Shown here in pieces: positions 1 to 64,000 of a stretch of 64,000 nt of DNA. The position numbers and the translations under genes were made by a program. The DNA comes from Candidatus Poriferihabitaceae bacterium. GTDB lineage: Bacteria > Pseudomonadota > Gammaproteobacteria > Arenicellales > Poriferihabitantaceae. Under the pieces are notes generated by a model. It was given only the letters and a program-made list of their open reading frames with translations, searched no databases and had not been told where the DNA came from. Position 1 is the first letter of the stretch; every line of letters begins with the position of its first letter. The DNA lies in NCBI GenBank assembly GCA_965213885.1, contig OZ243919.1, positions 154,668-218,667 of the forward strand. The letters are read 5' to 3'.

Positions 1-1436
1 TCGAAAACATGGGTGCCCAGATGGTCAAGGAAGTTGCTTCCAAGACGTCCGATGTGGCCGGTGACGGAACCACCACCGCGACCGTTCTGGCCCAGTCCAT
101 GGTGCTGGAGGGCATGAAGGCCGTCGCTGCCGGCATGAACCCGATGGATCTGAAACGCGGCATCGACAAGGCCGTGGTATGCGCCGTCGAGAGCCTCAAG
201 GAACTGTCCCGCCCCTGCGCCGATCACAAGGAGATCGCCCAGGTCGGCACCGTGTCCGCCAATGCGGACACCGCCATCGGCAATATCATCGCCGAGGCCA
301 TGGAGAAGGTGGGCAAGGAAGGTGTCATCACCGTTGAAGAGGGCAATGTGCTCGATAACGAACTGGATGTCGTTGAAGGCATGCAGTTCGATCGCGGCTA
401 CCTGTCACCCTATTTCATCAACAACCAGGACAGCATGTCGGTGGAACTGGAGAGTCCCTATATCCTGATTCACGACAAGAAGATCTCCAATATCCGTGAT
501 CTGCTGCCTACCCTGGAGGGTGTCGCCAAGGCCAGCCGTCCGCTGATGGTGATCGCCGAGGACGTTGACGGGGAAGCCCTGGCAACCCTGGTGGTCAACA
601 ACATCCGCGGCATCGTCAAGGTGTGCGCGGTGAAGGCTCCCGGTTTCGGCGATCGCCGCAAGGCCATGCTGGAGGACATCGCGATCCTCACCGGCGGCCG
701 CGTGGTCAGCGAAGAGGTCGGCATGAGCCTGGAAGGCGTTTCCCTGGAAGATCTGGGTCAGGCCAAACGCATCCAGGTTACCAAGGAGAACACCACCATC
801 ATTGATGGGGCGGGCGCCAGCACGGACATCGAGGCCCGCGTCGGTGCCATCCGGGTCCAGATCGAGGAGGCGACTTCCGATTACGACCGCGAGAAGATGC
901 AGGAACGTGTGGCCAAGCTGGCCGGAGGCGTTGCTGTCATCAAGGTCGGCGCCGCCACTGAAGTGGAAATGAAGGAAAAGAAGGCCCGCGTTGAAGACGC
1001 ACTGCATGCCACCCGTGCCGCGGTGGAAGAGGGCGTGGTACCCGGCGGCGGGGCCGCCCTGGTTCGCTGCGTCGATTCCGTCAAGGAAGTTTCCGGTGAC
1101 AACCCCGATCAGGACATGGGTGTTCGCATCGTCCTGCGTTCGCTGGAGGAACCCCTGCGCCAGATCGTTGCCAATGCCGGTGACGACGCGTCCGTGGTAC
1201 TCAACGCGGTCGCCCAGAACACGGGGTCCTACGGCTACAATGCCACCACCAGCGACTACGGTGACATGATCGAAATGGGCATTCTGGATCCCACGAAGGT
1301 TGCCCGCACCGCGCTGCAGAACGCCGCTTCTATCGCCGGCCTCCTGGTAACCACCGAGGCCATGGTCGCGGAGATTCCGGAAGAGAAGCCGGCACCCCCG
1401 ATGCCCGATATGGGCGGAATGGGCGGCATGATGTAA
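1..1436 (+). CDS. groEL: Chaperonin GroEL (Cpn60), 5' end cut by window edge
   Basis: Translation ..[32 protein letters not shown].., PGGGAALV, and a C-terminal GGMGGMM tail are canonical GroEL. The frame is open from base 3. Confidence 0.97.
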
Positions 1437-1460
1437 TCAGGCCGTTCATCGGAGACCGCG

Positions 1461-1487
1461 AAAGCCCCGCCCCTGGCGGGGCTTTTG
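1461..1487 (+). terminator. Rho-independent terminator after groEL
   Basis: aaagccccgcc-cctg-gcggggctttt: GC stem followed by a T-run, 25 nt after the stop. Confidence 0.6.
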
Positions 1488-1631
1488 CCGTCCTTCCCCG
1501 TACGGTTTTCCCCGGCGTCGGCATCCGGATCCTGCCAGGGAATGGCAGGGGCATAACAGCATGGCCGCAAGCTGTTAGAATCCGTTCATCGGCAGTGAAC
1601 CGGCGGGAGCGGCGTCCCGGTCTCCCGGCGA

Positions 1632-2576
1632 ATGTCCGAAGTTGGCCTGATAAACCCGAAGATTCACTTGACCTTCCAAGATCTCATATTGAGGCTGCAG
1701 AATTACTGGGCCGGGAAAGGATGCGTCATCATGCAGCCCTACGACATGGAAGTGGGCGCGGGCACGTTCCACACGGCGACATTCCTCGCCGCTGTGGGAC
1801 CGGAGCCGTTTCACACCGCCTATGTCCAGCCGTCGCGCCGGCCCACGGACGGCCGCTACGGCGACAACCCGAACCGCCTGCAGCATTACTTCCAGTACCA
1901 GGTGATCCTGAAGCCCTCACCGGACAATTTCCAGGACCTGTATCTGGATTCCCTGCGTGAGCTGGGATTCGACCTTCTGAAGGATGATGTCCGGTTCGTC
2001 GAGGACGACTGGGAATCACCGACGCTCGGCGCCTGGGGGCTCGGCTGGGAGGTGTGGCTGAACGGCATGGAGGTCAGCCAGTTCACCTATTTCCAGCAGG
2101 TCGGCGGCCTCGATTGCAAACCGGTCACCGGTGAAATCACCTATGGCCTTGAACGGATCGGCATGTACCTCCAGGGCGTGGACAGCATATTTGACCTCGT
2201 CTGGAACGATGGTCCTGCCGGACGTTACACCTATCGCGACATCTACCACCAGAACGAAGTCGAGCAGTCCGCCTACAATTTTGACCACGCCAACGTGGAT
2301 TTCCTGCTGGACCAGTTCAATGAGGCGGAAAGCATGTGCCGGCTGCTGCTTGCCGAGAAGCTGCCGCTACCCGCCTATGAGCAGGTGCTGACCGCGTCCC
2401 ACAGCTTCAACCTGCTGGATGCACGACACGCCATCGGCGTCACCGAGAGGGCACGCTATATCGGCCGCGTGCGCGCCATGGCCCGGGGCGTGGCCCAGGC
2501 CTACTACGAAAGCCGCGAAGCCCTGGGATTTCCCCGGGGCCGTACCCCGCGCCGGCGGAGACGGAGAAGCGCCTGA
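1632..2576 (+). CDS. glyQ: Glycine--tRNA ligase alpha subunit
   Basis: [69 protein letters not shown]: near-colinear with E. coli GlyQ as recalled. The stop overlaps the glyS ATG (ATGA). Confidence 0.97.
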
Positions 2577-4708
2577 TGGCTGTCGCCCGACGCAGGCCAG
2601 TGGCAGCCCGCCCCCGCAACCTGTTGCTGGAGATCGGCACCGAGGAACTGCCGCCGAAGTCACTGAAGTCGCTGGGCGAATGCTTTGCAAGGGCCGTGCA
2701 CGAGGCCCTGCACGAAGCCGGCGTAGGCCCCGAAGGCGGTGACTCCTGCCGCTGGTACGCCACGCCGCGCAGGCTCGCGGTCTGGGTGGGGAAGGTGAAA
2801 CCGCGCCAGCCCGACAGGATCGAGGAACGCAGGGGGCCCTCGGTCCGTGCGGCATTCGACGAGCATGGCAGGCCCACGCCCGCCGCCCTCGGGTTTGCCA
2901 GGTCCTGCGGTGTCGGTGTGGACAGACTGGGCCGGCAGGCCACCGCCCAGGGTGAGTGGCTCCTGTACCGGCGCAAGGTAGCGGGGGAGCGTATCCGTGA
3001 CATCGTGGAGCGGGCTCTGGAACAGGCCATACGCGGATTGCCCGTTGCCAGGCGAATGCGCTGGGGGGGCGGCACCGAGGAATTTGTCCGGCCGGTTCAC
3101 TGGCTGCTGGCCATGTACGGCAGCGAGGCGCTGAAGGTTTCCGCCCTGGGGCAGAAGGCCGGGAAGTGCACCTATGGCCACCGTTTCCACTCCCGTGGGG
3201 AGATCCGCATCCTGTCGGCGGACCGCTATCTCGATACGCTGAAGAAGGAGGGGCTGGTGATCGCCGACTACGGGGAACGGCAGAAACTGATCGTGCGACA
3301 GGTGACCAGGCTCGCCCGTCGCAACGGCGGCACGGCGGTCATGGACCCGGCATTGCTGGATGAAGTCACCGGGCTGGTCGAATGGCCCCAGGCACTGTAC
3401 GGGGAGTTCGACCGCCGGTTCCTGAAAGTGCCCCCGGAAGTGCTCGTTTCATCCATGCAGGACCATCAGAAGTATTTCCACCTGGAAGACGGCCGGGGCA
3501 GGCTGCTGCCGGGATTCATCACCGTGAGCAACATTCGCAGCCGCTCCCCCAAACGGGTTCGAAGCGGCAACGAAAGGGTGCTGCGGGCGAGGTTGGCGGA
3601 TGCCGAGTTTTTCTGGCTGAGTGACCAGAAGCAGCCTCTGGCCAGCCGGCGCGGGGCCCTCGACCGGGTGCTTTTCCACGAGCGGCTGGGCTCCATCGGG
3701 GCCAAGGTGGAGCGGATTCGCGCCCTGGCCCTGAAGGTCGCCGGTCCGGTCGGGGCCAACACGGAACTGGTGACGCGTGCCAGCGATCTTTGCAAGACGG
3801 ACCTGGTGACGGACCTGGTGGGGGAGTTTCCGGAACTGCAGGGGATCGTCGGCGGCTACTATGCCTCCGCCAGCGGCGAGGACAGGGCGGTGAGCAACGC
3901 GATCCGGGAGCACTACAGGCCCAGGTTCGCCGGGGACGGACTGCCCCGCGGGAGTGTTTCCCGTTGTCTGGCCCTTGCGGACCGCGTCGACAGCCTCGCG
4001 GGCATTTTCGCCTGCGGAGAGCTTCCCTCCGGCGACAGGGATCCCTATGCCCTGCGGCGGGCGGCCCTGGGAATTCTCCGGATCCTGATTGAGGAGCGCA
4101 TCGATCTCGATCTTTATCGGCTGATCGAACTGGCCATGCGCCAGATCGATCGCCATGGAGAAAACCTGGACACTTCCGATGCAACCGTGCAGCAGGTCTT
4201 CGGCTTTGTCACCGAACGGTTGCGGGCCTATTACCTGTCCATGGGGTTCGATGCCCTTGAAATCGCTGCCGTGGTGGCGGTAGCAACCCGCAGCCCGCTG
4301 GATTTTCACCGCCGCCTGACTGCGGTGCACGACTTCTTCGGCAACGAGCCCGAGGCGGCACGGTCACTGGCATCCGCGAACAAGCGGATCGTCAACATCC
4401 TGGCAAACCAGGAGATCGACGAAGGCAGAATCCCGGATGCCGCGCTGCTCAGGGAGCCGGCGGAGATCGCGTTGGCGAAGAAGCTGGACAAGGTCGGCGC
4501 CAAGGCCGGCCAGCATCTTGCCGGGGGGCGCTACGGCCGGGGACTGATGGCATTGGCAAGTCTGAAGAAACCGGTGGACAGGTTCTTCGACCGGGTCATG
4601 GTCATGGACGGGGATCCTGCTGTCAGGTGCAACCGGCTGGCGCTGTTGGCCAGGATCCGTGGGCTGTTCCTGGCGGTGGCGGATATCTCCGTGGTCAGGG
4701 CGGAATGA
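2576..4708 (+). CDS. glyS: Glycine--tRNA ligase beta subunit
   Basis: LLLEIGTEELPPKSL N-terminus, 710 aa, immediately after glyQ. An Arg-rich 15-aa N-terminal extension makes the exact start uncertain. Confidence 0.94.
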   Translation: MAVARRRPVAARPRNLLLEIGTEELPPKSLKSLGECFARAVHEALHEAGVGPEGGDSCRWYATPRRLAVWVGKVKPRQPDRIEERRGPSVRAAFDEHGRPTPAALGFARSCGVGVDRLGRQATAQGEWLLYRRKVAGERIRDIVERALEQAIRGLPVARRMRWGGGTEEFVRPVHWLLAMYGSEALKVSALGQKAGKCTYGHRFHSRGEIRILSADRYLDTLKKEGLVIADYGERQKLIVRQVTRLARRNGGTAVMDPALLDEVTGLVEWPQALYGEFDRRFLKVPPEVLVSSMQDHQKYFHLEDGRGRLLPGFITVSNIRSRSPKRVRSGNERVLRARLADAEFFWLSDQKQPLASRRGALDRVLFHERLGSIGAKVERIRALALKVAGPVGANTELVTRASDLCKTDLVTDLVGEFPELQGIVGGYYASASGEDRAVSNAIREHYRPRFAGDGLPRGSVSRCLALADRVDSLAGIFACGELPSGDRDPYALRRAALGILRILIEERIDLDLYRLIELAMRQIDRHGENLDTSDATVQQVFGFVTERLRAYYLSMGFDALEIAAVVAVATRSPLDFHRRLTAVHDFFGNEPEAARSLASANKRIVNILANQEIDEGRIPDAALLREPAEIALAKKLDKVGAKAGQHLAGGRYGRGLMALASLKKPVDRFFDRVMVMDGDPAVRCNRLALLARIRGLFLAVADISVVRAE

Positions 4709-5073
4709 TGGGGGAGAAGCAGGACCGGGACAGGAATTCGTTTGTGGAAATGATGGCGGAGGTTCGCGCCTTCCACCGCAAGCACCGTTTCAGGGAGAGG
4801 GGCGGGGAGGATCTGGTGTACCGCCTTGCCCTGATGACAGAGGAGCTCGGCGAGATCGCCGACTGCGTGACCAAGGGGAAGTCGCGGGACCAACTGGCCA
4901 CGGAATGCGCCGATCTGCTGATCCTGCTCATGGGCAACGCGGTCGCTGCAAACTTCGACCTCGGCGAGGCGTTCTGGCGCAAGATGGCGGAAGTCAACCA
5001 GCGGGGCGAGCGCATCGTGGATGGCAGGGTGCGCGTAACCGCCTACCGCGACGAAGAGGAAACCGGGCACTGA
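4705..5073 (+). CDS. Small MazG-like nucleotide pyrophosphohydrolase domain protein
   Basis: ALMTEELGEIADCV...ECADLLILLMG..A: the EExxE/D helix pattern of MazG-type all-alpha NTP-PPases. I placed the start at the ATG overlapping the glyS stop (ATGA), not at the track start 4627, which lies inside glyS. Confidence 0.6.
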   Translation: MMGEKQDRDRNSFVEMMAEVRAFHRKHRFRERGGEDLVYRLALMTEELGEIADCVTKGKSRDQLATECADLLILLMGNAVAANFDLGEAFWRKMAEVNQRGERIVDGRVRVTAYRDEEETGH

Positions 5074-5370
5074 GCCGCACTCGGGGATGGTGGCAAAGTC
5101 AACACCTGCATGGGCCGGAGGGGCGCCCGGTACGGGTGCGGTTTCGTTCGGCGTCGATCCGCCGATTGGCGGCAGGCCAGGACGGGGGACGCGTGCGCCA
5201 ATCCCCGGGCCGGTCATAGTCATTATTCATCCATCGGTGATTTTGTTACCATCCCGGGGATCAGAGGCTTTCCCTTTTGGCGCAGACAACCCAATTCCTC
5301 CCGATGACTGCCGGCCTGGGGGCATCACATTCCGTGCATTCCGGTACCGGAATCTGTCCGTGACGGACTG

Positions 5371-5949
5371 ATGGATTCCACCAGGATAGTCGTTGTGGGC
5401 CGTGACGGCGTCATCAACCGGGATTCCGACGACGGCATCAGGTCGCCGGCGGAGTGGGAACCGTTGCCCGGCAGCCTCGAGGCAATCGCCCGACTGTGCC
5501 ATGCCGACTACCGTGTCGTGGTGATGACCAACCAGCCCGGCATCGCGAGGGGACATTTGACCCTGAATGCCCTGAACCGCATTCATCAGGAGATGCTCAA
5601 GCATCTGCATGCCCTTGGCGGGGAAATCGATGCGATCTTCTTCTGTCCTCATGGGCCCGGCGATGGATGCCGGTGCCGCAAGCCCCTGCCGGGCCTGTTT
5701 GCTGACCTGCAGCAACGCCTGAAATGCAATCTCAACGGCGTGGATGCCGTGGGAGACTCCCTGCAGGACCTGCGGGCCGCCCGGGCTGCACACGCCAATC
5801 CCGTGCTGGTGCGTACCGGAAGAGGCCTCGGGACCGAGGCCGCCCTGACCGCCGGGGAGGACGCCGGCGAAATCGGCGAAGTGGCGGTCCACGACGACCT
5901 TGCGGCGTACGTGGAATCATTGCGTGACCGGGGGCTCCTGGCCTCATGA
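5371..5949 (+). CDS. gmhB: D-glycero-D-manno-heptose 1,7-bisphosphate phosphatase-like HAD-IIIA protein
   Basis: MTNQPGIARG, the zinc-loop pattern FCPHGPGDGCRCRKPLPG, and VGDSLQDL match GmhB. Motif I reads VGRDGVIN where FLDRDGTIN is expected (see findings). Confidence 0.8.
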   Translation: MDSTRIVVVGRDGVINRDSDDGIRSPAEWEPLPGSLEAIARLCHADYRVVVMTNQPGIARGHLTLNALNRIHQEMLKHLHALGGEIDAIFFCPHGPGDGCRCRKPLPGLFADLQQRLKCNLNGVDAVGDSLQDLRAARAAHANPVLVRTGRGLGTEAALTAGEDAGEIGEVAVHDDLAAYVESLRDRGLLAS

Positions 5950-6662
5950 CCGGAGTCAGATCGCTGATCTACCTGGTGGGACAGATTGTCAGCGCGGTCA
6001 TCATCGAAATCGCCATACTGCTGAGCATGCCGTTTCCCCGCCGCGTCACGGACCGGGTGATCGGCACCTGGGCAAAGTTCAATATCTGGACGCTGAAAGT
6101 GGTGTGCGGACTCGACTACCGGGTTCAGGGACTGGAAAATCTCCCCGACGGGCCGACCATCGTCATCTCCAATCACCAGTCAGCCTGGGAAACGCTCTGT
6201 TTCCAGCTGTTCTTCCCGCCGGTTTCCTTCGTCCTCAAGCGTCAGCTCCTGTGGATTCCGATCTTTGGCTGGGGGCTCGCAGCCTACCAACCCGTCGCCA
6301 TTGACCGGTCAAAGAAGATGCGCGCACTGGACCAGCTGATCCATCAGGGAATCGAAAGGCTGTCCAACGGCAGGTGGCTGGTGATCTATCCCGAGGGGAC
6401 CCGGATGATGCCAGGTTCCCCGGGCACGTTTCAGGCGGGAGGCGCCATGATATCCAGCAGGTCGGGGGCGCCGATTCTTCCGGTGGCGCATAACGCGGGC
6501 GTGTTCTGGCCGCGCAGGAGTTTTCTCAAGTACCCGGGCACCATCGACGTGGTGATTGGCGCACCGGTCTGGCCCGAAGGGAGAAAGGCGCGTGCGATCA
6601 ATGGAGAGGTGGAAAACTGGATCCGGGCCCGAATGTCCGAACTGCCCGGGACCCGGGGCTGA
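5946..6662 (+). CDS. plsC: 1-acyl-sn-glycerol-3-phosphate acyltransferase family protein
   Basis: NHQSAWET (HX4D/E acyltransferase box) and IYPEGTR motif, with an N-terminal TM segment. The start overlaps the gmhB stop (ATGA). Confidence 0.8.
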   Translation: MTGVRSLIYLVGQIVSAVIIEIAILLSMPFPRRVTDRVIGTWAKFNIWTLKVVCGLDYRVQGLENLPDGPTIVISNHQSAWETLCFQLFFPPVSFVLKRQLLWIPIFGWGLAAYQPVAIDRSKKMRALDQLIHQGIERLSNGRWLVIYPEGTRMMPGSPGTFQAGGAMISSRSGAPILPVAHNAGVFWPRRSFLKYPGTIDVVIGAPVWPEGRKARAINGEVENWIRARMSELPGTRG

Positions 6663-6761
6663 CACAGGGGGTGCCGGCCGGCGCCGGGGAACCGGGCTCC
6701 GTCCCGGCAATGCCCGGGATGCACCATCCGCGAATTCCTGCCGCGCCGCGCGGCGGTGATT

Positions 6762-7568
6762 TCACGAGCGCCGGGCGATCACGGTTGACAGCCGGACGTA
6801 ATCCCCGGGTCCCAGGGCTTCTGCCCGCAGCGAGGACTCGATCCCGGCCTCGTGGAACTGCGCCGGCGTGACGAGTTCACGCAGCGTGTTTCGCAGTGTC
6901 TTGCGGCGCCGGGAAAATGCCGCGGACACCAGCTGGCCCACCAGCCCGCGGTCCATGGCCATTGGAGCAGGGCGGGGGACGAGCCGGACGATGCTGGAAT
7001 CCACTCTGGGTGGTGGCGTAAAGGCTGCCGGGGGAACGTCGAACAGCCTTTCGCATTCCAATTCCAGGGCCAGCATGACCGACAGGCGCCCGTAGGCCTT
7101 TTCGCCCGGAGCGGCTGCGATCCTGGAGGCGACCTCCTTTTGCACCATGAACACCATCGCGTCGATCTGCGGTAGTTGATCGAGCAGGTGGAACAGCAGC
7201 GGGGTGGAGATGTTGTAGGGCAGATTGCCCACCACGCGGAAGGGTGTATCCGGACAGCGACGCGGCAGAGCGGCCAGGTCGCAGCGCAGGATGTCCATCT
7301 CAAGGAGGTTCAGCCGTTCGGGTCCGAAGCGCCCGCTCAGCCGGGCGATCAGGTCCCGGTCGAGTTCCACTGCCGTGATTTCCGGCAGCCGCTCCAGCAA
7401 TTGTTCCGTGAGTGCCCCGAGTCCCGGGCCGATTTCCAGCAGATTGCAGGGATTGCCGGCACATCCCAACCGGGCGATGCGATCCAGGACCTGCCGGTCA
7501 TGCAGGAAATGCTGTCCAAACCGCTTGCGCGGTGGATGCCGGGCCATGGACCTGTCGTCGCCGTTCAT
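6762..7568 (-). CDS. rsmA: 16S rRNA (adenine1518/1519-N6)-dimethyltransferase
   Basis: RKRFGQHFLHD, LEIGPGLGALT, VVGNLPYNISTP motifs; sits downstream of pdxA as in the classical pdxA-ksgA arrangement. Confidence 0.93.
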   Translation of the reverse strand: MNGDDRSMARHPPRKRFGQHFLHDRQVLDRIARLGCAGNPCNLLEIGPGLGALTEQLLERLPEITAVELDRDLIARLSGRFGPERLNLLEMDILRCDLAALPRRCPDTPFRVVGNLPYNISTPLLFHLLDQLPQIDAMVFMVQKEVASRIAAAPGEKAYGRLSVMLALELECERLFDVPPAAFTPPPRVDSSIVRLVPRPAPMAMDRGLVGQLVSAAFSRRRKTLRNTLRELVTPAQFHEAGIESSLRAEALGPGDYVRLSTVIARRS

Positions 7569-7571
7569 GGG

Positions 7572-8585
7572 TCAGGCTCCCCCAGGTGGATTTCCCCCGG
7601 AGAATGCCATGGCGAGGCGGATCGCCGAGACCAGGCTTGAGGCGCTGGCCCGGCCGCTGCCGGCGAGATCAAGCGCAGTGCCGTGATCCACGGAAGTGCG
7701 GATCAGCGGCAATCCCAGGGTGACATTGACCACCTCACCGAAGTCACGGTGCTTGACCACCGGCAAACCCTGGTCATGGTACATCGCCAGAACGGCGTCC
7801 AGATTCCCGAGCACGGACGGCGTGAATGCGGTGTCTGCCGGAAGGGGACCTGTCAGCCTCATGCCCCCGGACCTGAGGGACTGCATCACCGGGACGATGG
7901 TATCGACCTCCTCCGTTCCCATGTGGCCGCTTTCGCCGGCATGGGGGTTGAGACCGAGGACGCCGATCACCGGCCTGTGCAGTCCGTAGAGGCGGCTGAT
8001 GTCCCGGTCCACGATCTCGAGGACACGGGTCAGGTGTTCGCGGGTGATGGCCGGGGGCACTTCCGCGAGGGGCAGGTGGGTCGTCGCCAGGCAGACGCGG
8101 AGCCCGGGGCCGGCCAGCATCATCACCGGCATGTCGCCGCCGACGCGCTTCGAAATCCATTCCGTGTGCCCCCGGAAGGAGATGCCGGCATCGTTGATGA
8201 CCGCCTTGTGCACCGGGGCAGTGACCATGGCGTCGGCCCGGCCATCCAGGCACAGGTCGACTGCGGTTTCGATGCCGCGGACAACCGCCCGGGCATTCTC
8301 CGGGTCGAGGTGTCCTGCCCTGACGGCCCTGGAGCCGGGTACGTCGATGACCGGGATCAGTCCCGCACGGTGTGTCGCCGGGGGACTGCCGGGGTCGATG
8401 GTCCGGACTTCCACATCGAGTCCCAACGTGCCGGCACGCCGACGGAGGGTCTTGCTGTCTCCGAGTACGGTAATTGCGGCGGCGTGGGGTTCCGAGAGCG
8501 CCATCAGAACGATATCCGGACCGATGCCCGCCGGTTCGCCGACGGTGACGACAATTCGGGGTAGGCCGGAACGGGTCACGCCCAT
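7572..8585 (-). CDS. pdxA: 4-hydroxythreonine-4-phosphate dehydrogenase
   Basis: GEPAGIGPDI, GHTEW, TTHLPLAEVP, GLNPHAGE, TSVDHGTALDLAG motifs. Confidence 0.93.
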   Translation of the reverse strand: MGVTRSGLPRIVVTVGEPAGIGPDIVLMALSEPHAAAITVLGDSKTLRRRAGTLGLDVEVRTIDPGSPPATHRAGLIPVIDVPGSRAVRAGHLDPENARAVVRGIETAVDLCLDGRADAMVTAPVHKAVINDAGISFRGHTEWISKRVGGDMPVMMLAGPGLRVCLATTHLPLAEVPPAITREHLTRVLEIVDRDISRLYGLHRPVIGVLGLNPHAGESGHMGTEEVDTIVPVMQSLRSGGMRLTGPLPADTAFTPSVLGNLDAVLAMYHDQGLPVVKHRDFGEVVNVTLGLPLIRTSVDHGTALDLAGSGRASASSLVSAIRLAMAFSGGNPPGGA

Positions 8586-8633
8586 TGAGCGCCGGCCGGG
8601 ATGCGCGGATTTGCCCGTGGCGGTCGTATCCGC

Positions 8634-9050
8634 TCAGTCATTGACTCCCTCCAGCCAGAACAGATCGGCCTCGATCCAGCCAAACCGCTCGAAATCCACC
8701 CGGCCCCGGCGGTCGAACACTACCCCCTCGGACTGCAGCAGTCCGCGCTGTACGGAATCCCCCCGGCCGTCCTTCCGGAGGCTGATCTCCCCGCGGCTGT
8801 TGATGACCCGGTGCCAGGGAACGTTGTCCCCGGCATTCAGCGCTGCCATGGCGTAGCCCACCTGTCTCGGCCCGGTTCTGACCATTCTGGCAATTCCCCC
8901 ATAGCTGGCCACCTGCCCGGGAGGAATGCGCCGGACCACGTGGTAGATCCGCTGGTAAAGGCTTTCGCCGTTCTGGTCATCCGGCACGATGGGTCGTCTG
9001 GAGTTGGTCTTGGCATGAATTATATGGGACTTGTAAACCAGAGTTGACAA
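8634..9050 (-). CDS. Alkyltransferase-like protein (ATL; MGMT DNA-binding domain without the acceptor Cys)
   Basis: IPPGQVASYGGIA...PRQVG...VPWHRVIN: the PCHRV active site of O6-alkylguanine transferases is replaced by PWHRV, as in E. coli YbaZ/Atl. Confidence 0.75.
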   Translation of the reverse strand: MSTLVYKSHIIHAKTNSRRPIVPDDQNGESLYQRIYHVVRRIPPGQVASYGGIARMVRTGPRQVGYAMAALNAGDNVPWHRVINSRGEISLRKDGRGDSVQRGLLQSEGVVFDRRGRVDFERFGWIEADLFWLEGVND

Positions 9051-9373
9051 CCTCAGCCACCAACTTCAGGTTCATGGATGATGGTTCGCCGGAGTGGCCA
9101 ACGCCATCGCTCCTCGCCGTCCGGTTGCCCGTCTCCCCCGGTTCTTCGGGGATTGAGATTGCTCCTGGACACCCGGTTGCCGTCGCTTCCCGTTCCGGGC
9201 CAGACGCGCCCGGCGACGTCGGGACTTCCGGGATTTGCCGTCCATCCCACTCCTGGCGCCGAAGAATGTTCCGCCTGCAACCTGATTCGATTCGCCAGCC
9301 AATGGGATGCCGGATTGGCGAGAGGGCTTTGACAACGTCATCATGATGTATGAAACAATCCAGGACAAACATC

Positions 9374-9404
9374 AATCGTTTCAGGGAAAATGAAACGATT
9401 TTCC
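9374..9404. promoter_or_regulatory. Inverted repeat / weak Fur-like site in the exbB leader
   Basis: Perfect 9-bp inverted repeat aatcgtttc-N9-gaaacgatt (9374-9400). The overlapping gaaaatgaaacgattttcc matches 11/19 of the Fur consensus by eye. Confidence 0.25.
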
Positions 9405-9546
9405 AGGTTCCGCGATGGCATCAGGGTCGGGGCTGGCATCACGGAACCGGGGGAATCTCCAGGGTTCTGCAGAAGGGCATCCCGGACCGCATCGAATAGA
9501 CCCTTGGCGGTGAAATGACTACACTAGCCGACACGTTCGCAAGACA

Positions 9547-10167
9547 GTGTCCGCATCAGACATGTTTGAATTGCTCAAGGCCGGCGGCTTTCTGATTTGG
9601 CCCATTCTCCTTTGCTCCGTGATTTCACTGGCGATCATCCTGGAACGCACCCTGGCGCTGAAGTCCAGTGACGTGGCGCCGCCGGCACTGCTGGACCAGA
9701 TTCGCGACGACCTGAGGCAGGGCAGGCTGGATGCAGAAGCCATCAACGCGATCGAGGAGAATTCGCCACTGGGCAGGGTCCTGGCTGCCGGGCTGCGCAA
9801 TCCCAACCAGCACCGCGTGGTGATCAAGGAATCCATCGAGGAGGCCGGGCGGCATGTCGTGCACGACCTGGAAAGAAACCTGCCCACCCTGGGGACCATC
9901 GCCAATATCACCCCGTTACTCGGCCTCCTGGGAACCGTGATCGGCATGATCAAGGTCTTCTCCGCCATCACCACCTTCGGCGTCGGCGACCCCCAGGCCC
10001 TGGCGGAAGGTATTTCCGAAGCCCTGGTCACGACCGCGGCCGGCCTGTCGGTGGGCATTCCCAGCCTGTTGTTCTATCGCTACTTCCGCAGCAAGGTGAG
10101 TTCCCTCACCGTGGACATGGAGCAGCAGGCACTCATGTTCATGAAGATCCTGCAGCGGGAAGGTTAG
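9547..10167 (+). CDS. exbB: MotA/TolQ/ExbB proton-channel family protein
   Basis: LKAGGFLIWPILLCSVISLAIILER, ..LPTLGTIANITPLLGLLGTVIGMI.., ALVTTAAGLSVGIP motifs. GTG start; an in-frame ATG at 9562 is an alternative. Confidence 0.85.
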   Translation: MSASDMFELLKAGGFLIWPILLCSVISLAIILERTLALKSSDVAPPALLDQIRDDLRQGRLDAEAINAIEENSPLGRVLAAGLRNPNQHRVVIKESIEEAGRHVVHDLERNLPTLGTIANITPLLGLLGTVIGMIKVFSAITTFGVGDPQALAEGISEALVTTAAGLSVGIPSLLFYRYFRSKVSSLTVDMEQQALMFMKILQREG

Positions 10168-10179
10168 CCGGGCGGGGAC

Positions 10180-10623
10180 ATGCGATTCCGGAACGTCAGC
10201 GACGAAAGTGATGCGGACATCAACCTGACTCCGCTGATCGACGTGGTTTTCCTGCTGCTGATCTTCTTCATGGTGACCACCACGTTCTCCCGGGAGGCGG
10301 AAATCAAGCTCAACCTGCCGGAAGCGGACACCGCGGAGCAGATCGACGCCGAACCCCGCTTCCTGACCATCCAGATCAACGATATCGGCCAGTACGGGGT
10401 ACAGGGCCCCGGCGAGGAGGCACCCAGACAACTGGTCAATACCAGCGTGGAAACGCTGCGCAAGGCGCTCAAGCGGGCGGCAGGAGATCTCCGGGAACCC
10501 CTGATCCTGATCAGGGCCGACGGCCTCACCCCCCACGAATCCGTGGTCAGGGCCATGGATGCGGCCCGCCAGCTGGGCTGGTTCCAGATCACTTTCGCCA
10601 CCGGGATGCCGCGGCGACCGTAA
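10180..10623 (+). CDS. exbD: ExbD/TolR biopolymer transport protein
   Basis: INLTPLIDVVFLLLIFFMVTT TM helix plus a periplasmic domain, directly after exbB. Confidence 0.85.
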   Translation: MRFRNVSDESDADINLTPLIDVVFLLLIFFMVTTTFSREAEIKLNLPEADTAEQIDAEPRFLTIQINDIGQYGVQGPGEEAPRQLVNTSVETLRKALKRAAGDLREPLILIRADGLTPHESVVRAMDAARQLGWFQITFATGMPRRP

Positions 10624-10788
10624 ACCGCCGTCGCGCCATCGTCCGGGGGCGGGGCGTTCCGGGGCCAACCGTCGGGGACCGCGTGGAAATACCCATCCTG
10701 TCCCCCTGTTCGGGTGGCAGTCCCGCGGGTCTTGGGCGTGGTGAACCGGCAGCGCCCGACGCCGGGGGTTCCGCGTCGGGCTGCTCTC

Positions 10789-12177
10789 CTACCGGCCGGG
10801 CTTCTTGGCCGGGCGCTTCCACCCGGGGTAGGAAACCTGCTTTGCCCGGCTGACCACCAGTGCCGGGCGGTCCACGTCCCGCGTGACGGTGGTTCCGGCC
10901 CCGATGGTGACGCCGTCGGCGATACGGACCGGCGCGACCAGTTGGCTGTCCGAGCCGACGAACACGTCGTCGCCGATCACGGTCCGGTGTTTCCCGGCAC
11001 CGTCGTAGTTGCAGGTGATGGCGCCCGCGCCGAAATTGGTATTGCGGCCCAGCGTGCTGTCGCCGATGTAGGCCAGGTGATTGGCCTTGCTGCCTTCCGC
11101 CAGTTCGCTGTTCTTGACCTCGACGAAGTTGCCGACCCGGACATGGTCGCCGAGACGGGAATCCGGGCGCAGCCGCGCGAACGGTCCGACATGGCAGTGG
11201 TTGCCGAGTTCCGCGTTCTCAAGCAGGCTGTGGGGATGAATGCGGCAGTGATTTCCGATGCGCGCATCACGGATCACGCAGCCCGGGCCGATGGTGACGT
11301 CGTCACCGACTTCCACGACGCCCTCCAGTACCACGTTCACGTCCACCACGCAGTCCCGGCCGAATCTGGCCTCGCCGCGAATATCGATTCGCGCGGGATC
11401 CATGAGCGTGACCCCGGCTTCCATCAGGGCGCCGGCCGCCAGCCGCTGGAAGCGCCTTTCCGCCATGGCCAGTTCGCTGCGGGAGTTGATCCCGAGAAAC
11501 CGGTCGGGGTCCCGCGCGGTTTCCCCATGGATGGTTTCACCGTCGGCGGTGGCCAGGGCGACGATATCCGTCAGGTAGTACTCACCCTGTCTGTTGCCGC
11601 AGCCGATGCCGTCCAGCCAGCGGGCCAGGACGGTTGCACTGCAAAGCAGGATGCCGGTATTGATCTCACCGATGGCGAGTTGCCCGGGGGCGGCATCCCG
11701 CTGCTCGACGATGCCCGTGATGCTGCCCGCGCTGTCCCTGAGAATCCTGCCGAGCCCGGAGGGGTCGGAGGGTGTTGCCGTGAGAATCGCCAGGACGTCT
11801 TCCGACCGGCACAGGCTGCCGAGGTCGTCCGGGCTCACCAGCGGAACGTCACCATACAGGACCAGGCACCGGGACTGCGGATCCACGTGCGGCATGACCA
11901 GGCGGACGGCATGACCGGTGCCGTTCTGCTCCGCCTGTTCCACCCAGTTGAACCGGCCGGACGCCGTGGTGAACAGCGGCTCCATGGCGGCGCGTACCGA
12001 TTCGCCTCCATGGCCGATGACGACATGGATGCGGGCGGGTTCGAGGCGAAGAGCCGTCCCGAGCACATGGAACAGCATCGGCTTTCCGCCCACGGGATGC
12101 AGGACCTTGGGCAGGTCGGAATGCATACGTGTCCCCCTGCCGGCAGCAAGAATGATCACTTCGAGGGGCATGGGCAC
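10789..12177 (-). CDS. glmU: Bifunctional UDP-GlcNAc pyrophosphorylase / GlcN-1-P N-acetyltransferase
   Basis: VIILAAGRGTRMHSDLPKVLHPVGGKPM N-terminus and a C-terminal hexapeptide-repeat (LbH) region. Confidence 0.95.
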   Translation of the reverse strand: MPMPLEVIILAAGRGTRMHSDLPKVLHPVGGKPMLFHVLGTALRLEPARIHVVIGHGGESVRAAMEPLFTTASGRFNWVEQAEQNGTGHAVRLVMPHVDPQSRCLVLYGDVPLVSPDDLGSLCRSEDVLAILTATPSDPSGLGRILRDSAGSITGIVEQRDAAPGQLAIGEINTGILLCSATVLARWLDGIGCGNRQGEYYLTDIVALATADGETIHGETARDPDRFLGINSRSELAMAERRFQRLAAGALMEAGVTLMDPARIDIRGEARFGRDCVVDVNVVLEGVVEVGDDVTIGPGCVIRDARIGNHCRIHPHSLLENAELGNHCHVGPFARLRPDSRLGDHVRVGNFVEVKNSELAEGSKANHLAYIGDSTLGRNTNFGAGAITCNYDGAGKHRTVIGDDVFVGSDSQLVAPVRIADGVTIGAGTTVTRDVDRPALVVSRAKQVSYPGWKRPAKKPGR

Positions 12178-12429
12178 GTTGGGAGTCAGGGCGTTTATCT
12201 TGTCGGACGTGCAAAAAAGCCTGGGGCGCCCCTCTCGACGCCGGGGACCCGGGCAATACTATCATACGCATCTCGCCGGCCGTCATGGGCTGCCATGCGC
12301 GGCTGTTCCCGCCATGGACGGTTGGTTGGCCTGCCGGGGCTGTGCGGGCATGCGGGAAACCCGGGCATCCGCGTCGCCCCGGGGGCAGCGAAGCACAAGG
12401 GGGATCCGGTTTCGGGAGAACCGGGAGAG

Positions 12430-14778
12430 CTACCTGTGCCGGGCGAGATGCAGCCAGGTCTCCACTACCGTATCCGGGTTCAGCGACACGCTCCCGATGC
12501 CCTCGTCCATGAGCCATTGGGCAAGGTCCGGGTAGTCCGAAGGCCCCTGCCCGCAGATGCCGACATACTTGCCGGCCCGGTTGCAGGCGCGGATGGCCAT
12601 CGAGAGCATGGCCTTCACCGCCTCGTCGCGTTCGTCGAACAGGTCCGCGATGATCGCGGAGTCGCGGTCCAGGCCCAGGGTGAACTGGGTCATGTCGTTG
12701 GAGCCGATGGAAAAGCCGTCGAAGCGTTCAAGGAAATGGTCCGCGAGCACGGCGTTGGAGGGGATTTCGCACATCATGATGACCCTGAGGCCGTTCCTGC
12801 CTCGCTCCAGGCCGTTTTCCTTCAGAAGCCCGATGACCGCGTCGGCCTCGTCCAGGGTGCGCACGAAAGGAACCATGACTTCCACGTTGACGAGTCCCAT
12901 GTCGTCCCGCACCCGCCTGACCGCCTCGCATTCCATTTCAAAGCAGTCGCGGAACGATTCGGCGATATAGCGTGAGGCGCCGCGAAAGCCGAGCATGGGA
13001 TTTTCCTCTGCCGGCTCGAACAGGCTGCCTCCAAGCAGGTTGGCGTATTCGTTGGACTTGAAATCGGACAGCCGGACGATCACCGGCCTTGGGAAGAATG
13101 CCGCGCCGAGGGAGCCGACGCCCTCGACCAGCTTTTCCACGTAGAAGCTCCTTGGGTCGGCGTACCCCGCCATGCGCCGGTGGATTTCCTCGCGCAGGTC
13201 CTCCGGCATGTCGTCCTTCCGGAGCAGGGCCTTGGGGTGCACGCCGATGGTGTTGTTGATGATGAACTCCAGGCGCGCCAGGCCGACCCCATGGTTCGGA
13301 ATCCTCGAAAATGCGAAGGCCCGTTCCGGGTTGCCCACATTCATGGTGATCTTGAAACCGACCTCCGGCATCCGGTCGAGGTCGGTGGTCATGACCTCGA
13401 AATCAAGCAGGCCCGCATAGACCTTGCCGGTATCGCCCTCGGCGCAGCATGCCGTGACTTCGCTGCCGTCGGCGAGGACCCGGGTGGCATTCCCGCAACC
13501 CACGATGGCGGGCACACCCAGCTCCCGCGCGATGATGGCGGCATGGCAGGTGCGGCCGCCACGGTCGGTGACGATGGCCGCCGCCCTCTTCATCACCGGC
13601 TCCCAGTCCGGGTCCGTCATGTCGGTGACCAGCACGTCGCCGGGCTCCACCCTGTGGAGGTCGTCCACGTTTGGGACAATCCGGACCCTGCCGGTGCCGA
13701 TGCGCTGACCCACGCTGCGGCCGGTAACCAGCACCTCGCCGTCCTCCCTGAGGCGGAACCGCTCCAGGAGATTGCCGCTGTCCCGGCTGCGCACGGTCTC
13801 CGGACGGGCCTGGAGAATCATCAGTTCCCCGGTTTCGCCGTCCTTGCCCCATTCGATGTCCATGGGGCGGCCGTAGTGCTCCTCGATGGCCACGGCCATC
13901 TTCGCAAGCTCCGTGACGTCCCCGTCGGTGATGGAAAACGCGTATTGCCGGGCCGGGTCCACATCGATGGTCTCAACCGTCCTTTCGGACCCTTCGGGCG
14001 CGTACACCATCTTGATCAGCTTCGAGCCCCGGGTGCGACGCAGGATTGCGGGCCGGCCGGCCGCCAGGGCTGGCTTGTAGACATAGAATTCATCCGGGTT
14101 CACGGAGCCCTGCACCACGCACTCCCCGAGCCCCCAGGAGGCGGTGATGAACACCGCTTCCTCGAAGCCGGACTCGGTGTCGATGGTGAACATGACGCCG
14201 CTGGCGCCCAGGTCGCTGCGGACCATGCGCTGGATGCCGGCGGAAAGGGCCACGTCGGCATGGGCGAAGCCCTGGTGCACCCGGTAGGCGATGGCGCGAT
14301 CATTGAACAGGGACGCGAACACCTCCCGGACACGGTGGAGCACCTGGTCGATGCCGCGAACGTTGAGAAAGCTTTCCTGCTGCCCGGCGAAGGAGGCTTC
14401 CGGCAGGTCCTCGGCGGTGGCTGAGGACCGTACCGCAACACTGCCGCCAAGGGTGTCGTAGGCTTCACGGATGGATCGTTCCAGCGCCGCGGGAAGGGGA
14501 TGATTCATGACCATGCCGCGTATGGATGCGCCGGCTTCCCTGAGATCCGCCAGGTTGTCGACATCCAGGGAATCGAGGATCGCGCCGATGTTCCCGCCGA
14601 GGTCCCCATGCCCGATGAAGGCGCGGTAGGCATCCGCGGTGGTGGCGAATCCATCGGGGACCCGGATGCCCGCCGATGACAGGCCAGAAATCAATTCCCC
14701 GAGCGAGGCGTTTTTTCCTCCGACACGGGGTACATCGTCCATCCCCAGGTCATGAAACCAGACAATCCACTCAGTCAA
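12430..14778 (-). CDS. ppsA: Phosphoenolpyruvate synthase
   Basis: [25 protein letters not shown] (phospho-His loop), SIGSNDMTQ; 782 aa. Confidence 0.97.
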
Positions 14779-14950
14779 CGGTTCGGCCTCGACTCATCTG
14801 TCCAACACGAAGGCGGATTCTAGCAGCCGCACCCCGCAGGATCACCAGCGTACCCGGCACGTTTCATCCGCCAGCCTGCCCGGAGAAATCCGGGGAGGCC
14901 GCAGGGGGCAATTTCCGTATAATCCGGTGAGCCGCCCCAATTGTTGACCT

Positions 14951-15772
14951 GTGCCCCACCGTCCCGTTTTCATCGTCTCGGACCGCAGCGGACTGACCGC
15001 GGAAACGCTCAGCCATACGCTGATGAGCCAGTTTCCGGGTGTCCGGTTCCACCAGCGTGCCCTGCCTTTCGTGGATACCCCGCAGAAGGTGCGGCAGGCC
15101 GTTCGGGACATCGACGAGGCCGGTCGAGAATCGGGTTGCCGGCCGCTCGTGTTCGCGACTTTTGTCGACGATTCGTTCAGTGAAATCCTGTCGACGGCCG
15201 AAGGGGAAGTCTTCGACCTGCTCGCCCCGTTCATCGGCCGCATGGAACGACTTCTCGACCAGCAGTCCTCCCACAAGCCCGGCCAGTCCCACGGCATTTC
15301 CGATGTCGGGCGGTATTACCGGCGCATCGATGCGGTGAACTATGCCATGCATTGTGACGACGGCCTGCATACGCAGGATTACAACCGGGCCACGCTGATT
15401 CTCCTTGGCGCCTCGCGCTCCGGCAAGACGCCCACCTGCCTCTATCTTGCGCTCCATTTCGGATTCTATGCGGCGAACTACCCGCTGACGGAGGAGGACT
15501 TCGGTGCCGGCGTGCTGCCCGGGCCCCTGGAGCCGCACAAGGACAGGATCTTCGGTCTGACCATCGACCCGACGCGGCTTCACCAGATACGGACCGAGCG
15601 ACGTCCGGGAAGCGACTACGCGTCCGTGGCCAGGTGCCGCCAGGATGTCACCCGAGCGGAACAGATGTTCCGGCACGACGGGATACCATTCTGCGATTCC
15701 ACGAATTATTCCGTGGAGGAACTGGGCAGCACCATCAAGCACCAGATGGGCCTGGTGTCGTCCCTGTACTGA
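14951..15772 (+). CDS. ppsR: PEP synthase regulatory protein (bifunctional kinase/pyrophosphorylase)
   Basis: [34 protein letters not shown] (P-loop); divergent from ppsA. GTG start. Confidence 0.9.
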
Positions 15773-15786
15773 ATGTTCATGGTTCG

Positions 15787-16030
15787 GTGCCGCCCGGCAG
15801 GATCGGATTCGTCAGCCTGGGCTGTCCCAGGGCCACGGTGGACTCGGAGCGGACCCTGACCGAATCAGGGTCCGGGGCTACGAGATGGCACCGGACTATG
15901 CCGCGGCGGACCTGGTGATCGTGAATACCGGCGGCTTCATCGATGCGGCGGTGGGGGAATCCCTGGAAGCGATCGGTGAAGCCATGGACAGGAAATGGCC
16001 AGGTGCTCGTTACCGGATGCCGTCCGGTCA
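15787..16030 (+). pseudogene. rimO: Remnant of rimO (ribosomal protein S12 methylthiotransferase), N-terminal ~85 codons only, frameshifted
   Basis: Three frames together read [22 protein letters not shown] / [38 protein letters not shown] / NGQVLVTGC. This is colinear with the E. coli RimO N-terminus ([59 protein letters not shown]). The radical-SAM and TRAM parts are absent because clpB starts at 16098. Confidence 0.6.
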
Positions 16031-16097
16031 CATTGAACAACGGGGCAAAATCCCCATGTAGCGGAGAGTACAGGGAACCTTTTCCGGAGTTGTTTCA

Positions 16098-18668
16098 ATG
16101 AGAATGGACAAGCTGACGGCCAAGTTCCAGTTGGCCCTGAGCGACGCCCAGAGTGCTGCGCTCGGACGCAGCCACGCGTTCATCGAGCCGGTGCATCTGA
16201 TGCAGGCCATGCTGGACCAGGACGGCGGCAGCATACGCCATCTGCTGACCGTCGCGGGCGTCAACGTCAACCGGTTGCGGTCCGCCATCGGCGAGACGCT
16301 GGACCGGATGCCCAGGGTCGAAGGCAACGAGGGCGAGATTCATGTGTCCAAGGACCTTGGCAAGCTGCTCAACGTGACCGACCAGTTGGCGCAGAAGCGT
16401 CAGGACCAGTACATTGCCAGCGAACTGTTTGTCCTTGCCGCACTGGGCGACAGGGGGGATCTCGGCAGACTGCTGCGCGACGCAGGGGCATCCAGGAACG
16501 GTGTCGAGAAGGCCATCGAGAACATGCGCGGCGGCCAGAGTGTGGACGATCCCAATGCCGAGGACCAGCGTCAGGCCCTGGAGAAATACACCATCGACAT
16601 CACCGAGCGGGCAGAGCAGGGAAAGCTCGACCCGGTCATCGGGCGTGACGAGGAAATCCGCCGCTCCATCCAGGTTCTGCAGCGGCGCACCAAGAACAAC
16701 CCGGTGCTGATCGGCGAGCCCGGCGTGGGGAAGACTGCCATCATCGAGGGCCTGGCCCAGCGAATCGTCAACGGCGAGGTGCCCGAGGGCATGCGGGGGA
16801 AGCGGGTTCTGTCACTGGACATGGGCGCGCTGCTGGCCGGGGCGAAGTACCGGGGAGAATTCGAGGAACGCCTGAAGGCGGTGCTGAACGATCTCGCCAA
16901 GCAGGAAGGGCAGATCGTCCTGTTTATCGACGAACTGCACACCATGGTGGGGGCCGGCAAGGCCGAAGGGGCGATGGATGCGGGCAACATGCTGAAGCCG
17001 GCCCTGGCACGGGGCGAACTGCACTGCGTCGGCGCCACCACCCTGGACGAGTACCGCAGGTATTTGGAAAAGGATGCCGCACTGGAGCGGCGATTCCAGA
17101 AGGTGCTGGTGGACGAGCCGACCGTGGAGGATGCCATCGCTATCCTGCGCGGGCTGAAGGAACGCTATGAGGTGCACCATGGCGTGGATATCACGGATCC
17201 CGCAATCGTTGCCGCGGCGACGCTGTCCCACCGTTACATCACCGACCGCAATCTTCCGGACAAGGCCATCGACCTGGTGGATGAGGCAGCGAGCCGCATC
17301 CGCATGGAAATCGACTCCAAGCCGGAGTCCATGGACCGGCTCGACCGCCGCATCATCCAGATCAAGATGGAAAGGGAGGCGCTGAAGAAGGAAAGCGACT
17401 CCGCCTCGAGGAAACGGCTGGAAGCGCTGGAAGAGGAAATCGGCAGGCTGGAGAAGGAGTACGCCGATCTCGAGGAAGTCTGGAATGCGGAAAAGGCCGC
17501 AGTGCAGGGCAGCCAGCAGATCAAGGAGGAACTGGACCGGATGCGCACGGAATTCGAGGGTGCGCGCCGGGCCGGGGACCTGCAGCGCATGTCCGAACTG
17601 CGCTATGGCCGGATTCCCGAACTGGAAAAGCAGCTGGCAAGCGCCGACGAGGCAAGCGAGAAGGAAACGGTTCTTCTGAGGAGTAACGTGACCGAGGACG
17701 AGATTGCGGAGGTGGTGTCCCGCTGGACCGGCATCCCGGTGTCCAAGATGATGGAGGGTGAACGGGAAAAGCTGCTGTCCATGGAGGACAACCTGCACCG
17801 GCGCGTGATCGGCCAGGATGAGGCCATCCGGTCCGTTTCCAATGCGATCCGACGCTCCCGGGCGGGACTGTCGGACCCCGACCGCCCTTATGGTTCATTC
17901 CTGTTTCTCGGCCCCACCGGGGTCGGCAAGACCGAGCTGACCAAGGCCCTGGCGGAATTCCTGTTCGACACCGACGAGGCCATGGTGCGCATCGACATGT
18001 CCGAGTTCATGGAGAAGCATTCCGTGGCAAGGCTCATCGGGGCGCCCCCGGGATACGTGGGTTACGAGGAAGGCGGTTACCTGACCGAAGCCGTACGCCG
18101 CCGGCCCTATTCCGTGATCCTGCTGGATGAGGTGGAAAAGGCCCATTCCGACGTGTTCAATGTGCTCCTTCAGGTGCTGGACGACGGGCGCCTGACGGAC
18201 GGGCAGGGCAGGACGGTGGACTTCCGCAACACCGTGATCGTGATGACCTCGAACCTGGGTTCGCAGATGATCCAGGAAATGGCGCCCGAGGGTGACTACG
18301 ACAGGATGAAATCCGCTTTGATGGCGATCGTCGGCAGCCACTTCCGGCCCGAATTCCTCAACCGAATTGATGACATCACGGTGTTCCATCCGCTTCAGAA
18401 GGATCAGCTCAAGCGGATTGCCGCGATCCAGGCGGAATACCTCAGGCGGCGCCTCAGGGGCCGCGGGATCGAACTCGAACTTGCCGATGAAGCCCTGGAA
18501 CGTCTCGCCGAGGCCGGTTTCGACCCGGTATACGGTGCGCGGCCGCTGAAACGGGCGATCCAGCAGCAGGTGGAGAATCCGCTGGCGCAGGAGATCCTGT
18601 CCGGGGAGTTCGGGGAGGGAGACCGGATCCGGGTGCTGGTGGAGGACGGCCAGATCCTGTTCCGGTGA
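16098..18668 (+). CDS. clpB: ATP-dependent disaggregase ClpB
   Basis: [11 protein letters not shown].., two Walker A boxes ([18 protein letters not shown]), a long coiled-coil middle domain; 856 aa. Confidence 0.97.
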
Positions 18669-18806
18669 CGTTTCCGGGGATTGTCCCTCCATGGGGCCCC
18701 GGCACCCCCGACCCGGTCCTCTACCAACCGTTTCGTTTGTCAATGTCTCCCGGGCAGGTCAGAATCGGCTTCCACCTCCCGGCACGAACCCGATCGGACG
18801 ATCCTC

Positions 18807-19853
18807 ATGGAGTTCAGTATCCAGCTTTCCGCCTACTATCCGGATAAATCCTACGGTGGGGACCGGATTTACCGGGACATGATCGAGCAGGCGATCCTTG
18901 CGGACCAGCTGGGTTATGACGCGGTATCGCTGACAGAGCACCACCTGATCAACATCCTGATGCTTCCGGCGCCCCTTCAGCTCGCGGTGAGAATCGCCGC
19001 TGAAACCCGGCACATTGGCATCATGACCAGCGTGGCGGTCCTGCCGCTGCATGACATGCGGATCTATGCAGGTGAAGTGGTCTGCGCCGATATATTGACA
19101 GAAGGCCGCCTGATGCTGGGCGTGGGGCGGGGTGCATTTGCCTACGAAATGGGCCGGCTGGGCGTTCCGCTGGAGACCAGCCGGGAGAAATTCGACGAGT
19201 CGCTGGATCTGTTGCGGCAACTCCTCGACGAGGAGGAGGTGGGATGGGATGGAAAGTACTACCGGTTCGAGCCGATCACCGTCATGCCCCGCCCGGTGCG
19301 GAGGATTCCGTTCATGATGGCGGTGATGACCCCGGAAGGCATCCGTTCCTGCGCGGGGAGGGGATTCCACATCCAGACCACCCCGCTGTCCGGCAGTCAC
19401 CACATGATGCTGCAGCAGGTCGAGGCGTTCAAGATAGGCAAGGCCGATCTGGGAGAGGCGGGCAGGGAACTGACCCTATCGCTGTCGCGGGTCGCATTCC
19501 TGGCGGTAGGCGAGGCTGACCGGATGCGGAAGGTGATGCAGGCCAACGAGTATTACAAGCGGTTCGACAACGTCTTCACCGGTCCGGGGATCGTGGACAG
19601 CGGCATGATCCGTCCCTTGCCACGCGAAATGTCCTTGTCGGAAACCGCCGAGAATCTGGCTATTGAAACCCCGTCGGCCATGGTCGACAAGCTGGGTCCC
19701 TATGCCGAGGCCGGCGTCGACCGGTTGATCATGAATTTGAATTTCGGCCTGTCCCAGACGGAAACCCTGGAATGTATCCAGCAATTTGCCGAAGAGGTGA
19801 TGCCGCATTTCACCACCCCCAAGGTGGCTGGGACGAAGCGGGTCACCGCCTGA
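18807..19853 (+). CDS. LLM-class (luciferase-like) flavin-dependent oxidoreductase
   Basis: MEFSIQLSAYYP.., GYDAVSLTEHH.., GRLMLGVGRGAF: the luciferase-like monooxygenase pattern. I placed the start at the ATG at 18807; the track ORF begins at 18681, inside the clpB tail region. Confidence 0.8.
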   Translation: MEFSIQLSAYYPDKSYGGDRIYRDMIEQAILADQLGYDAVSLTEHHLINILMLPAPLQLAVRIAAETRHIGIMTSVAVLPLHDMRIYAGEVVCADILTEGRLMLGVGRGAFAYEMGRLGVPLETSREKFDESLDLLRQLLDEEEVGWDGKYYRFEPITVMPRPVRRIPFMMAVMTPEGIRSCAGRGFHIQTTPLSGSHHMMLQQVEAFKIGKADLGEAGRELTLSLSRVAFLAVGEADRMRKVMQANEYYKRFDNVFTGPGIVDSGMIRPLPREMSLSETAENLAIETPSAMVDKLGPYAEAGVDRLIMNLNFGLSQTETLECIQQFAEEVMPHFTTPKVAGTKRVTA

Positions 19854-19890
19854 GCAGGGCCGCAATGACCGTCCGCGTAAATTCCGCCCG

Positions 19891-20673
19891 ATGATGCGCC
19901 GGACCACCGTGGAATGCGATTTCTCCCTGCACGGGGCAGGTCCGCCGCTGTTCCTGATTCATGGCATCGGTGCCGCCAGGGATGCCTGGCGGCTCATGGT
20001 GCCGATCCTGTCAAGGCATTTCACCCTGGTGACCTACGATCTCAGGGGGCATGGGTCGTCCCCCCGGGCGACCGGGGCATTCGGCCTCGACGAACTGGTG
20101 CTGGACCTGGAGCGGCTGCGGGAGCGAACGGGGTTCGAGCGGGCCCATTTTGCCGGCCATTCCCTGGGCGGCATGATCGGGCCTGCCTATGCCAGGCGGT
20201 TTTCCGACCGGGTGATCTCCCTCGGCCTGCTGTCCACCGCTGCGGGGCGCACCGACGCAGACCGGCAAAAAGTCCTGGGCGTGGTGCGGGCGATGGAAGA
20301 GCAGGGAATTCCGCAAGTCCTGGACACCCTGGTCGACCGCTGGTTCACTGACGGGTTCATCGCCGCCAACCCGGAGCTTGTCCGGCGGCGTCTCAGGCAG
20401 GTGATCGAAACGGATCCGGCCGTGTTCCTCAACGTGTTCCGCATCTACGCCGAAACGGAAATGATGCCCTGGTTGCACGAGGTCGGTGCACCCGCGCTGG
20501 TCATCACCGGGGAAAACGATGGCGGCTGCAACCCCCGGCTCAACCGCTGCATCGCCGAAACGCTGCCGGACGCGGAACTGGTGATTCTGCCGGGATACAA
20601 GCATGCCACACTGCTGGAGGCGCCAGGGCGGGTCAGCGAGCACCTGATCAGATTCATGGGCTCCAGGCAGTGA
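19891..20673 (+). CDS. Alpha/beta-fold hydrolase (enol-lactonase-like)
   Basis: LFLIHGIGAARDAW, YDLRGHGSS, nucleophile elbow GHSLGG, C-terminal ..GYKHATLLE. Confidence 0.8.
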   Translation: MMRRTTVECDFSLHGAGPPLFLIHGIGAARDAWRLMVPILSRHFTLVTYDLRGHGSSPRATGAFGLDELVLDLERLRERTGFERAHFAGHSLGGMIGPAYARRFSDRVISLGLLSTAAGRTDADRQKVLGVVRAMEEQGIPQVLDTLVDRWFTDGFIAANPELVRRRLRQVIETDPAVFLNVFRIYAETEMMPWLHEVGAPALVITGENDGGCNPRLNRCIAETLPDAELVILPGYKHATLLEAPGRVSEHLIRFMGSRQ

Positions 20674-20748
20674 GCGCCGGACAGGAATGCTGACGCGGGA
20701 AGTGAAGGTGCCCGACTGTGTGCCGCGGTGCATCCGGACACCGCTGCC

Positions 20749-21537
20749 TCATTCCTGCCGTTCCCGGGCGGTGGACAGCTGTTGGTGATCCCCGGCAGCA
20801 GCGGCTGCCAGCAGCATCGCATCCGCTCCGGCCAGCACCAGTTGGTGTCCGTTCCCAAAGAGCCGTCCGGCGGTCCAGTCCGCAAACGTGATGCATCCGA
20901 GGGCGGTGCCCGCCGCCAGCGTGCGCGACTCGATGCGCGCAAAGGCCTCGGTGAACGCCGCCGATGAAAATTCACCCACCTGGCCGAGGGAGGCGGACAG
21001 GTCCGCGGGGCCGATAAAGACCATGTCGACGCCATCCGTGGCAGCGATGGCATCAATGTCGCTGGCCGCCCCGGCGGACTCCACCTGGATGATCAGCAGA
21101 AAATCCTCCCGCATGGCGCGGAGGTAGTCCGGCACCCGGTCGCCGGAATAGTCTGTGGCGCGGATGTATCCCGGAGCCGCCCCGCGGTCGCCTTCCGGGC
21201 CATAGCTGCAATGCGCCACGACCTCGCGCGCATGGGACGCATCCCGGATGTTCGGCACCATGATGCCGGCAGGACCGGTATCCAGCGTACGCTTGATGTC
21301 CACCGCGTCGGCGGAGCTTGAGCGGATGACCGGTGTGCTGCCGCCGGCCTGGACCGCCTGCATCAGGGAAATCGCCGAGAGGTAGTCCGACGCCGTATGT
21401 TCAAGGTCGATCATCAGCACGTCATAGCCGGCCTGTGCCATGATCTGGGCCGCGATCGGGCTTGAGAGGGACAACCAGCCGCCGGTCAGCCGATCGCCCC
21501 GGAGAATGCGTTTCTTGAGAGAAGTCATGGGTTCCAT
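20749..21537 (-). CDS. HpcH/HpaI-family 2-keto-3-deoxy-acid aldolase
   Basis: LKKRILRGDRLTGGWLSLSSPIAAQIMAQAGYDVLMIDLEHT, ..LLIIQVES.., MVFIGPADLSASLG motifs. Confidence 0.8.
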   Translation of the reverse strand: MEPMTSLKKRILRGDRLTGGWLSLSSPIAAQIMAQAGYDVLMIDLEHTASDYLSAISLMQAVQAGGSTPVIRSSSADAVDIKRTLDTGPAGIMVPNIRDASHAREVVAHCSYGPEGDRGAAPGYIRATDYSGDRVPDYLRAMREDFLLIIQVESAGAASDIDAIAATDGVDMVFIGPADLSASLGQVGEFSSAAFTEAFARIESRTLAAGTALGCITFADWTAGRLFGNGHQLVLAGADAMLLAAAAAGDHQQLSTARERQE

Positions 21538-21875
21538 CGCTGAATCAGTTTCCCGCGGATCGGGATAGGGGGGGCGGGCGCGCCATCATACCGGCGGGCC
21601 GGGCGGGGGTAAAGCCGTTGCTGCCGTTGCCGGGGCATGGATGACGGCAGGCAAAGGGTTTCCTGCGCTTCGCGATTCCCGCAGCCCCGGCCGCATGGGC
21701 CGGCAGGTGTCCGATGCCGGTCCCGGCACCGATCACACCGGTTGCCGCCCGACCCGACGGATGAGGCATGCGGCTCCGCCCCTGCTTCAAACGGGGCGGA
21801 TTCTGTCGCATTTGCCGGCTGTGAACCGGAGGTGAAATTGTTATCGTTGGGGCCTTCGAATCCACGCTGCGGCCA

Positions 21876-22718
21876 TTGCCGAAGGAACTCCCTGTTTCGA
21901 TGAAACCCGATCGCTGGAAAGACCCGAAGAACAGGCTGTTCACCTACCAGGTGGGATTCACCTCTCCACCCCATGATTTCGATGCCGCTCCCACCGATTT
22001 CCTGCGCATCAGTGCGGACAACGTGGGGGTGCACGGCCGCATGCTGCACGTTCCGGACTACACCCACGAACTGTCCCAGCGCGTGGACAATTTCCACCTG
22101 CTGGAGGAATTCGTCCATTGCATGTCCAACAACGGGGTGGATGTCTGTGGTCAGGTGGGCACGAACTGGGTGCACTGCCAGGGAACCACTCCGGGAGAAA
22201 TCGACGGAATCTGCCGGCGGATCGGCGACCGGTACGAAACGCCGTTCCACATGGCGGGTTACTGCGTGGTGGAGGCGCTTCGCGACATGGGCGCCCGGCG
22301 GGTCTCGCTGAACTCGGTGTATTACTGGCCCGACTGGCGGGACGGCTATGCGCGTTTCCTGAGGGAGGCCGGATTCGACCTGGCGTACGTGGGCAATTTC
22401 GTTGACCAGGGATTCTTCACCACCCAGCAGGAATGCAACGACTGCACCTGGATATTCGACGGATCGCTGGTGGAGCGATCCATGGCCCATGTCATGGACC
22501 AGGCGCCGGATGTCGATGCCGTCGTGGTCAACGGCATGCCCAATTTCCGTCGCGCCGATGGGGTTCCCCAGCGGATCGTTTCCCTCGACCGGGACCTGGA
22601 AGGCGCCATGGGAAAGCCCATCGTGTCGTCGGACACGGCGCTTTACTGGCGGATCTTCAAATCCCTGGGCACGGCGCCCGTGGGCAGCCACGGCCGACTG
22701 CTGTCCTCCCTGCAGTAA
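21876..22718 (+). CDS. Asp/Glu-racemase-fold protein (maleate isomerase / arylmalonate decarboxylase-like), one-Cys variant
   Basis: Two-lobe layout: ..VCGQVGTNW.., RRVSLNSVYY, FDLAYVG, DAVVVNGMPNF, KPIVSSDTALYW. TTG start in the track; an ATG at 21900 is an alternative. Confidence 0.55.
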   Translation: MPKELPVSMKPDRWKDPKNRLFTYQVGFTSPPHDFDAAPTDFLRISADNVGVHGRMLHVPDYTHELSQRVDNFHLLEEFVHCMSNNGVDVCGQVGTNWVHCQGTTPGEIDGICRRIGDRYETPFHMAGYCVVEALRDMGARRVSLNSVYYWPDWRDGYARFLREAGFDLAYVGNFVDQGFFTTQQECNDCTWIFDGSLVERSMAHVMDQAPDVDAVVVNGMPNFRRADGVPQRIVSLDRDLEGAMGKPIVSSDTALYWRIFKSLGTAPVGSHGRLLSSLQ

Positions 22719-22723
22719 TTCCC

Positions 22724-23464
22724 GTGGGAAGGATCCTGGCGCTCTGGGCCGTTCCGAGGTCCACGTCCACAGCGTTCGAGTGGATGATGCGCATGCGCCG
22801 CGACATGACCTGCTTTCATGAGCCGTTCGGCGAAGCCTGGTACAGGGGTGAGGATGCGCGCTGGCCGCGCAGGAGTCCCGACTGCCGGCCCGTGGCGGGG
22901 CTGAGTTTCGCCGGCGTCTGGCAGGAACTCAAGACCGCGGCGGCAAGCGGACCGGTGTTTTCCAAGGATTTCGCTCATTACGTGTCCCACCTCTGGGACG
23001 ACGATTTCCTGGCTCGATTCAACCACAGTTTCCTCATTCGGGATCCTGCCAAGGTGGTCACGTCGATGTACCGCTACTGGCCCGAGTTCCTGCTGGAAGA
23101 AACCGGGTTCAGTGAGCAGCGTGCACTCTTCGACCGTCTTTGCGACCGTGACGGCAGTCCCCCGGCGGTGATCGACAGCGACGATCTGCTGGAAAATCCC
23201 CGGAGCATGGTGGAGGCCTATTGCGGCACCGTGGGGATACCGTTCATCGAGGACGCCCTGTCCTGGGAGCCGGGTGATCGCGCCGAGGTGAGCTGGTACG
23301 ACGGCGGGTCCTGGCATGCGAACCTGCGTGAATCCGACGGACTGAAGCCCCAGCCGCGCCGTGCCGTTGACATTTCCGACGCCCCGGACCGGATTCGCGC
23401 AATCCATGATGCCGTGTTGCCGCACTATGTGCACCTGCATTCGTTTCGACTGTCGCCGGGCTGA
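22724..23464 (+). CDS. Sulfotransferase-like P-loop protein, paralog A
   Basis: ILALWAVPRSTSTAFEWMM (resembles the PAPS 5'-phosphosulfate-binding loop), FLIRDP..V.TSM. I placed a GTG start 5 nt after the upstream stop, because the N-terminus aligns with paralog B. The track ORF (22433) extends back into the upstream gene. Confidence 0.55.
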   Translation: MGRILALWAVPRSTSTAFEWMMRMRRDMTCFHEPFGEAWYRGEDARWPRRSPDCRPVAGLSFAGVWQELKTAAASGPVFSKDFAHYVSHLWDDDFLARFNHSFLIRDPAKVVTSMYRYWPEFLLEETGFSEQRALFDRLCDRDGSPPAVIDSDDLLENPRSMVEAYCGTVGIPFIEDALSWEPGDRAEVSWYDGGSWHANLRESDGLKPQPRRAVDISDAPDRIRAIHDAVLPHYVHLHSFRLSPG

Positions 23465-23470
23465 TCCAAA

Positions 23471-24238
23471 ATGCCGTCCCCGAACCGAATTCTCGTACTG
23501 TGGGCCACGCCCCGTTCCACTTCCACGGCCTTCGAATGGGCCATGGGAAATCGTGGTGACATGACCTGTTTCCACGAGCCCTACAATGAAGCGTACTACC
23601 AGGGCGAGGACCGGCGGAACGACCGCTATTTCATCGCCGATCCCGGGCTCACCGCCAGGGCCGGCCTCAGCATCAGGTCCGTGCACCGGCATCTCCTTGA
23701 ACTCGCCGGCCATCAACGTGTGTTCGTGAAGGATTTCGCCTATTCCGTCATGCACATGGCCGATGACGCGTTTCTGGACGGGATTCAGCATACCTTTCTG
23801 ATCCGTGATCCGGAGCAGGTGATTACCTCCATGCATGCAAAGTGGCCGGATATTTCCCTCGGTGAGATCGGTTTCGAGGATCTGCACACCCTCTACCGTC
23901 GCGTGGCCGACAGGGAGGGAGCACCTCCCCCGTTGCTGGATTCCGACGAGCTGCTGGACAATCCCGAGGGCGGCATGCGGGCGTATTGCGAGGCGGTGGG
24001 GGTTCCGTATGTCCCGTCGACCACCCGGTGGGAAGGCCGCAAGGAGGAGAATCGGGAAAGGGCACCGACCTGGAATCCGCACGCATACGGTTTCCATGAC
24101 CGGCTGAGGGCGAGCACCGGGCTCGCCCGGCAGAAGCGGGACTATCCCCCGCTGTCCTCCAGCCGGGACATGGTGCGGCTGCATGCAGCCTGCAAGCCGC
24201 ATTACGACGCGCTGTACGAGGTGCGTCTGCGCTTCTGA
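23471..24238 (+). CDS. Sulfotransferase-like P-loop protein, paralog B
   Basis: ILVLWATPRSTSTAFEWAM.., DMTCFHEPYNEAYY, FLIRDPEQVITSM, DSDELLDNPEG..YCEAVGVPY: colinear with paralog A along its full length. Confidence 0.55.
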   Translation: MPSPNRILVLWATPRSTSTAFEWAMGNRGDMTCFHEPYNEAYYQGEDRRNDRYFIADPGLTARAGLSIRSVHRHLLELAGHQRVFVKDFAYSVMHMADDAFLDGIQHTFLIRDPEQVITSMHAKWPDISLGEIGFEDLHTLYRRVADREGAPPPLLDSDELLDNPEGGMRAYCEAVGVPYVPSTTRWEGRKEENRERAPTWNPHAYGFHDRLRASTGLARQKRDYPPLSSSRDMVRLHAACKPHYDALYEVRLRF

Positions 24239-25198
24239 TTGACCCAAGGCGCATGCACGGGCAAGTTACGGGCAACGCAGATTGCTGATCCGTTGAATGG
24301 TGTGAACGTGCCGCCGAACCATGACGACAACCGGCAGGGAATTCTCCTGATCGTGTCGGGCCTGGCCATCGCCGCATTGACCGGTGCGGTCATGAAGCTG
24401 CTGGCCGACGGCATGAGCGTATTCCAGATCACCTGGTTCCGGTTTCTGGGTTTCGCGATCATGATGCTGCCGGTGGTGGCCTGGCGCTTCGGCCGGGCCG
24501 CTTTCCGGCCGGCCCGGCCGAAAATGCAGATTCTGCGCGGATTCACCATGGCCGCCGCCACTGTGGCATTTGTCACCGGAGCCCGTACCGTGGACTACGC
24601 CGATGCCATCGCCATTCTGTACGCCTATCCGTTTCTGCTCACCCTGTTGGCGGTATGGTTTCTGGGCGAGCGTGTCCGCTGGGAGGGATGGGCCGGTATT
24701 TTCGGCGGATTCACCGGGGTGCTTCTGATCATGCGGCCGGACTTCTCCGGCATGGACGCGGGGGTCCTGTACGTGTTCCTGTGCGCCCTCATTGTCAGCA
24801 TCCAGATGACCCTGAACCGGAAGCTGGGCGCGTATTCGCATCCGCTGATCACGTCTTTCTGGGGTGCGGTGGGGGCCACCCTGTTGCTGAGCCCGGTCAT
24901 GGGCGGTGTCTGGCAGGCGGCGGATTCGAGGGAGACGATGCTGATCCTGCTGATGGTGGCCAGCGGGGGGGTCAGCCAGACCCTGATCGTGTTCGCGTTC
25001 GCCAGGACCGAGGCGTCCACCCTGGCGCCATTCACGTATTTCGAGATCGTCGCGGCCGTGGTGATCGGCTATGCCGTTTTCGGCACGATGCCCGGGGTGG
25101 TGTCGTGGACCGGCATCGCATTGATATTCGCCTGCGGTGTCCTGGTGGCGCGATCGCTTTCCCATCCGGCAACGCCCAGGAGACAGCCCAAGATCTGA
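24239..25198 (+). CDS. DMT-superfamily (EamA-like) transporter
   Basis: About 10 predicted TM segments, two EamA-like halves, ..FARTEASTLAPFTYFEIV... The start is uncertain (TTG 24239, GTG about 24302). Confidence 0.8.
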   Translation: MTQGACTGKLRATQIADPLNGVNVPPNHDDNRQGILLIVSGLAIAALTGAVMKLLADGMSVFQITWFRFLGFAIMMLPVVAWRFGRAAFRPARPKMQILRGFTMAAATVAFVTGARTVDYADAIAILYAYPFLLTLLAVWFLGERVRWEGWAGIFGGFTGVLLIMRPDFSGMDAGVLYVFLCALIVSIQMTLNRKLGAYSHPLITSFWGAVGATLLLSPVMGGVWQAADSRETMLILLMVASGGVSQTLIVFAFARTEASTLAPFTYFEIVAAVVIGYAVFGTMPGVVSWTGIALIFACGVLVARSLSHPATPRRQPKI

Positions 25199-25303
25199 GA
25201 TGTCCGGTCATGTATCGGTGCCCGTCATGGGAATGCGGGCCGGCAACACCGGACAGATGCCCTTGCCGGAGGGTCGTGGGCGCGGGAAAGGTGCAGTGCC
25301 CGC

Positions 25304-26155
25304 TTAACCCGGTCCCCGTGGAAACTGCGGCAATTCGTCGCCGATTTCATACCAGTCCGTCCTGTCGTCGACAAAGATGTGGTCCACAGGGACCTGTCCC
25401 GGGTCGTCGTCGAGCGCCCCCAGGGGGATGCTGGCCAGTTTCCGCCCGGTATCGATTCGGGGCAGGCCCGAACCGCAGGTGGTGCAGAAGGCATGGGTGA
25501 AGTATCGGGCGTCGGGCAGCTTGTAGCGTCTCGCATGCTCTTCCCCCTGCAGGAATCTGACGCCCTCCGATGCAGTGAAGCCATTGGTGGTAAAGGCGGC
25601 CGACCTTGCCCGCCGGCAACGGGAGCAATAACAGTTGTGGATCACCCCGAAGGGTGCCGATATCTCGAATGTCACGATGCCGCACAGGCAGCTTCCCCGT
25701 GCGACAACGCCGTCCGGCTTCGGCGGCAACGGCTTGTCCGGGATCACGGGCCCGGGAACGCCGGACGAGTATTCCCCGTGCCGGGGCAGGTCGTCCGTGA
25801 TCTCATGCCAGGGGGCCTTGTGGTCCACGAAGATGTGACAGGATACCGCCGGCCCGTGGTCATGACACCCGGCAGGCACGTGCACGTGCCTGCCGTCGGA
25901 GCCGAATGCCGGCACCAGGGAACCGCAGGTGCAGCAGAATGCCCGCGTGACGCCCGGCGATGACTGGTAACCGGTGATGGAGTGCGGGCCTGCGGTCCAG
26001 CGGAAGCGGTCCGCCGGAACGAAATAGTAGGTCCCGAAAGCGGCGCCGTGGGCCTTGCGGCACATGCGGCAGTGGCAATGACAGGCGAAATCGGGCTTGC
26101 CGGAAAACGTCCAGGTGACTGCACCGCAAAGACAGGTTCCGTGATGGTCGGACAT
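25304..26155 (-). CDS. Protein with two tandem GFA (glutathione-dependent formaldehyde-activating / CENP-V-like) zinc domains
   Basis: Two repeats of the Cys pattern: CLCGAV..CHCHCRMCRK..FCCTCGS and CLCGIV..CYCSRCRR..FCTTCGS. I placed the start at MSDHHG (26155), 5 nt after the MFS stop; the track extension overlaps the MFS gene. Confidence 0.75.
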   Translation of the reverse strand: MSDHHGTCLCGAVTWTFSGKPDFACHCHCRMCRKAHGAAFGTYYFVPADRFRWTAGPHSITGYQSSPGVTRAFCCTCGSLVPAFGSDGRHVHVPAGCHDHGPAVSCHIFVDHKAPWHEITDDLPRHGEYSSGVPGPVIPDKPLPPKPDGVVARGSCLCGIVTFEISAPFGVIHNCYCSRCRRARSAAFTTNGFTASEGVRFLQGEEHARRYKLPDARYFTHAFCTTCGSGLPRIDTGRKLASIPLGALDDDPGQVPVDHIFVDDRTDWYEIGDELPQFPRGPG

Positions 26156-26160
26156 TGCAT

Positions 26161-27537
26161 TCAGCGTGGATCGGAATGTGTTTGGATCATACCCGGTTCC
26201 GGGGAGGATGCATCCTCCTCCTGCATGGGCACCGCCAGTTCGGAGGTCAGGGGCACCTGGGCGCTGACCTGCTGGTAGTGCCCGGCATCCTCCAGTGGCG
26301 TCGGCTCGCGCCGGAAGACCCGGTAGACCACGAACAGGCAATACAGGGCTGCCAGCAGGATCGACATCAGCATGAACACGCGGGTTCCCAGCACCGGAAT
26401 CAGCGCGGTGGCCAGGGCGGGCATGACCAGTGCGGACAGCGACCAGGCCACCAGCATCGTGCTGGACAGGGAGACGTAATATTCCGGGTCGGCACGGTCA
26501 TTGGCATGCGCATTGGCGATGGAGAACACCGATTCCGTGGCACCCGTCCAGATGGCGAAGATGATCACCAGCCAGATGAAGCGGGTGGGGTCCACACCGT
26601 AGCCCAGCGAGGCGGACAGGAGCATCAGGATGCCGGCCGCGATGAGCACATGGCGCCGGTCCATCTTGTCGGACAGCGCCCCCAGTGGATACTGCACCAC
26701 CAGCAGACCGAACTGCATGAGAAAGATCATCAGCCCGACATCCGCCTTGGAATATCCCGCATCGGCGACATAGATCGGAGCGAATCCCTGTAACAGCATG
26801 GTGAGGCCGCCCGCCGCGAACATGCCAACAAAGCCGACCGGCGAGATTTTCCACACGGCCGATACCGCAATGGTGATGGATGTCGGCGGCGGCGGGGTCG
26901 CCAGCCGGGTCAGGCTCACCGGCAACAGCGCCAGGGTGGCGAAGAAGATGCTCGCCAATGGTACCGTGGCGTCATCCAAGGGAAGGAATCGCAGCAGGAA
27001 GCCGCCGCAACCGATGGCAACGACGTAGAGCATGTAAAACAGGGCGATCACTCGGCCGCGCCATTCGTTTTCTGAGGCATCGTTGAGCCAGCTCTGGCTG
27101 ATGATGAACAGTCCGGTGGAGGCGAATCCGTACAGCGCGCGTGCGCAGACCCAAAGGAGCGGGAATGTGCCCAGGGAAATGATCAGCACCGACAGGATGA
27201 CGCAGGCGGTCATGGCGCCGAAGGAGCGGGCATGTCCCACCCTCCGGACTGCCCGGCCGGTGACCAGGCAGGCCAGCAGACCGCCCCCGGCCATGGAGGT
27301 CACCGCCGCGCCGGCCATCCAGGGCGGAAACCCGGACTCCGAGAGCTGTACCGGGATGTAGGCGAACAGCAGGCCGTTCCCCACCGCCAGCAGCGTCATG
27401 GAGAGGATCACGCTGGCGACCGCCAGTGGGGGTGAGGGGGATCTGATTGTCGCTGGCAAGGAGGGATACGCGAGTAAATTCCGCAGAGTGTAACCAAATA
27501 GGCCGGAGGCGCAGCGCCAGTTGACTAAGATCATCAA
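26161..27537 (-). CDS. MFS transporter
   Basis: 12-TM-like hydrophobic profile with an MFS loop (..LSDKMDRRHVL..). The start is not resolved. Confidence 0.8.
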   Translation of the reverse strand: MMILVNWRCASGLFGYTLRNLLAYPSLPATIRSPSPPLAVASVILSMTLLAVGNGLLFAYIPVQLSESGFPPWMAGAAVTSMAGGGLLACLVTGRAVRRVGHARSFGAMTACVILSVLIISLGTFPLLWVCARALYGFASTGLFIISQSWLNDASENEWRGRVIALFYMLYVVAIGCGGFLLRFLPLDDATVPLASIFFATLALLPVSLTRLATPPPPTSITIAVSAVWKISPVGFVGMFAAGGLTMLLQGFAPIYVADAGYSKADVGLMIFLMQFGLLVVQYPLGALSDKMDRRHVLIAAGILMLLSASLGYGVDPTRFIWLVIIFAIWTGATESVFSIANAHANDRADPEYYVSLSSTMLVAWSLSALVMPALATALIPVLGTRVFMLMSILLAALYCLFVVYRVFRREPTPLEDAGHYQQVSAQVPLTSELAVPMQEEDASSPEPGMIQTHSDPR

Positions 27538-27754
27538 TCCACCGGGAAGGCGGGACGGTGGGTGCGCTCCTTAAGGTGCGAGGCGTCCGGTCATGTCGGG
27601 TCCGGGGCAGAGGGAATATGCCGGCTGGCAACGTTCTTGCCGGTCCGCGATGGTGCCGGGCCGGGCCTCGAATCCAGGCAGGGGAGCGGGCCGCGCCCCT
27701 TGCTCAAGAGCGTGGTATCGCACCTCGGCGGTATGGCATAAAATCAGCGACGAC

Positions 27755-28552
27755 ATGGCCGAAGTCCCATACAGAACCATCGACCTTGCCGAGCCGCTGG
27801 AAACGCCCGGTCCCAATGGCCGGATCGGTCTGGTGGCGCTGGCAACGGACCTGTGTGCCGAGTCCGACCTCAGGACCATGCTGCCGGCCGGTGTGGAGCT
27901 GTACACCAACCGCGTGGCCAATGCCAACCCGGTCACCGCGGAGAATCTCCGTGCCATGGCCCCCGACATCGGCCGCGCCGCGGCGGGACTCGTGCCGGAT
28001 GTGACCCTGGATGTCATGATCTACGGCTGCACGTCGGGTACCGCGGTGATCGGTGAGGAGGAGGTCTTTCGACGGATGCGGGAAGCCCGGGGCCCGTTTC
28101 CCTGCACCACACCGGTGACCGCGGCCATCGCGGCCATCCATGCCTGCGAGGCCCGGCGGATTTCCATCCTCACACCCTACGTGGAATCGGTGAACGTGGA
28201 ATTGGCGCGTTACTTTTCGAAACGGGGACTGGAGGTGCTTGGCATTGCCGGTTTCGGCATTGCCAGTGATGCCGACATGACCCGGGTGTCCCTGGAGTCC
28301 ATCTACCGCGCTGCGCTGGCGGCCTGTGCCGACGATGCGGAGCTGCTTTTTATCTCCTGCACCGCGCTCAGGTCCGCCCAGGTTGTAAACCGAATCGAGC
28401 GGGTCCTGGACAGGCCGGTAATCTCCAGCAACCAGGCCCTGGCCTGGCATTCCCTGGAACTGATCGGGCGGACCTACGCGGTAAACGGGTACGGGCGCCT
28501 GTTCTCGCGGCGGATGTCCGCGGCGGTCCGGGCCGCGGTCCGGGCTCCCTGA
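27755..28552 (+). CDS. Asp/Glu/hydantoin-racemase-fold protein (maleate cis-trans isomerase-like), two-Cys type
   Basis: GRIGLVALATD, MIYGCTSGT (Cys 1), RRISILTPY, LLFISCTALRS (Cys 2), PVISSNQALAW. I placed the start at the ATG at 27755. Confidence 0.7.
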   Translation: MAEVPYRTIDLAEPLETPGPNGRIGLVALATDLCAESDLRTMLPAGVELYTNRVANANPVTAENLRAMAPDIGRAAAGLVPDVTLDVMIYGCTSGTAVIGEEEVFRRMREARGPFPCTTPVTAAIAAIHACEARRISILTPYVESVNVELARYFSKRGLEVLGIAGFGIASDADMTRVSLESIYRAALAACADDAELLFISCTALRSAQVVNRIERVLDRPVISSNQALAWHSLELIGRTYAVNGYGRLFSRRMSAAVRAAVRAP

Positions 28553-28685
28553 CCCGCACACGGGCGCCGGATCCTCGGTCACCCCTGACCGTTCCGGAAA
28601 ACACCATGTCGGTTGGACGTCTATACCGCCCATGGGTGCTGCCTATAATCCATCCATGCTGAGTTGATTCCCGGAGGGTTTATCC

Positions 28686-31250
28686 ATGGCCAATTTCCCC
28701 GATCAAGCCAACGTCGTCATCATCGGCCAGGGTGGTATCGTCGGCGCCTCGGTCGCCCATCATCTGGTCGAGAAAGGCTGGGATGACATTGTCGGCGTCG
28801 ACAAGTCTTCCATCCCCACAGATATCGGGTCCACATCCCATGCATCGGACTTCTGCTACCTGACCGCCCATGACAACATGACTTGCTACACCACGAAGTA
28901 CAGCGTGGAATTCTATGACCGGATGGGTCATTACAGCAGGGTCGGCGGCCTGGAGGTGGCCAGGGTGGGCGATGACGAGCGCATGGGGGAACTGAGGCGC
29001 AAGGTGGGCTCCGGAAAATCTTTCGGCACCAATGTGCGCATGATCACGCCCGGGGAGGTGAAGTCACTGTTTCCCCTCATCGAGGAGGACAGGATCCAGG
29101 GCGCCATGTGGGATCCTGATGCGGGGCTGGTGATCCCGCGTTCCCAGACGGTGGCGGGCATTCTGGTGGACAATGCCGCGGCAACGGGGAAACTCAGGCC
29201 CTTCGCCAACACGGCCTGTACCGGGCTCGACATCCAGGATGGGCGTATCCGGGCTGTGCATACCAGCCGGGGTACCATAGAAGCCAACCACGTGGTCGTC
29301 TGTGCGGGTCTCTGGGGGCGGCTGATCGCGCAGATGGCGGGGGAGGACCTGCCGATCATGCCGGTGGACCACCCGCTGACGTTTTTCGGCCCTTTCGATG
29401 AGTTCGCGGGTACCGGCAAGCACATCGGCTACCCGTTGCTCCGGGACCAGGGCAATTCGGCCTATCTGCGCGATACCGGCGATCCCGCCACGCCCGAGGG
29501 CGGCCAGATCGAATGGGGTTATTACGAGGAGAAGAATCCCAGGCTGCTGCATCCCAGGGACCTGCCGGAAAAAGGTGAAACCCACTGGTCGCCTTCCCAG
29601 CGGGACCTCGGGATGGACGATATCCTGGAGCCCCTGGAAAGGGCCATCGAGCTGACTCCCGTTCTCGGTGAACTGGGCTACAAGGATGACCACTCCTTCA
29701 ACGGCCTCCTGCAGGTCACCGCGGACGGGGGCCCCTCCATCGGGGAATCCCCGGATGTGCGTGGCCTGTGGTATGCCGAGGCAGTGTGGGTGAAGGACGC
29801 GCCGGGCGTTGGCAAGGTGCTGGTGGACCTGATGACCGACGGCCTGACCGACGTGGACATCCACGGGATTGACGTGGCCCGTTACTACCCGGTCCAGAAA
29901 ACACCTCCCTACATCCATGAGCGCTGCTACGAAACCGCGTTCAAGATCTACAACCCCGCGGTACACAACCGGGAGCCCTACACCAAGGGACGCAGTCTCA
30001 GACGCAGCCCGTTCTGGCCGCGGGAGCAGGAACTGGGCGGTTACTTCATGGAACTGGCGGGCTGGGAACGCGCGCACGGCTATGCTGCAAACGAGCACCT
30101 CCTGGAAAAGTACGCCGACCAGGTGCCGGCACGCGAACATGAATGGGACAGCCGTCATTTCTGGCGCGTATCCAATGCTGAGCACCTGGAGATGTCGGCA
30201 AATGCCGGCATGTTCAACCTGTCCCATTTCGCGGTCTACGATGTGAGCGGCCCCGACGCCGAGTCGCTGATGGAATACGTTTGCGTGGCCAGGGTGGGGG
30301 GGGACGTGGCCGTCGGGCGGGGCATCTACACCCACTTTCTGGACGCTCGCGGCGGCGTACGGGCCGACCTGACCGTGGTCCGCATGGCAACGGACAGGTA
30401 CCGGGTGATCGACGGTGCGGACGCGGGTCACCGGGATTGCGTGTACCTGAAGCGCATGGCCGAGGACCGCGGGTGGAGGGTATCCATCGAGGACCGAAGC
30501 GATCACATCGCCTGCCTTGGACTCTGGGGACCCAATGCGCGCGGGATGCTCCGGGCCGTGGCCGATCATCCCGGGGAGCTGGAGGCCGACGCGTTCGGAT
30601 TCGCCACCACGAAGGAGCTTACCCTGCGCGGCATACCGGTGATGGCCTTCCGGATTTCCTATGTGGGCGAACAGGGCTGGGAACTGCACGTGCCTTTCAG
30701 CTACGGGCTGTCGCTCTGGGATCTGATCCATGAACAGGGTGCGACGCCGGTGGGCGTTGAAACCTATGCCAACTCCCGTCGCCTTGAAAAGAGCCTGCGC
30801 CTGCAAAACGCCGACCTGCTGACCGAATACAACCTGATCGAGGCGGACCTGGCCCGGCCCAGGGTGAAGGATGCTGACTTCCATGGCAGGGAGGCCCATC
30901 TTGAGCAGCGTGCCAGGGAACATCAGCCGGCCTACCTCTGCACCATGACCATGACCGACAACATCGACAGCAACGGGGTGGCGCGCTACCCCGTGGGAAC
31001 CTGCCCGATCCTGGATCCGGACCGTCGGGAAGTGCTTGTGGATGAACTCGGCCGGCGATCCTATACCACCAGCATCGCCTATGGACCCTCGGTGGGCAAG
31101 AACATCATGCTGGGCTACCTGCCAAGAGAGTACGCCGTGGAGGGGCGGGAACTGGTCATGGAATATTTCGACGAGCCGTACCCCATCAGGGTGGAAGCGG
31201 TGGGCTGCAAGGCACTGTACGACCCCGGGAACCTGCTGCCGCGCAGTTGA
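28686..31250 (+). CDS. FAD-dependent oxidoreductase fused to a GcvT-like aminomethyltransferase domain (dimethylglycine/sarcosine dehydrogenase family)
   Basis: N-terminal VVIIGQGGIVGASVAHHL dinucleotide fold and GSTSHASDF; C-terminal folate-binding GcvT-like part (..ISYVGEQGWELHVP..); 854 aa. Confidence 0.85.
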   Translation: MANFPDQANVVIIGQGGIVGASVAHHLVEKGWDDIVGVDKSSIPTDIGSTSHASDFCYLTAHDNMTCYTTKYSVEFYDRMGHYSRVGGLEVARVGDDERMGELRRKVGSGKSFGTNVRMITPGEVKSLFPLIEEDRIQGAMWDPDAGLVIPRSQTVAGILVDNAAATGKLRPFANTACTGLDIQDGRIRAVHTSRGTIEANHVVVCAGLWGRLIAQMAGEDLPIMPVDHPLTFFGPFDEFAGTGKHIGYPLLRDQGNSAYLRDTGDPATPEGGQIEWGYYEEKNPRLLHPRDLPEKGETHWSPSQRDLGMDDILEPLERAIELTPVLGELGYKDDHSFNGLLQVTADGGPSIGESPDVRGLWYAEAVWVKDAPGVGKVLVDLMTDGLTDVDIHGIDVARYYPVQKTPPYIHERCYETAFKIYNPAVHNREPYTKGRSLRRSPFWPREQELGGYFMELAGWERAHGYAANEHLLEKYADQVPAREHEWDSRHFWRVSNAEHLEMSANAGMFNLSHFAVYDVSGPDAESLMEYVCVARVGGDVAVGRGIYTHFLDARGGVRADLTVVRMATDRYRVIDGADAGHRDCVYLKRMAEDRGWRVSIEDRSDHIACLGLWGPNARGMLRAVADHPGELEADAFGFATTKELTLRGIPVMAFRISYVGEQGWELHVPFSYGLSLWDLIHEQGATPVGVETYANSRRLEKSLRLQNADLLTEYNLIEADLARPRVKDADFHGREAHLEQRAREHQPAYLCTMTMTDNIDSNGVARYPVGTCPILDPDRREVLVDELGRRSYTTSIAYGPSVGKNIMLGYLPREYAVEGRELVMEYFDEPYPIRVEAVGCKALYDPGNLLPRS

Positions 31251-31280
31251 ACGTGAGCGGCGCGGCCGGCGGACTCCCGG

Positions 31281-31748
31281 TCAGTCCGCGCCGCGATCTT
31301 CCCGCCCCAGCCCCGGGAGGCAGTTTTCGACGACGTACCGGTCAATGGGCAGGGTGACCTCGCCGGGACCGACCTCTTCCAGGGGCAGCCAGCGGAATCG
31401 GAGGATCTTTTCATGGGGGCGGTGGCGCTCGAACGGGATATCGATGTGATCATCCGTCAGCCGGCTGACCGGCTCGACGCGGTAATAGATGCTGATGATC
31501 TGGTCTTCGGGGCTGAAGGCGGACTGCTGGAAGAAACCGGTGGTGTAGACATGTTCCCTGACGCGGACGTCGATTCCGGTTTCCTCGTGGAACTCCCGTA
31601 CGAGACACTCGGTCGGCCCTTCGCCGAGTTCAAGGCCGCCGCCCGGGAACTTCGTGATTTCCCGGCCCCGCACCTGCTCGTCAACCAGCAGCAGCCTTCC
31701 CCGGTGAAGAAGCAGGCCATAAACGCGTAGATTGAACCGTTTCAGCAT
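31281..31748 (-). CDS. NUDIX hydrolase
   Basis: Nudix box GGGLELGEGPTECLVREFHEETG. Confidence 0.85.
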   Translation of the reverse strand: MLKRFNLRVYGLLLHRGRLLLVDEQVRGREITKFPGGGLELGEGPTECLVREFHEETGIDVRVREHVYTTGFFQQSAFSPEDQIISIYYRVEPVSRLTDDHIDIPFERHRPHEKILRFRWLPLEEVGPGEVTLPIDRYVVENCLPGLGREDRGAD

Positions 31749-31883
31749 CCGGAGCCACCAGCCCTGTCATCACGTACGGATCAGCGGCTCCCAATCGGCT
31801 GGTTCCCGTACCATTCCGATTGTGGTTCGATGGTCGTACATTCGCCCTGACGGAAATACGGGTCCGGGCCGGGAGTCAGTGAA

Positions 31884-32126
31884 TCACAGGGTCTTGTGCG
31901 TGCCGTCGCAATGGGGGGTATTTCCGCTGGCCTTGCACTGGCACAGAAAGGCGCGGCCGGTTTTTTCCGCAGTAAACCGTATGGGGGCCAGCCCCGTTCC
32001 CTTGTGGGAGCCGTCGCAGAACGGCTGGGATTGTGAACGACCGCAACTGCACCAGAAATAGGTTTCACCTTCGGTCAGTTCCACCCGGGCAGGTTCCCTG
32101 GCGGCGATGTGGGGAGTTTCAGACAT
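31884..32126 (-). CDS. CDGSH-type iron-sulfur domain protein (two CDGSH motifs)
   Basis: CSCGRSQSQPFCDGSHK and CQCKASGNTPHCDGTHK. Confidence 0.85.
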   Translation of the reverse strand: MSETPHIAAREPARVELTEGETYFWCSCGRSQSQPFCDGSHKGTGLAPIRFTAEKTGRAFLCQCKASGNTPHCDGTHKTL

Positions 32127-32210
32127 GGTAATGAAAATTTAACTTGCTGACGGGAAGTCCGCGAAACATCACGCTTCCTGCAACCAATGTCAATATGGAA
32201 TAGAGAAAAT

Positions 32211-32395
32211 TGATTGAATCATATTCAGGATTGCAGTAACCAAACCGACAGCCTCGGCATACAACATCGGATGGACGAAAACGGATCATTGCCGGGTAAA
32301 ACCGGGCGCCACAGTGCCGTGACATACGTCTTGATGCAGATATCCGGGATTGCCCATGACCCGGCAAGTCATTTCCGCAGCATGCCATACCCGAG
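32211..32395. repeat. Direct repeat copy 1 (185 bp)
   Basis: Aligns by eye to 35911-36096 with 15 substitutions and 1 indel (~91%). On the minus strand it starts with codons ..LGYGMLRK-stop. Confidence 0.85.
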
Positions 32396-32748
32396 GAGGG
32401 CGTGGTAAAGATGCAGGCTTGGCCAAGCATTGGAATCCGGCCCCGGAGAATTTTGACACCCGCCGGAAAGGGGAAGGAGTGGAAAGGTGGGCCGGCAGGA
32501 ATAAAAGAAAATAGTGCTATAAATCAGCAAGTTGAATCCATTCCGCTGAGCAGTTTGCACGCGATAAATGTATTTATCAGGCGCAAAGAATATATTCCCA
32601 CGCCTGCACAGTCAAGGCCTTGGAGCGCAATTCGAAGATTCGTGATTTCATTGACGCATCCCGGGATCATTCTACCACAAACCGGAATATTATTTCCCAT
32701 TTCCAACGTTCCATGGACGGAATCCCTTCGGCACATGGCCGGGTTTTT

Positions 32749-32777
32749 CCCAAAACACCCCGAATCCGGGGGTGTTT
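32749..32777 (-). terminator. Candidate rho-independent terminator of the recombinase gene
   Basis: aaacacccc-N7-ggggtgttt, a 9-bp stem. On the minus strand it is followed by TTTT, about 100 nt after the int stop. Confidence 0.4.
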
Positions 32778-32875
32778 CGTGCGCGATAACAACACCGGAC
32801 TTCCCTTGAGGATTCCCCCTGCCCACCCACCCTTCCGAATCCTTCCTATATTCCCTGTCCTTGGGAATCAGGATT

Positions 32876-34033
32876 TCATTGCATCCCGGGTTTCCCCTTC
32901 CCGTCCCGCCCCTGCATCCTCGCCAGTTGCGCCGCCGCCCCCCTTGAGGCCAGGAGACGCTCCCCGTAGCGGCTCACCATCGCCGCACTCTTCCACCGAC
33001 CCGCCTGCAGGATCGCGGGCAGGCCGATCCCCGAGGCAATCATGTCCTGGGCCGCACCCACCCGGGCACTGTGGCCCGACAGGCCCCCGGCGAAGTCCAC
33101 GAACCCCGCCCGCATGGCCATGGACTTGTAGATCCGGGAGACCTGGCTCGGGTCCAGTCCGTCCCCCGGGACGCCGTTCTTCCGCACCGCCCGGAACAGG
33201 GGACCCCGGGTGATCCCGCTGCCCGCGAGCCATGTCTGTACCATGTCCGCCGTATCCCGGGCGAGGAACAGGATGGTGCCGGCCCCCTCGGGATCGGTCT
33301 TGGCGCTCCCGAGGAACAGGGTCGCGGTTCCGCCCGGTTCGAACATCAGGTCGGAGACCTGCAGGCAGACGAGTTCCGAGCGCCGGAGCATGGCGTCGTA
33401 GGCCACGGCGAGGAGGGCCCGGTTGCGGCGGTCGATCAGGCGCTCTCCGGGGGATTTGATGAGTTTCTCCCGGACCTGCCAGGTCAGGCCGAGGGCCTGT
33501 GTCTGTCTTCTGCCCCGGTGTCGGTACATGCGCCGCAGTGCCATCCGGACGGTGACATGGTCGAGGGGATTCTTCCATCCTGCGGCCCGGTGGAGGGCGC
33601 AGAGGCTGGAGAGGTAGCGCCGGACGGTGGCGGGTGCCCTGGAGTGTGCCTTGGTGTCGATGAAGCGGACGAGGGAGGCGGCCCGTGCGGGCCATGGTTT
33701 TCTCTTTTCCTTGCGGCACCATGCGAGCCAGATGGCGAGGTCGGACCTAAGGGCGCGTTCGGTGTTGTGGCTGATGGCGCCGTGGGAGGAGTCGAGCCAC
33801 TGGGCCACCGGGTCGAGGGCGTGTTCGGGGATGCGCAGGAGTGGGGGTGATGAGGATGGGGGAGATGATGGACAAGATGGAGAAGATGGAGAAAGCCGAC
33901 TTTCATCGGCATGTTCCACGTCCGCTCCCGCGGTTGTCGGTATGGTTTCTTCGGATGTTTGCAGAGACTCTTTCATGGGGTTTTTCCTGTTGGTTTTATG
34001 AGGGACAGAGGACTTTGTGCGCGATACATACAT
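32876..34033 (-). CDS. Tyrosine site-specific recombinase (phage-integrase family)
   Basis: SAM-like N-domain (ALRSDLAIWLAWC..TVRRYLSSL..H) and catalytic domain with ..AVAYDAMLRRSEL.., GHSARVGAAQDM (HxxR), GRWKSAAMVSRY (W..Y). A Ser/Pro-rich low-complexity N-terminus makes the start uncertain (34033 or 33976). Confidence 0.85.
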   Translation of the reverse strand: MYVSRTKSSVPHKTNRKNPMKESLQTSEETIPTTAGADVEHADESRLSPSSPSCPSSPPSSSPPLLRIPEHALDPVAQWLDSSHGAISHNTERALRSDLAIWLAWCRKEKRKPWPARAASLVRFIDTKAHSRAPATVRRYLSSLCALHRAAGWKNPLDHVTVRMALRRMYRHRGRRQTQALGLTWQVREKLIKSPGERLIDRRNRALLAVAYDAMLRRSELVCLQVSDLMFEPGGTATLFLGSAKTDPEGAGTILFLARDTADMVQTWLAGSGITRGPLFRAVRKNGVPGDGLDPSQVSRIYKSMAMRAGFVDFAGGLSGHSARVGAAQDMIASGIGLPAILQAGRWKSAAMVSRYGERLLASRGAAAQLARMQGRDGKGKPGMQ

Positions 34034-34098
34034 TTATCGTGTGCAACAGGGGCCAGGTCCCGACTCAACCCTTCAACAACTTTGTGAGAAACATCGAA

Positions 34099-35700
34099 AT
34101 GAAATCAATAGATAAATTCGTGCTGGTCCTCGTGGCTTCGCTGGCACTGCTCCTCGCCGGTTGCGGAGGGGGGAGTTCCTCGACTGAACCGGAAGATACC
34201 GGGCCTACCCCTGAAGAAATGGCCATGAAGCGGGCGGAAATGCAGACAGAGGCAATCATGACCGCCTCCACGGGAGTCGGTACCGCGCTGGACGCCCTTT
34301 CCGGGTCTGAACCCACTCAAGCCCAGATTGATGATGTCAACGAGGCAATCGGTGACCTTGAGGCAGCCTTGATGGACGCCGCCGATGTCAGTGATGCGGT
34401 AAAGGCCGGATATCGGGCTCAAGTATCAGATGCTGAGAATTCCGTGATGCAAGCCGAAGATACCTTGATGGCGATGGAGAAGGAAGCGAATGAAATGGAA
34501 GCCAAAGAAATGGCTGCCCTTGGTAAGACGCTGCTCAAGGCGCTGGGTGATGACCCGCTGGGTCACCTCTCTATTGGTAGCCCACCTGTTTTTATGGACG
34601 GAAAACTCCAGATTATTTCCGTAGATGGTGACGGTAGCAACCGAGCCATGGTGCCCCTTCAGGCCGGTGATTCTGCCGGGATGCTGGGCGGTTGGATGGG
34701 CATGGACTATGCACACACTGGCCCTGCTCCCGACAAGGTGAAAAACGAAGCCCGGGTGTATACCAATCAGGATAAGCCGGGGATGCAGCCTTTCGTGAAG
34801 ACGACAACGGATGGTAAGACGGTTGGGAAACATGCGCTTGATGCTGGTGAAAAGTATTTGACCGTTGACTCAGCGACAGAATACGCGCTCGTCATGGCCG
34901 ACGCCTTCGTGCACCAAGGAACTCAGACTCATAAGATTCCCGACAACACTGTTGCCCTCAAAGTCCGAGGCACCTATGACGGTGCACCGGGTGAGTATAG
35001 CTGCGCGACTAGCTGCGCCTCGACCAATGACGGCAAGGGCAGCCCGGAGAGATTGCAAGGCACTTGGACCTTCACGCCCGATGAGGGTGCGATGGTGTCC
35101 AAGCCTGATGAGGATTACCTGTATTACGGCTGGTGGGTGAGCAAGGACAAGGACGGAGAGCCAACAGCGGCCAGTGCGTTTGCTGGGGCTACTACTGGAC
35201 TCACGGCCGTAGACCTTCAGGCTATGACAGCTGCTACCGAGAACCAACTGACCGGCTCAGCGACCTATTCCGGCCATGCTGCCGGAAAGTTTGCCATGAG
35301 CAATGCGCTTGACGGTACAGGCAGTGGCGGACACTTCACGGCGGATGCCAACCTGGAAGCCACGTTCACTGGGGAGAACCCAGGCGTGACCGGCACCATC
35401 GACAACTTCATGCTGAACGACGGGACCGATGACGCGGGCTGGAGCGTGGCGCTGCACCGGGCTACTTGGACAACCGATACGTTTATGTCAACGGCAGCCG
35501 ATAACGACATGGCCGATGGCACGACATGGTCGATCAACGGCAACGCGGCATCGGAGTCCGGCAAATGGAGTGGCATGATGTACGACGAAATGTCCGACGA
35601 CGGCAGCAACGTTCCAACCACCGTGACTGGCACGTTCCAGTCTCATTTCAGCGCGATGGGCCGTATGGTGGGTGCCTTCGGAGCTGATTTAGACGACTAA
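34099..35700 (+). CDS. Lipoprotein with a TbpB / surface-lipoprotein (SLP)-like C-terminal beta-barrel domain
   Basis: Lipobox LLLAGC-GGG after MKSIDKFVLVLVASLA. Handle-like ..DYLYYGWWV... C-terminal GSATYSGHAAGKF..GHFTADANLEATF..VTGTIDNF....VTGTFQSHF..MVGAFGA follows the ATYxGxAxG ... GxFxA..dF...GxI ... GxFxG ... GaFGA pattern of transferrin-binding-protein-B-type barrels. I placed the start at 34099, not the track start 33841. Confidence 0.55.
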   Translation: MKSIDKFVLVLVASLALLLAGCGGGSSSTEPEDTGPTPEEMAMKRAEMQTEAIMTASTGVGTALDALSGSEPTQAQIDDVNEAIGDLEAALMDAADVSDAVKAGYRAQVSDAENSVMQAEDTLMAMEKEANEMEAKEMAALGKTLLKALGDDPLGHLSIGSPPVFMDGKLQIISVDGDGSNRAMVPLQAGDSAGMLGGWMGMDYAHTGPAPDKVKNEARVYTNQDKPGMQPFVKTTTDGKTVGKHALDAGEKYLTVDSATEYALVMADAFVHQGTQTHKIPDNTVALKVRGTYDGAPGEYSCATSCASTNDGKGSPERLQGTWTFTPDEGAMVSKPDEDYLYYGWWVSKDKDGEPTAASAFAGATTGLTAVDLQAMTAATENQLTGSATYSGHAAGKFAMSNALDGTGSGGHFTADANLEATFTGENPGVTGTIDNFMLNDGTDDAGWSVALHRATWTTDTFMSTAADNDMADGTTWSINGNAASESGKWSGMMYDEMSDDGSNVPTTVTGTFQSHFSAMGRMVGAFGADLDD

Positions 35701-35757
35701 CCTTTAACGAGGGTGGCGGCCCTTTTGATGACTCTTTCGGGCCGCCATCAATTCACA

Positions 35758-35792
35758 CCCGGACAGGTCTTCGGATCTGTCCGGTTTTTTTT
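35758..35792 (+). terminator. Rho-independent terminator after the lipoprotein gene
   Basis: cccggacag-gtcttcggat-ctgtccgg followed by T8. Confidence 0.75.
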
Positions 35793-35910
35793 GTGCGATG
35801 AAAGCGATCAGACTTACTTCGGGAGGTCTATGTCGTGTCCAGTAATCCCAGGCTGGGCAGGTCATAAGGCTTGTGATTGAGTCCCACATCGTTCGGCTGG
35901 GCATTCTTCT

Positions 35911-36096
35911 TGATTTGAATCATATTCAGGATTGCAGTAACCAAACCGACAGCTTCGGCATACATCATCGGATGGACGAAAACGGATCATAGCCAGGTAA
36001 AACCGGGAGCCGCTGTGCCGTGACATCTGTCTTGACGCAGTTATCCGGGATTGCCCATGACCCGGCAAGTCACTTCCTCGGCATGCCATAGCCGAG
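35911..36096. repeat. Direct repeat copy 2 (186 bp)
   Basis: See copy 1. On the minus strand it begins with the last codons (..LGYGMPRK-stop, stop at 36070-36072) of the decayed gene upstream of it. Confidence 0.85.
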
Positions 36097-37800
36097 TTCG
36101 CGAACGGCCTTTCGGAACGCCGCCTCGGATTTCTCCTGCACGGCCAAATATTTCTTCCCGGCAGGCAGGCACAGTGTCGAAACGCGCTCCTCTCTGGCTC
36201 ATTCCACCAGTCACGCCCTTCCCTGCTCCCTGAACGCATTTCCGCTCCGCTCGACGCTCCGCGCAGGAAGCCCTCTGCCTTCTCCGTCAGGGGCTGGTCG
36301 TCCCTTGACGCGAGAAAATCACGCAGGCGGTCCACGTCGTGGCCGCTCTCGATGGCGCCCAGTGCCTTGGCCCAGTTAAGCCGCTGTCCGCCCTCAGCGC
36401 TCGCGAAAGTCTCGAGCGTGAGGCGTTCTGCCGACGATACCGGCCTGTCCACGCGCATGCGCAGGCCGGGGAACACCTTGAGCGGTGTGCAGTCCGAGGG
36501 CATCTCCGGTTCATACGCCTTCGAGATACCAAGGGCAGTACGCGCCGAAGGAATTCAGCCGGAAATACTCGAGACCGTCGTAGCGGCTGAGAAAGTCCAG
36601 CATGTCCGACCATGCAAGGTTCGTGAAGTCGAGCCGGGCGTTGACCGATTGGGTATAGGCGACATCGACCAGGCCCAGGGTCGCGGCGTACTCGAACAGC
36701 AGGCAGAGAATGCACCGGCCCTGCAGTATTTCCCAGTCGTGGAAGCCATAATATCCCAGGCTGTTGTAGTGCGCATCACCGACATACAGCTTCCAGGGAT
36801 CGCGCGTGATTTCGAATCGGTACCCGTCCCGCCCGCATGAACCAGGAAAATTCGTCGAAGCGCACCCACCGGCCCACGGGACACCGCTCCAGGGCTTTCG
36901 GCCACCACCGGCCTGCGACCCGACGCGGCCGCCATGACGCTCCTGCCCTTGCCCCGGCGCTGTCCGCTGATGGTGTCGACGTGACTGAACTCATCCAGGA
37001 TGCTGTTCCGGATCGAGCGCTGCCAGAGGCGGCGCAGTGTTTCCGCCGGGGGGCGCCGAATGCGGCGCATCCGGCCTGCGTCAACGCAAGTTTTGAGCTG
37101 TGGATTTCCGTCAGCTTGTCGGCCTGGCGCAGCATCGGCCAGGCGAATGACCGGACCGGCCCGACACCCTGACCCACATCATATTCCTGTCGTCGAGCGG
37201 GAAAATAAGTCGCCACCGTCCAACCCATCGGAGATGCGCCTTGCCGCCGCCGCCGAGGGTCGCCGGCTTTTCGCCCCTGTGAACCAATCGTCGAGGGGCC
37301 GCTCGATGGATTCCGGCAGTTCCTCTTCCACGGCGAGATTCACCTCAGGAGGCGGGGCACGAATGCCCGCAGGCGTTCCCCGAGATCTTCCGGCATGACC
37401 GAGGTCAGGCCGCGTGGCGGCTTTCGGGATACAGGAAGTAGTCCAGTGGTAATGGATCGCGGTTATCACGCTCCTTGGACCTTGCGGGCAGGACGCCGTA
37501 CCGGGCTCTGTACTGTTACCGGTCCAGTTGGCTGCACGGGTCGTACAGTGCCTCGCGCACCGCCAGCTGCTCGATCTCTCCCAGGGTACCTCAGAGTGCC
37601 CGCAGGAAATCGCTGGCGGGCCGGCCCGAAATGGCTGCGATCATTTCCGCCTTCCGGGTAGGGCGGGGTTTCGGAATCGACCGCCGTTTCAGCATCTGTC
37701 GGAGCACGTCGACATTGAGCATGTCGAGATGGTCCGCCAGATTGTCGCCTGGGACGCCGTCCCGCTTTCCCGAAGAACGACTCATCAGTTTTTCCTGCAA
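36070..37800 (-). pseudogene. Multiply frameshifted / stop-interrupted large gene of unknown function
   Basis: Protein-like segments lie in all three minus frames and are colinear. They read MQEKLMSRSSGKRDGVPGDNLADHLDMLNVDVLRQMLKRRSIPKPRPTRKAEMIAAIS.. / GTLGEIEQLAVREALYDP / MPEDLGERLRAFVPRLL / ..PAETLRRLWQRSIRNSILDEFSHVDTISGQ / DGYRFEITRDPWKLYVGDAHYNSLGYYGFHDWEILQGRCILCLLFEYAATLGLVDVAYTQSV..LDFLSRYDGLEYFRLNSFGA / ALGISKAYEPEMPSDCTPLKVFPGLRMRVDRP..LTEKAEGFL / KYLAVQEKSEAAFRKAVRELGYGMPRK*. In-frame stops and at least 5 frame changes separate them. Confidence 0.6.
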
Positions 37801-38307
37801 TGGGAGCCAGGCGTCGGAACATCGGTGCGATCATGGAGGAGCGGTGATGGCGATGTGAAAAAATGAACGCTGGCGCAACGGAATGCGAAGGAGGAGGTTA
37901 TCAGGGGATGGTTCGGGGGAGATGATCTCGGTGCGGAGGAAGGATTTCCGGCAGTTTCTCCCGCTTCGGTTGCGAACGTGAACAGGCATTCATCGCGCAG
38001 GATCCGTTGCACTCCCGTTCCTTGGTTGCCCAACCCGGAATGCTGATGGTGCACGAAGCATGTGACATTCAGTCGGGAGTGTGCGGATGTCGGTAGATCG
38101 CAGGATGTGGAGAATCCCGGTGTTGCAGATATGATTCTTCCGGCAACCTTTCATTTCACCGAATTGCGGTGCCTGTCAGGGTGGCGGATCGGCACGCGTG
38201 GACACTTTGACAAAACGGAAAAATACGGTATCAATGGCTTCTGTAAACTGCAGATACCGATATGAATCGGTGATTCGCTAATTTCAGAAAATTTCAGGAG
38301 CGAACCA

Positions 38308-39207
38308 ATGTCAGACTATTATGACGTGGCCGTGATCGGTCTGGGCGCCATGGGCTGGGGTGGCGCGATGACGCTGATTCGTGAGGGCTACAATGTGCAT
38401 GGGGTGGATGTGCGGCCCGACGTGCTGGAACGGTTTGAGGCCGAGAAGGGGAAGCCACACCCGACAGCGGCAGCCGCGGCGTCGGAAGCACCCGTGGTGC
38501 TGACCTTCGTACTCAACGATGTGCAGACCGAGGATGTGCTGTTCGGCCCCAATGGCGCCGTAGAGGCTGCAAAACCCGATACCCTGTTCATTCTTTCCAG
38601 CACCATTGCGCCATCCACCGTGGAGAGTATTGCGGGAAGGCTCGCGAAGGCCGGCATGCAGATCATGGATGCCCCGGTCGCCGGAGGCGCCGCGCGGGCG
38701 CTGCGCGGGGACCTGGCGATCATGGCATCCGGCAGCGCGGAAGCATTCAGGATGGCGGAACCGGTGTTCGATGCCATTGCCGCAAGGGTTTTCCCCCTCG
38801 GCGCCCGGCCGGGGATGGCCTCCAGGATGAAGATGCTGAACCAGCTGCTTTCCGACGTTCATCTTGCCACGACAGCGGAAGCCATGACCCTGGCGTCCAA
38901 GATCGGGGTGGACCTGCAGACCATGTACGACGTCATCACCAGTACGACGGGGAGCTCCTGGATGTTCGAGGAACGGGGCACGCATATCGTCAACGGCGAT
39001 TACGCCGTCAGGTCTACCATGGACACCATTGTCAAGGACCTTGGCATAGTCAGCCGCGAGGCGGAGTCGGCCGGCGCCATGACACCGCTGACCAATGCGG
39101 CGCTGGCGCTGTTTGCGGATGCTGCAGGCGACGGATTCGGGAAAGAGGATGGTTCCGCCGTGGCCAGGTACCTCGCGGCCGAGACGGATACCGTGATGCC
39201 GGAGTAG
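38308..39207 (+). CDS. NAD(P)-dependent beta-hydroxyacid dehydrogenase (3-hydroxyisobutyrate dehydrogenase family)
   Basis: VAVIGLGAMGWGGAMTL Rossmann start, ..MDAPVAGG.., ..RMKMLNQLL.. (6PGDH-like NAD-binding and C-terminal domains). Confidence 0.85.
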   Translation: MSDYYDVAVIGLGAMGWGGAMTLIREGYNVHGVDVRPDVLERFEAEKGKPHPTAAAAASEAPVVLTFVLNDVQTEDVLFGPNGAVEAAKPDTLFILSSTIAPSTVESIAGRLAKAGMQIMDAPVAGGAARALRGDLAIMASGSAEAFRMAEPVFDAIAARVFPLGARPGMASRMKMLNQLLSDVHLATTAEAMTLASKIGVDLQTMYDVITSTTGSSWMFEERGTHIVNGDYAVRSTMDTIVKDLGIVSREAESAGAMTPLTNAALALFADAAGDGFGKEDGSAVARYLAAETDTVMPE

Positions 39208-39229
39208 AAAACGCACCAATTACCCGGTT

Positions 39230-39370
39230 GTCTGCAGTCGTGCAATCAATCTGTCCGGGGATCGCAGGGGCATCTGGAGCCTGTTCGTCACCGCGAACTG
39301 GCGGCTTACGTTCCGGATCGATTCAGAACGGAAGGAGATTACGGATCTCGACATTGAGGATGATCACTGA
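39230..39370 (+). pseudogene. higB: HigB-type toxin fragment (C-terminal ~42 codons, no start)
   Basis: ..LSGDRRGIWSLFVTANWRLTFRIDSERKEITDLDIEDDH* matches the ..LKGDR.G.WSI.V..NWRI.F......Y..DYH end of HigB-like killer proteins. The frame runs back to the dehydrogenase stop without a start codon. Confidence 0.5.
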
Positions 39371-39403
39371 GAGGCAGATATGAGTCTGGAGAAAGGCATC
39401 CGA

Positions 39404-39668
39404 ATGAAGAATCCCGCCCATCCAGACGGGCTCGTGAAGAGCGAGATCGTGGAGGCGATGGGATTGTCGGTGACGAGGGCCGCGAGGGTATTGGGAGACA
39501 CGCGCCCGGCGCTGCCGGTTTCTCGCCGGAAATAGCGCTCAGGATCGAAACGGTGTTCGGAGTGTCGATGGATACACTGCTGTGGATGCAGACCAGCGAT
39601 GACATAGCCCGGGACCGCAAGCGCGAAGAGGATTTCGAGTTCGTTCTGTTCGCGGAGCAGGTTGTCTG
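39404..39668 (+). pseudogene. higA: HigA-type HTH antitoxin, frameshifted
   Basis: Frame 1 reads MKNPAHPDGLVKSEIVEAMGLSVTRAARVLGDTRPAL.. and then hits a stop. The +1 frame continues PEIALRIETVFGVSMDTLLWMQTSDDIARDRK... The expected ..SRLLNGRAAIS.. segment between them is missing. Confidence 0.6.
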
Positions 39669-39885
39669 AGCCTGCCGCGTCTCATTCTGACCCTTCGTGT
39701 TCCGGCGTGATCCGTGAAGTGGGCGGCACGGTCATACCGCCAGCAACAGGAACCCGCCGAAGCACGGCTCCTGTTCGGTCCATCGGCGCCGTCAGAGCCG
39801 AAGCGGGTCTTTCAGGGGCAATTCCCCTCCGCCCGCTTTCACGGCCGGCATCATCCCCTACAATACGCACCGTATCCCAAGCGGC

Positions 39886-41133
39886 TTGTTTCCTGTGAAT
39901 TTCCAGTACCCTGATCGCGTCCAGGATCTTCGGGGCCGGCTCAGTGCCTTCATGACTCGCCATGTTCACCCCGCGGAGGCGGCAATGAACGCCTGGAAGC
40001 GGGAAGCGGAAAATCCCTGGACGACTCCGCCCATCATCCGGGATCTCAAGCAGGAGGCGCGCGCCGAGGGTCTCTGGAACCTCTTTCTTCCCAAAGCCCA
40101 TTACCGGCCGCCACCGGGGGAAACCGAACCGCTCAGCAATCTCGAGTATGCCCCGCTCGCCGAAATCATGGGACGTGTGATCTGGGCGCCGGAGGTGTTC
40201 AACTGCAATGCGCCGGACACCGGCAACATGGAGACCCTGATACTGTACGGAACCGATGACCAGAAGGAACGTTGGCTGAAACCGCTGATGGACGGGGAGA
40301 TCCGGTCCGGCTTCGCCATGACCGAACCCCATCACGCTTCATCGGACGCCACTAATATCTCCTGTGCCATCATCCGTGACGGTGACGAATACGTGATCAA
40401 CGGGCGCAAGTGGTTCACCACCGGCGCCATGCGGGACAACTGCGAGATACTCATCGTCATGGGCAAGACGGACCCGGAAAATCCGGACCGGCACCGGCAG
40501 CAGTCCATGATCCTGGTGCCGCGTGACACGCCGGGTGTGCGTGTTGTCCGCACCCTGACGACGCTCGGTTACAACGATGCCCCTTTCGGTGAACCGGAGA
40601 TCGAATTCCGGGATGCGCGGGTGCCTGCGGGAAACATGCTGCTGGGTGAGGGGCGGGGCTTCGAGATCGCACAGGGCCGGCTCGGCCCGGGGCGGATCCA
40701 TCACTGCATGCGCCTCGTGGGATGCGCCCAGAGGGCTCTGGAGCTGGCCTGCAGGCGGGTGGAGGAGCGCACCACGTTCGGCCGCCTCCTCAGCAAGCAC
40801 CAGTCCGTCAGGGAGGCGATTGCCCAGGCCTATTGCGATATTGAACAGGCCCGCCTCCTGACGCTCATGGCCGCGGACCGCATGGACCGGCATGGCAACA
40901 GGGTGGCCAGGGATCTCATCGCCGCCATCAAGATCGTGGCCCCCGCCATGGCCTGCCGGGTGATTGACGACGCCATGCAGATGCACGGAGCGGCGGGATT
41001 GACCGATGACTTCTTCATGGCCGAGGCCTACAACTATGCCCGGCAGATTCGCCTCGCGGACGGACCGGACCAGGTGCACATGATGCAGCTTGGCCGTGAC
41101 ATCATACGCCGCCATGCCGGAACCGGCGAATGA
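39886..41133 (+). CDS. Acyl-CoA dehydrogenase, ACAD10/11 C-terminal-domain-like
   Basis: ..GLWNLFLP.., LSNLEYAPLAEIMGR, APDTGNMETLILYGTDDQKERWLKPLMDGEIRSGFAMTEP, RDGDEYVINGRKWF, RLGPGRIHHCMR. TTG at 39886 or GTG at 39895 as start. Confidence 0.9.
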   Translation: MFPVNFQYPDRVQDLRGRLSAFMTRHVHPAEAAMNAWKREAENPWTTPPIIRDLKQEARAEGLWNLFLPKAHYRPPPGETEPLSNLEYAPLAEIMGRVIWAPEVFNCNAPDTGNMETLILYGTDDQKERWLKPLMDGEIRSGFAMTEPHHASSDATNISCAIIRDGDEYVINGRKWFTTGAMRDNCEILIVMGKTDPENPDRHRQQSMILVPRDTPGVRVVRTLTTLGYNDAPFGEPEIEFRDARVPAGNMLLGEGRGFEIAQGRLGPGRIHHCMRLVGCAQRALELACRRVEERTTFGRLLSKHQSVREAIAQAYCDIEQARLLTLMAADRMDRHGNRVARDLIAAIKIVAPAMACRVIDDAMQMHGAAGLTDDFFMAEAYNYARQIRLADGPDQVHMMQLGRDIIRRHAGTGE

Positions 41134-42155
41134 ATGACCCGTCCATCGGCCACCTGCCGCTCGATACTCTGGGGATGTACCTTGAGGCACGGATCGCGGG
41201 GTTCAGGGGCCTGCGGGCAGCGGAAAAATTCCGCGGTGGCCAGTCCAATCCCACCTACCTGCTGTCCGCGGACTCGGGTACCTACGTTCTGCGCCGCAAG
41301 CCCCCCGGGGAACTGCTCAGGTCCGCCCATGCGGTGGACCGTGAATTCCGCGTCATCAGGGCTCTGGACGATACCGGGGTGCCCGTGGCAAGGTCGCTGC
41401 ATCTGTGTGAGGACGACGCGGTCATCGGCAGCATGTTCTATGTCATGAGCCATGTTCCCGGAGTGATCTACTGGGATCCCGCGCTTCCGGATCTGGACCC
41501 CGACGGGAGGCGGGCGGTCTTCGACGAGATGAACCGGGTACTGGCAACGCTGCATGATGTCGACATCGAGGCGGCGGGACTTGGGGATTTCGGTCGTCAG
41601 GGAGACTATTTCGCCCGCCAGATCAGCAGGTGGAGCCGCCAGTACGCCGCATCGGAAACCGAAACCGTTGCGGACATGGATGCCCTGATCCTCTGGCTGC
41701 CCGAGAACCTGCCGCCCGATGACGGCATGGTCAGCCTGATCCACGGCGACTATCGCATCGACAACCTGATTTTCGACCCGCGGGAGCATTTCGCCCTGGC
41801 CCTGCTCGACTGGGAACTGTCCACGCTCGGGCATCCCTATGCCGACCTGGCCTACCAGTGCATGCAGTGGCGCCTCGGCCGGGAGGCGGTGATGCCGGGT
41901 CTGGGAGATCTCGACCGCGGCGCGCTCGGTATCCCCACGGAAGAAGAGTATGTTGTCCGGTACTGCGAACGTCGCGGGATCAGCGGAATATCGAACTGGC
42001 CGTTCTATCTCGCATTCGGTTTCTTCCGCTTCGCCGCGATCATGCAGGGGGTGTACCGGCGCAGTCTGGACGGCAATGCCTCCAGCGAACGGGCATCGGA
42101 GTACGGATCCCTGGTCAGGCCGCTGGCGCGGCTGGGCGTCCTGCACACGAACTGA
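41130..42155 (+). CDS. Aminoglycoside-phosphotransferase-fold kinase (ACAD10/11 N-terminal-domain-like)
   Basis: GGQSNPTYLL..YVLRRKPPG, AHAVDREFRVIRAL, LIHGDYRIDNLIF (catalytic loop), LDWELSTLG. The start overlaps the ACAD stop (ATGA). Confidence 0.85.
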   Translation: MNDPSIGHLPLDTLGMYLEARIAGFRGLRAAEKFRGGQSNPTYLLSADSGTYVLRRKPPGELLRSAHAVDREFRVIRALDDTGVPVARSLHLCEDDAVIGSMFYVMSHVPGVIYWDPALPDLDPDGRRAVFDEMNRVLATLHDVDIEAAGLGDFGRQGDYFARQISRWSRQYAASETETVADMDALILWLPENLPPDDGMVSLIHGDYRIDNLIFDPREHFALALLDWELSTLGHPYADLAYQCMQWRLGREAVMPGLGDLDRGALGIPTEEEYVVRYCERRGISGISNWPFYLAFGFFRFAAIMQGVYRRSLDGNASSERASEYGSLVRPLARLGVLHTN

Positions 42156-42486
42156 CCCGGCATTGCCCGTATGCAATGGTTGCGGGCCGGTCGTGGCATC
42201 GCCGGAAAATCATTGCGGCCCGTCTGGTGAGGCCCGACTTCAAGTCCCTGTGGTGCCATTCAGATCGGGCGCTTCATGCCCGACCGGGAGGCCTGTCTCT
42301 GGACACAGGATCCAGTGATCAAGGTGTCCATCTGAAGGACATTGCCCTCCATCTCGGGTCGGAATCCCAAAACAACCCGGCTTGCATGGTTTGTATCAAA
42401 TCATTGCCGTGTATGGGTTGTGCGACCCGGATATGCGATGTGCTTTCCAGATCAACCGGCAATTGTTGGAATCGCCAGGATGCTAT

Positions 42487-42505
42487 TGTAATGCTAATCA
42501 TTATT
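42487..42505. promoter_or_regulatory. Candidate Fur box
   Basis: tgtaatgctaatcattatt matches 15/19 of GATAATGATAATCATTATC by eye. It lies in an AT-rich patch about 375 nt upstream of the fbpA-like start. Confidence 0.5.
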
Positions 42506-42879
42506 ATTTACATTACACGCCTTGGCGCTCTATTTTCACCAAGCAACTGACAGGAACACATCCCGTGACTTCAAAGAATCATCTGGCACTGGCTGGAACA
42601 CTTTCTCCTGTCGCCGGCGCAGCACCAGATTCACCATTCCGAGGATCCCCGGCACCATGACCGCAACTTCGGCGTGGCGCTGGCTTGCTGGGACCGGCTT
42701 TTCGGCACCCACTGCCATTCCGAGGCGCACCGGAAATTACGCTATGGCCTGGGTCCATCCGTGGCCGAGCCGCATTCACTGTACGCCCTATATCTCCCGC
42801 CTTTCCGGGAGGGGCAGGGGTTCTTCATCGGTTTTTGTTCCGGCCCGGTCCGGCCAACTTCAAAGCAACTGAGCCATTC

Positions 42880-43920
42880 ATGAATCCAATCTGTTCACGT
42901 ATCCCCCTGGCGTCCCTGGCATTGGCGCTGGCATCGATGATTGCGGGTCTTGCGCCGGCGGTCGCGGAAGATGTCGTCAATATCTATTCCGCGCGAAAGG
43001 AGGCGCTCATACTTCCGCTTCTGCAACGATTCGAGGCGGACACGGGAATCGGTTTTCGTCTGGTAACCGGGAAGGCAGACGGCCTTCTCAAGCGGATTGA
43101 AATCGAGGGTGAGGCGACTCCAGCAGATGTCTTCATCACAGTAGATGCCGGCCGGCTCCAGCGCGCCAAGGCTGCAGGCATCCTGCAGGCAACCCACAAT
43201 CCTGTTCTGGATGTATCCATACCGGCCCATCTGCGGGATGAGGACAGCCAGTGGTTCGGGCTTTCCCGGCGCGCCCGGGTGATCTTTTACGCCAGGGATC
43301 GAGTGGATCCGGAAGAACTGTCGACCTATGAAGCGCTGGCGGACGAGAAATGGCGTGGACGACTGTGCATTCGCTCGTCGGACAATATCTACAACCAGTC
43401 CCTTGTCGCCTCCATGATCGAGCACCTGGGTGAGGAAGAGACGGAACAATGGGCCCGGGGGCTGGTGGCGAACTTCGCCCGCAATCCCGGCGGCGGAGAC
43501 ACGGACCAACTGCATGCGGTGGCAGCCGGGCAATGCGATGTAACGCTGGTCAACACCTACTATTTTGGGCGTCTTGTCAACAGTGCAAAAGAAAAGGATC
43601 GCGCGGCGGCGGAAAAAATTGGTGTTTTCTGGCCGAATCAGGGCGGTCGCGGGGCCCATGTCAATGTCAGTGGCGCCGGCATTGTCCGCCATGCCCGCAA
43701 CAGGGCTGCGGCAGAGGCCCTGCTGGAATTCCTTGTCACCCCGGAGTCGCAAGGCTGGTACGCCGAAGTCAACAACGAGTATCCCGTTGTGCCCGGGGCG
43801 CCTATTTCGGATACACTGCGCCGGCTGGGAGAGTTCAGGGCCGATACCATCAACCTGACACTGCTTGGTGAAAACAACAGGGCTGCGCTGCAACTGATGG
43901 ATCGGGCGGGATGGCGTTGA
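42880..43920 (+). CDS. fbpA: Fe(3+) ABC transporter periplasmic substrate-binding protein
   Basis: Signal peptide MNPICSRIPLASLALALASMIAGLAPAVA, then VNIYSARKEALILPLL..F...TGI.. and ..RSSDNIYNQSL.. typical of FbpA/AfuA-type iron-binding proteins. I placed the start at the ATG at 42880. Confidence 0.85.
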   Translation: MNPICSRIPLASLALALASMIAGLAPAVAEDVVNIYSARKEALILPLLQRFEADTGIGFRLVTGKADGLLKRIEIEGEATPADVFITVDAGRLQRAKAAGILQATHNPVLDVSIPAHLRDEDSQWFGLSRRARVIFYARDRVDPEELSTYEALADEKWRGRLCIRSSDNIYNQSLVASMIEHLGEEETEQWARGLVANFARNPGGGDTDQLHAVAAGQCDVTLVNTYYFGRLVNSAKEKDRAAAEKIGVFWPNQGGRGAHVNVSGAGIVRHARNRAAAEALLEFLVTPESQGWYAEVNNEYPVVPGAPISDTLRRLGEFRADTINLTLLGENNRAALQLMDRAGWR

Positions 43921-44069
43921 GGGCCTGATGCAGTGTCAGGCATAATCCGCGACCCGCGTATTGGCCAACTGATTGTTTGCCGGCAAGCGTCCGTGACCAG
44001 CCGGCCCCATGCGCGGCCATGTCACTTTCGCCTGCAAAATGGCGCCCCCAACAATCCGGTGCTTCAACC

Positions 44070-45755
44070 ATGCGCAGTGTTGCATTATCTGTCGGCAGTC
44101 ACTCGCTGAACCTGCAGCGGCTGCCCGGCGGCTGGGCGATCGCCGGCGCGCTGACTTCGCTGATCATACTGGTGCCCATCGGTGCAGTCTGCGTTTACCT
44201 GTTCACACCGGCGAGCGAGAACTGGCCGCACCTCGTGGACACGGTCCTGCCGGAGTACGTCAGGAATTCGTTGTGGCTCATGGTGGGTGTTACCCTGGGC
44301 GCGGGGAGCATCGGTGTCACCACGGCATGGCTCACCAGCATGTATCGGTTCCCGGGGCGGGATCTGCTGACCTGGTTATTGCTGCTGCCATTGGCAATGC
44401 CAGCCTACATCATTGCCTATACGTATACCGGAATGCTGGATGTCAGTGGTCCGCTTCAGGGATGGATCCGCGAAACATTCGGGCTATCGTACGGGGAGTA
44501 CTGGTTCCCGGAGGTACGCTCGATCAGCGGTGCCATTGTCATGTTTTCACTGGTGCTGTACCCCTACGTCTATCTGCTTACAAGGGCGGCATTCATCGGC
44601 CAGTCGGTCTGCGTGCTGGAGGTGAGCAGAACCCTGGGCTGCAGTCCCTGGAAGAGTTTTTCCACAGTCGCCGTTCCGCTGGCACGGCCCGCGATCGTGG
44701 CCGGACTGTCACTGGCGCTCATGGAAACACTGGCGGATTTCGGCACCGTGCAGTATTTTGGCGTCAGCACGTTCACCACCGGCATCTACCGCACCTGGTT
44801 CGGCATGTTCGACGCCGTGGCGGCCGCGCAGCTTTCCGCGTTTCTGCTGTTCTTCGTGTTCGCCCTGATCCTGCTGGAACGTTGGTCCCGCCGCCGGGCG
44901 CACTTTCATCACACCACCAACCGCTACCAGCGCCTGCCGGACATCAGACCCTCCCGCGGCTGGTCCGCTCTCGCCTTCATCGCCTGCCTGTTGCCGTTGC
45001 TGTTCGGCTTTATCATACCGACCGTCCAGCTGGTCATCTGGGCCCTGGACACCTACGACATCATGATTGATCGCAGGTTTGTCACCCTGGCCTGGCACAG
45101 TTTCGCGCTGGCAGCGGGGGCTGCGGTCGTTGCACTGGTGCCGGCGCTGATTCTGGGTTATGGAAACCGCATTCATCCCTCGAGGGCCATGCGGTTTTTC
45201 TCGCGCCTGTCATCCATGGGCTACGCCATACCCGGCACCGTGATTGCCGTGGGCGTACTGATCCCGTTCGGCGCACTGGACAACACGCTGAATCGTTGGA
45301 CCCGGGAAAATTTCGAACTGGATGTGGGGTTGTTGTTCAGTGGCACCGTGTTCGTACTGCTGTTCGCCTACACGGTCCGCTTCCTTGCGGTTTCCCTGCA
45401 AACCGTGGAAGCGGGGCTTGAGAAAATCAAACCCTCCATGGATGACGCCGCACGGTCCATGGGCAGTAACCGGGTTGCCGTGCTGCGTGAGATTCACCTG
45501 CCGATCTTGAAGGGAAGCCTGTTGACCGCCATCGTGATCGTGTTTGTGGATGTGATGAAGGAACTGCCCGCCACGCTGATTCTCCGGCCGTTTGACTTCA
45601 ACACCCTTGCGGTGCGTGCCTACGAACTGGCGTCCGACGAACGCCTGGCGGATTCCTCGACTGCCGCGCTCGCAATCGTCGCCGTGGGCATCATCCCCGT
45701 GATTCTGCTGAGCGGGGCCATCGGCAGGTCGCGGGCCGGTACTCGGCCCAGATGA
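44070..45755 (+). CDS. fbpB: Fe(3+) ABC transporter permease (duplicated MetI-like domains)
   Basis: Two permease halves with EAA-like loops (..LEVSRTLGCSPWKSF.., ..DDAARSMGSNRVAVLREIHLPILK..). The start is uncertain (43977 in the track; I prefer the ATG at 44070). Confidence 0.85.
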   Translation: MRSVALSVGSHSLNLQRLPGGWAIAGALTSLIILVPIGAVCVYLFTPASENWPHLVDTVLPEYVRNSLWLMVGVTLGAGSIGVTTAWLTSMYRFPGRDLLTWLLLLPLAMPAYIIAYTYTGMLDVSGPLQGWIRETFGLSYGEYWFPEVRSISGAIVMFSLVLYPYVYLLTRAAFIGQSVCVLEVSRTLGCSPWKSFSTVAVPLARPAIVAGLSLALMETLADFGTVQYFGVSTFTTGIYRTWFGMFDAVAAAQLSAFLLFFVFALILLERWSRRRAHFHHTTNRYQRLPDIRPSRGWSALAFIACLLPLLFGFIIPTVQLVIWALDTYDIMIDRRFVTLAWHSFALAAGAAVVALVPALILGYGNRIHPSRAMRFFSRLSSMGYAIPGTVIAVGVLIPFGALDNTLNRWTRENFELDVGLLFSGTVFVLLFAYTVRFLAVSLQTVEAGLEKIKPSMDDAARSMGSNRVAVLREIHLPILKGSLLTAIVIVFVDVMKELPATLILRPFDFNTLAVRAYELASDERLADSSTAALAIVAVGIIPVILLSGAIGRSRAGTRPR

Positions 45756-46819
45756 ATACGAAGCCCCCACATCATCTGGAACTCAGCGGCGTCAGCGTTG
45801 ATCTCGGGGGAACACGCGTTGTCGACAACGTGAGTTTTTCCCTGGAGGATGGCGAAATCGGCAGCTTGCTTGGCCCCAGCGGTTGCGGAAAAACCACCCT
45901 TCTTCGTGCCATTGCCGGCTTTGAGCAGCCTGCTCACGGGCGGATTCAGATGCGCGGTCAGGTTGTTTCCGGAGCCGGCCGGCATCTGGCGCCGGAACGC
46001 CGCAATATCGGCATGGTGTTTCAGGATCTGGCGCTGTTCCCCCATCTGACCGTCGCCGGCAACGTGGGCTTCGGTATCCGGCAGATGGGTGCGGACGCGA
46101 TCCGCCGCCGCGTACTCGAACTGTTGGAACTGGTCGGCCTGGAGCGGTATGCGGACATGTATCCCCATGAGTTGTCGGGTGGCCAGCAGCAGCGGGTGGC
46201 ATTGGTCCGCGCCATCGCCCCGGGACCTGATTTGCTGCTTCTGGATGAGCCGTTCAGTGGACAGGACCTGGAACTCAGGGAGCAACTGGCCCGTGAGATA
46301 CGCGAGGTGTTGCGCCAAAGCGGCGTGACCGCTCTGTTGGTCACCCATGACCAGCTGGAGGCGTTTGCGTTTTCCGACTTGATGGGCGTCATCAACTGCG
46401 GCCGGCTGCACCAGTGGGACTTCGGTTACAACCTGTACCATTGGCCCGCGGATCGATTCATCGCCGAATTTATCGGGCGTGGCGTCTTCGTGCAGGCCAG
46501 GGTGCTGGATGCAAACCAGCTGCATACCACCTTCGGGGTGATCGCCGGGGAAATGTCCGTTTCCTATCCCGCCGGAACCGAGGTGGATCTTTTGCTGAGG
46601 CCCGATGATATCCACCATGATCCCCGGGGCTGCATCACGGCCCGGGTCGAGTCCAGTGCATTTCGTGGGGCCGACCATCTGTACACGCTCGTGCTGAAAG
46701 ATGGCGCCCGGGTCATGTGTCATGCGCCAAGCCATCACGCCCATCAGCCCGGGGGAGAGATCAGGATCCGCCTGGACCTGCAGCACATGGTGGTTTTTCC
46801 GCGAACCGGTACTGCCTGA
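45752..46819 (+). CDS. fbpC: Fe(3+) ABC transporter ATP-binding protein
   Basis: Walker A GPSGCGKTT, signature LSGGQQQRVAL, Walker B LLLLDEP, C-terminal TOBE-like domain. The start overlaps the permease stop. Confidence 0.9.
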   Translation: MNTKPPHHLELSGVSVDLGGTRVVDNVSFSLEDGEIGSLLGPSGCGKTTLLRAIAGFEQPAHGRIQMRGQVVSGAGRHLAPERRNIGMVFQDLALFPHLTVAGNVGFGIRQMGADAIRRRVLELLELVGLERYADMYPHELSGGQQQRVALVRAIAPGPDLLLLDEPFSGQDLELREQLAREIREVLRQSGVTALLVTHDQLEAFAFSDLMGVINCGRLHQWDFGYNLYHWPADRFIAEFIGRGVFVQARVLDANQLHTTFGVIAGEMSVSYPAGTEVDLLLRPDDIHHDPRGCITARVESSAFRGADHLYTLVLKDGARVMCHAPSHHAHQPGGEIRIRLDLQHMVVFPRTGTA

Positions 46820-47127
46820 ACGGGGCGATGTCCGGGGCCGGTCACCGGGCGATTCGGGTCCCGGGTCAAACGACGGCAAGGGTCCGGGACCTGGCGGCGG
46901 TAACGATCAACCCCCTGGGGTGCGGATGGGGACAATGGCGGTATGGGCTGTAGGGGAGCACACCCCAGAGGGACGCAGTTGCTGGAACGAGAATCAGAAG
47001 CAGTATTATTCTGTTTAAAATCAATTACTTGTAAATAGATCGGCACTTTGTTATCTTACAGGAATGTCCAAACAACCGAGGCAGCGGCTATCGGTTCGCC
47101 GTTGGTCTCAACACCAGAGAAATCATC

Positions 47128-47610
47128 ATGAAAGGGAATGAAACAGTCATCAAGCACCTGAACAGGGTTCTGAAAAATGAACTGACGGCCATCAACCAGT
47201 ATTTCCTCCATGCGCGGATGCTGAAGGACTGGGGCCTGGTCGCCCTGGGTGAGCATGAATACCATGAATCCGTTGACGAGATGAAACACGCCGATGGGCT
47301 CATCGAACGGATTCTTTTTCTGGAAGGTCTGCCGAATCTGCAGGATCTCGGGAAACTCATGATCGGCCAGAATACCCGGGAGATTCTGGAATGCGACCTG
47401 AAAATGGAGATGAAGGCGCACCCGGATTTACAGGCAGCGATTGCGGACTGTGAATCCGTCGGGGATTATGTTTCCCGGGCGCTGTTCGCATCCATCCTGG
47501 AATCCGAAGAAGAGCATATCGACTGGCTGGAAACCCAGTTGGAACTGATCGACCGGGTTGGGCCTGAAAATTATCAGCAGTCACAGATGGCAGCCACCCC
47601 GGAAGCCTGA
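47128..47610 (+). CDS. bfr: Bacterioferritin
   Basis: [66 protein letters not shown]: ferroxidase-centre residues and the heme-ligand Met context. Confidence 0.95.
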
Positions 47611-48142
47611 GCCTTGCAGCCGACTGCAGGCGACAGACCTCTGATCGCCACCCCAGAAGGTGGCATGCCGGCGGGTATCAGCATCACCCGGTAGCGTTCC
47701 CCCGAGCACCGTCATCCGGTGTCCCGGCCAGGCTGTCGGCGGATATTCGCGGCCCGCAGCCTCCAAGACAGTGACCATGAGGTATCCGGAGCCCGGGTGC
47801 AAGGTGTCCCTTGTCATGCGACGATCCCCGACATCAGCTTCTTCGGGCGCAGGGGATCCCGGGAAGCGGTTCAGGTCCGGACGCCGGACTCGCGGTCTGC
47901 CGGCCCCTGGCTGCGGCAGCGGGTCTGGGAGGATTCCGGATTCCTTGAAAGTCACCCGCTGGGCACTTCGGTGAAATCAGGCCCCGATCACCATCCGGAA
48001 CGGATGGCACGGGAGGGCTGCATCCATCCTGTCCGACATCCGCATTGGGCTCGTTTCCTGTTGTCCGGACTTCCCGCACGGATTTTTGCAATCGGACTAA
48101 TTCTCATTTATACTCCGATTTGCAATTACAGAATTCCGGGGC

Positions 48143-48382
48143 ATGTACGTCTGCATCTGCAAATCCGTTAGCAACCACGAGATCGAGAACGCCGTGGAAC
48201 GGGGAGATGTCACCTCCCTGGCGTGCTTGCGCAGGTGTCTGGGCGTCGGTACGGGATGTGGTATCTGCCTGGAGTCCGCAAAGGAGTGCCTCACCGATGC
48301 GCTCGCACGCAACCTGCCTGGTGATGCGATGGCGCAATATGAATCCCTGGCGGAATTCAGGGTCTCAGCGACTCCGGCCTGA
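48143..48382 (+). CDS. bfd: Bacterioferritin-associated ferredoxin ([2Fe-2S] BFD-like)
   Basis: MYVCICKSVSNHEI...GVGTGCGICL: the C-x-C...C-x2-C pattern of Bfd. Confidence 0.85.
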   Translation: MYVCICKSVSNHEIENAVERGDVTSLACLRRCLGVGTGCGICLESAKECLTDALARNLPGDAMAQYESLAEFRVSATPA

Positions 48383-48558
48383 TCCGCAAATTCCGGCAAC
48401 GAACGGACTCGTCACCCTATCCCAAGACACAGGCAGGCTGTGCCTGACTTGGGTTATGATCGCATACTTCCTCTGTCCAATCGTAGGGACCCCCTTCGTG
48501 ACTTGCTGCCATGCGGCATTGAATCGTTGCCCTCTCCCCAAACAGATATCCCGTCACA

Positions 48559-49017
48559 GTGCCCCCCACTCCTGAAGAAAAGGCCGAAGGATTTACCGGT
48601 GACCTGCACAAGGCCGGACTGAAGACAACGTTGCCGAGACTGAAGGTTCTCTCGGTCCTGGAAGCAAGCGATAACCGGCACATGTCCGCGGAGGATGTGT
48701 ATCGCGAGGTCCTGAAGGACAGTGACCCCGTCGGTCTCGCCACCGTCTACCGCGTATTGGCCCAGTTCGTGGAAGCCGGGCTGGTGGTCCGGCACCAGTT
48801 CGAGGGAGACAAATCGGTTTTCGAACTGAATGACGCTGCGCATCATGATCATATGGTCTGTATGAAATGCGGCCTTGTGATCGAATTCGTGAATCGGGAG
48901 ATTGAGTCACTACAGCAGCAGGTGGCGGAAAGTCATGATTTCGACCTGCAGGATCACTCATTGACGCTGTATGGACTGTGCAGCAATTGCCGCGAGTCCC
49001 CCCGGTTGTCCAGATGA
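48559..49017 (+). CDS. fur: Ferric uptake regulator
   Basis: GLKTTLPRLKVLSVLE..HMSAEDVY..ATVYRVLAQFVEAGLV, HHDHMVCMKCG..., LYGLCSNC. GTG start; the N-terminal extension is uncertain. Confidence 0.9.
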   Translation: MPPTPEEKAEGFTGDLHKAGLKTTLPRLKVLSVLEASDNRHMSAEDVYREVLKDSDPVGLATVYRVLAQFVEAGLVVRHQFEGDKSVFELNDAAHHDHMVCMKCGLVIEFVNREIESLQQQVAESHDFDLQDHSLTLYGLCSNCRESPRLSR

Positions 49018-49355
49018 CCCCAGCCCATCCGTTGTAGAGAGGCTTTCCGGATGATGAGCCGTGTTGCTGCACAGGCATCAGGTTCAGCGCGGGGGAGGCG
49101 AAGTGCGATTCGGTCCTCCTCCTTCAATGACCCGGACGGCTCCGGAGCGGATCTCGGCGTTCACGGCAGCTTGACCTGAACGGGAAACGGCGCCCGTTCC
49201 AGATGCCGAATCCGCGTTGCCATCACCCCGCCGAAACGATCCCCACCCGACCTCAAGCCGACATGGGGTACAGCAGGTGAAACGCGGATTCTTTCGGTGA
49301 AAGGGCCAGTGAGAGGTGATGGGTAAGGCGGGTCGTGGCGAAAGTCCTGCGGGAC

Positions 49356-49790
49356 TCAGGGGTTTCGATGTCCAACATCCATCACCGGGAGCCTGAAACG
49401 GAGATTCTCTTCGATCCCGACCATGGTCGATCGCTCCGCCGGGGCAAATTCACGCAACCGGTCAATGACATCCTCGACCATGTCCTCCGGCGCCGAGGCG
49501 CCGGAAGTCTGCCCGACAGAGACTACATCTTCGAACCATTCCTTCTCGATGGCGTCAACATGTCTACCAGATCGCCCGGAGTTCCGGCTTCGGCTCCCGA
49601 TTTCTCGAAGCCGGTTGCAGTTGGAACGGTTGTGTGCTCCGACCACCAGGATGAGGTCGACGATCGCAGTCAGCTTGCGAACCGCAGCCTGGCGATTCTG
49701 CGTGGCATAACAGATGTCCGTTTCCAACGGAAAGTGCGCCTGACGCGGGAGAAATTCCCCGATGGGGGCCTGGGGTAAAATCCGGCACCT
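49356..49790 (-). pseudogene. ispH: Fragment of ispH/lytB (HMBPP reductase), C-terminal ~45% only
   Basis: ..TDICYATQNRQAAVRKL..VDLILVVGAHNRSNCNRL..IEKEWFEDVVSVGQTSGASAPEDMVEDVIDRL is colinear with the E. coli IspH C-terminal part (DICYATTNRQEAV..VVGSKNSSNSNRL..VGVTAGASAPD). The N-terminal half, with two of the three cluster cysteines, is absent. Confidence 0.65.
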
Positions 49791-50295
49791 CCGGCAACGG
49801 GAGATCCGGAAAACCAGCCTGTACGTCATCCCCCCCCGGGGTAAAGGTATTCCACGGCCCTCCGAATACCGTTCCTTTACTGAAGAATTGATCTACAGCC
49901 CGATTCCCTTAGTCCTAGTGTTTGGTAGGGAGTTCCGATTAGAATATCTCTTGTCTGGCTGTTCCGGGGGGATTCAGGTTGATTGAAGTGGCTGTCACCG
50001 GACTGACGTATTGGCTGTTGTGGAGCAGGCTGGCACCGTCTGGTGCAACCTTGTCGGGCGAGAGTGCATCCTCGCACCGATGACGGAAGGATATTTCAGC
50101 GAGATGCCGACTATTCGATACGCAAACCGGACCGGTCATTCACCACTCCGTCGAAACCCTCATTTCCAGGCATCAGTCCTGTCGGTAACCCCGACAGGCG
50201 CTACATACCAGCTACGATCAGGCGTTACTTCCCGGAAATTCCCGATACCAGAACGATAAAATCCAATCATTCAAATTCCCCAATCAGGATCCTGG

Positions 50296-50457
50296 ATGAC
50301 CTCTAGAGCGAGTACATCTTCCGGTTCTTCGGCGCCACCCGTTCTCGTTACCGGCTCAGCCGGGCATGTGGGCGCCAATCTCGTTCGCCGACTGTTCGCC
50401 GATGGAACCAGGGTACGGGTGTTGCTGAGGCACGAGGACAACAACGAGGCACTGGAT
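50296..50457 (+). pseudogene. N-terminal fragment of an NAD(P)-dependent epimerase/dehydratase-type SDR, joined to the CYP51 remnant
   Basis: PPVLVTGSAGHVGANLVRRLFADGTRVRVLLRH: Rossmann TGxxGxxG start only (~50 codons). After it the sequence switches to CYP51 homology in another frame. Confidence 0.45.
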
Positions 50458-51171
50458 GGTGTTCACGGTCCCCATCTTTGGACGTGGCGTGGCCTACGAC
50501 GTCACGTCCGAGCTCATGGCCGAGCAACTGGGTTTTCTGTATCCGGCGCTTCGCGAATCCGCAATGTGCAGGGTTGCCCATCATGCTCGAGGAGCGCGCC
50601 CGGTTTGCCGACAACCTGGGTGAACAGGGAATTGTCGATCTGCCACGCGATGAATGAACTGACCGTCAAGATCGCCAGCCGGTGCCTCATCGGAGGGGAA
50701 GTCCGGGAACGGGTGGACTCGGATTTTGCCGATGCCGACCACGAACTGCAAAACGGCATCAACACCCTGGGCTTCTTTCTCCCCAGGCTTCCAACCCCTG
50801 CGCACCGTTCCCGTGACCGGGCCCGGCAGGAAGTGGCCGAGCTCTTCAGCGAGGTCATGGCCGAACGTCGGTGCTCCGGAGTCCAGGCCGATGATTTCAT
50901 GCAGACCCTCATGCGCGCCCGGTACAAGGATGGCAGGGCGTTGCGCGACGAAGAGATTACCGGCATCCTGCTGACGGTGCTGTTCGCGGGCCAGTACACG
51001 AGTGCCGTGCTCGCAACCTGGACCGTGCTTCTCGACCGGTTCGATTTTCAGATCGACACCGCATCTCCCGCGCCGAGCTATGGCAGCTGGGTCACCGGCC
51101 CACGGGAACCGTGCAGGCTCCGTTACCGCCGGCACTCACTCACGGGTGTATTTCGAAGAACGGTCTCATGA
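50458..51171 (+). pseudogene. cyp51: Sterol 14-alpha-demethylase (CYP51) remnant: 5'-truncated, frameshifted, internally deleted
   Basis: Segments in different frames read FTVPIFGRGVAYDV..ELMAEQLGFL / PIMLEERARFADNLGEQGIVDL / NELTVKIASRCLIGGEVRE..FADADHELQNGIN..FFLPRLPTPAHRSRDRARQEV..DFMQTLMRARYKDGRALRDEEITGILLTVLFAGQYTSAVLATWTVLL. The sequence then jumps directly to DRFDFQID..PAPSYGSWVTGPREPCRLRYRR. This is colinear with M. tuberculosis CYP51 as recalled (PIFGEGVVFD.., ELTIYTSSACLIGKKFR.., FAGHHTSS.., EYEFEM..PACVRYRRR). About 170 residues, including the Cys heme-ligand loop, are missing. Confidence 0.7.
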
Positions 51172-54100
51172 CCCGGCGCTACGACGTTGTCATCGTTGGA
51201 GCGGGGCCGGTCGGCAGTTTGTGCGCGCTTGCCCATGCACGGAAAGGGGCCAGGGTGGCCTTGCTCGAAGCGAATCCCAAGGCCGCCCAAAGGCTGGCGG
51301 GCGAATGGCTGCATCCCCCCGCCGTGAGAATACTGCGCGACCTCGGGGTTGAAATCGATGTGCAGACCCGGAAACCGACGGGTAAGGGGTTTGCGATATT
51401 TCCGGAAGATCACACGGAGCCGATCGTCTTTCCTTATCCGGACGGGACCCGCGGATTGACATTCGAGCACGCCTCTCTCGTCTCAAGCCTACATGAGGCG
51501 GTAGAAAACAACCCGAATATTGAACTGCTTCTTCAGGCCCGGGTGCATACGGTTGAGGACGGCCAGGTCATCTATTCACGCAACGGCAACGATGAAGCCC
51601 TGACAGTCCCCCGGGTCATCGGCGCCGACGGCCAGGCTTCCGTCGTCCGCAAATCGCTGGGTCTGTCGATCAGCCCGTTGATCTCCTCGTGGACGGTCGG
51701 GCTCCTGTTGACCGGGGTGAAGCTGCCACTCGAGGGGTATGGCCATGTGCTGCTTGGCGGTCCGGGCCCAATGCTGATTTACCGCCTGGGCGAGCATCAT
51801 GTCAGGCTGATCGTCGATGTCCCGCTGAACCACACGGCACCCAGGGATCGGATCGGATTCCTGCTGGACTCGTATACCGATTTGTTGCCGGAATCGCTCC
51901 GATCCGCGTTTGTGGAGGCCCTGCGGGTGAGGAACTTCCAGGTTGCGGCGAACAAGCTGAGACCGCACGCCACCTACGGAAGTTCGCATCGCGTGCTGAT
52001 TGGCGATGCTGCCGGGCACTATCATCCGATGACGGCGATGGGAATGACCTTCGGTTTCGGCGATGCGCTCTCGCTGGCCGAGTGCGGGGATTTTCGCGAA
52101 TTCACCGCCAGTCGCTTCCGGGCGACCCGGACCCCTTCGTTTCTCGCGATGGGCCTGTACGAGGTCTTTGCCGATCATCGGTTCGAGGCGGTGGCGGTCC
52201 GGCACGCGATTTACCGCAGCGCCCGGGCAAATCCCGCATTCCGCGACCGCACCGTGCGTTTTCTCGCCTGTGAAGACACCTCCGCGGTCCGCATAGGTAT
52301 CGCCGCTTTCGGAACGGTGGCCCGCGCGGTTTCCGGGCAGATTCCGCGATCCCATGACCGGCTTGCCTGGCGCAAGGCCCGAGACGTCAATCAGGCCCTT
52401 GCCGTCCGTCTCGGATGGCTGTTGCGAAGCATCTGGCAACTGTACAGGGCGAGAAGCCATACAGGGGAGATTGACGGACGGACCTGGAGCGCATTGGCAG
52501 GCGTGTTTCCGAACTCCATGCCGCAGAAAGTCCGCGGCTCCCGGCCCAGCCGCCCGCAGGCGGGCGCTTCGATTGACGCATATCCGGCATTGCAGAGTGC
52601 GACCAGGCGCCTCTTGGATCTGCAGGGTGAGGACGGGGACTGGGAAGGGGAAATGGTCTGGTGTCCCATGCTCACGGCGCAATACGTGCTGCTGCATCAC
52701 ATCATCGAAAAGCCGCTCGAGCCCGGCCGGCGACTGCGCGTGCTGCGCTCGTTCGCACAAACCCGCCACGAGGATGGCTTGTGGGGCATGCATGAACACT
52801 CGCAACCCCATCTGTTCGTCACCACGCTGGTGTACGTCGCGGCCAGACTGCTCGGTCTCCAGCGAAATGATCCGATGCTCGGGCCGGCCCGTCGTTTCCT
52901 GCAGGCAGAGGGGGTTCTCGGTATTCCGAGTTGGGGGAAGTTCTGGCTGGCGCTGCTGAATCTCTATGACTGGCGCGGTGTCAACGCCATTCTTCCGGAG
53001 TTGTGGACTTTGCCGCGATGGGTCGCGATTCATCCCTCGAACTGGTACTGCCATACCCGGCTCATCTACATGGCGATGTCGGCGATCTACCCGCAACGGT
53101 TCCAGGCATCCGTGACCCCCGTGATCGCGTCGTTAAGGGAGGAACTCTTTCCCCAGGGATTTGCGAATGTCGATTTTTCCACGGCCGGCGGCCGCTTGCG
53201 CGACGATGACCTCTACGCGCCCCCGGGTGTGTGGCTGCGGTCCGGATACAGGTTTGCAAGGCTGTATGAACGATACCACCACAAACGCCTCCGCAGCCGG
53301 TGTCTGGATTCGATCAACCGGCGAATCAAGTGGGAGTTGCAGACCACCGACCACACGAGCATCTCCCCGGTCAGCGGGATCCTCAATATCCTTGCCCTGT
53401 GGTTGCGTGATCCGGACGATTCCGACTGTCACCGGGCGCTGGAGCGGCTGGATGGCTGGATCTGGGAGGACGAGGAACATGGGGCGCGGGTCACCGGTGC
53501 GAGAAGCGCTTCGTGGGATACGGGGTTCGCCCTTCAGGCCCTGGGGACTGTGCCCGATATCGATGGCGTCGAAATCGCCATGTCAGCCGGAGCCGACTTC
53601 CTTCGCCGGCAACAGATCCGTACCAGCTTCGAAGGGTTTCGCGAGGCCTACCGGAATGACCCCAAGGGAGGCTGGTGTTTTGCCGGGGGGTGGCATGGCT
53701 GGCCCGTGACGGACTGTACCGCGGAAGCGGTGCTGGGGCTGACCGCGGTCCAGCGCGAGGACACGGATACCGCAATGCTCGGCGATGCGGTTCGCTTCAT
53801 GATGCGCGGCCAAAACCGCGATGGTGGTTTTGGCAGTTACGAGGCGCGGCGCTCCATGCTTGGCCTCGAATGGCTGAACCCGGCCGAGATGTTTGGCGAC
53901 TCGATGACCGAGCGTTCCTACGTCGAGTGCACCGCGTCCTGTCTGGCAGCCTTTGCCGCCTGCGGGGAGGATCTCCCGAAGACCACCAATCAGGCGGTCA
54001 TGAAGGCGATCGCGCGTGCGGATGCCTGGCTTCGCAGGTCCCAGGCATGCGACGGGTCCTGGCGTGGTGTATGGGGCGTCCAGTTCATCTATGGTACGTT

Positions 54101-54632
54101 TTTCGGGATCCGGGGCCTGCTTGCCGCCGGAGCGCTTCCAGGTGATCCGGCATTGCGCCTGGCCTGCCGGTGGCTGCTGGATCGCCAGCGCAGCGATGGT
54201 GGATGGGGTGAGCATCACAGCGGCTGCCTGTCCGGCCGATACGTCGCGCACGAGGAAAGCCAGGTCATTCAGACGGCTTGGGCCATGATCGCGCTGCTGG
54301 AGGCGGAAGATTCGAACTGGAACGCGATTTCAGAGGGCGCCCGGTTTTTGCTGGACGCACAGCATGCGGATGGGTCCTGGCCCAGGCAGGACATGGCCGG
54401 TGTCTTCTTTCGCACGGCCCTGCTGGATTACGTACTGTACCGGCAGTACTTCCCACTGCATGCGCTCGGTCTCTATGAGCAGCGTCGTCGGGTCAGGCTG
54501 GAACTGACGACTCCCGCCAGTGTGGACGTCGACACGGGAACCGCAGCGGGGGAAGATACTTCGAAGCACTGTACGGGCCGGGCCGTACGTTCGGGGTCAG
54601 CCGCAGCTATGCATCTTGCGAAACAGCGCTAG
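51168..54632 (+). CDS. Fusion protein: squalene monooxygenase (epoxidase)-like flavoprotein plus oxidosqualene cyclase
   Basis: N-terminal half: YDVVIVGAGPVGS, GEWLHPPAVRILRDLG, IGADGQASVVRKSL, LIGDAAGHYHPMTAMGMTFGFGDA. C-terminal half: SWGKFWLALLNLYDWRGVN, HPSNWYCHTRLIYMAMS, SASWDTGFALQAL, GGWHGWPVTDCTAEA, QNRDGGFGSYE, YVECTASCL, QACDGSWRGVWGVQFIYGT, QRSDGGWGEH, QHADGSWPRQDMAGVF. The frame is uninterrupted. The ATG at 51168 overlaps the stop of the CYP51 remnant (ATGA). Confidence 0.85.
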   Translation: MTRRYDVVIVGAGPVGSLCALAHARKGARVALLEANPKAAQRLAGEWLHPPAVRILRDLGVEIDVQTRKPTGKGFAIFPEDHTEPIVFPYPDGTRGLTFEHASLVSSLHEAVENNPNIELLLQARVHTVEDGQVIYSRNGNDEALTVPRVIGADGQASVVRKSLGLSISPLISSWTVGLLLTGVKLPLEGYGHVLLGGPGPMLIYRLGEHHVRLIVDVPLNHTAPRDRIGFLLDSYTDLLPESLRSAFVEALRVRNFQVAANKLRPHATYGSSHRVLIGDAAGHYHPMTAMGMTFGFGDALSLAECGDFREFTASRFRATRTPSFLAMGLYEVFADHRFEAVAVRHAIYRSARANPAFRDRTVRFLACEDTSAVRIGIAAFGTVARAVSGQIPRSHDRLAWRKARDVNQALAVRLGWLLRSIWQLYRARSHTGEIDGRTWSALAGVFPNSMPQKVRGSRPSRPQAGASIDAYPALQSATRRLLDLQGEDGDWEGEMVWCPMLTAQYVLLHHIIEKPLEPGRRLRVLRSFAQTRHEDGLWGMHEHSQPHLFVTTLVYVAARLLGLQRNDPMLGPARRFLQAEGVLGIPSWGKFWLALLNLYDWRGVNAILPELWTLPRWVAIHPSNWYCHTRLIYMAMSAIYPQRFQASVTPVIASLREELFPQGFANVDFSTAGGRLRDDDLYAPPGVWLRSGYRFARLYERYHHKRLRSRCLDSINRRIKWELQTTDHTSISPVSGILNILALWLRDPDDSDCHRALERLDGWIWEDEEHGARVTGARSASWDTGFALQALGTVPDIDGVEIAMSAGADFLRRQQIRTSFEGFREAYRNDPKGGWCFAGGWHGWPVTDCTAEAVLGLTAVQREDTDTAMLGDAVRFMMRGQNRDGGFGSYEARRSMLGLEWLNPAEMFGDSMTERSYVECTASCLAAFAACGEDLPKTTNQAVMKAIARADAWLRRSQACDGSWRGVWGVQFIYGTFFGIRGLLAAGALPGDPALRLACRWLLDRQRSDGGWGEHHSGCLSGRYVAHEESQVIQTAWAMIALLEAEDSNWNAISEGARFLLDAQHADGSWPRQDMAGVFFRTALLDYVLYRQYFPLHALGLYEQRRRVRLELTTPASVDVDTGTAAGEDTSKHCTGRAVRSGSAAAMHLAKQR

Positions 54633-55665
54633 CCGAAGTTTCGGGCCGGGCGCCATTCCCTTCTTCCTCAGTTTCCCGGGCACCGGGTTTGCGGGCCAGG
54701 AAGAAAAACATGGGCGCGAAAACACCGGACTCGCCACCTTCGACCAGGGAATCCGCCCCTGATTCAACAACCTGCTGATCTCGGCGGTGCCTTTCGGAAC
54801 CACTCGCACCCTCTCGGCGACCCGCAACACCAGATTGGTCAGGAACCGGCCCGCCGGTGTGCGCGGCATGCCTGAAAGACTGAAATCACGACCCTGCAAT
54901 GCCCGGTACCAGGGCGTTTCCGGGTCCGACTCGGCGGCAACGTCGCGACCCTCCAGGAGTTCGAACCCGGCCGCGCGAAGTGCATCGCAGACCTCCGACG
55001 TGCCGGCGATATCCGGCAGTCCGTTGCCTGTTTCAATTTCCTTCTTGATCCGCAGATGCGCTTCGTTCTGCGGATCAAAGTGTTCCGTAAGACACCACTC
55101 GTAGGGCGCAGGACGCGGAAGATCTCCCCGCATGCGGCTGTCTTGTCCGGTGCGTGGGGCATGGACTCGATGGCGATGGTGCTGTCATAGCAGCCATCGT
55201 CTTCGGGTATCTGCATGTAGTCGCCGTGAATGAATCCGCACAATGACTGGATGTCCCGGGTGTGCAGCCTGGCGCGTTCGATCTGGTAGGCGTTATTGTT
55301 GATCCCGACGAATCCGGCCCCGGAATCACGGGCCAGGTTGGACATCGGTCCCCCGACTCCGCAACCCACGTCCAGCACCCGCATCCCCGGCCCGAGGGAC
55401 AACCGGTCAGCAAGATACTTCTGGTGCCTGAGAAGCGAAGCCTTCAGGTTCTCGCCCCGCCGCCGGGGGGCAAAGTGAAAGGACCGGCCCCAGCCAAATT
55501 CGTAGAAATCGGTTGCCAGGTCGCAGTAGTGATTGACGAGCATCACATGGCGTTCCTTATCTTCGCTCCGGCATCGTGAAGTTCTGTGTATTGGGCGACC
55601 ACGGAGTTCACTTCATCCGGGGCGATGTCTCCAAGGGACCGGGACTCCGGCTGCTTGACGGGTCC
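54608..55665 (-). pseudogene. Sterol C-24 methyltransferase (ERG6/SMT-like), multiply frameshifted
   Basis: Colinear pieces lie in different minus frames: DEVNSVVAQYTELHDAG / EDKERHVMLVNHYCDLATDFYEFGWGRSFHFAP..LDVGCGVGGP..GINNNAYQIERA..AIESMPHAPDK..GEIFRVLRP / YEWCLTEHFDPQNEAHLRIKKEIETGNGLPDI..PWYRAL.. / ADSLVEGGESGVFAPMFFFLARKPG. At least 3 frame changes. The 3' end overlaps the cyclase 3' end convergently. Confidence 0.7.
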
Positions 55666-56137
55666 ATGGGGTGATCGATTGTCTTGCGTGGTTCCCACGA
55701 TTTCATAAACCTGTGTTCGATTCCCGGAAAATTTCTACGGTATCTGGCTGATATGACAATATCAATTTCCCGGAGTCTTCCAGGGGAGGTGAACCTGAAG
55801 GCTGCAGTGTCGAATCATAGGGAATCGACGGGGAAATTGCATGCCGGACAGGATGGGATTCGGGCATCTTCGTCCGGGCCTCACGCTTCGAGATCGAACC
55901 CGGACACCGGGAACAGCAGAATCACTGCAAAGGACTATCCGAGAGTATCCAGTCACATGCCCGAACACCGCACTGATCAGGCACTTCCCGAACAGGAGGC
56001 AGGACATGCCCGCCTGACGATCTCTGCGGGACTGTTCGTGACGCTGTTCATCGTGACCGCGTCTCTTGCCTGTATCGGCACCCGCACCCGCACCCGCTAT
56101 TTTGCCTTTGGGAACCTGGACCGGTGTTTGCGTGCGT

Positions 56138-56872
56138 TCAGGGCAGGCTCAGTCGTGTCATCCGCCCACCGTCGACGGTATACACTTGTCCGGTAATGAA
56201 CCCGGCCTCATCAGCGGCAAGAAAGGCGACGAGGCTTGCCACTTCTTCCGGCGTTCCGGTCCGTCCGACCGGGTGGACCCGGCCGATGCCCTGTCGAAAC
56301 GCGGACGGATCAGGCATTGTGTCGATAAAAGCGAGGTTCAGTTCGGTGTCGATCCAACCGGGTGCCACGGCATTGCAACGCACGCCATCCTTTCCATGAT
56401 CGACGGCGACCGCACGGGTCAGACCATGCAGCCCGGCCTTGGTCGCACAATAGGCTGCGTGGTTCGGGTTCGATCCCAGTCCCTCGATCGAGCCGGTATT
56501 GACGATGCTGCCCTGGGTCTTCCGTAAGTGCGGAAGGGCGGCCTTGATCATCAGGAACGGTGCTGTGAGGTTCACCGCGATGTTGCGGGTCCAGTCCTCG
56601 ACGCTCATGTCCTCGATGCCTGCTTCCTGCATCATACCGGCGTTGTTCACCAGCACGTTCAGTTGCCCGGTGCGAGCGACGACATCGGCAATGACGCGCT
56701 CGGGCGTTCCGGGGTCGGACAGGTCCGCCTCAATCCCCTCGAAATCATCGTCAGACCCCCGCTGCGCCGTGAACACCCGGGCACCTTCGTCCCGGAGGCG
56801 CTTGGCAATGGCGCGACCGATACCTGACCGGCCCCCAGTCACGAGCGCGACTTTCCCCTCGAAACGCTTCAT
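56138..56872 (-). CDS. Short-chain dehydrogenase/reductase
   Basis: KVALVTGGRSGIGRAIA, NNAG, S..YCATKAG (YxxxK). I placed the start at the ATG overlapping the upstream stop (ATGA); the track start is 56914. Confidence 0.85.
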   Translation of the reverse strand: MKRFEGKVALVTGGRSGIGRAIAKRLRDEGARVFTAQRGSDDDFEGIEADLSDPGTPERVIADVVARTGQLNVLVNNAGMMQEAGIEDMSVEDWTRNIAVNLTAPFLMIKAALPHLRKTQGSIVNTGSIEGLGSNPNHAAYCATKAGLHGLTRAVAVDHGKDGVRCNAVAPGWIDTELNLAFIDTMPDPSAFRQGIGRVHPVGRTGTPEEVASLVAFLAADEAGFITGQVYTVDGGRMTRLSLP

Positions 56873-57603
56873 GACACGGGCTTTCCGCCGTTCACCTCGA
56901 CCAGGGCGCCGCACATGTACCGGGACGCATCGGACGCCAGAAAAAGAACGACATCGGTAATGTCCTCGGGTTCGGCGATGCGTCCGATGGGTACAGTCTT
57001 GCCCAGTTCCAGAACCGCCGTGTCCGGGTCATAGCCTCGCTTGGCAAAGCCAGTGCGCAACATCGGTGTGTTAACCTCGTTCGGGCAGACCGCGTTGATG
57101 CGGATACCCTGATGGGCGTGATCCATGCCCATGCACTGGGTCAAAGCGGCAATCGCCGCCTTGGTCATACAATAAAGCGCATGATCAGGTCCGGGGGCTT
57201 TGCCACCCCAGCACGATGCGGTGTTCACGATCACGCCGCCCCCTGCGTCGGCCATAAGAGGGATTGCCGCGCGGCAAATCCGGAACGGTGCCGCGACGTT
57301 GACACCAAGCGACAGATCCCAGTCGGCATCGGCTGTATCAGTCACCTTGCCGCGGGTGATGACCCCGGCGTTATTGATCACGATGTCGAGCCCGCCCAAT
57401 GCCTTGACCGCAGCCTGCGGCAAACCATCGGCATAAGCGGGGTCGAGCAGGTCGCCGGGCAGATGCGCGTTAGCCTCGATCCCATCGACAATGCGGTCTG
57501 CAGCTGCCACGTGTGCACCCTGCGCACGCAGGGCTTTGACAAGTGCACCGCCGATACCGCCAGCGGCCCCGGTCACCAGAGCTTTTTTTCCATCAAAGCT
57601 CAT
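56869..57603 (-). CDS. Short-chain dehydrogenase/reductase
   Basis: KKALVTGAAGGIGGALV, NNAG, YCMTKAA. Confidence 0.85.
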   Translation of the reverse strand: MSFDGKKALVTGAAGGIGGALVKALRAQGAHVAAADRIVDGIEANAHLPGDLLDPAYADGLPQAAVKALGGLDIVINNAGVITRGKVTDTADADWDLSLGVNVAAPFRICRAAIPLMADAGGGVIVNTASCWGGKAPGPDHALYCMTKAAIAALTQCMGMDHAHQGIRINAVCPNEVNTPMLRTGFAKRGYDPDTAVLELGKTVPIGRIAEPEDITDVVLFLASDASRYMCGALVEVNGGKPVS

Positions 57604-57615
57604 TTTTCTTCGTTT

Positions 57616-58767
57616 TCAAAAACTTGCGATCGGGTCGCCAAACAGTGTTACGTCCGGAACCACGCCAAGCCCCGGCCCCTCTGGCAGCGCGATATGGCCG
57701 CCTTCGATCCGAATGCTGTTTTGGGCGTCGTAGTGTCCGTCGATATAGGGCGCGGCCAGCCACGCCCCTTCGCATAGCTCGGGGCGGGTGGTAGCCGCAA
57801 CATGGGTGCAGGCCGCCGCGATGACGTCACCGCCCCACGCATCATCACACGTGTGGGGCAGGTTCCGCGCCTCGCAGATATCACGGAAGGTGCGCATGTG
57901 TTGCAGCCCGCCAATGCGCGTTACTTTCATGCCAAACCCGTCGACGAGATTGGTGCCGACCGCACTAAGGACGGTGTTCAGATCCACGCTGTTTTCGTCC
58001 ATGTAGATCGCATGGGCAATCTGCGGGCGGATCTTGCGCAGGTCCTCGACGGTATTGCACGGTTGTTCCATGATAAAGGGGACATCGGGGCATTCCCGGC
58101 TGACGCGCAGCGCATCGCGCGTGGTCCATCCCCGATTTCCGTCGATGGCCAACCGGATGCCGGAACCTCGGATATTCTCCCAGACCTTGCGGATCGTCTC
58201 AATATCAATTTCAACCGGGCGACCGCCCAACTTGATCTGGAGGCGTGGGTACCCTTCAGCGCCCTTTTGTTGGGCCAGTCGAGCAATGTCGTCAGGTGCA
58301 CCAACACCGACCGCGTAATACGACGGCACACGTTCCGTAACGGCTCCCCCAAGCAAATCCGCCACACGGACGCCCAGCTTCTTGCCCAAAAGGTCATGAG
58401 CGGCGATGTCAATCGCGGCTTTCGCGTAGTTGTGTCCATTAAGGCGCGCGTTCATCCGCTGATGTAGGATTACTGGCCAAAGCTCCGCCCCGATCAACCC
58501 TGGCGCAATCTTGGCCAGCGCGGCCAGCGCGCCTGCCGCATGCGCTTCTGCATAGGTGGAGCCGACCGGACAGGTTTCGCCCCAGCCTTCAGTCCCATCC
58601 TCGGCCACCAGACGCACCAACGTCGTGTCGAGCGTCCAGACATTGGCATTGGCCATCACATAGGGGCCATTCTTAACCGGCAAGTCGTGTCGGTAGATGT
58701 GCATCTCGCGGATACGCATCGACCTTCGGTGGGCTGTTTTAGCCTCGCTTGGCTTAGGTTGGTTCAT
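57616..58767 (-). CDS. Enolase-superfamily enzyme (mandelate racemase / muconate lactonizing family)
   Basis: Capping domain (..[15 protein letters not shown]..), [14 protein letters not shown], barrel metal-ligand contexts (..LAIDGNRGW.., ..IMEQP.., ..IYMDE..). An alternative start lies at 58719. Confidence 0.8.
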
Positions 58768-59093
58768 GTCAGGCCCTCTGTGTCCAAAGTTGCGCGGGGT
58801 GCTTCCAGGGCAGCGGTCTTCGCGTCCGACGGGGTTTGCAGACGGGCCATGTCTGTCATTCCTTCGTGCAAGAGAAAAGGGTCTGAGCGATGTGACGGGT
58901 ATCCCTGTCGGGTGAGATGCGCTCTAAATAGACGCGGAACTCATTCGCCTTCACCGGTACGAAACGGGGGGGAGCATGAAGGCTTCCCGGGCCGGACCCG
59001 GTCTTCTCCGCCGGGCGCGAAACACCGGGGCTCCTTCGCGCGAGTAAGGCTTGCCGCATCACCTGTTACTGATTCCGGCAATGTTCCTGGCGT

Positions 59094-59939
59094 TCATCGG
59101 GTGACTGACTCCCGGTCCAGTGCCTCGAGGAACTTGTCCTGTTCGTTGGGGCGCATGGCGATGCACTGCTCCGGATAGGGAAACCGCTTGCCGGTCACCT
59201 CGGTGTGAAACGCCTTCAGCGCGGCGACGCGCTCCTCGTGCATTTGCCTGTGCAGCCGGCCGAGGTCGCCGAACGGATGGGCATGCCTGGGCGGTGTTTC
59301 CTCCTCGCTGGCTTCCCCGCAGATGTCCGCCACGAACAGGAATACCGCGTCCCCGGCATGACCGGAACCAAGCGAGAAGGTCACGATGGAAGTCCGGTTG
59401 TTGACCGCCTGCAGCACCTCCTCGGCAATACACTCGACCTCCACAGCGAATACCCCGACGTCTTCCATGCGCTTGAGTGTACGGTAGATCTCCATGGCTT
59501 CATCGGCGGTCCGTCCCCAGGCCCGCAACCCGCCACACCAGTGGCTGAACGTCGGGATCAGGCCGATGTGGCTGTGTACCGGGATGCCTTCCTTCGCCAG
59601 CATCTCGAGGATGTCGTAGGAGCGCAGGGTGTAGTACATGTCCGCCCCCTTTTCCATCCGGTCCAGGGCGTTCGCCAGGATTTCGTCCGCTGTCGCATAC
59701 TGTGCCCAGGTCATTCCGGTACCCATGAAATGCGTTGGTGCAATCCTGCGGGCTTCCTCCACCTGGCTGTCCCAGATGACAAAAAGGTCAATCCCGGCCT
59801 CGACGCAGGCCCTGATCTCGGTCGCATCCTTCGGGTTGGTCATGCTGAGCCGCTCTCCCGAGCCCTTCAGCGCCTGCAGGTCGGCAACCGTGTAGTTGCG
59901 ATTTGCCGGCCTGCGGCCAAAATCGTAGATTCTCTTCAT
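59094..59939 (-). CDS. PanB-like (3-methyl-2-oxobutanoate hydroxymethyltransferase family / PEP-mutase-superfamily) protein
   Basis: Distant but colinear with PanB: ..HIGLIPT..GG.RAWGR.., AVEVECIAEEV.., VTFSLGSGHAGDAVFLFVADICG, ..FHTEVTGKRFPYPEQ. Confidence 0.55.
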   Translation of the reverse strand: MKRIYDFGRRPANRNYTVADLQALKGSGERLSMTNPKDATEIRACVEAGIDLFVIWDSQVEEARRIAPTHFMGTGMTWAQYATADEILANALDRMEKGADMYYTLRSYDILEMLAKEGIPVHSHIGLIPTFSHWCGGLRAWGRTADEAMEIYRTLKRMEDVGVFAVEVECIAEEVLQAVNNRTSIVTFSLGSGHAGDAVFLFVADICGEASEEETPPRHAHPFGDLGRLHRQMHEERVAALKAFHTEVTGKRFPYPEQCIAMRPNEQDKFLEALDRESVTR

Positions 59940-60016
59940 GGCGGTATTCCGGATTCAGGTGGACAGTCCGGCCAATATTCGACAAATCCAGCCGGGTGTC
60001 TATCAGGGCCGCGACA

Positions 60017-62302
60017 TCAATCCGTGGTTACGGGACTCCCTTCGCCGTTCGGGGCGAGATCGACAAGGCAACTGTGTGCGCTGCAGCCCTGGCCCAGCCG
60101 TGAAGTGCCCGCATCCCGGGTCAGCACATTTGGATTGCCTTGGGTATCGGTTCCATCGTCGTCGGGATCGAACCAGCTCCCGGTGGACAATGCGACCACG
60201 CCGGGCATGATATCCCCGCTGACCACCGCCCGAGCAAGACAGATGCCACGGGCGTTGTAGAGCTTCACCGGGTCTCCATGGCGGATGCCGCGGGCATCGG
60301 CATCGACCGGGTTGACCGTCACCGGCGCCGGGCGCTCCCCCGGCAGGTCGGCGATGGCGCATTCGAGTTGGCTGTGAAGCTTGTCCCCGGGCTGGGGTGA
60401 GACCAGATGCAACGGATACCGCCCGATGTTGCCGCGCCATTCTTCCGGTGGCATCCAGGTCGGATGGCCGGGGCAGTCGTCGTAACCGAATCCGTCGATG
60501 GTCTCGGAAAAGATCTCGATTCTCCCCGAGGGCGTGTCCAGCGGCGCCTCCTCGGGATCCTTCCTGAATGCGGCGAACGGTGTCAGGGCATGTTCCGGTC
60601 CCCGTACCGGCAGATCGATCCAGTTGCTCGACCTGAGTTCCTCCAGGTCAGGCACTTCGATTCCCCGTGCGGCATTGTATTCCCGGAACTGCCGGTAGAG
60701 GTGGTCGATCCAGTCACTGCTGTCCCGGCCTTCGGTGAATTGCTCGCCAAATCCCAGGCGGGCGGCGAGGTCGCTGAAAATATCGTAGTCGTTCCGTGCC
60801 TCCCCCACGGGCCCGATCATTCCCGGCATGTGAATCAGGTAGGAGTCCCCCCGGGCCCAGCCGATGTCCTCCCGTTCCCACGGGGTCGTCGCAGGGAACA
60901 CGATGTCCGCCCGTTTTGCGGTAGCGGTCCACCATGGCTCGTGCACGATGACGGTTTCGGGGCACTGCCAGGCCCGGTGAAGCCGGTGAAGATCCTGGTG
61001 ATGGTGAAAAGGGTTGCCGCCGCACCAGTACACCAGGCGGATGTCGGGATAGGTCAGATGCCTGCCGTTGAAATCGAACGGCATCCCGGGATTGAGCAGC
61101 ATGTCCGCGATGCGGGCCACCGGTATCGCGGTGCCGACCGGATTGCGGCCCTGGGGGAAGGTGAGGCCGTCCATGCGCCGGACCGAGACGCCGATGCCGC
61201 CGATGGCGCCGTAACCGTAACCGACGCCGCCCCCCGGAAGCCCGATCTGCCCCAGCATCGCGGCCAGTACCGCAGCCATCCAGTAGGGCTGTTCGCCGTG
61301 TTCCGCGCGCTGCAGCGCCCAGGACACGGTGATCAGGGTTCGCTCCCGGGCCATGTCCCGAGCCAGTTGGCGGATTCGTTCCGCGTGGATGCCGGTGAGA
61401 CTCCCGGCCCATTCCGGTGTCTTGGGCCGGCCATCGGACTCCCCCGTGAGGTAGGCCCTGAACCGCGGATAGCCCGTGGTGCAACGTGCCAGGAAATGCC
61501 GGTCAAGCAGTTCCTCGGTCTCCAGCACGTAGGCCAGTGCGAGCATGAGCGCGGTGTCGCTTCCGGGGACTACGGGCACCCATTCCGCCCCGTCCGGTGC
61601 GTCTGTCCTCTGGGGTGCGATGTTGATCCGTCTGATCCCCCTGCAGGCGAACTCGTCGAACCAGGTCCGGGTTTCGTGATGCGTCACGCCGCCCATGCTG
61701 ACCTGGGAGTTTTTCGGGTTGATTCCGCCGAACATCACCAGCAGGCGGGTATGTTCCGCGATGGTCGGCCAGGCGTTCTGATTGCCCCAGAAGAGCTTCA
61801 GGAAGTTCATGCCGAATACATGGGGTATGATGGCCTGGGCGGCGGCGGTGCTGTAACTCGCGACCGATGCCACATACCCGCCGGCGCAGTTGAGAAAGCG
61901 GTGGACCTGTCCCAGCGCATGGTGAAAGCGCCCGGCGCTTGCCCAGCCGTAGGAACCGCCGAAGATGGACTCGTTGCCGTGACGCCTGCGCACCCGGTCG
62001 ATCTCCCGGGCGGCAATGTCCAGCGCCTCGTCCCAGGGCAGTTCCACGAACGTGTCCTCCCCCCTCGGGGCATCGCGAAGCCCGGCCTGTCCCGGCCCGT
62101 GTTCAAGCCATCCACGGCGAACAGATGGCTTCCGGACACGCTTGCGGTGATGCACCGCGGCCGGCAGGATACCGGAGATCGACGATGGACACGGGTCGTT
62201 TTCGAATGGAGCCACGGCGGCAATGCGGCCGTTCTGTGTGGTAACCCGGAAGGCACCCCAGTGACTGGAGGTGACACGCGTGACTGAATGGTTCTTGCTC
62301 AT
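60017..62302 (-). CDS. Cytoplasmic molybdopterin oxidoreductase, BisC/TorZ-like S-/N-oxide reductase family
   Basis: No Tat signal. N-terminus ..SSHWGAFRVTTQNGRIAAVAPFENDP..VRKPSVRRGWLE resembles the BisC N-terminus. 761 aa with a C-terminal beta-barrel (..VTVNPVDADARGIRHGDPVKLYNARG). Confidence 0.8.
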   Translation of the reverse strand: MSKNHSVTRVTSSHWGAFRVTTQNGRIAAVAPFENDPCPSSISGILPAAVHHRKRVRKPSVRRGWLEHGPGQAGLRDAPRGEDTFVELPWDEALDIAAREIDRVRRRHGNESIFGGSYGWASAGRFHHALGQVHRFLNCAGGYVASVASYSTAAAQAIIPHVFGMNFLKLFWGNQNAWPTIAEHTRLLVMFGGINPKNSQVSMGGVTHHETRTWFDEFACRGIRRINIAPQRTDAPDGAEWVPVVPGSDTALMLALAYVLETEELLDRHFLARCTTGYPRFRAYLTGESDGRPKTPEWAGSLTGIHAERIRQLARDMARERTLITVSWALQRAEHGEQPYWMAAVLAAMLGQIGLPGGGVGYGYGAIGGIGVSVRRMDGLTFPQGRNPVGTAIPVARIADMLLNPGMPFDFNGRHLTYPDIRLVYWCGGNPFHHHQDLHRLHRAWQCPETVIVHEPWWTATAKRADIVFPATTPWEREDIGWARGDSYLIHMPGMIGPVGEARNDYDIFSDLAARLGFGEQFTEGRDSSDWIDHLYRQFREYNAARGIEVPDLEELRSSNWIDLPVRGPEHALTPFAAFRKDPEEAPLDTPSGRIEIFSETIDGFGYDDCPGHPTWMPPEEWRGNIGRYPLHLVSPQPGDKLHSQLECAIADLPGERPAPVTVNPVDADARGIRHGDPVKLYNARGICLARAVVSGDIMPGVVALSTGSWFDPDDDGTDTQGNPNVLTRDAGTSRLGQGCSAHSCLVDLAPNGEGSPVTTD

Positions 62303-62303
62303 G

Positions 62304-63461
62304 TCAATAGGACCGCGGCATGCCGAGTACGTGCTCGGAAATATAGCTCAGGATCAGGTTGGTGGAGACGGGCGCCACCTGGTACAGGCGTGCCTCCCGG
62401 AACTTGCGCTCGATGTCGTATTCCTCGGCAAAGCCGAACCCGCCATGGGTCTGCACGCAGGCTTCGGCGGCTGCCCAGGATGCATCGGCGCAGAGCATCT
62501 TCGCCAGGTTGGCTTCCTCCCCGGGGTTCTCACCCAGGTCATACAGCCGGACGGCCTCCCGCAGCACCAGCTCCGCCGCCCGCATGCCGGCATAGGCCTG
62601 GGCGATGGGAAACTGGATGCCCTGGTTCTGGCCGATGGGACGTCCGAAGACCCTACGTTCGCAGGCATAGGCCGTGGCCCTGTCGATGAACCACTTGGCG
62701 TCGCCGACACATTCCGCCGCAATCAGCATGCGCTCGGCGTTCATGCCTGAAAGGATGTAGCGGAACCCCCGGCCTTCCTCGCCCACCAGGGCGGAACGCG
62801 GCACCGGCATGTTGTCGAAGAACATCTCCGTGGTGGCATGATTCATCATGGTGCGTATGGGGCGTATGGTCAGTGTCCCGTCAGGGACATCCCGCATGTC
62901 CACCAGCAGCACCGAGAGCCCTTCGGTGCGTTTCCCGACCTGATCCAGCGGCGTTGTCCGGCACAGCAGCAACAGCAGGTCGGAATGCGCCGCCCGCGAG
63001 GTCCAGATCTTCTGTCCGTTAACGATGTAGTGGCCGTCTTCCAGACGCGCAGAGGTGCGAAGAGCTGCGGTGTCGGTGCCGCTGGTGGGTTCGGTGACGC
63101 CGAATGCCTGCAGCCTGAGCGAACCCTCGGCGATACTCGGCAGGTACCGGGATTTCTGGTCCCGGGATCCGTGCCTAAGAACCGTACCCATGGTGTACAT
63201 CTGGGCATGGCAGGCGGCGGCATTGCAGCCTGAGCGATGAATCTCCTCCAGGATGGCCGCCGCGGCGGCAATGGGAAGCTCCGCCCCGCCGTATTCTTCC
63301 GGAATCAGCACGGACAGGTAGCCGGCCTCCGTCAGGGCCCGGACGAATTCCTCCGGATACGCCTGTTCCCGGTCGCACCGCCGCCAGTATTCGCCGGGGA
63401 ACCGGGTACAGAGTTTGCGTACCTCGGTGCGGATTTCCGGGTAGTCAGGTGCGTAGTCCAT
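62304..63461 (-). CDS. Acyl-CoA dehydrogenase
   Basis: ..FGVTEPTSGTDT.., YIVNGQKIWTS, C-terminal ..QTHGGFGFAEEYDIERKFREARLYQVAP... Confidence 0.9.
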   Translation of the reverse strand: MDYAPDYPEIRTEVRKLCTRFPGEYWRRCDREQAYPEEFVRALTEAGYLSVLIPEEYGGAELPIAAAAAILEEIHRSGCNAAACHAQMYTMGTVLRHGSRDQKSRYLPSIAEGSLRLQAFGVTEPTSGTDTAALRTSARLEDGHYIVNGQKIWTSRAAHSDLLLLLCRTTPLDQVGKRTEGLSVLLVDMRDVPDGTLTIRPIRTMMNHATTEMFFDNMPVPRSALVGEEGRGFRYILSGMNAERMLIAAECVGDAKWFIDRATAYACERRVFGRPIGQNQGIQFPIAQAYAGMRAAELVLREAVRLYDLGENPGEEANLAKMLCADASWAAAEACVQTHGGFGFAEEYDIERKFREARLYQVAPVSTNLILSYISEHVLGMPRSY

Positions 63462-63658
63462 GGGCAGTTGCCAGGCGGTTGACCGGCTGCCGCATCTCCC
63501 GGAGGGCTGTCAGCCAGCCCGCGGAAGGGTGATCGGGCGCGGCGGCCGCGGATTTGGCGACTTTACCAGCCCCAAGACCCCTGATCCATGCCCCCATGCC
63601 CCGGCGGTGCCGGGCGGGCAGGGGCGGTTGCCTGGCCGCAGCCGTCAGCCGTCAGCCG

Positions 63659-64000
63659 TCAGTCGCCGACCGCGTGGTCCCGGGGTTCCCGGTCCAGGGA
63701 CAGCAGGTGGTCCATGCGCCGTTTCTTCGTCTGCAGGTAGCGTTCGTTTTCCGGGTGAACCGTGCTTTCGACGTGGACCCGTTCCAGCACGGTGATACCC
63801 TCCGCCTCCAGCGCCCGGATCTTGAGTGGATTGTTGGTCATGAGACGGATCGATCTGACGCCGAGGTCTTCCAGTATCCTTGCGGCAAGGGAGTATTCCC
63901 TCTCGTCGGGCTGATGGCCCAGCAGGATATTGGCGTCCACCGTGTCATGTCCGTCGTCCTGCAGGTTGTAGGCTTCCATCTTCCTGGACAGGCCGATGCC
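63659..64000 (-). CDS. ribA: GTP cyclohydrolase II, 5' part beyond the window
   Basis: ..DTVDANILLGHQPDEREYSLAARILEDLGVRSIRLMTNNPLKIRALEAEGITVLERV..PENERYLQTKKRRMDHLL matches the RibA C-terminus. The frame is open to the window edge. Confidence 0.8.
   Translation of the reverse strand, partial: GIGLSRKMEAYNLQDDGHDTVDANILLGHQPDEREYSLAARILEDLGVRSIRLMTNNPLKIRALEAEGITVLERVHVESTVHPENERYLQTKKRRMDHLLSLDREPRDHAVGD

Follow-up and report, generated by a model that had tools for sequence, protein, structure and literature searches.

Can a bacterial sterol cluster lose every step that follows ring formation and still retain, under selection, the enzyme that forms the rings? The question arises from a 64-kb window (the whole stretch of DNA analyzed, 64,000 nt of a 3.56-Mb source genome) in which an uninterrupted epoxidase-cyclase gene lies among broken neighbors; the host of this decayed cluster belongs to the gammaproteobacterial symbionts of sponges and is a relative of Candidatus Poriferihabitaceae. 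Bacterial sterol clusters bear on the debate about a possible bacterial origin of sponge steranes such as 24-isopropylcholestane.

Identity and ancestry of the locus

The locus is a degenerate copy of a known sponge-symbiont sterol cluster, reached by vertical inheritance. The canonical order, as seen in L001, L002, and 80 related loci, is sdmB-sdmA-erg24-cyp51 followed by a squalene epoxidase/oxidosqualene cyclase fusion; smt and an EBP-like gene adjoin these. The same order is found in the literature (PMC9531527, PMC10070321). The window remnants are collinear with L001 and L002, lying in the expected order on one strand with smt downstream on the other, and with sdmA and erg24 represented by a deletion only. 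The fusion protein is 63–86% identical to those of the 80 loci, which by their titles come from at least eight bacterial groups and are nearly all MAGs of sponge-named or sponge-associated lineages. Because these comparison loci were picked for their similarity to the fusion, the finding that the fusion is intact in 80/80 of them is biased. Among the same loci, sdmB, sdmA, erg24, and cyp51 are intact in 71–74/80 and the SMT gene in 54–57/80; unlike most of them, the window's cluster has no intact tailoring gene.

The closest relatives (fusion 86% identical in L001) carry the cluster at the same chromosomal site. The right flank (59014..64000), comprising PanB-like, molybdopterin oxidoreductase, and other genes, is syntenic with L001 at ∼90% nucleotide identity, and the cluster therefore occupies the same site as in L001. 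Further, dS is 0.24–0.29 in the flank genes and 0.27–0.38 (about 0.3) in the cluster, and this similarity, together with the syntenic flank, argues for vertical inheritance of the cluster.

The earlier note on this DNA, made from the sequence alone, had raised the pattern as one not described for a bacterial sterol locus. As a new kind of locus it is not borne out, since the cluster and its fused SMO/OSC are published, both in the work on clusters of steroid genes (CSGs) of sponge symbionts (Kelly et al. 2022, PMC9531527) and in that on sterol clusters whose SMO and OSC are fused (Brown et al. 2023, PMC10070321). The published CSGs and the window have in common (i) the order and orientation of an SDR gene ("DFR", equal to sdmB), a "hypothetical" gene (equal to sdmA), erg24, cyp51, the cyclase, and an opposite-strand SMT gene, as well as (ii) the fusion of epoxidase and cyclase. 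They differ in that the window keeps the fusion only, with sdmA and erg24 deleted and with sdmB, cyp51, smt, and the EBP-like gene reduced to remnants. In these papers the CSGs are described as under purifying selection, and pseudogenes are not mentioned (PMC9531527, PMC10070321).

Damage to the tailoring genes

Every step after ring formation has been destroyed at this locus, through a pair of clean deletions together with several frameshifts. Upstream, the cluster's native intergenic region is retained (49913..50295, + strand; GC 0.53; 82% nucleotide identity to relatives), matching L001 305–688 and L002 2197–2537, directly upstream of sdmB. This region presumably holds the operon promoter, and a search of it for the sigma-70 consensus gave no match. 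What is left of sdmB, an SDR gene for C-4 demethylation, is its own ATG and 55 codons only (50296..50460, + strand; Pfam Epimerase positions 1–35), aligning with L002 sdmB 2538–2720. At 50460..50461 lies the junction of a 3,445-bp deletion, which corresponds to loss of L002 2721–6165 and removes the rest of sdmB, the whole of sdmA (Rieske), the whole of erg24, and cyp51 codons 1–150. By blastn, comparison with each of four relatives (L001, L002, L003, and L004) places its clean breakpoints identically, and the genes concerned are intact in L001 and L002.

The cyp51 gene survives in two pieces. Remnant A (50461..51025, + strand; ∼aa 151–342) is matched by tblastn in frames 2, 3, and then 1, and has lost 2 bp after 50579 and another 2 bp after 50644; its AGQHTS signature in helix I reads AGQYTS, and Y245 is replaced by D. 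Remnant B (51026..51171, + strand; aa 478–529 by alignment) ends at the native TGA, which overlaps the fusion ATG by 4 nt (ATGA), an overlap that most of 74 related loci have kept. Between the two pieces, an in-frame 423-bp deletion (junction at 51018..51025, from blastn overlap and alignment) removes aa 343–477, including the haem-binding FGGGKHRCMG loop seen in the L001 protein; in the alignment it sits at a short direct repeat, CTGGACCG. With aa 1–150 and 343–477 absent, the haem-Cys loop gone, and two frameshifts, the cyp51 remnant lacks a complete P450 fold.

The sdmB and cyp51 remnants are joined, as ORF and alignment show, in a chimeric junk ORF of 291 aa that runs from the sdmB ATG to the native cyp51 stop (50296..51171, + strand). 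It stays open by way of both 2-bp deletions; the first of them alone would lead to a stop at ∼50623. A speculative but possible role for this ORF is that of a leader for translational coupling or anti-polarity. On such a reading, selection would have rescued expression of the fusion alone after the 3.4-kb deletion, in an active remodelling of the symbiont lineage into a dedicated protosterol producer: the two 2-bp deletions and the in-frame 423-bp deletion would have re-opened a meaningless 291-codon leader ORF up to the ATGA overlap, restoring translational coupling and relieving polarity. We consider this remodelling unlikely. If it were true, the locus would not be merely decaying, and the protosterol might serve the bacterium's own membrane or be passed on within the sponge holobiont to its other members.

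The sterol C-24 methyltransferase gene, smt, is a pseudogene on the other strand (54664..55692, − strand; tblastn frames −2, −1, −3, and −2, and DNA alignment). Relative to L001 it carries four frameshifting indels (−5 between 55568 and 55567, +1 at 55559, −19 between 55105 and 55104, and −1 between 54757 and 54756), which give three frame changes; its methyltransferase domain and Sterol_MT_C fall in two separate ORFs (Pfam), and 6 of its 102 near-invariant residues are altered. Beyond it, the EBP-like gene is reduced to a remnant of its first ∼50 codons (55957..56121, + strand; tblastn), the remainder having been replaced; from the product of L001 14790–15692, only residues 1–107 were matched in the window by tblastn. 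The EBP-like protein, ∼244 aa long and conserved, is a membrane protein encoded in the cluster and has 635 homologues; no Pfam domain was found in the family. Its AlphaFold2 model (pLDDT 80, pTM 0.78) has human EBP as its best match, the top two Foldseek PDB matches being human EBP at probabilities of 1.00 and 0.99 and TM of 0.45–0.54, but at E = 0.03 and 0.2; on this model, the gene would encode a putative sterol delta8-delta7 isomerase of the EBP/EXPERA family. Synteny with L001 ends at 56085 and resumes at 59014. The place of the EBP-like 3′ part in relatives is occupied by a non-syntenic 2.9-kb block of two classical SDR genes and an MR/MLE enolase-superfamily gene (56138..58767, − strand; Pfam), which is absent from 80/80 loci and is not part of the sterol cluster.

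Alignments to relatives and Pfam thus bear out the earlier description of four broken neighbors (ispH′, SDR′, cyp51′, and smt′, where SDR′ is the sdmB remnant), and the damage exceeds that description: sdmA and erg24 are wholly deleted, and the EBP-like gene is a fifth cluster gene, truncated. For ispH′ (49356..49829, − strand; ORF of 157 aa), its state as a fragment is upheld, with a match to Pfam LYTB profile positions 173–266 of 267 only, but its standing as a supply gene of the locus is not. The 4Fe-4S cluster of IspH (LytB) has three Cys ligands, C12, C96, and C197 in E. coli. Homology to IspH is confined to 49386–49730 (− strand), equivalent to E. coli residues 191–305, the C-terminal third, and the N-terminal half was not found anywhere in the window by tblastn with E. 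coli IspH. Because ispH lies near the cluster in 1/80 related loci, and because the fragment is outside the block syntenic with relatives, which begins at 49913, ispH does not count among the supply genes of the cluster. A similar division applies to the AT-richer non-coding stretches said to bound the block. Their GC is indeed low (∼0.53–0.56 vs 0.625 for the window), but they are largely the cluster's own intergenic DNA, the segment 55693–56121 comprising the intergenic region between the divergent smt and EBP-like genes together with what is left of the latter.

The retained fusion and the asymmetry of decay

The fusion gene (51168..54632, + strand; 3,465 nt, 1,154 aa), identified by Pfam, PDB matches, and relatives, is uninterrupted, as the earlier note had stated, and aligns gaplessly with L001 over 1,152 aa at 86% identity. 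Pfam finds SE/FAD_binding_3 and SQHop_cyclase_N/C in this ORF, delimiting a squalene epoxidase domain (∼51180–52082, + strand) and an oxidosqualene cyclase domain (∼52593–54479, + strand). The SE (PF08491) and FAD_binding_3 scores are E = 1.6e-22 and 2e-21, respectively, and PDB matches to human squalene monooxygenase (6C6N) and human lanosterol synthase (1W6K) have E = 2e-29 and 7e-129. The FAD-binding Rossmann motif GxGxxG is present (VVIVGAGPVGS). Residue alignment to 1W6K shows that the catalytic Asp of DCTAE and the equivalents of H232, Y503, and C533 are all present, the cyclase motifs reading VTDCTAE, YCHTR, GSYEAR, and YVECTAS. Moreover, 259/260 family-invariant residues are kept, and the single change, L to M, falls inside the range of 0–5 such changes in 80 homologues. 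With no disruption, and with the invariant and checked catalytic residues kept, the fusion looks functional from its sequence. Product-specificity triads are T/C/V for lanosterol and Y/H/I for cycloartenol; the triad here is A/H/V, invariant in 81/81 fusion proteins and neither of these patterns.

The decay is genuine, and it is asymmetric. The remnants, 1.74 kb in total, contain all six small frame-breaking indels; the fusion, at 3.47 kb, contains none (P = 0.0014 for uniform placement, the most conservative count; Poisson P(0) = 6e-6), where ∼12 disruptions would be expected at the neighbors' indel rate. Invariant positions are changed at 8/180 in the remnants vs 1/260 in the fusion (P = 0.004). 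Nor does the pattern stem from sequencing errors. That the breaks were introduced by sequencing or assembly, the true cluster being intact, is highly improbable. In favor of such errors, a single base is involved in two of the small indels (+1 and −1), and the assembly is of metagenome type; but deletions of 3,445, 423, 19, 5, 2, and 2 bp are atypical of read errors, homopolymer errors do not account for the −5 and −19 indels of smt, the 423-bp deletion is at a direct repeat like real slippage deletions, and the remnants are also substituted at invariant residues. Further, ∼45 other genes of the window are long intact ORFs without frameshifts (710–856 aa among them, e.g., 856, 854, 782, and 761 aa), which argues against sequencing error as the cause.

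A dN/dS comparison did not separate the fusion from the pseudogenes. On the window branch, omega is 0.29 [0.19–0.52] for the fusion, with an upper bound of 0.52 (<1), against values of 0.22 in smt′ and 0.29 in cyp51′. As omega is alike in fusion and pseudogenes, the decay must be recent, and the remnants are still 81–92% identical in protein to L001. As omega does not discriminate, the case for selection rests on the indel distribution and the invariant residues. Of the earlier claim that selection is kept only on cyclisation, the asymmetric decay accordingly stands on these two measures, and the dN/dS test that the note proposed lends it no support. For the fusion, the window branch has a somewhat higher omega than the L001 branch (0.29 vs 0.16, P = 0.95), a hint of some relaxation. 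Such a value, equal to that of the pseudogenes and above that of the sister branch, would also suit a locus that is on its way out as a whole, with a fusion no longer needed or expressed and simply not yet hit, as would the recency of the decay and the rearrangement of both cluster borders. However, the fusion is the largest target (3.47/5.2 kb) and was struck by neither large deletion nor any of the six indels, and it has kept all but one of its invariant residues, whereas smt′ has lost 6/102. We regard loss of the whole locus as quite unlikely.

Predicted product and known sterol pathways

The explanation that we favor, as reasonably probable, is that the pathway was cut after cyclisation, the later genes drifted, and the fusion remained under purifying selection, leaving a protosterol-only locus. 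The 3,445-bp deletion, which took sdmB and sdmA (C-4 demethylation), erg24 (C-14 reductase), and a third of cyp51 at its 5′ end, would have cut the pathway immediately after cyclisation; cyp51 further lost its haem loop through the repeat-mediated 423-bp deletion. The later-acting genes (the cyp51 remnant, smt, and the putative EBP-like isomerase) would then have drifted in a domino effect, because their substrates were presumably lost after the big deletion. The fusion would have been kept by purifying selection, with a protosterol (of lanosterol, parkeol, or cycloartenol type) still useful and now the sole product, and it is probably expressed from the retained upstream region, the junk ORF being open to the native ATGA overlap.

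A protosterol-only product is plausible on the evidence of the 64-kb window out of the 3.56-Mb genome, within which no other sterol gene was found. Tailoring could still be provided in trans, by copies elsewhere in the genome or by the sponge holobiont, in which case the fusion would be functional and its product not an unmodified protosterol. In MAGs of sponge symbionts, the genes for steroids are reported to be often dispersed along the chromosome (Kelly et al., PMC9531527), there are alternative clusters in which the fusion is accompanied by a GPP34-P450 gene and by an MMPL/sterol-sensing transporter, and sterol clusters are present in many co-resident symbiont lineages. Against such a supply stand the window's lack of any further sterol gene and, as a weak and indirect test, the finding of no source-genome copy among the 120 best relatives of the L002 CYP51 (all at least 72% identical); moreover, a second functional set would by itself leave the decay of smt and the EBP-like gene unexplained. 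We assign tailoring in trans a low probability.

On the favored explanation of a pathway cut after cyclisation, this lineage is a natural knock-out, in which C-4/C-14 demethylation, delta-14 reduction, side-chain methylation, and a putative isomerase were discarded and the epoxidase-cyclase was kept. This suggests that the selected product in at least some symbionts is the protosterol itself. A cyclase in a MAG does not imply a capacity for mature or alkylated sterols; annotation pipelines would call P450-like and methyltransferase ORFs here, and the pathway could be overstated.

Protosterol-only bacteria are known: Gemmata obscuriglobus makes lanosterol and parkeol with a squalene monooxygenase and an oxidosqualene cyclase. 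Like the window's predicted end state, its pathway comprises epoxidation and cyclisation with no demethylation or side-chain methylation; its enzymes are encoded by separate genes, whereas the window has a fusion with remnants of a full tailoring set alongside. We know of no indication that the short Gemmata pathway derives from decay of a longer one. The sterol pathway of Methylococcus capsulatus (cited in PMC10070321) uses SdmA (Rieske) and SdmB (SDR) for C-4 demethylation, as well as CYP51, all homologous to the products of tailoring genes lost in the window. Its SMO and OSC genes are separate, and the pathway is intact.

A precedent for the fusion without cyp51, erg24, and sdmAB exists among the related loci, in that L046, L050, and L072 have an intact SMO-OSC fusion and none of these genes within 10 kb. 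They differ from the window in carrying the GPP34-P450 gene and the MMPL/sterol-sensing transporter, both absent from the window, and in holding no remnants of the canonical genes, L065 being a mixed form and an exception. As a separate observation, accessory genes are also broken in other symbiont genomes (L001, L055, L065, L069, L056, and L058).

Cluster family and fusion enzyme

The squalene epoxidase/oxidosqualene cyclase (SMO-OSC) fusion gene at 51168-54632 (+ strand; 3,465 nt, 1,154 aa) is intact. The N-terminal third of its product matches squalene epoxidase (Pfam SE, 1.6e-22; FAD_binding_3, 2e-21), and the C-terminal two thirds comprise two squalene/oxidosqualene cyclase domains (Pfam, 1e-51 and 2e-49); compared with solved structures, the protein best matches human lanosterol synthase (E = 7e-129 to 1W6K) and human squalene monooxygenase (E = 2e-29 to 6C6N). 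Alignment to 1W6K showed that the catalytic Asp (VTDCTAE) and the equivalents of H232, Y503, and C533 are retained. The cyclase specificity triad is A/H/V in 81/81 fusion proteins, namely that of the window and those of 80 related loci; the 1,154-aa window protein carries A778, H843, and V847, together with D849. This triad matches neither the lanosterol pattern, T/C/V, nor the cycloartenol pattern, Y/H/I. The protosterol (unmodified cyclisation product) of the whole symbiont family is therefore not predictable from sequence, and the sharing of A/H/V by all 81 proteins makes the window enzyme a typical family member.

Relatives of the fusion protein number several hundred, and our comparison set consists of 80 loci from species-representative genomes, at 63-86% identity to the fusion. 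Nearly all are MAGs with titles naming sponge-associated groups, including Candidatus Poriferihabitaceae, Porisulfidus, Nitrospirales, and Binatia, as well as Alphaproteobacteria, Bryobacterales, Opitutales, and Rhodothermales. As the loci were picked by fusion similarity, the finding of an intact fusion in 80/80 is biased and was not counted as evidence. In the two closest relatives, L001 (86% identity) and L002 (85%), the gene order is sdmB-like SDR, sdmA-like Rieske oxygenase, ERG4/ERG24-family sterol reductase, cytochrome P450 (CYP51), and fusion, with a sterol methyltransferase gene (smt) on the strand opposite to the fusion. Across the set, erg24 and cyp51 are each intact in 74/80 loci, sdmA in 73/80, sdmB in 71/80, and smt in 54-57/80. 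The window locus is the same 'cluster of steroid genes' that was described from Ircinia sponge microbiomes (PMC9531527), and Brown et al. described matching sterol clusters, which contain 'fused SMO/OSC homologs' (PMC10070321).

In three loci (L046, L050, and L072), the fusion has no canonical tailoring genes (cyp51, erg24, and sdmAB) nearby. A second cluster type was seen at L046:5408-9803, L050:3712-8680, L072:2-3456, and L065:3943-8729, the last of which looks like a hybrid of both types. Here, the SMO-OSC fusion is accompanied by an MMPL/sterol-sensing-domain transporter and by a 670-aa protein that joins GPP34 (Golgi phosphoprotein 3-like) to a P450. The GPP34-P450 fusion and the transporter are both absent from the window.

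A conserved membrane protein of ∼244 aa adjoins the sterol methyltransferase in at least 34/80 loci (for example, L012:15263-15997 and L001:14790-15692, both + strand). Its family comprises 635 database homologues, named only 'hypothetical' and containing no Pfam domain. The only meaningful structural neighbours of its AlphaFold2 model (pLDDT 80, pTM 0.78) were human EBP structures, which Foldseek matched with probabilities of 1.00 and 0.99 and TM scores of 0.45-0.54, but with E values of 0.03-0.2. Human EBP is a sterol delta8-delta7 isomerase, and these EBP-like proteins may form an unannotated bacterial sterol isomerase family.

Breakpoints and borders of the locus

Nucleotide comparison with L001 to L004 placed the breakpoints cleanly. 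The segment 49913-50460 matches the sdmB upstream region and sdmB codons 1-55 of the relatives; at 50460/50461, a deletion of 3,445 bp has removed the rest of sdmB, the whole of sdmA and erg24, and the cyp51 start, and the match resumes at cyp51 codon ∼151. The first cyp51 remnant (50461-51025), which is 91% identical to L002, shows a 2-bp deletion after 50579 and another after 50644. A second large deletion, at 51018-51025, spans 423 bp (141 codons); through it, cyp51 has lost residues 343-477 and with them the haem-binding FGGGKHRCMG loop. As expected for slippage, the site carries a short direct repeat, CTGGACCG. The joined remnants form a chimeric ORF (50296-51171, + strand), of which the first ∼35 residues match an NAD-dependent epimerase/SDR and the middle matches P450 profile positions 139-287.

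Collinearity with L001, at 87% identity, holds from 51018 through 55731. Within this segment, smt has indels of -5, +1, -19, and -1 relative to L001, causing three frame changes, and survives as a pair of overlapping minus-strand ORFs, one with the methyltransferase domain and the other with Sterol_MT_C (Pfam). Of the EBP-like gene, approximately the first 50 codons are left (55957-56121). The earlier note's description of the neighbouring SDR (sdmB), cyp51, and smt as broken is borne out, as is its description of the 3,465-nt fusion ORF as uninterrupted; over 1,152 aa, the fusion is gap-free against L001. The locus now encodes only epoxidation and cyclisation.

The ispH piece at the left border, which the same note counted as a broken supply gene of the locus, is a genuine fragment (49356-49829, - strand) equivalent only to E. 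coli residues 191-305. It lies left of 49913, where homology to the relatives' cluster starts, and ispH occurs nearby in only 1/80 related loci (L071); a search of the whole window with E. coli IspH found no N-terminal half. We therefore rejected ispH as a member of the sterol locus: the fragment marks a rearrangement at the left cluster border. Directly left of it is an intact iron-homeostasis trio (47128-49017), namely bacterioferritin (47128-47610, Pfam), a small Bfd-like ferredoxin (48143-48382, by eye), and Fur (48559-49017, Pfam). On the right, the 3' end of the EBP-like gene has given way to a 2.9-kb block (56138-58767, - strand) that holds two classical SDRs along with a gene of the MR/MLE enolase superfamily. 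None of the 80 loci has this block, and it was rejected as a part of the sterol cluster. No repeats or IS ends were found bordering the locus.

Synteny with L001 returns at 59014 and continues to the window end at ∼90% identity. The dS values to L001 are similar for flank genes (0.24-0.29) and cluster (0.27-0.38), and the cluster was therefore vertically inherited at this chromosomal site, with the losses arising on the window's own lineage. Deletions of 3,445, 423, 19, 5, and 2 bp are atypical of read errors, and the other ∼45 genes of the window are uninterrupted, including housekeeping genes (GroEL, GlyQ/GlyS, ClpB, PEP synthase, and GlmU) and a 761-aa molybdopterin oxidoreductase; the damage is not an artefact, and genome-wide erosion was rejected as its cause for the window. 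Where the gene map seemed to have gaps, there are genes of ordinary kinds that are small or atypically coded (for GFA-family, sulfotransferase-like, CDGSH, and Bfd proteins, judged by eye from translations), and no RNA genes were found in the window. Further left, two copies of a 182-nt direct repeat (92% identical; 32214-32395 and 35915-36096) lie 3.7 kb apart on either side of two genes whose codon usage is atypical and a C-terminal tyrosine recombinase/integrase-like fragment (by eye); the enclosed coding regions are at 32879-33079 (- strand) and 33071-35700. This is probably what is left of an integrated element.

Selection and proposed history

The dN/dS test (omega) proposed in the earlier note was carried out as a three-taxon Nei-Gojobori decomposition (window, L001, and L003) with bootstrap, and it did not separate the fusion from the pseudogenes: on the window branch, the fusion has an omega of 0.29 [0.19-0.52], the smt remnant one of 0.22 [0.11-0.53], and the cyp51 remnant, after piecewise realignment, one of 0.29 [0.14-0.64]; on the L001 branch, the fusion stands at 0.16. 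A reading in which cyp51 died first and smt later was withdrawn, since the omega of 1.06 on which it rested came from MAFFT misplacing the 3' remnant. The pseudogene omega values still show past constraint, and decay is therefore recent relative to the L001 split (dS ∼0.3).

The distribution of small frame-breaking indels does set the genes apart, with six in 1.74 kb of remnants and zero in the 3.47-kb fusion, where 11.9 would be expected at the remnant rate (Poisson P(0) = 6e-6; P = 0.0014 in the most conservative test, a uniform placement of the six events). Likewise, only 1/260 fusion positions that are invariant in the other 80 proteins has changed (L to M; normal range 0-5), versus 6/102 near-invariant positions in the smt remnant (Fisher P 0.002) and 2/78 in the cyp51 remnant, one being an H to Y change in the AGQHTS signature (both remnants jointly versus the fusion, Fisher P 0.004). 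The claim that selection is retained only on cyclisation is thus supported by indel spread and invariant residues, but not by omega.

The reading frame upstream of the fusion offers a further, speculative hint. The cyp51 stop overlaps the fusion start (ATGA or GTGA) in most of the 74 loci and in the window (51168-51171), which implies translational coupling. With nothing but the big deletion, translation would end at ∼50623, about 550 nt before this overlap; the frame is restored by both 2-bp deletions acting jointly, the 423-bp deletion is in frame, and the resulting 291-codon chimeric ORF spans the sdmB ATG to the native cyp51 stop exactly. By a rough estimate, the chance of the frame being reopened in this way is ∼0.04-0.13, which is at most suggestive, though it fits selection keeping the fusion expressed.

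We propose that the 3.4-kb deletion severed the pathway straight after cyclisation, whereupon the later-acting genes (smt, the putative EBP-like isomerase, and residual cyp51) would have lost their substrates and then drifted, while the fusion would go on making protosterol. Transcription presumably still starts from the 383 bp of upstream sequence that were retained, which are 82% identical to relatives; a promoter and terminator scan found no consensus promoter and was otherwise uninformative. Tailoring enzymes may still act in trans, from genes at another place in the genome or from other members of the holobiont; against this, the 64-kb window holds no tailoring genes, and no second CYP51 of the source genome is present among the best 120 relatives of the L002 CYP51, a set at least 72% identical that would miss divergent copies.

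Accessory-gene decay in relatives

Bacteria with a sterol pathway ending at protosterols are known. The locus belongs to a known cluster family, as a degenerate copy that converges on this minimal pathway, and does not represent a new type of system. Both the cluster and the fused SMO/OSC are already in print, as is the horizontal spread of the cluster between sponge symbionts (PMC9531527, PMC10070321), and neither paper mentions pseudogenes; a copy with every post-cyclisation gene deleted or pseudogenised and the fusion spared appears not to have been described before. The locus is useful as a natural knock-out and as an annotation caveat.

Accessory genes are also damaged in other loci that have an intact fusion: sdmB is split in L055 and, through two insertions, lies in three pieces in L001; L065 has no erg24 and only fragments of cyp51 and smt; L069 has a frameshift in cyp51; L056 and L058 retain only C-terminal smt fragments; and sdmA is possibly interrupted in L039. 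Decay of tailoring genes may therefore be recurrent among symbionts, in a sample biased towards intact fusions. One sdmB insertion in L001 encodes a protein (3356-5383) with DruA and DDE transposase domains. L001 is itself under disruption by insertions (L001:1010-5673 and 17632-19966), and a 2.3-kb insertion splits its molybdopterin oxidoreductase gene, which is intact in the window (60017-62302); L002, of the same species as L001, has an intact sdmB.

Follow-up and report, generated by a model that had tools for sequence, protein, structure and literature searches.

The open reading frame (ORF) at positions 50296 to 51171 of this 64-kb stretch of DNA (the window) raises a simple question: does it still encode a sterol 14-demethylase (CYP51), and if not, what is left of the operon to which that enzyme belonged? 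A preliminary description had taken it for a chimeric CYP51 remnant without a heme loop. Our analysis leads to the same view. The ORF (forward strand, 291 codons) is a chimeric pseudogene in which an sdmB-like start is joined to a broken cyp51. We consider it, with a probability of about 0.9, to be a non-functional remnant, left behind as a sterol operon of the sponge-symbiont type, once acquired horizontally, decayed step by step. P0001, a 188-aa P450 fragment called in the source genome itself, is the single public protein that matches the remnant. The lesions described here rest on a single assembly, and the gene searches cover the 64-kb window, from a contig that spans 3.56 Mb or more.

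Breakpoints were located by blastn of the window against loci from two related genomes, L002 and L001. These are the closest of 80 loci collected by a scan with the protein encoded next to the remnant, a fusion of squalene monooxygenase and oxidosqualene cyclase (SQMO::OSC). The scan retained one genome per species and yielded metagenome-assembled genomes (MAGs) of many phyla, several of them sponge-associated; amino acid identity of the fusion protein ranges from 63 to 86% across the 80 loci. L002 carries an uninterrupted operon of five genes: an sdmB-like short-chain dehydrogenase/reductase (SDR), an sdmA-like Rieske oxygenase, an ERG4/ERG24-type reductase, cyp51 and the SQMO::OSC fusion. 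A sterol C-24 methyltransferase (SMT) gene lies downstream on the opposite strand. L001 is the chromosome of a Candidatus Poriferihabitaceae bacterium (Arenicellales, Gammaproteobacteria), and its sdmB is interrupted by transposase genes that take up about 4.6 kb. If two large deletions are allowed for, the window is collinear with both loci over positions 49913-55731. The orthologous comparison resolved the breakpoints, and the blocks shared with L002 are:

Block 1: window 50214-50460, L002 2474-2720, 86% identity
Block 2: window 50461-51025, L002 6166-6734, 91% identity
Block 3: window from 51018 onward, L002 from 7150 onward, 88% identity

The ORF itself is made up of the following parts:

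50296..50460, forward strand: 5' stub of the sdmB-like SDR gene, 55 codons (MTSRASTSSGSSAPPVLVTGSAGHVGANLV...EALDG), an SDR/epimerase Rossmann start
50460..50461, forward strand: junction of the first deletion, sdmB codon 55 to cyp51 codon 96 (from blastn breakpoints and junction sequences)
50461..50579, forward strand: cyp51 segment A (FTVPIFGRGVAYD...CRVA), 91% nucleotide identity to L002 6166-6284
50580..50645, forward strand: cyp51 segment B (IMLEERARFADNLGEQGIVDLP), in the third frame (from gapped blastn and translation)
50646..51017, forward strand: cyp51 segment C (AMNELTVKIAS...AGQYTSAVLA), again in the frame of the sdmB ATG and ending in the I helix
51018..51025, forward strand: single remaining copy of the 8-bp repeat CTGGACCG, junction of the second deletion
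51026..51171, forward strand: cyp51 C-terminal segment (VLLDRFDFQIDTASPAPSYGSWVTGPREPCRLRYRR...) with its TGA stop, 88% nucleotide identity to L002 7158-7303

The first deletion comprises 3,445 bp (L002 2721-6165), with microhomology of at most 2 bp at its ends. It took the rest of sdmB, the whole of sdmA, the whole of the ERG4/ERG24-type reductase gene and codons 1-95 of cyp51, where residues are numbered from P0002 (473 aa), the closest intact CYP51 ortholog. The N-terminal loss put forward earlier is therefore real, and its size is 95 codons on this numbering, not about 80. Homology to CYP51 begins at 50461/50462 in the frame next to that of the sdmB start, close to the position (about 50458, in another frame) that had been proposed. 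The second deletion, which is in frame, took 423 bp, or 141 codons. It is flanked by 8-bp direct repeats, CTGGACCG, of which there are two copies in the intact L002 operon (6727-6734 and 7150-7157), likewise two in L001, and one in the window; a deletion so bounded bears the signature of slippage or of microhomology-mediated deletion. Directly after ...AGQYTSAVLATWTVLL the remnant passes into the CYP51 C-terminus. What is missing between is the core from K helix to L helix, with the ExxR motif (residue 329), PERF (378) and the heme loop FGGGKHRCMG (403-412) that holds the axial cysteine. The heme-ligand loop is gone, as had been claimed, through a gap of 141 codons instead of some 170.

Two smaller lesions shift the frame. 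Segment B is flanked by 2-bp deletions at 50579/50580, where the orthologs have GCCCGGATC and the window GCCCATC, and at 50645/50646, where CTGCCGAGCGCG in the orthologs has become CTGCCACGCG. These are exactly two, in line with the minimum of two frame changes inferred earlier. In addition the I-helix signature AGQHTS reads AGQYTS in the window; its histidine is found in L001, L002 and 10 of 10 outgroups. With 95 N-terminal and 141 internal codons missing and two frameshifts, the uninterrupted frame of about 450-470 codons that a CYP51 occupies is absent at this locus, and tblastn found no further cyp51, sdmA or reductase gene within the 64-kb window.

The identity of the pieces is clear for the P450 portion. 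Similarity between 50461-51025 and L002 (blastn E=0) goes far past chance, and Pfam p450 matches residues 113-245 of the ORF (E=2e-8). When the CYP51-like pieces were concatenated and compared with solved structures, the best match was 6q2c (E=2e-44), over residues 84-277 and then 413-453. The top PDB matches of the remnant are all CYP51 (E=2e-44 to 1e-20), and other P450s score E>1e-11. The preceding 55 codons, about 50 by the first estimate, share 86% nucleotide identity and 47 of 55 amino acids with L002 2556-2720 and match Pfam Epimerase weakly (E=1e-3). A C-4 demethylation-type or an HpnA-type reductase had been suggested as their source. They form the 5' end of the gene that opens the operon, and the full-length L002 product (381 aa; Pfam Epimerase and 3Beta_HSD) scores better against NCBIfam SdmB (306 bits) than against HpnA (234 bits); both scores fall under the curated cut-offs of 600 and 368, respectively, so the preference for SdmB carries that reservation. 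The Rieske gene beside it has SdmA (4-beta-methylsterol monooxygenase) as its best NCBIfam match, with 401 bits against a cut-off of 600.

The substitutions in the remnant are those of a gene released from constraint. When changes were polarised by 10 outgroup orthologs, the window accounted for 15 lineage-specific amino acid changes and L002 for 1 (binomial p=5e-4). In six of these 15 cases the position is identical in all 10 outgroups, and the I-helix His to Tyr replacement is one of the six. Branch dN from a three-point comparison is 0.042 for the window versus 0.009 for L002. The pairwise dN/dS of the remnant is 0.19, which implies that most of the divergence is older than the inactivation; as a rough estimate, the pseudogene phase may make up between a quarter and a third of the time elapsed since divergence from the L001/L002 lineage. 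With the deletions mapped to the base, the heme loop gone, the AGQYTS signature and the relaxed constraint, the earlier statement that 14-demethylation has been lost at this locus is well founded: the interval contains no heme loop, and its similarity to CYP51 is significant.

The damage extends well beyond cyp51, and in this respect the preliminary description understated it: the sdmA-like, ERG4/ERG24-type reductase, SMT and EBP-like genes are also lost or broken. The remaining features of the cluster are:

49913..50295, forward strand: conserved non-coding leader ahead of the sdmB-like gene, with 80-82% nucleotide identity to L001 248-635 and L002 2197-2559
51168..54632, forward strand: SQMO::OSC fusion gene, 1154 aa, intact
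54661..55698, reverse strand: SMT pseudogene, compared with the intact L001 SMT (13494-14555)
55957..56121, forward strand: stub of an EBP-like membrane-protein gene, about 51 codons; tblastn matches residues 1-51 only

Relative to L001 the SMT pseudogene has indels of -5/+1 bp close to the N-terminus, -19 bp midway along the gene and +1/-2 bp close to the C-terminus. These amount to at least 3 frameshifting indel sites, and the Pfam methyltransferase and Sterol_MT_C domains are spread over two ORFs. The gene reduced to a stub at 55957 encodes a protein of 244 aa at full length and stands beside the cluster in 31 of the 80 related loci. This protein has no Pfam match even at E=10, and NCBIfam, PDB sequence and profile searches gave nothing meaningful. 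Its family has at least 763 members, and the names among the best 120 listed are all 'hypothetical protein'. An AlphaFold model of the family (pLDDT 84) matches human EBP in a Foldseek search of the PDB, with TM scores of 0.49-0.58 and probabilities of 0.99-1.00 for entries 8w0r and 6oht; every other match has TM of 0.3 or less. Human EBP is the delta8-delta7 sterol isomerase. We call the protein EBP-like on this predicted fold, which offers a lead to its function. A compositional island and a tRNA integration site were also considered for the region and rejected: GC is 0.56-0.66 throughout, there is no step at the cluster, and there is no tRNA.

The fusion gene presents a different picture from its neighbours. 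The product has the Pfam SE, FAD_binding_3 and SQHop_cyclase N and C domains, scores 717 bits against the NCBIfam oxidosqualene cyclase, and retains the FAD motif GAGPVG at residue 11 and the catalytic DCTAE at residue 849. Of 353 near-invariant positions in an alignment of 81 sequences, it departs from the consensus at 2, which is unremarkable. Compared with L001 and L002 it gives a dN/dS of 0.21-0.23, and its branch omega is about 0.27. Some 1.75 kb of dead genes hold at least 5 frameshifting indel sites, a rate that predicts about 10 for the 3.46 kb of the fusion gene, which has none (Poisson P of about 5e-5). Selection has thus retained the fusion gene during the decay of its partners, and purifying selection on it is still evident.

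The same kind of loss is found in related loci. A full-length cyp51 abuts the fusion gene in 60 of the 80, usually with an NTGA overlap of stop and start, and 54 have the canonical gene order. The other 20 have lost or damaged cyp51 next to the fusion: it is absent from 16, partial or frameshifted in three (L058, L061, L075), and in one (L079) it alone was lost while sdmB, sdmA and the reductase gene were kept. At least 10 of the loci that lack cyp51 have a C-terminal stub of it, about 10-33 codons long, directly 5' of the fusion start. The stub-bearing loci are L019, L020, L026, L038, L056, L059 and L073, which are of Acidimicrobiia type, together with L046, L069 and L077. Since the stubs are cyp51 C-termini in loci without the gene, these loci descend from full operons by deletion. 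Selection on the stubs was considered for the Acidimicrobiia-type loci and rejected, as they have diverged about as far as the synonymous sites of the fusion gene next to them; survival of the stubs therefore needs no special selection beyond protection of the start region. One could go further and propose that a mobile sterol operon has been streamlined repeatedly, in independent lineages, to an epoxidase-cyclase module for protosterols, with the 3' end of cyp51 spared as the initiation context of the fusion gene. We hold this proposal to be speculative, with odds well against it, and the corollary that the window is an intermediate caught in the act deserves the same caution.

The junction with the fusion gene has been preserved. 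As described earlier, the stop of the remnant (TGA 51169-51171) overlaps the fusion start (ATG 51168-51170) in the sequence ATGA, and related loci as a rule have cyp51 and the fusion gene overlapping by NTGA, so that the old operon junction does persist. Similarity to L001 and L002 begins at 49913, and the roughly 380 bp of upstream sequence are common to L001 and L002 only. A Shine-Dalgarno-like AGGA (50286-50289) lies six bases 5' of the sdmB ATG, and the start context of the fusion gene, TTTCGAAGAACGGTCTCATGA, has no clear Shine-Dalgarno site. A scan of 49700-51400 found no promoter-like site and no sigma-70 consensus, which is uninformative; on the opposite strand a single terminator-like site turned up, within chance expectation. 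Although the remnant would have no enzymatic role, it may still provide 5' context for the fusion gene. The promoter and ribosome-binding site of sdmB would now lie 870 bp upstream of that gene, and with the chimeric ORF open as far as the ATGA, ribosomes could still terminate on the fusion start codon. Translational coupling as a residue of the old operon design is plausible but unproven, because an end-to-end open chimeric ORF is expected by chance in about 9% of cases (1/3 x 0.26).

A stronger version of this idea is that selection keeps the chimeric ORF because it serves as a translated leader, in which case the pair of 2-bp deletions would be compensatory and ribosomes would re-initiate on the fusion gene. 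If either 2-bp deletion is undone, the ORF that begins at sdmB stops at codon 109-119, 520-550 nt before the fusion ATG. The weak start context of the fusion gene beside the retained AGGA of sdmB would fit this reading, as would the NTGA overlap in most related loci and the C-terminal stubs of those without cyp51. The chance expectation of 0.09 is nevertheless not significant, the Acidimicrobiia stubs diverge at about the synonymous rate of the fusion gene with dN/dS of 0.5-1, and indels are common in the adjoining dead SMT gene; a selected leader is thus possible, though the odds are roughly three to one against it by our judgement of these points. Slightly less probable again is that the locus is a spare, with functional tailoring genes or a second cluster elsewhere in the genome. 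Only 64 kb of a contig of 3.56 Mb or more were inspected, and double acquisition is plausible for a cluster that moves horizontally between phyla, as the spread of fusion identities and published work (PMC9531527) indicate. A complete second cluster would, however, make the present fusion gene redundant, yet purifying selection on it persists; and the best 120 CYP51 relatives of the remnant (513 further hits exist) include no second one from the source contig, a weak argument. We regard a spare locus as unlikely.

The other two alternatives have much less in their favour. All five or six partner genes have been destroyed, and the window lineage shows a slightly raised branch omega for the fusion gene (about 0.27, compared with about 0.19), as would be seen if the whole operon were dead and the fusion gene had merely not yet been hit. 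Against this stand the absence of the ten or so expected frameshifts, the mere 2 deviations at near-invariant positions, and the 16 related loci with the fusion gene alone, by which a fusion-only state looks stable; an entirely dead operon is very unlikely. Least credible of all is an artefact of assembly or sequencing, in which the true operon is intact and the lesions come from collapsed strains or base-calling errors. There is a single assembly, with no independent contig that carries the same protein; MAGs can be strain mosaics, and 2-bp indels can be sequencing errors. Such errors would yield neither a 15:1 excess of lineage-specific replacements nor the loss of the signature His of CYP51 to Tyr, and they would not strike the SMT gene (19-bp deletion and further indels) and a third gene and spare 3.46 kb of fusion gene. 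No homopolymer longer than 3-4 bases adjoins the 2-bp deletions, and the 423-bp junction falls on an 8-bp repeat, far under assembler k-mers. The confinement of replacements, 19-bp deletion and truncations to the tailoring genes points to real decay and not to the work of an assembler or base-caller.

Stepwise decay of the tailoring genes, with retention of the fusion gene, thus remains the preferred reading. On the gene content of the locus it would no longer be capable of C-14 or C-4 demethylation, C-14 double-bond reduction, isomerisation or C-24 methylation. With these genes broken and the fusion kept, it would at most turn squalene into a protosterol, for example lanosterol or cycloartenol. 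Bacterial sterol clusters of sponge microbiomes figure in the debate on a symbiont source of sponge biomarker sterols (precursors of 24-isopropylcholestane), and this locus bears on how they are counted. A cyclase or P450- or SMT-like ORFs in a MAG do not amount to a complete pathway; here every tailoring step is dead, and one in four of the related loci has likewise lost cyp51 next to a conserved fusion gene. Since hits are obtained in spite of a dead pathway, inventories of sterol symbionts should score the integrity of genes, not hits. If the streamlining proposed above were true, many of the symbionts that bear such clusters would supply only protosterols, or pass them to the host or to neighbours, and would not be makers of finished or side-chain-alkylated sterols.

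Several known systems can be set beside the locus. The remnant aligns with the CYP51 structures 6q2c, 6mcw/6mi0 (Methylococcus capsulatus) and 1e9x (M. tuberculosis) over residues ~84-277 and ~413-453 (E=2e-44 to 1e-25). It differs from these enzymes in lacking 95 N-terminal residues, ExxR, PERF and the Cys loop, in its two frameshifts and in the substituted I-helix histidine. Gemmata obscuriglobus is a bacterium that makes only protosterols (lanosterol and parkeol). The genes left at the present locus, for an epoxidase and a cyclase without tailoring enzymes, correspond to that phenotype; here, however, the state is secondary, since a full tailoring operon has decayed, and epoxidase and cyclase are fused. 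Clusters of steroid genes (CSGs) from Ircinia sponge symbionts have ERG24-CYP51-LSS on one strand and SMT1/ERG6 on the opposite strand, with an SDR annotated as DFR upstream; they occur in about ten phyla, with evidence of horizontal transfer, and were described as being under purifying selection (Kelly et al. 2022, PMC9531527). Gene order is the same as in the window, and the relatives are likewise MAGs of many phyla, but at the present locus the cyclase fusion is the one cluster gene that has been neither deleted nor broken. A second study described clusters from sponge symbionts that combine SMT and sdmA/sdmB with a fused SMO/OSC, and showed their SMTs to be active in vitro (Brown et al. 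2023, PMC10070321). The present cluster shares their components, among them the SMO/OSC fusion with an adjoining bacterial SMT gene, whereas its own SMT gene has at least 3 frameshifting indel sites and sdmA is absent. Neither of these studies reports pseudogenised sterol clusters in sponge symbionts, and none turned up in the literature that we searched; a preprint on triterpenoid cyclases does not cover a fusion of the SQMO::OSC type. The cluster type is thus already published, and the present locus is a degraded member of it, an instance of ordinary pseudogene biology.

At least ten of the 80 related loci collected with the fused squalene epoxidase-oxidosqualene cyclase protein (one genome per species) have the fusion gene but no tailoring genes and retain a recognisable cyp51 C-terminal stub of about 10-33 codons (L019, L020, L026, L038, L046, L056, L059, L069, L073 and L077). 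The stub lies in each case within the ~100 nt 5' of the fusion start, near 9880-9990 of the locus, and terminates in the NTGA overlap, in which the cyp51 stop codon overlaps the start of the fusion gene. These fusion-only loci therefore go back to complete operons. Stubs of the Acidimicrobiia-type group diverge about as fast as the fusion gene does at synonymous sites. Four other loci, in which the fusion gene alongside is intact, are further independent cases of cyp51 lesions:

Lesions of cyp51 beside an intact fusion gene
L061, 8576-9990: frameshift
L058, 9499-9983: internal deletions
L075, 8796-9935: 5' truncation
L079, upstream of 9974: cyp51 cleanly lost, with sdmB, sdmA and the reductase gene retained

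Decay within the window extends to both sides of the fusion gene, as can be seen by comparison with L001 and L002, the closest loci, of which L002 has an uninterrupted operon.

Features flanking the fusion gene in the window
49386-49730, minus strand: truncated IspH/LytB (Pfam LYTB positions 173-266 of 267)
54661-55698, minus strand: sterol C-24 methyltransferase (SMT) pseudogene adjoining the fusion gene
55957-56121: remnant (~51 codons) of an EBP-like membrane-protein gene that is full length in L001
56086-59013: segment of 2.9 kb that encodes two classical SDRs and an enolase-superfamily (MR/MLE) protein

In the SMT pseudogene the methyltransferase and Sterol_MT_C domains are divided between two ORFs, and the sequence differs from its intact L001 ortholog by indels of -5/+1 bp, -19 bp and +1/-2 bp. 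The 2.9-kb segment stands in place of ~680 bp of L001 that make up the EBP-like gene's 3' part, and it marks the decayed cluster's breakpoint on the right. On the left, IspH/LytB is reduced to the stretch that corresponds to E. coli IspH residues 191-305; the fragment ends ~180 bp from the start of similarity to the L001 and L002 sterol clusters, and it may be a leftover of cluster integration or of a rearrangement. L001, the closest relative, is itself not undisturbed: its sdmB is interrupted by ~4.6 kb with transposase genes (region 1041-5326), whose products join a DruA-like N-terminal domain to DDE transposase domains. At L001 17631-19886, a comparable insert of transposase size splits the counterpart of window ORF 60017-62302, which, unlike that counterpart, is continuous.

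The EBP-like gene encodes a conserved 244-aa polytopic membrane protein, found full length with the sterol cluster in 31 of the 80 loci (L001 14901-15635 and 30 others). It has no sequence match in Pfam, NCBIfam or PDB, and the source names shown for its best 120 matches are all "hypothetical protein". The sole meaningful PDB match to its AlphaFold model (pLDDT 84) is human EBP, with TM 0.5-0.58. EBP is the delta8-delta7 sterol isomerase; on the strength of the predicted fold, the bacterial protein is probably an unrecognised EBP-like sterol isomerase.

The fused epoxidase-cyclase proteins of L001-L080 share 63-86% identity among MAGs labelled Gammaproteobacteria, Alphaproteobacteria, Binatia, Nitrospirales, Acidimicrobiales, Bryobacterales, Gemmatimonadetes, Opitutales, Tepidiformaceae and others. 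Such identity over lineages so varied fits the horizontal transfer previously published for the sterol cluster.

Follow-up and report, generated by a model that had tools for sequence, protein, structure and literature searches.

The question raised by this stretch of DNA, 64,000 nucleotides from a Candidatus Poriferihabitaceae bacterium that we refer to as the window, is whether one long reading frame encodes a genuine fusion of squalene epoxidase (SE) with oxidosqualene cyclase (OSC), and whether that gene is still maintained among the remains of a sterol biosynthetic cluster. We conclude that it very probably encodes a genuine, conserved two-module enzyme, an orthologue of the MsbE type, kept intact by selection in a cluster whose other members have been lost or disrupted.

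A single reading frame spans both modules

The features of the fusion gene are as follows, with residue numbers of the encoded protein.

51168..54632, + strand: SE-OSC fusion coding sequence, 1,154 codons plus stop, from the ORF and domain matches; orthologue of the MsbE type
51168..52457, + strand: SE module, residues 1-430, a FAD-binding/substrate domain (1-305) followed by a helical C-terminal part; matches Pfam SE and FAD_binding_3
51198..51215, + strand: GxGxxG dinucleotide-binding motif, G11-G16, invariant in 84/84 sequences
52023..52046, + strand: HPMTAMGM box, H286-M293, aligning with human SQLE 414-421 (HPLTGGGM)
52458..52592, + strand: connector, residues 431-475, Ser/Pro/Gly-rich, of constant length but weakly conserved sequence
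52593..54482, + strand: OSC module, residues 476-1105; matches SQHop_cyclase_N, SQHop_cyclase_C, osq_cycl and 1W6K
53706..53726, + strand: catalytic V-T-D-C-T-A-E box, residues 847-853; V847, D849 and C850 correspond to human V453, D455 and C456
54483..54629, + strand: C-terminal tail, residues 1106-1154, non-conserved; relatives are mostly gapped here

The gene lies within a single ORF of the window's ORF listing (51111..54632, + strand) and starts at ATG 51168, a start common to all relatives and to the public product P0001, which has 1,154 amino acids and is 100% identical to the fusion protein. The uninterrupted frame that the sequence-only reading had described is thus present, with the catalytic residues of both halves intact. 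Approximately 230 species genomes encode a relative of the protein, and the search for the fused architecture recovered full-length fusions, 63-86% identical, in the best 80 of these 230 matching genomes, which belong to many phyla and are mostly sponge-symbiont MAGs; more distant SE-OSC fusions, 37-50% identical, were also found. Since the architecture is conserved among these relatives, the gene is a genuine fusion, as had been proposed. It is exceedingly improbable that assembly or sequencing errors created this single ORF by joining two adjacent genes through a lost stop or a frameshift: frameshifts in the neighboring genes could hint at a noisy assembly, but 83 of 83 independent related loci, chromosome-level assemblies included, each give one tblastn HSP that is full-length and keeps to one frame, the connector is fixed in length, the neighboring lesions include deletions of 19, 415 and 3,445 bp rather than homopolymer noise, and the intact flanking housekeeping genes show 91-95% identity.

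The Arg/Ser/Pro-rich linker previously placed at about 52430-52590 proved to be a real stretch (residues ~421-475) that is Ser/Pro/Gly-rich (fraction 0.33), but the connector proper spans no more than about 45 residues. Its length is 45 residues in 72 of the 84 sequences; mean pairwise identity is 46%, mean conservation is 0.56, and there are no gaps. Unfused SE relatives align with residues 2-470 and 3-426 of the query, and alignments with unfused OSCs begin at residues ~459-475. An AF2 model, its confidence too low for conclusions on domain packing, has a pLDDT of 58.7 and a pTM of 0.39, with a pLDDT below 50 in the connector, and across the family the SE and OSC halves co-evolve (r = 0.86, Mantel p = 0.001).

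The squalene epoxidase module

When the halves were searched separately they matched SE and OSC rather than UbiH-type hydroxylases and hopene cyclases, in agreement with the sequence-only reading. In the N-terminal half, Pfam FAD_binding_3 matches residues 5-304 and Pfam SE (PF08491) residues 151-305, the latter at 80 bits against a cut-off of 20, and the top solved-structure match is human squalene monooxygenase (6C6N, E 5.5e-30), 19 orders of magnitude ahead of the runner-up flavoprotein (3.5e-11). The expected motifs are in place. Among 84 family sequences, the window's gene included, GxGxxG, E153, R161, G164-E165, D285, G407-D408, P415 and G420 (human numbering) are kept in all 84; P415 and G420 belong to the HPMTAMGM box, whose M421 is found in 79 of 84. 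The eukaryotic Y195/Q168 pair is missing, and the module has F75 and H49 at the positions of human SQLE Y195 and Q168; the human Y195F substitution loses >90% of activity (PMC6327030). The H/F pair is, however, usual in the bacterial SE clade, where it occurs in 27/28 unfused, 14/14 OSC-fused and 13/13 squalene synthase-fused representatives.

The absent Y195/Q168 pair, together with weak matches to UbiH/Coq6-type models, is what could be cited for reading the N-terminal half as a UbiH-like enzyme or another aromatic hydroxylase, one that modifies the product of the cyclase or acts on another substrate. We consider this very unlikely, given the Pfam and structural matches above, Ubi-type NCBIfam matches that all fall far under their cut-offs (e.g., 78 vs 225), and the requirement of an OSC for an epoxide supplier. 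Moreover, some proteins of this SE clade are fusions with OSC and others are fusions with squalene synthase, which provides Rosetta-stone support for the SE assignment. The SE-squalene synthase fusions, and triple fusions of SE, OSC and sterol C-24 methyltransferase (SMT) that were also found, look less familiar than SE-OSC.

The oxidosqualene cyclase module and its product

The C-terminal half carries Pfam SQHop_cyclase_N at residues 476-769 and SQHop_cyclase_C at 780-1104. It scores 717 bits against the NCBIfam model osq_cycl, which is under that model's curated cut-off of 851, compared with 262 bits against hopene_cyclase, and its match to human lanosterol synthase (1W6K) scores 436 bits (2.5e-129), compared with 175 bits for squalene-hopene cyclase. 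The repeated QW motifs noticed earlier number six in the fusion protein and accompany the VTDCTAE box, and H232, Y503, D455, C456, C533, W387, W581, F696 and Y704 (human numbering) are present in 84/84 sequences.

The alignment of product-specificity residues, which had been suggested as a check, gave a partly clear answer, in that V453 is of the lanosterol type but A381 and H449 leave the A381/H449/V453 triad mixed. Lanosterol is most likely the cyclase product, because V847 corresponds to V453, which is invariant across the family alignment, and in the bacterial OSCs tested the residue at 453 fully predicted the product, V going with lanosterol and I with cycloartenol (PMC4919349). The relatives' gene also adjoins CYP51 and ERG24, enzymes that act on 14-methyl protosterols. 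A different product, whether cycloartenol, parkeol or some other (proto)sterol or triterpenol, is a less likely but appreciable possibility, for which the cycloartenol synthase-like His at 449, an Ala at 381 that is neither the lanosterol-type T nor the cycloartenol-type Y, and the osq_cycl score below its cut-off can be adduced.

Decay of the surrounding sterol cluster

In the closest relative, locus L081, an intact cluster reads sdmB-sdmA-ERG24-CYP51-fusion-SMT, with SMT on the opposite strand. Compared with L081, and with the lesions located to the base, the window has sdmA and ERG24 deleted, sdmB truncated, CYP51 fragmented and SMT frameshifted.

50296..50460, + strand: 5' remnant (55 codons) of an sdmB-like 3beta-HSD/epimerase, with a Pfam epimerase N-terminal match
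50460..50461, no strand: deletion junction, 3,445 bp lost relative to L081 (L081 752-4196), from the blastn/tblastn comparison
50461..51025, + strand: CYP51 middle remnant, residues ~96-286 of the L081 protein, with two -2 frameshifts
51018..51171, + strand: CYP51 3' remnant, residues 422-473, from the comparison with L081
54664..55698, - strand: SMT pseudogene, four tblastn pieces in frames -2, -1, -3 and -2

By blastn, window positions 49913-50460 correspond to L081 203-751, and the 3,445-bp deletion that follows took sdmA and ERG24 entirely, together with the remainder of sdmB and the initial 284 nt of CYP51, so that the sdmB-like remnant now opens a chimeric ORF (50296-51171). CYP51 residues 287-421 were lost by a 415-bp deletion between CTGGACCGyACTG direct repeats; this span presumably included the heme-thiolate region, as judged from the general P450 layout and not by alignment. 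The stop codon of the CYP51 remnant overlaps the fusion start codon (ATGA). SMT has lost its stop codon and carries a -5/+1 nt change at codons 44-49, a 19-nt deletion at codon 200 and a 1-nt deletion at codon 322, and its Pfam Methyltransferase and Sterol_MT_C matches fall on separate ORFs. By this comparison, the fusion gene is the sole intact gene left of the window's msb-type sterol cluster. With its partner genes deleted or disrupted and the fusion kept, the window locus would therefore yield at most an unmodified protosterol. A search of the 64-kb window for a squalene synthase gene found none.

Retention of the fusion gene

Aligned with the L081 gene over its full length in one frame (86.5% identity), the fusion gene has no internal indel in 3.46 kb, compared with five frameshifting indels in 1.95 kb of remnants (Poisson probability of zero indels, 1.4e-4), and, of the 354 alignment columns with conservation of 97% or more, the protein departs from the family at 2, the family median also being 2. 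From the absence of indels and this normal conservation, the gene appears to be selectively retained while the cluster decays. Fusion-alone retention also recurs: in L058 the cluster has eroded independently and the fusion gene is intact, the fusion occurs without cluster partners at 14 loci with ~10 kb of flank on both sides, and two further such loci have a truncated upstream flank.

The pairwise dN/dS of 0.21 against L081 has to be read with care, since the omega values of the broken genes are similar (CYP51 0.22, SMT 0.27), and omega alone cannot tell a gene that is still constrained from one just released. These similar values imply recent decay, and the fusion gene could on that account be a dying relic of a sterol island that is being lost entirely, with a disabling mutation merely yet to strike. 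Every other cluster gene is indeed deleted or broken, omega on the window's own branch is ~0.28-0.30 versus ~0.16 for the sister lineage (arithmetic on pairwise distances), and the non-conserved tail has a pairwise omega of 2.1 against L081. Such a relic is nevertheless unlikely in view of the indel contrast, the median number of departures at conserved columns, the complete set of catalytic residues and the repeated fusion-alone loci, and we favor selective retention.

Proposed reaction

We infer bifunctionality, a lanosterol product (from V453) and substrate channeling; a literature search for a biochemical test of any fused SE-OSC found none. The N-terminal FAD-dependent monooxygenase would use O2 and a reductant to turn squalene into (S)-2,3-oxidosqualene. 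The C-terminal class-II cyclase would then protonate the epoxide through D849, itself held by C850 and C921, and fold the chain on the conserved aromatic cavity, after which the H629/Y891 pair would deprotonate to give a protosterol, with lanosterol the likeliest. No hydrophobic segment above Kyte-Doolittle 1.5 was found along the fusion protein, and with no predicted transmembrane helix the two modules probably sit monotopically in the membrane, as their eukaryotic counterparts do. The fusion would guarantee 1:1 co-localization at the membrane surface and, more speculatively, could pass the epoxide straight to the cyclase.

Comparison with known systems

The rarity implied by the sequence-only reading did not hold up, considering the ~230 genomes with a relative; the SE-OSC architecture is already published and is common in sponge-associated bacteria. 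MsbE was reported as a "bifunctional squalene epoxidase/sterol cyclase" (Mohanty et al. 2020, Mar Drugs 18:124, PMC7074536; GenBank MT026193.1). By its published description it has, like the window gene, an N-terminal SE and a C-terminal OSC; it was likewise assigned by annotation, its lanosterol cyclase call rests on the same Val marker, and its host is a gammaproteobacterial sponge symbiont, as the source of the window (order Arenicellales) most likely is. The msbA-F order (NAD(P) oxidoreductase, Rieske oxygenase, sterol reductase, 14-demethylase, fusion, and SMT on the opposite strand; PMC7074536) is that of L081, whereas the window has lost its counterparts of msbA, B, C, D and F to deletion or pseudogenization.

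Clusters of steroid genes (CSGs) with the order ERG24-CYP51-LSS were described in Ircinia sponge MAGs (Kelly et al. 2022, Microbiome 10:164, PMC9531527), and L081, the 86%-identical relative, derives from that metagenome (KELL22-1). Their LSS/ERG7 is the same fused gene; its alignment of 3,765 positions equals the fused-gene length, although it is labeled lanosterol synthase only and the SE half is not discussed. The reported CSGs in 10 phyla, horizontal transfer and omega of 0.17 agree with the distribution and distances found here, but those clusters are intact and that of the window is eroded (PMC9531527). "Fused SMO/OSC homologs" were also noted in sterol clusters of sponge and environmental metagenomes that likewise carry sdmA/B, ERG24, ERG11 and SMTs (Brown et al. 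2023, Nat Commun 14:1859, PMC10070321). In the Aplysina aerophoba cluster of that study a single gene ID serves as homologue of ERG1 and of ERG7; the SE part was merely trimmed for phylogeny, and the enzymes assayed were SMTs, not the fusion.

Methylococcus capsulatus, Gemmata and the relatives P0130, P0131 and P0143 have the same families and pathway steps in two polypeptides. Identity of the unfused SE and OSC relatives with the window protein is 45-54%. The W166/H168/F195/A418 signature of the fused SE is also that of unfused SEs, and in a neighbor-joining tree three complete OSCs without a fused SE, P0130 (from a Myxococcota MAG), P0131 and P0132, group in one subclade with the fused OSCs. 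Human SQLE and LSS (6C6N and 1W6K), the top solved matches of the two halves, share the FAD-binding and cyclase catalytic residues but, unlike the fusion, are separate ER proteins, and they differ in having Y195/Q168 where the SE half has F/H and T381/C449 where the OSC half has A/H.

Architecture of the fusion protein

The sequence-only reading had described one uninterrupted ORF joining squalene epoxidase (SE) to oxidosqualene cyclase (OSC) through an Arg/Ser/Pro-rich linker, and had taken it to be a gene fusion of the SE/OSC pair. In the ORF listing of the window this gene is a single plus-strand ORF, 51111..54632. Translation from the in-frame ATG at 51168 yields 1,154 residues, a product that matches the public protein P0001 at 100% and has a start shared with all of its relatives. 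The motifs quoted in that reading are all found in the product, and Pfam places the two sets of domains in this one frame, which bears out the uninterrupted ORF. The Pfam domains are:

Residues 5-304, FAD_binding_3
Residues 151-305, squalene epoxidase domain PF08491 (80.4 bits, gathering cut-off 20.1)
Residues 476-769, SQHop_cyclase_N
Residues 780-1104, SQHop_cyclase_C

The linker is present but short: alignments of unfused SE relatives end at query residues ~426-470 and those of unfused OSCs start at ~459-475, so the true connector is only ~45 residues long (431-475). It is poorly conserved, with a mean identity of 46%, yet its length is 45 residues in 72 of the 84 sequences of the family alignment, which includes the window protein. 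A hydropathy scan predicted no transmembrane segment (maximum 19-residue hydropathy 1.5), and the fusion protein is probably monotopic, like its eukaryotic counterparts. The AF2 model of the fusion (mean pLDDT 58.7, pTM 0.39) is too poor for the reading of domain packing or of an inter-domain tunnel.

The squalene epoxidase half

A comparison with solved structures ranks 6C6N, human squalene monooxygenase, first for the N-terminal half (E 5.5e-30), with the next flavoprotein structure at 3.5e-11, and all UbiH-type NCBIfam models score far below their cut-offs, in agreement with the earlier assignment of this half to SE and not to the UbiH type. The flavoprotein fingerprints G11/G13/G16 of the GxGxxG motif, the ribose-binding E34, D154-G155 of the DG motif and G279-D280 of the GD motif are invariant in 84/84 sequences. 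In human numbering, the invariant positions of the SE half comprise GxGxxG, E153, R161, G164-E165, both the DG and the GD motif, P415 and G420. The family departs from human SQLE in having W166 for F, H168 for Q, F195 for Y and A418 for G. The hydrogen-bonded Y195-Q168 pair, which is reported to be critical in human SQLE, is absent from the window, where it is replaced by two residues that are likewise invariant in all 84 sequences:

51312-51314, plus strand, H49, aligned to human Q168
51390-51392, plus strand, F75, aligned to human Y195

The Y195F mutant of human SQLE loses >90% of its activity (PMC6327030). The H168/F195 state occurs in 54 of the 55 bacterial-clade representatives, comprising 27 of 28 unfused, all 14 OSC-fused and all 13 squalene-synthase-fused proteins, and since it is so general among these related bacteria we take it for a signature of the lineage and not for a defect. 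It may be that the bacterial SE clade uses an active-site arrangement other than the human Q168-Y195 pair. The SE assignment gains indirect support from the fact that some proteins of the same SE clade are joined to OSC and others to squalene synthase, and we infer from these sequence features that this half is an epoxidase converting squalene to 2,3-oxidosqualene.

The oxidosqualene cyclase half and its likely product

The osq_cycl model (TIGR03463) ranks first among the NCBIfam models for the C-terminal half, at 717 bits, which is below its curated cut-off of 851, and the broader model TIGR01787 is passed, at 498 against a cut-off of 323. Squalene-hopene cyclase was considered as an alternative and rejected, since the hopene_cyclase model reaches 262 bits against a cut-off of 431 and a VTDCTAE box stands in place of DxDD(TA). 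The half also matches human lanosterol synthase (1W6K) at 436 bits versus 175 bits for squalene-hopene cyclase, so that its identification as an OSC stands. The catalytic box is V847-T-D849-C850-T-A-E853, and the equivalents of D455 and C456 in human numbering are kept in 84/84 sequences. Also present in all 84 (human numbering) are C533, H232, Y503, W387, W581, F696, Y704 and Y707, with F444 in 81, and the window protein has every one of these residues. C533 supports the catalytic acid, H232 and Y503 form the deprotonating pair, and W387, F444, W581, F696 and Y704 belong to the aromatic cavity. Six QW motifs of the form Q-x(2-5)-G-x-W/F with a DG core occur at residues 486, 531, 882, 959, 1007 and 1065.

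The specificity triad is A778/H843/V847, corresponding to A381/H449/V453 in human numbering, and is invariant in the family; compared with the lanosterol-type reference triad of T381, C or Q449, and V453, only V453 is of the lanosterol type. In tested bacterial OSCs, V453 versus I453 is the one position that predicts lanosterol versus cycloartenol (PMC4919349).

The fusion gene encodes two intact catalytic modules on one conserved polypeptide, and in relatives it adjoins genes for enzymes acting on 14-methyl and 4-methyl sterols. In the mechanism that we propose, the FAD module would epoxidize squalene and the cyclase would protonate the epoxide via D849 and release a protosterol, probably lanosterol. 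More speculatively, fusion would keep both membrane-facing active sites together, and it may channel the epoxide, as the sequence-only reading had suggested, or curb over-oxidation. No squalene synthase was found within the window, and the flanks of related loci contain a single, weak squalene-synthase-like match (in locus L079); Mohanty et al. reported squalene synthase on another scaffold of their symbiont (PMC7074536).

Reality and distribution of the fusion

A one-genome-per-species scan found 230 genomes that encode a relative, and the best 80 of the 230 are all full-length and 63-86% identical. A search of 5.8 billion proteins returned >120 clusters, all 1,113-1,181 residues long and carrying the domains of both halves, and the fusion gene gave one tblastn HSP, in one frame, in 83/83 of the related loci that were fetched. 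The two halves evolve as a unit, with a correlation of r = 0.86 between their pairwise distances (Mantel p = 0.001). SE-OSC is a real fusion and not an artefact; the original observation is confirmed and its interpretation as a gene fusion is right.

How often the fusion arose is less readily read from the tree. An exhaustive search among 50%-identity representatives found distant fused SE-OSC proteins at 37-50% identity, for example P0121-P0126, P0134 and P0136, and unfused SEs and OSCs at similar distances. In a neighbour-joining tree the fused OSCs all fall in one subclade, with complete unfused OSCs inside the same subclade, a topology that is compatible with one fusion followed by fissions and with several independent fusions.

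According to their record titles, the relatives are overwhelmingly from sponge-symbiont MAGs. They span Gammaproteobacteria (Ca. Poriferihabitaceae, which is placed in the order Arenicellales), Binatia, Nitrospirales, Acidimicrobiales and Alphaproteobacteria, and occur also in Acidobacteriota, Gemmatimonadota, Verrucomicrobiota, Chloroflexota and Nitrospinaceae. The closest, at 86% identity, are L001, on the Ca. Poriferihabitaceae chromosome OZ241969.1, and L081, on an Ircinia sponge metagenome scaffold. The intact cluster of L081 served as the reference, with the following gene order:

sdmB-like 3beta-HSD, 381 aa
sdmA-like Rieske oxygenase, 360 aa
ERG24, 364 aa
CYP51, 473 aa
Fusion, 1,152 aa
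SMT, 353 aa, opposite strand

All six genes lie within ~10 kb in 44 of the 83 loci, and all but SMT in 14. The fusion stands alone in a further group of 14 loci with ~10 kb of flank on both sides (L019, L020, L026, L038, L044, L046, L056, L059, L069, L072, L073, L077, L078 and L080), where sdmAB, ERG24, CYP51 and SMT are absent within ~10 kb, and two more loci have a truncated upstream flank. These fusion-alone loci are drawn from Acidimicrobiales, Chloroflexota, Gemmatimonadota and other groups. In L001, insertions at 920-3032 (~2.1 kb) and 3127-5615 (~2.5 kb) split the sdmB-like gene of an otherwise intact cluster, and the long ORFs of the inserted DNA may be mobile-element genes.

Other fusions around the same epoxidase clade

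A triple fusion, SE-OSC-SMT, is encoded by one ORF of 1,509-1,524 residues, in which the epoxidase and cyclase are followed by a ~65-residue Pro/Ala-rich spacer and a complete sterol C-24 methyltransferase. The literature search found no trifunctional SE-OSC-SMT form. It was seen in:

L076, 9941-14515, plus strand, triple fusion
L084, 8001-12530, plus strand, triple fusion (protein P0286, on a 4.8-Mb ENA contig, 11 member sequences)
P0287, triple fusion protein, 88% identity, from an independent JGI contig

The L084 cluster is bracketed by transposase/IS fragments (rve_3, HTH_21, IstB_IS21, DDE_Tnp_1_4) in the regions 1714-3232 and 13013-16079, and after the sterol cluster come ispH (LYTB) and a gene for squalene synthase (SQS_PSY); the locus has the look of a self-contained sterol island that may be mobile. 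A second type of fusion, found outside the window, comprises proteins of ~1,100 residues (P0205, P0207, P0211, P0222, P0250 and P0264) that have SE at residues ~6-400, an unassigned ~400-residue middle region containing at most a weak 75-residue cyclase-like piece, and, at the C-terminus, a squalene/phytoene synthase domain (PF00494, 73-167 bits). Given the squalene synthase domain, SE is joined here to the preceding step of the pathway and not to the following one. Both the SE-OSC-SMT fusion and the SE-squalene synthase family may merit follow-up of their own.

An eroded cluster around the fusion gene

Synteny with L081 reveals remnants of sdmB, CYP51 and SMT flanking the fusion gene of the window at the expected positions and orientations. 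A 3,445-bp deletion with its junction at 50460/50461 has taken out sdmA and ERG24 completely, together with the greater part of sdmB and the 5' end of CYP51. An origin of this deletion through an insertion sequence was considered, but the insertions in sdmB of L001 lie ~110-200 bp downstream of the junction (L081 positions ~863-956 versus 751), and no link is shown. A second deletion, of 415 bp between CTGGACCGyACTG direct repeats, has cost CYP51 its residues 287-421, which, from the general layout of P450 enzymes, we take to include the heme-thiolate region; the middle remnant of CYP51 has two -2 frameshifts. The SMT remnant carries a -5/+1 indel, a 19-bp deletion, a 1-bp deletion and the loss of its stop codon. 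Beyond the cluster, panB, molybdopterin oxidoreductase and acyl-CoA dehydrogenase are intact at 91-95% identity, and since these flanking housekeeping genes are intact the lesions are real mutations and not assembly noise.

The deletions have created a new reading frame immediately ahead of the fusion gene:

50296-51171, plus strand, chimeric 291-codon ORF, the sdmB start and first 55 codons joined to CYP51 remnants

The end of this ORF overlaps the fusion start codon (ATGA), and the fusion may still be transcribed from the old cluster promoter and translationally coupled. A promoter and terminator scan of 49800-55900 was uninformative, with no promoters, and terminators at or below shuffle expectation.

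Just upstream of the cluster remnant there is a probable ispH remnant, preceded by an iron-homeostasis trio at 47128-49017 on the plus strand:

47128-47610, plus strand, bacterioferritin (by eye from translation)
48143-48382, plus strand, Bfd-like [2Fe-2S] protein (by eye from translation)
48559-49017, plus strand, Fur (Pfam)
49356-49829, minus strand, C-terminal ~95 residues only of IspH/LytB (Pfam profile positions 173-266 of 267), N-terminal part absent

A cluster-linked origin of the ispH fragment, by analogy with the ispH next to the L084 cluster, is unsupported: the two are only 50% identical, and only two of the fetched loci have ispH nearby.

Comparable erosion has occurred independently in L058 (Alphaproteobacteria MAG OZ244041.1, ~9499-13629), where the fusion is intact, CYP51 and SMT are reduced to C-terminal stubs (residues 275-469 and 292-346, respectively) and ERG24 is missing. 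L058 also has a stray OSC C-terminal fragment at 8784-8978, on the opposite strand. Fusion-alone loci thus recur, and a second cluster has eroded independently in L058; together these hint at the fusion being the smallest unit that selection can act on in a horizontally spreading island.

Is the fusion gene still under selection?

Compared with L081, the fusion gene has no internal indels in 3.46 kb, and the 1.95 kb of retained remnants contain five that shift the frame; at the remnant rate ~8.9 indels would be expected in the fusion, and the probability of finding none is 1.4e-4. The window protein differs at two of the 354 alignment columns that are >=97% conserved, and the family median is also two. 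The pairwise dN/dS of the fusion between the window and L081 is 0.21, against 0.14-0.17 for other pairs, and Kelly et al. reported 0.17 (PMC9531527). Three-point arithmetic on the pairwise distances gives an omega of ~0.28-0.30 for the window branch versus ~0.16 for the sister, a roughly twofold relaxation. The pairwise omega values of the broken genes against L081 (CYP51 0.22, SMT 0.27) are similar to that of the fusion, so the decay is recent and omega by itself does not settle the matter. The indel count and the conserved columns are more informative, and they favour continued constraint on the fusion.

A wider interpretation, which we regard as less likely than not, is that selection has kept the fusion in this symbiont lineage as a one-gene 'squalene-to-protosterol' module after the loss of all tailoring genes. 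The sterol output of the bacterium would then be limited to an unmodified protosterol, for example lanosterol, either for its own use or for passage to the sponge or to neighbouring symbionts that have kept CYP51, ERG24, sdmAB and SMT; in the latter case the work of making sterols would be shared out within the holobiont. Under the same tentative interpretation, the series of SE fusions (SE-OSC, SE-OSC-SMT and SE-x-SQS) may mean that there is real substrate channelling at the membrane.

Comparison with known fused epoxidase-cyclases

The sequence-only reading could not tell whether the architecture was already catalogued; SE-OSC fusions are published and widespread. Sterol synthesis by sponge symbionts bears on the question of who makes sponge sterols, including the precursors of the 24-isopropylcholestane 'sponge biomarker', and on the horizontal spread of a eukaryote-like pathway. 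As the entry enzyme of that pathway, the fused SE-OSC is a natural test case for whether fusion lets a labile epoxide be channelled from one monotopic membrane enzyme to another. Literature searches found no biochemical assay of any fused SE-OSC, and the fusion passes without discussion in the triterpenoid-cyclase survey PMC12324236 and in Hoshino & Gaucher 2021.

In Ircinia, Kelly et al. 2022 reported ERG24-CYP51-LSS clusters in 115 of 537 MAGs from 10 phyla, with purifying selection and HGT, and found CSGs with ~74% nucleotide identity to the msb locus (MT026193.1); their LSS alignment of 3,765 positions corresponds to the length of the fused gene (PMC9531527). Brown et al. 2023 mention 'fused SMO/OSC homologs', and in their Supplementary Data ERG1 and ERG7 share one gene ID as their homologue (PMC10070321). 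The published comparator is MsbE, which like the window protein has SE N-terminal and OSC C-terminal in a single polypeptide, and which is encoded in the msbA-F locus of a gammaproteobacterial sponge symbiont (Mohanty et al. 2020, PMC7074536) with the same gene order as the L081 cluster. The architecture, the cluster context and the spread across phyla are already published, and the gene in the window is a further member. What is locally new, and modest, is the eroded cluster in which the fusion gene alone survives intact, which suggests that there are protosterol-only producers among the symbionts and marks the fusion as the unit under selection: relative to the msb-type order, sdmA and ERG24 have been deleted from the window cluster, and remnants of sdmB, CYP51 and SMT persist at the matching positions.
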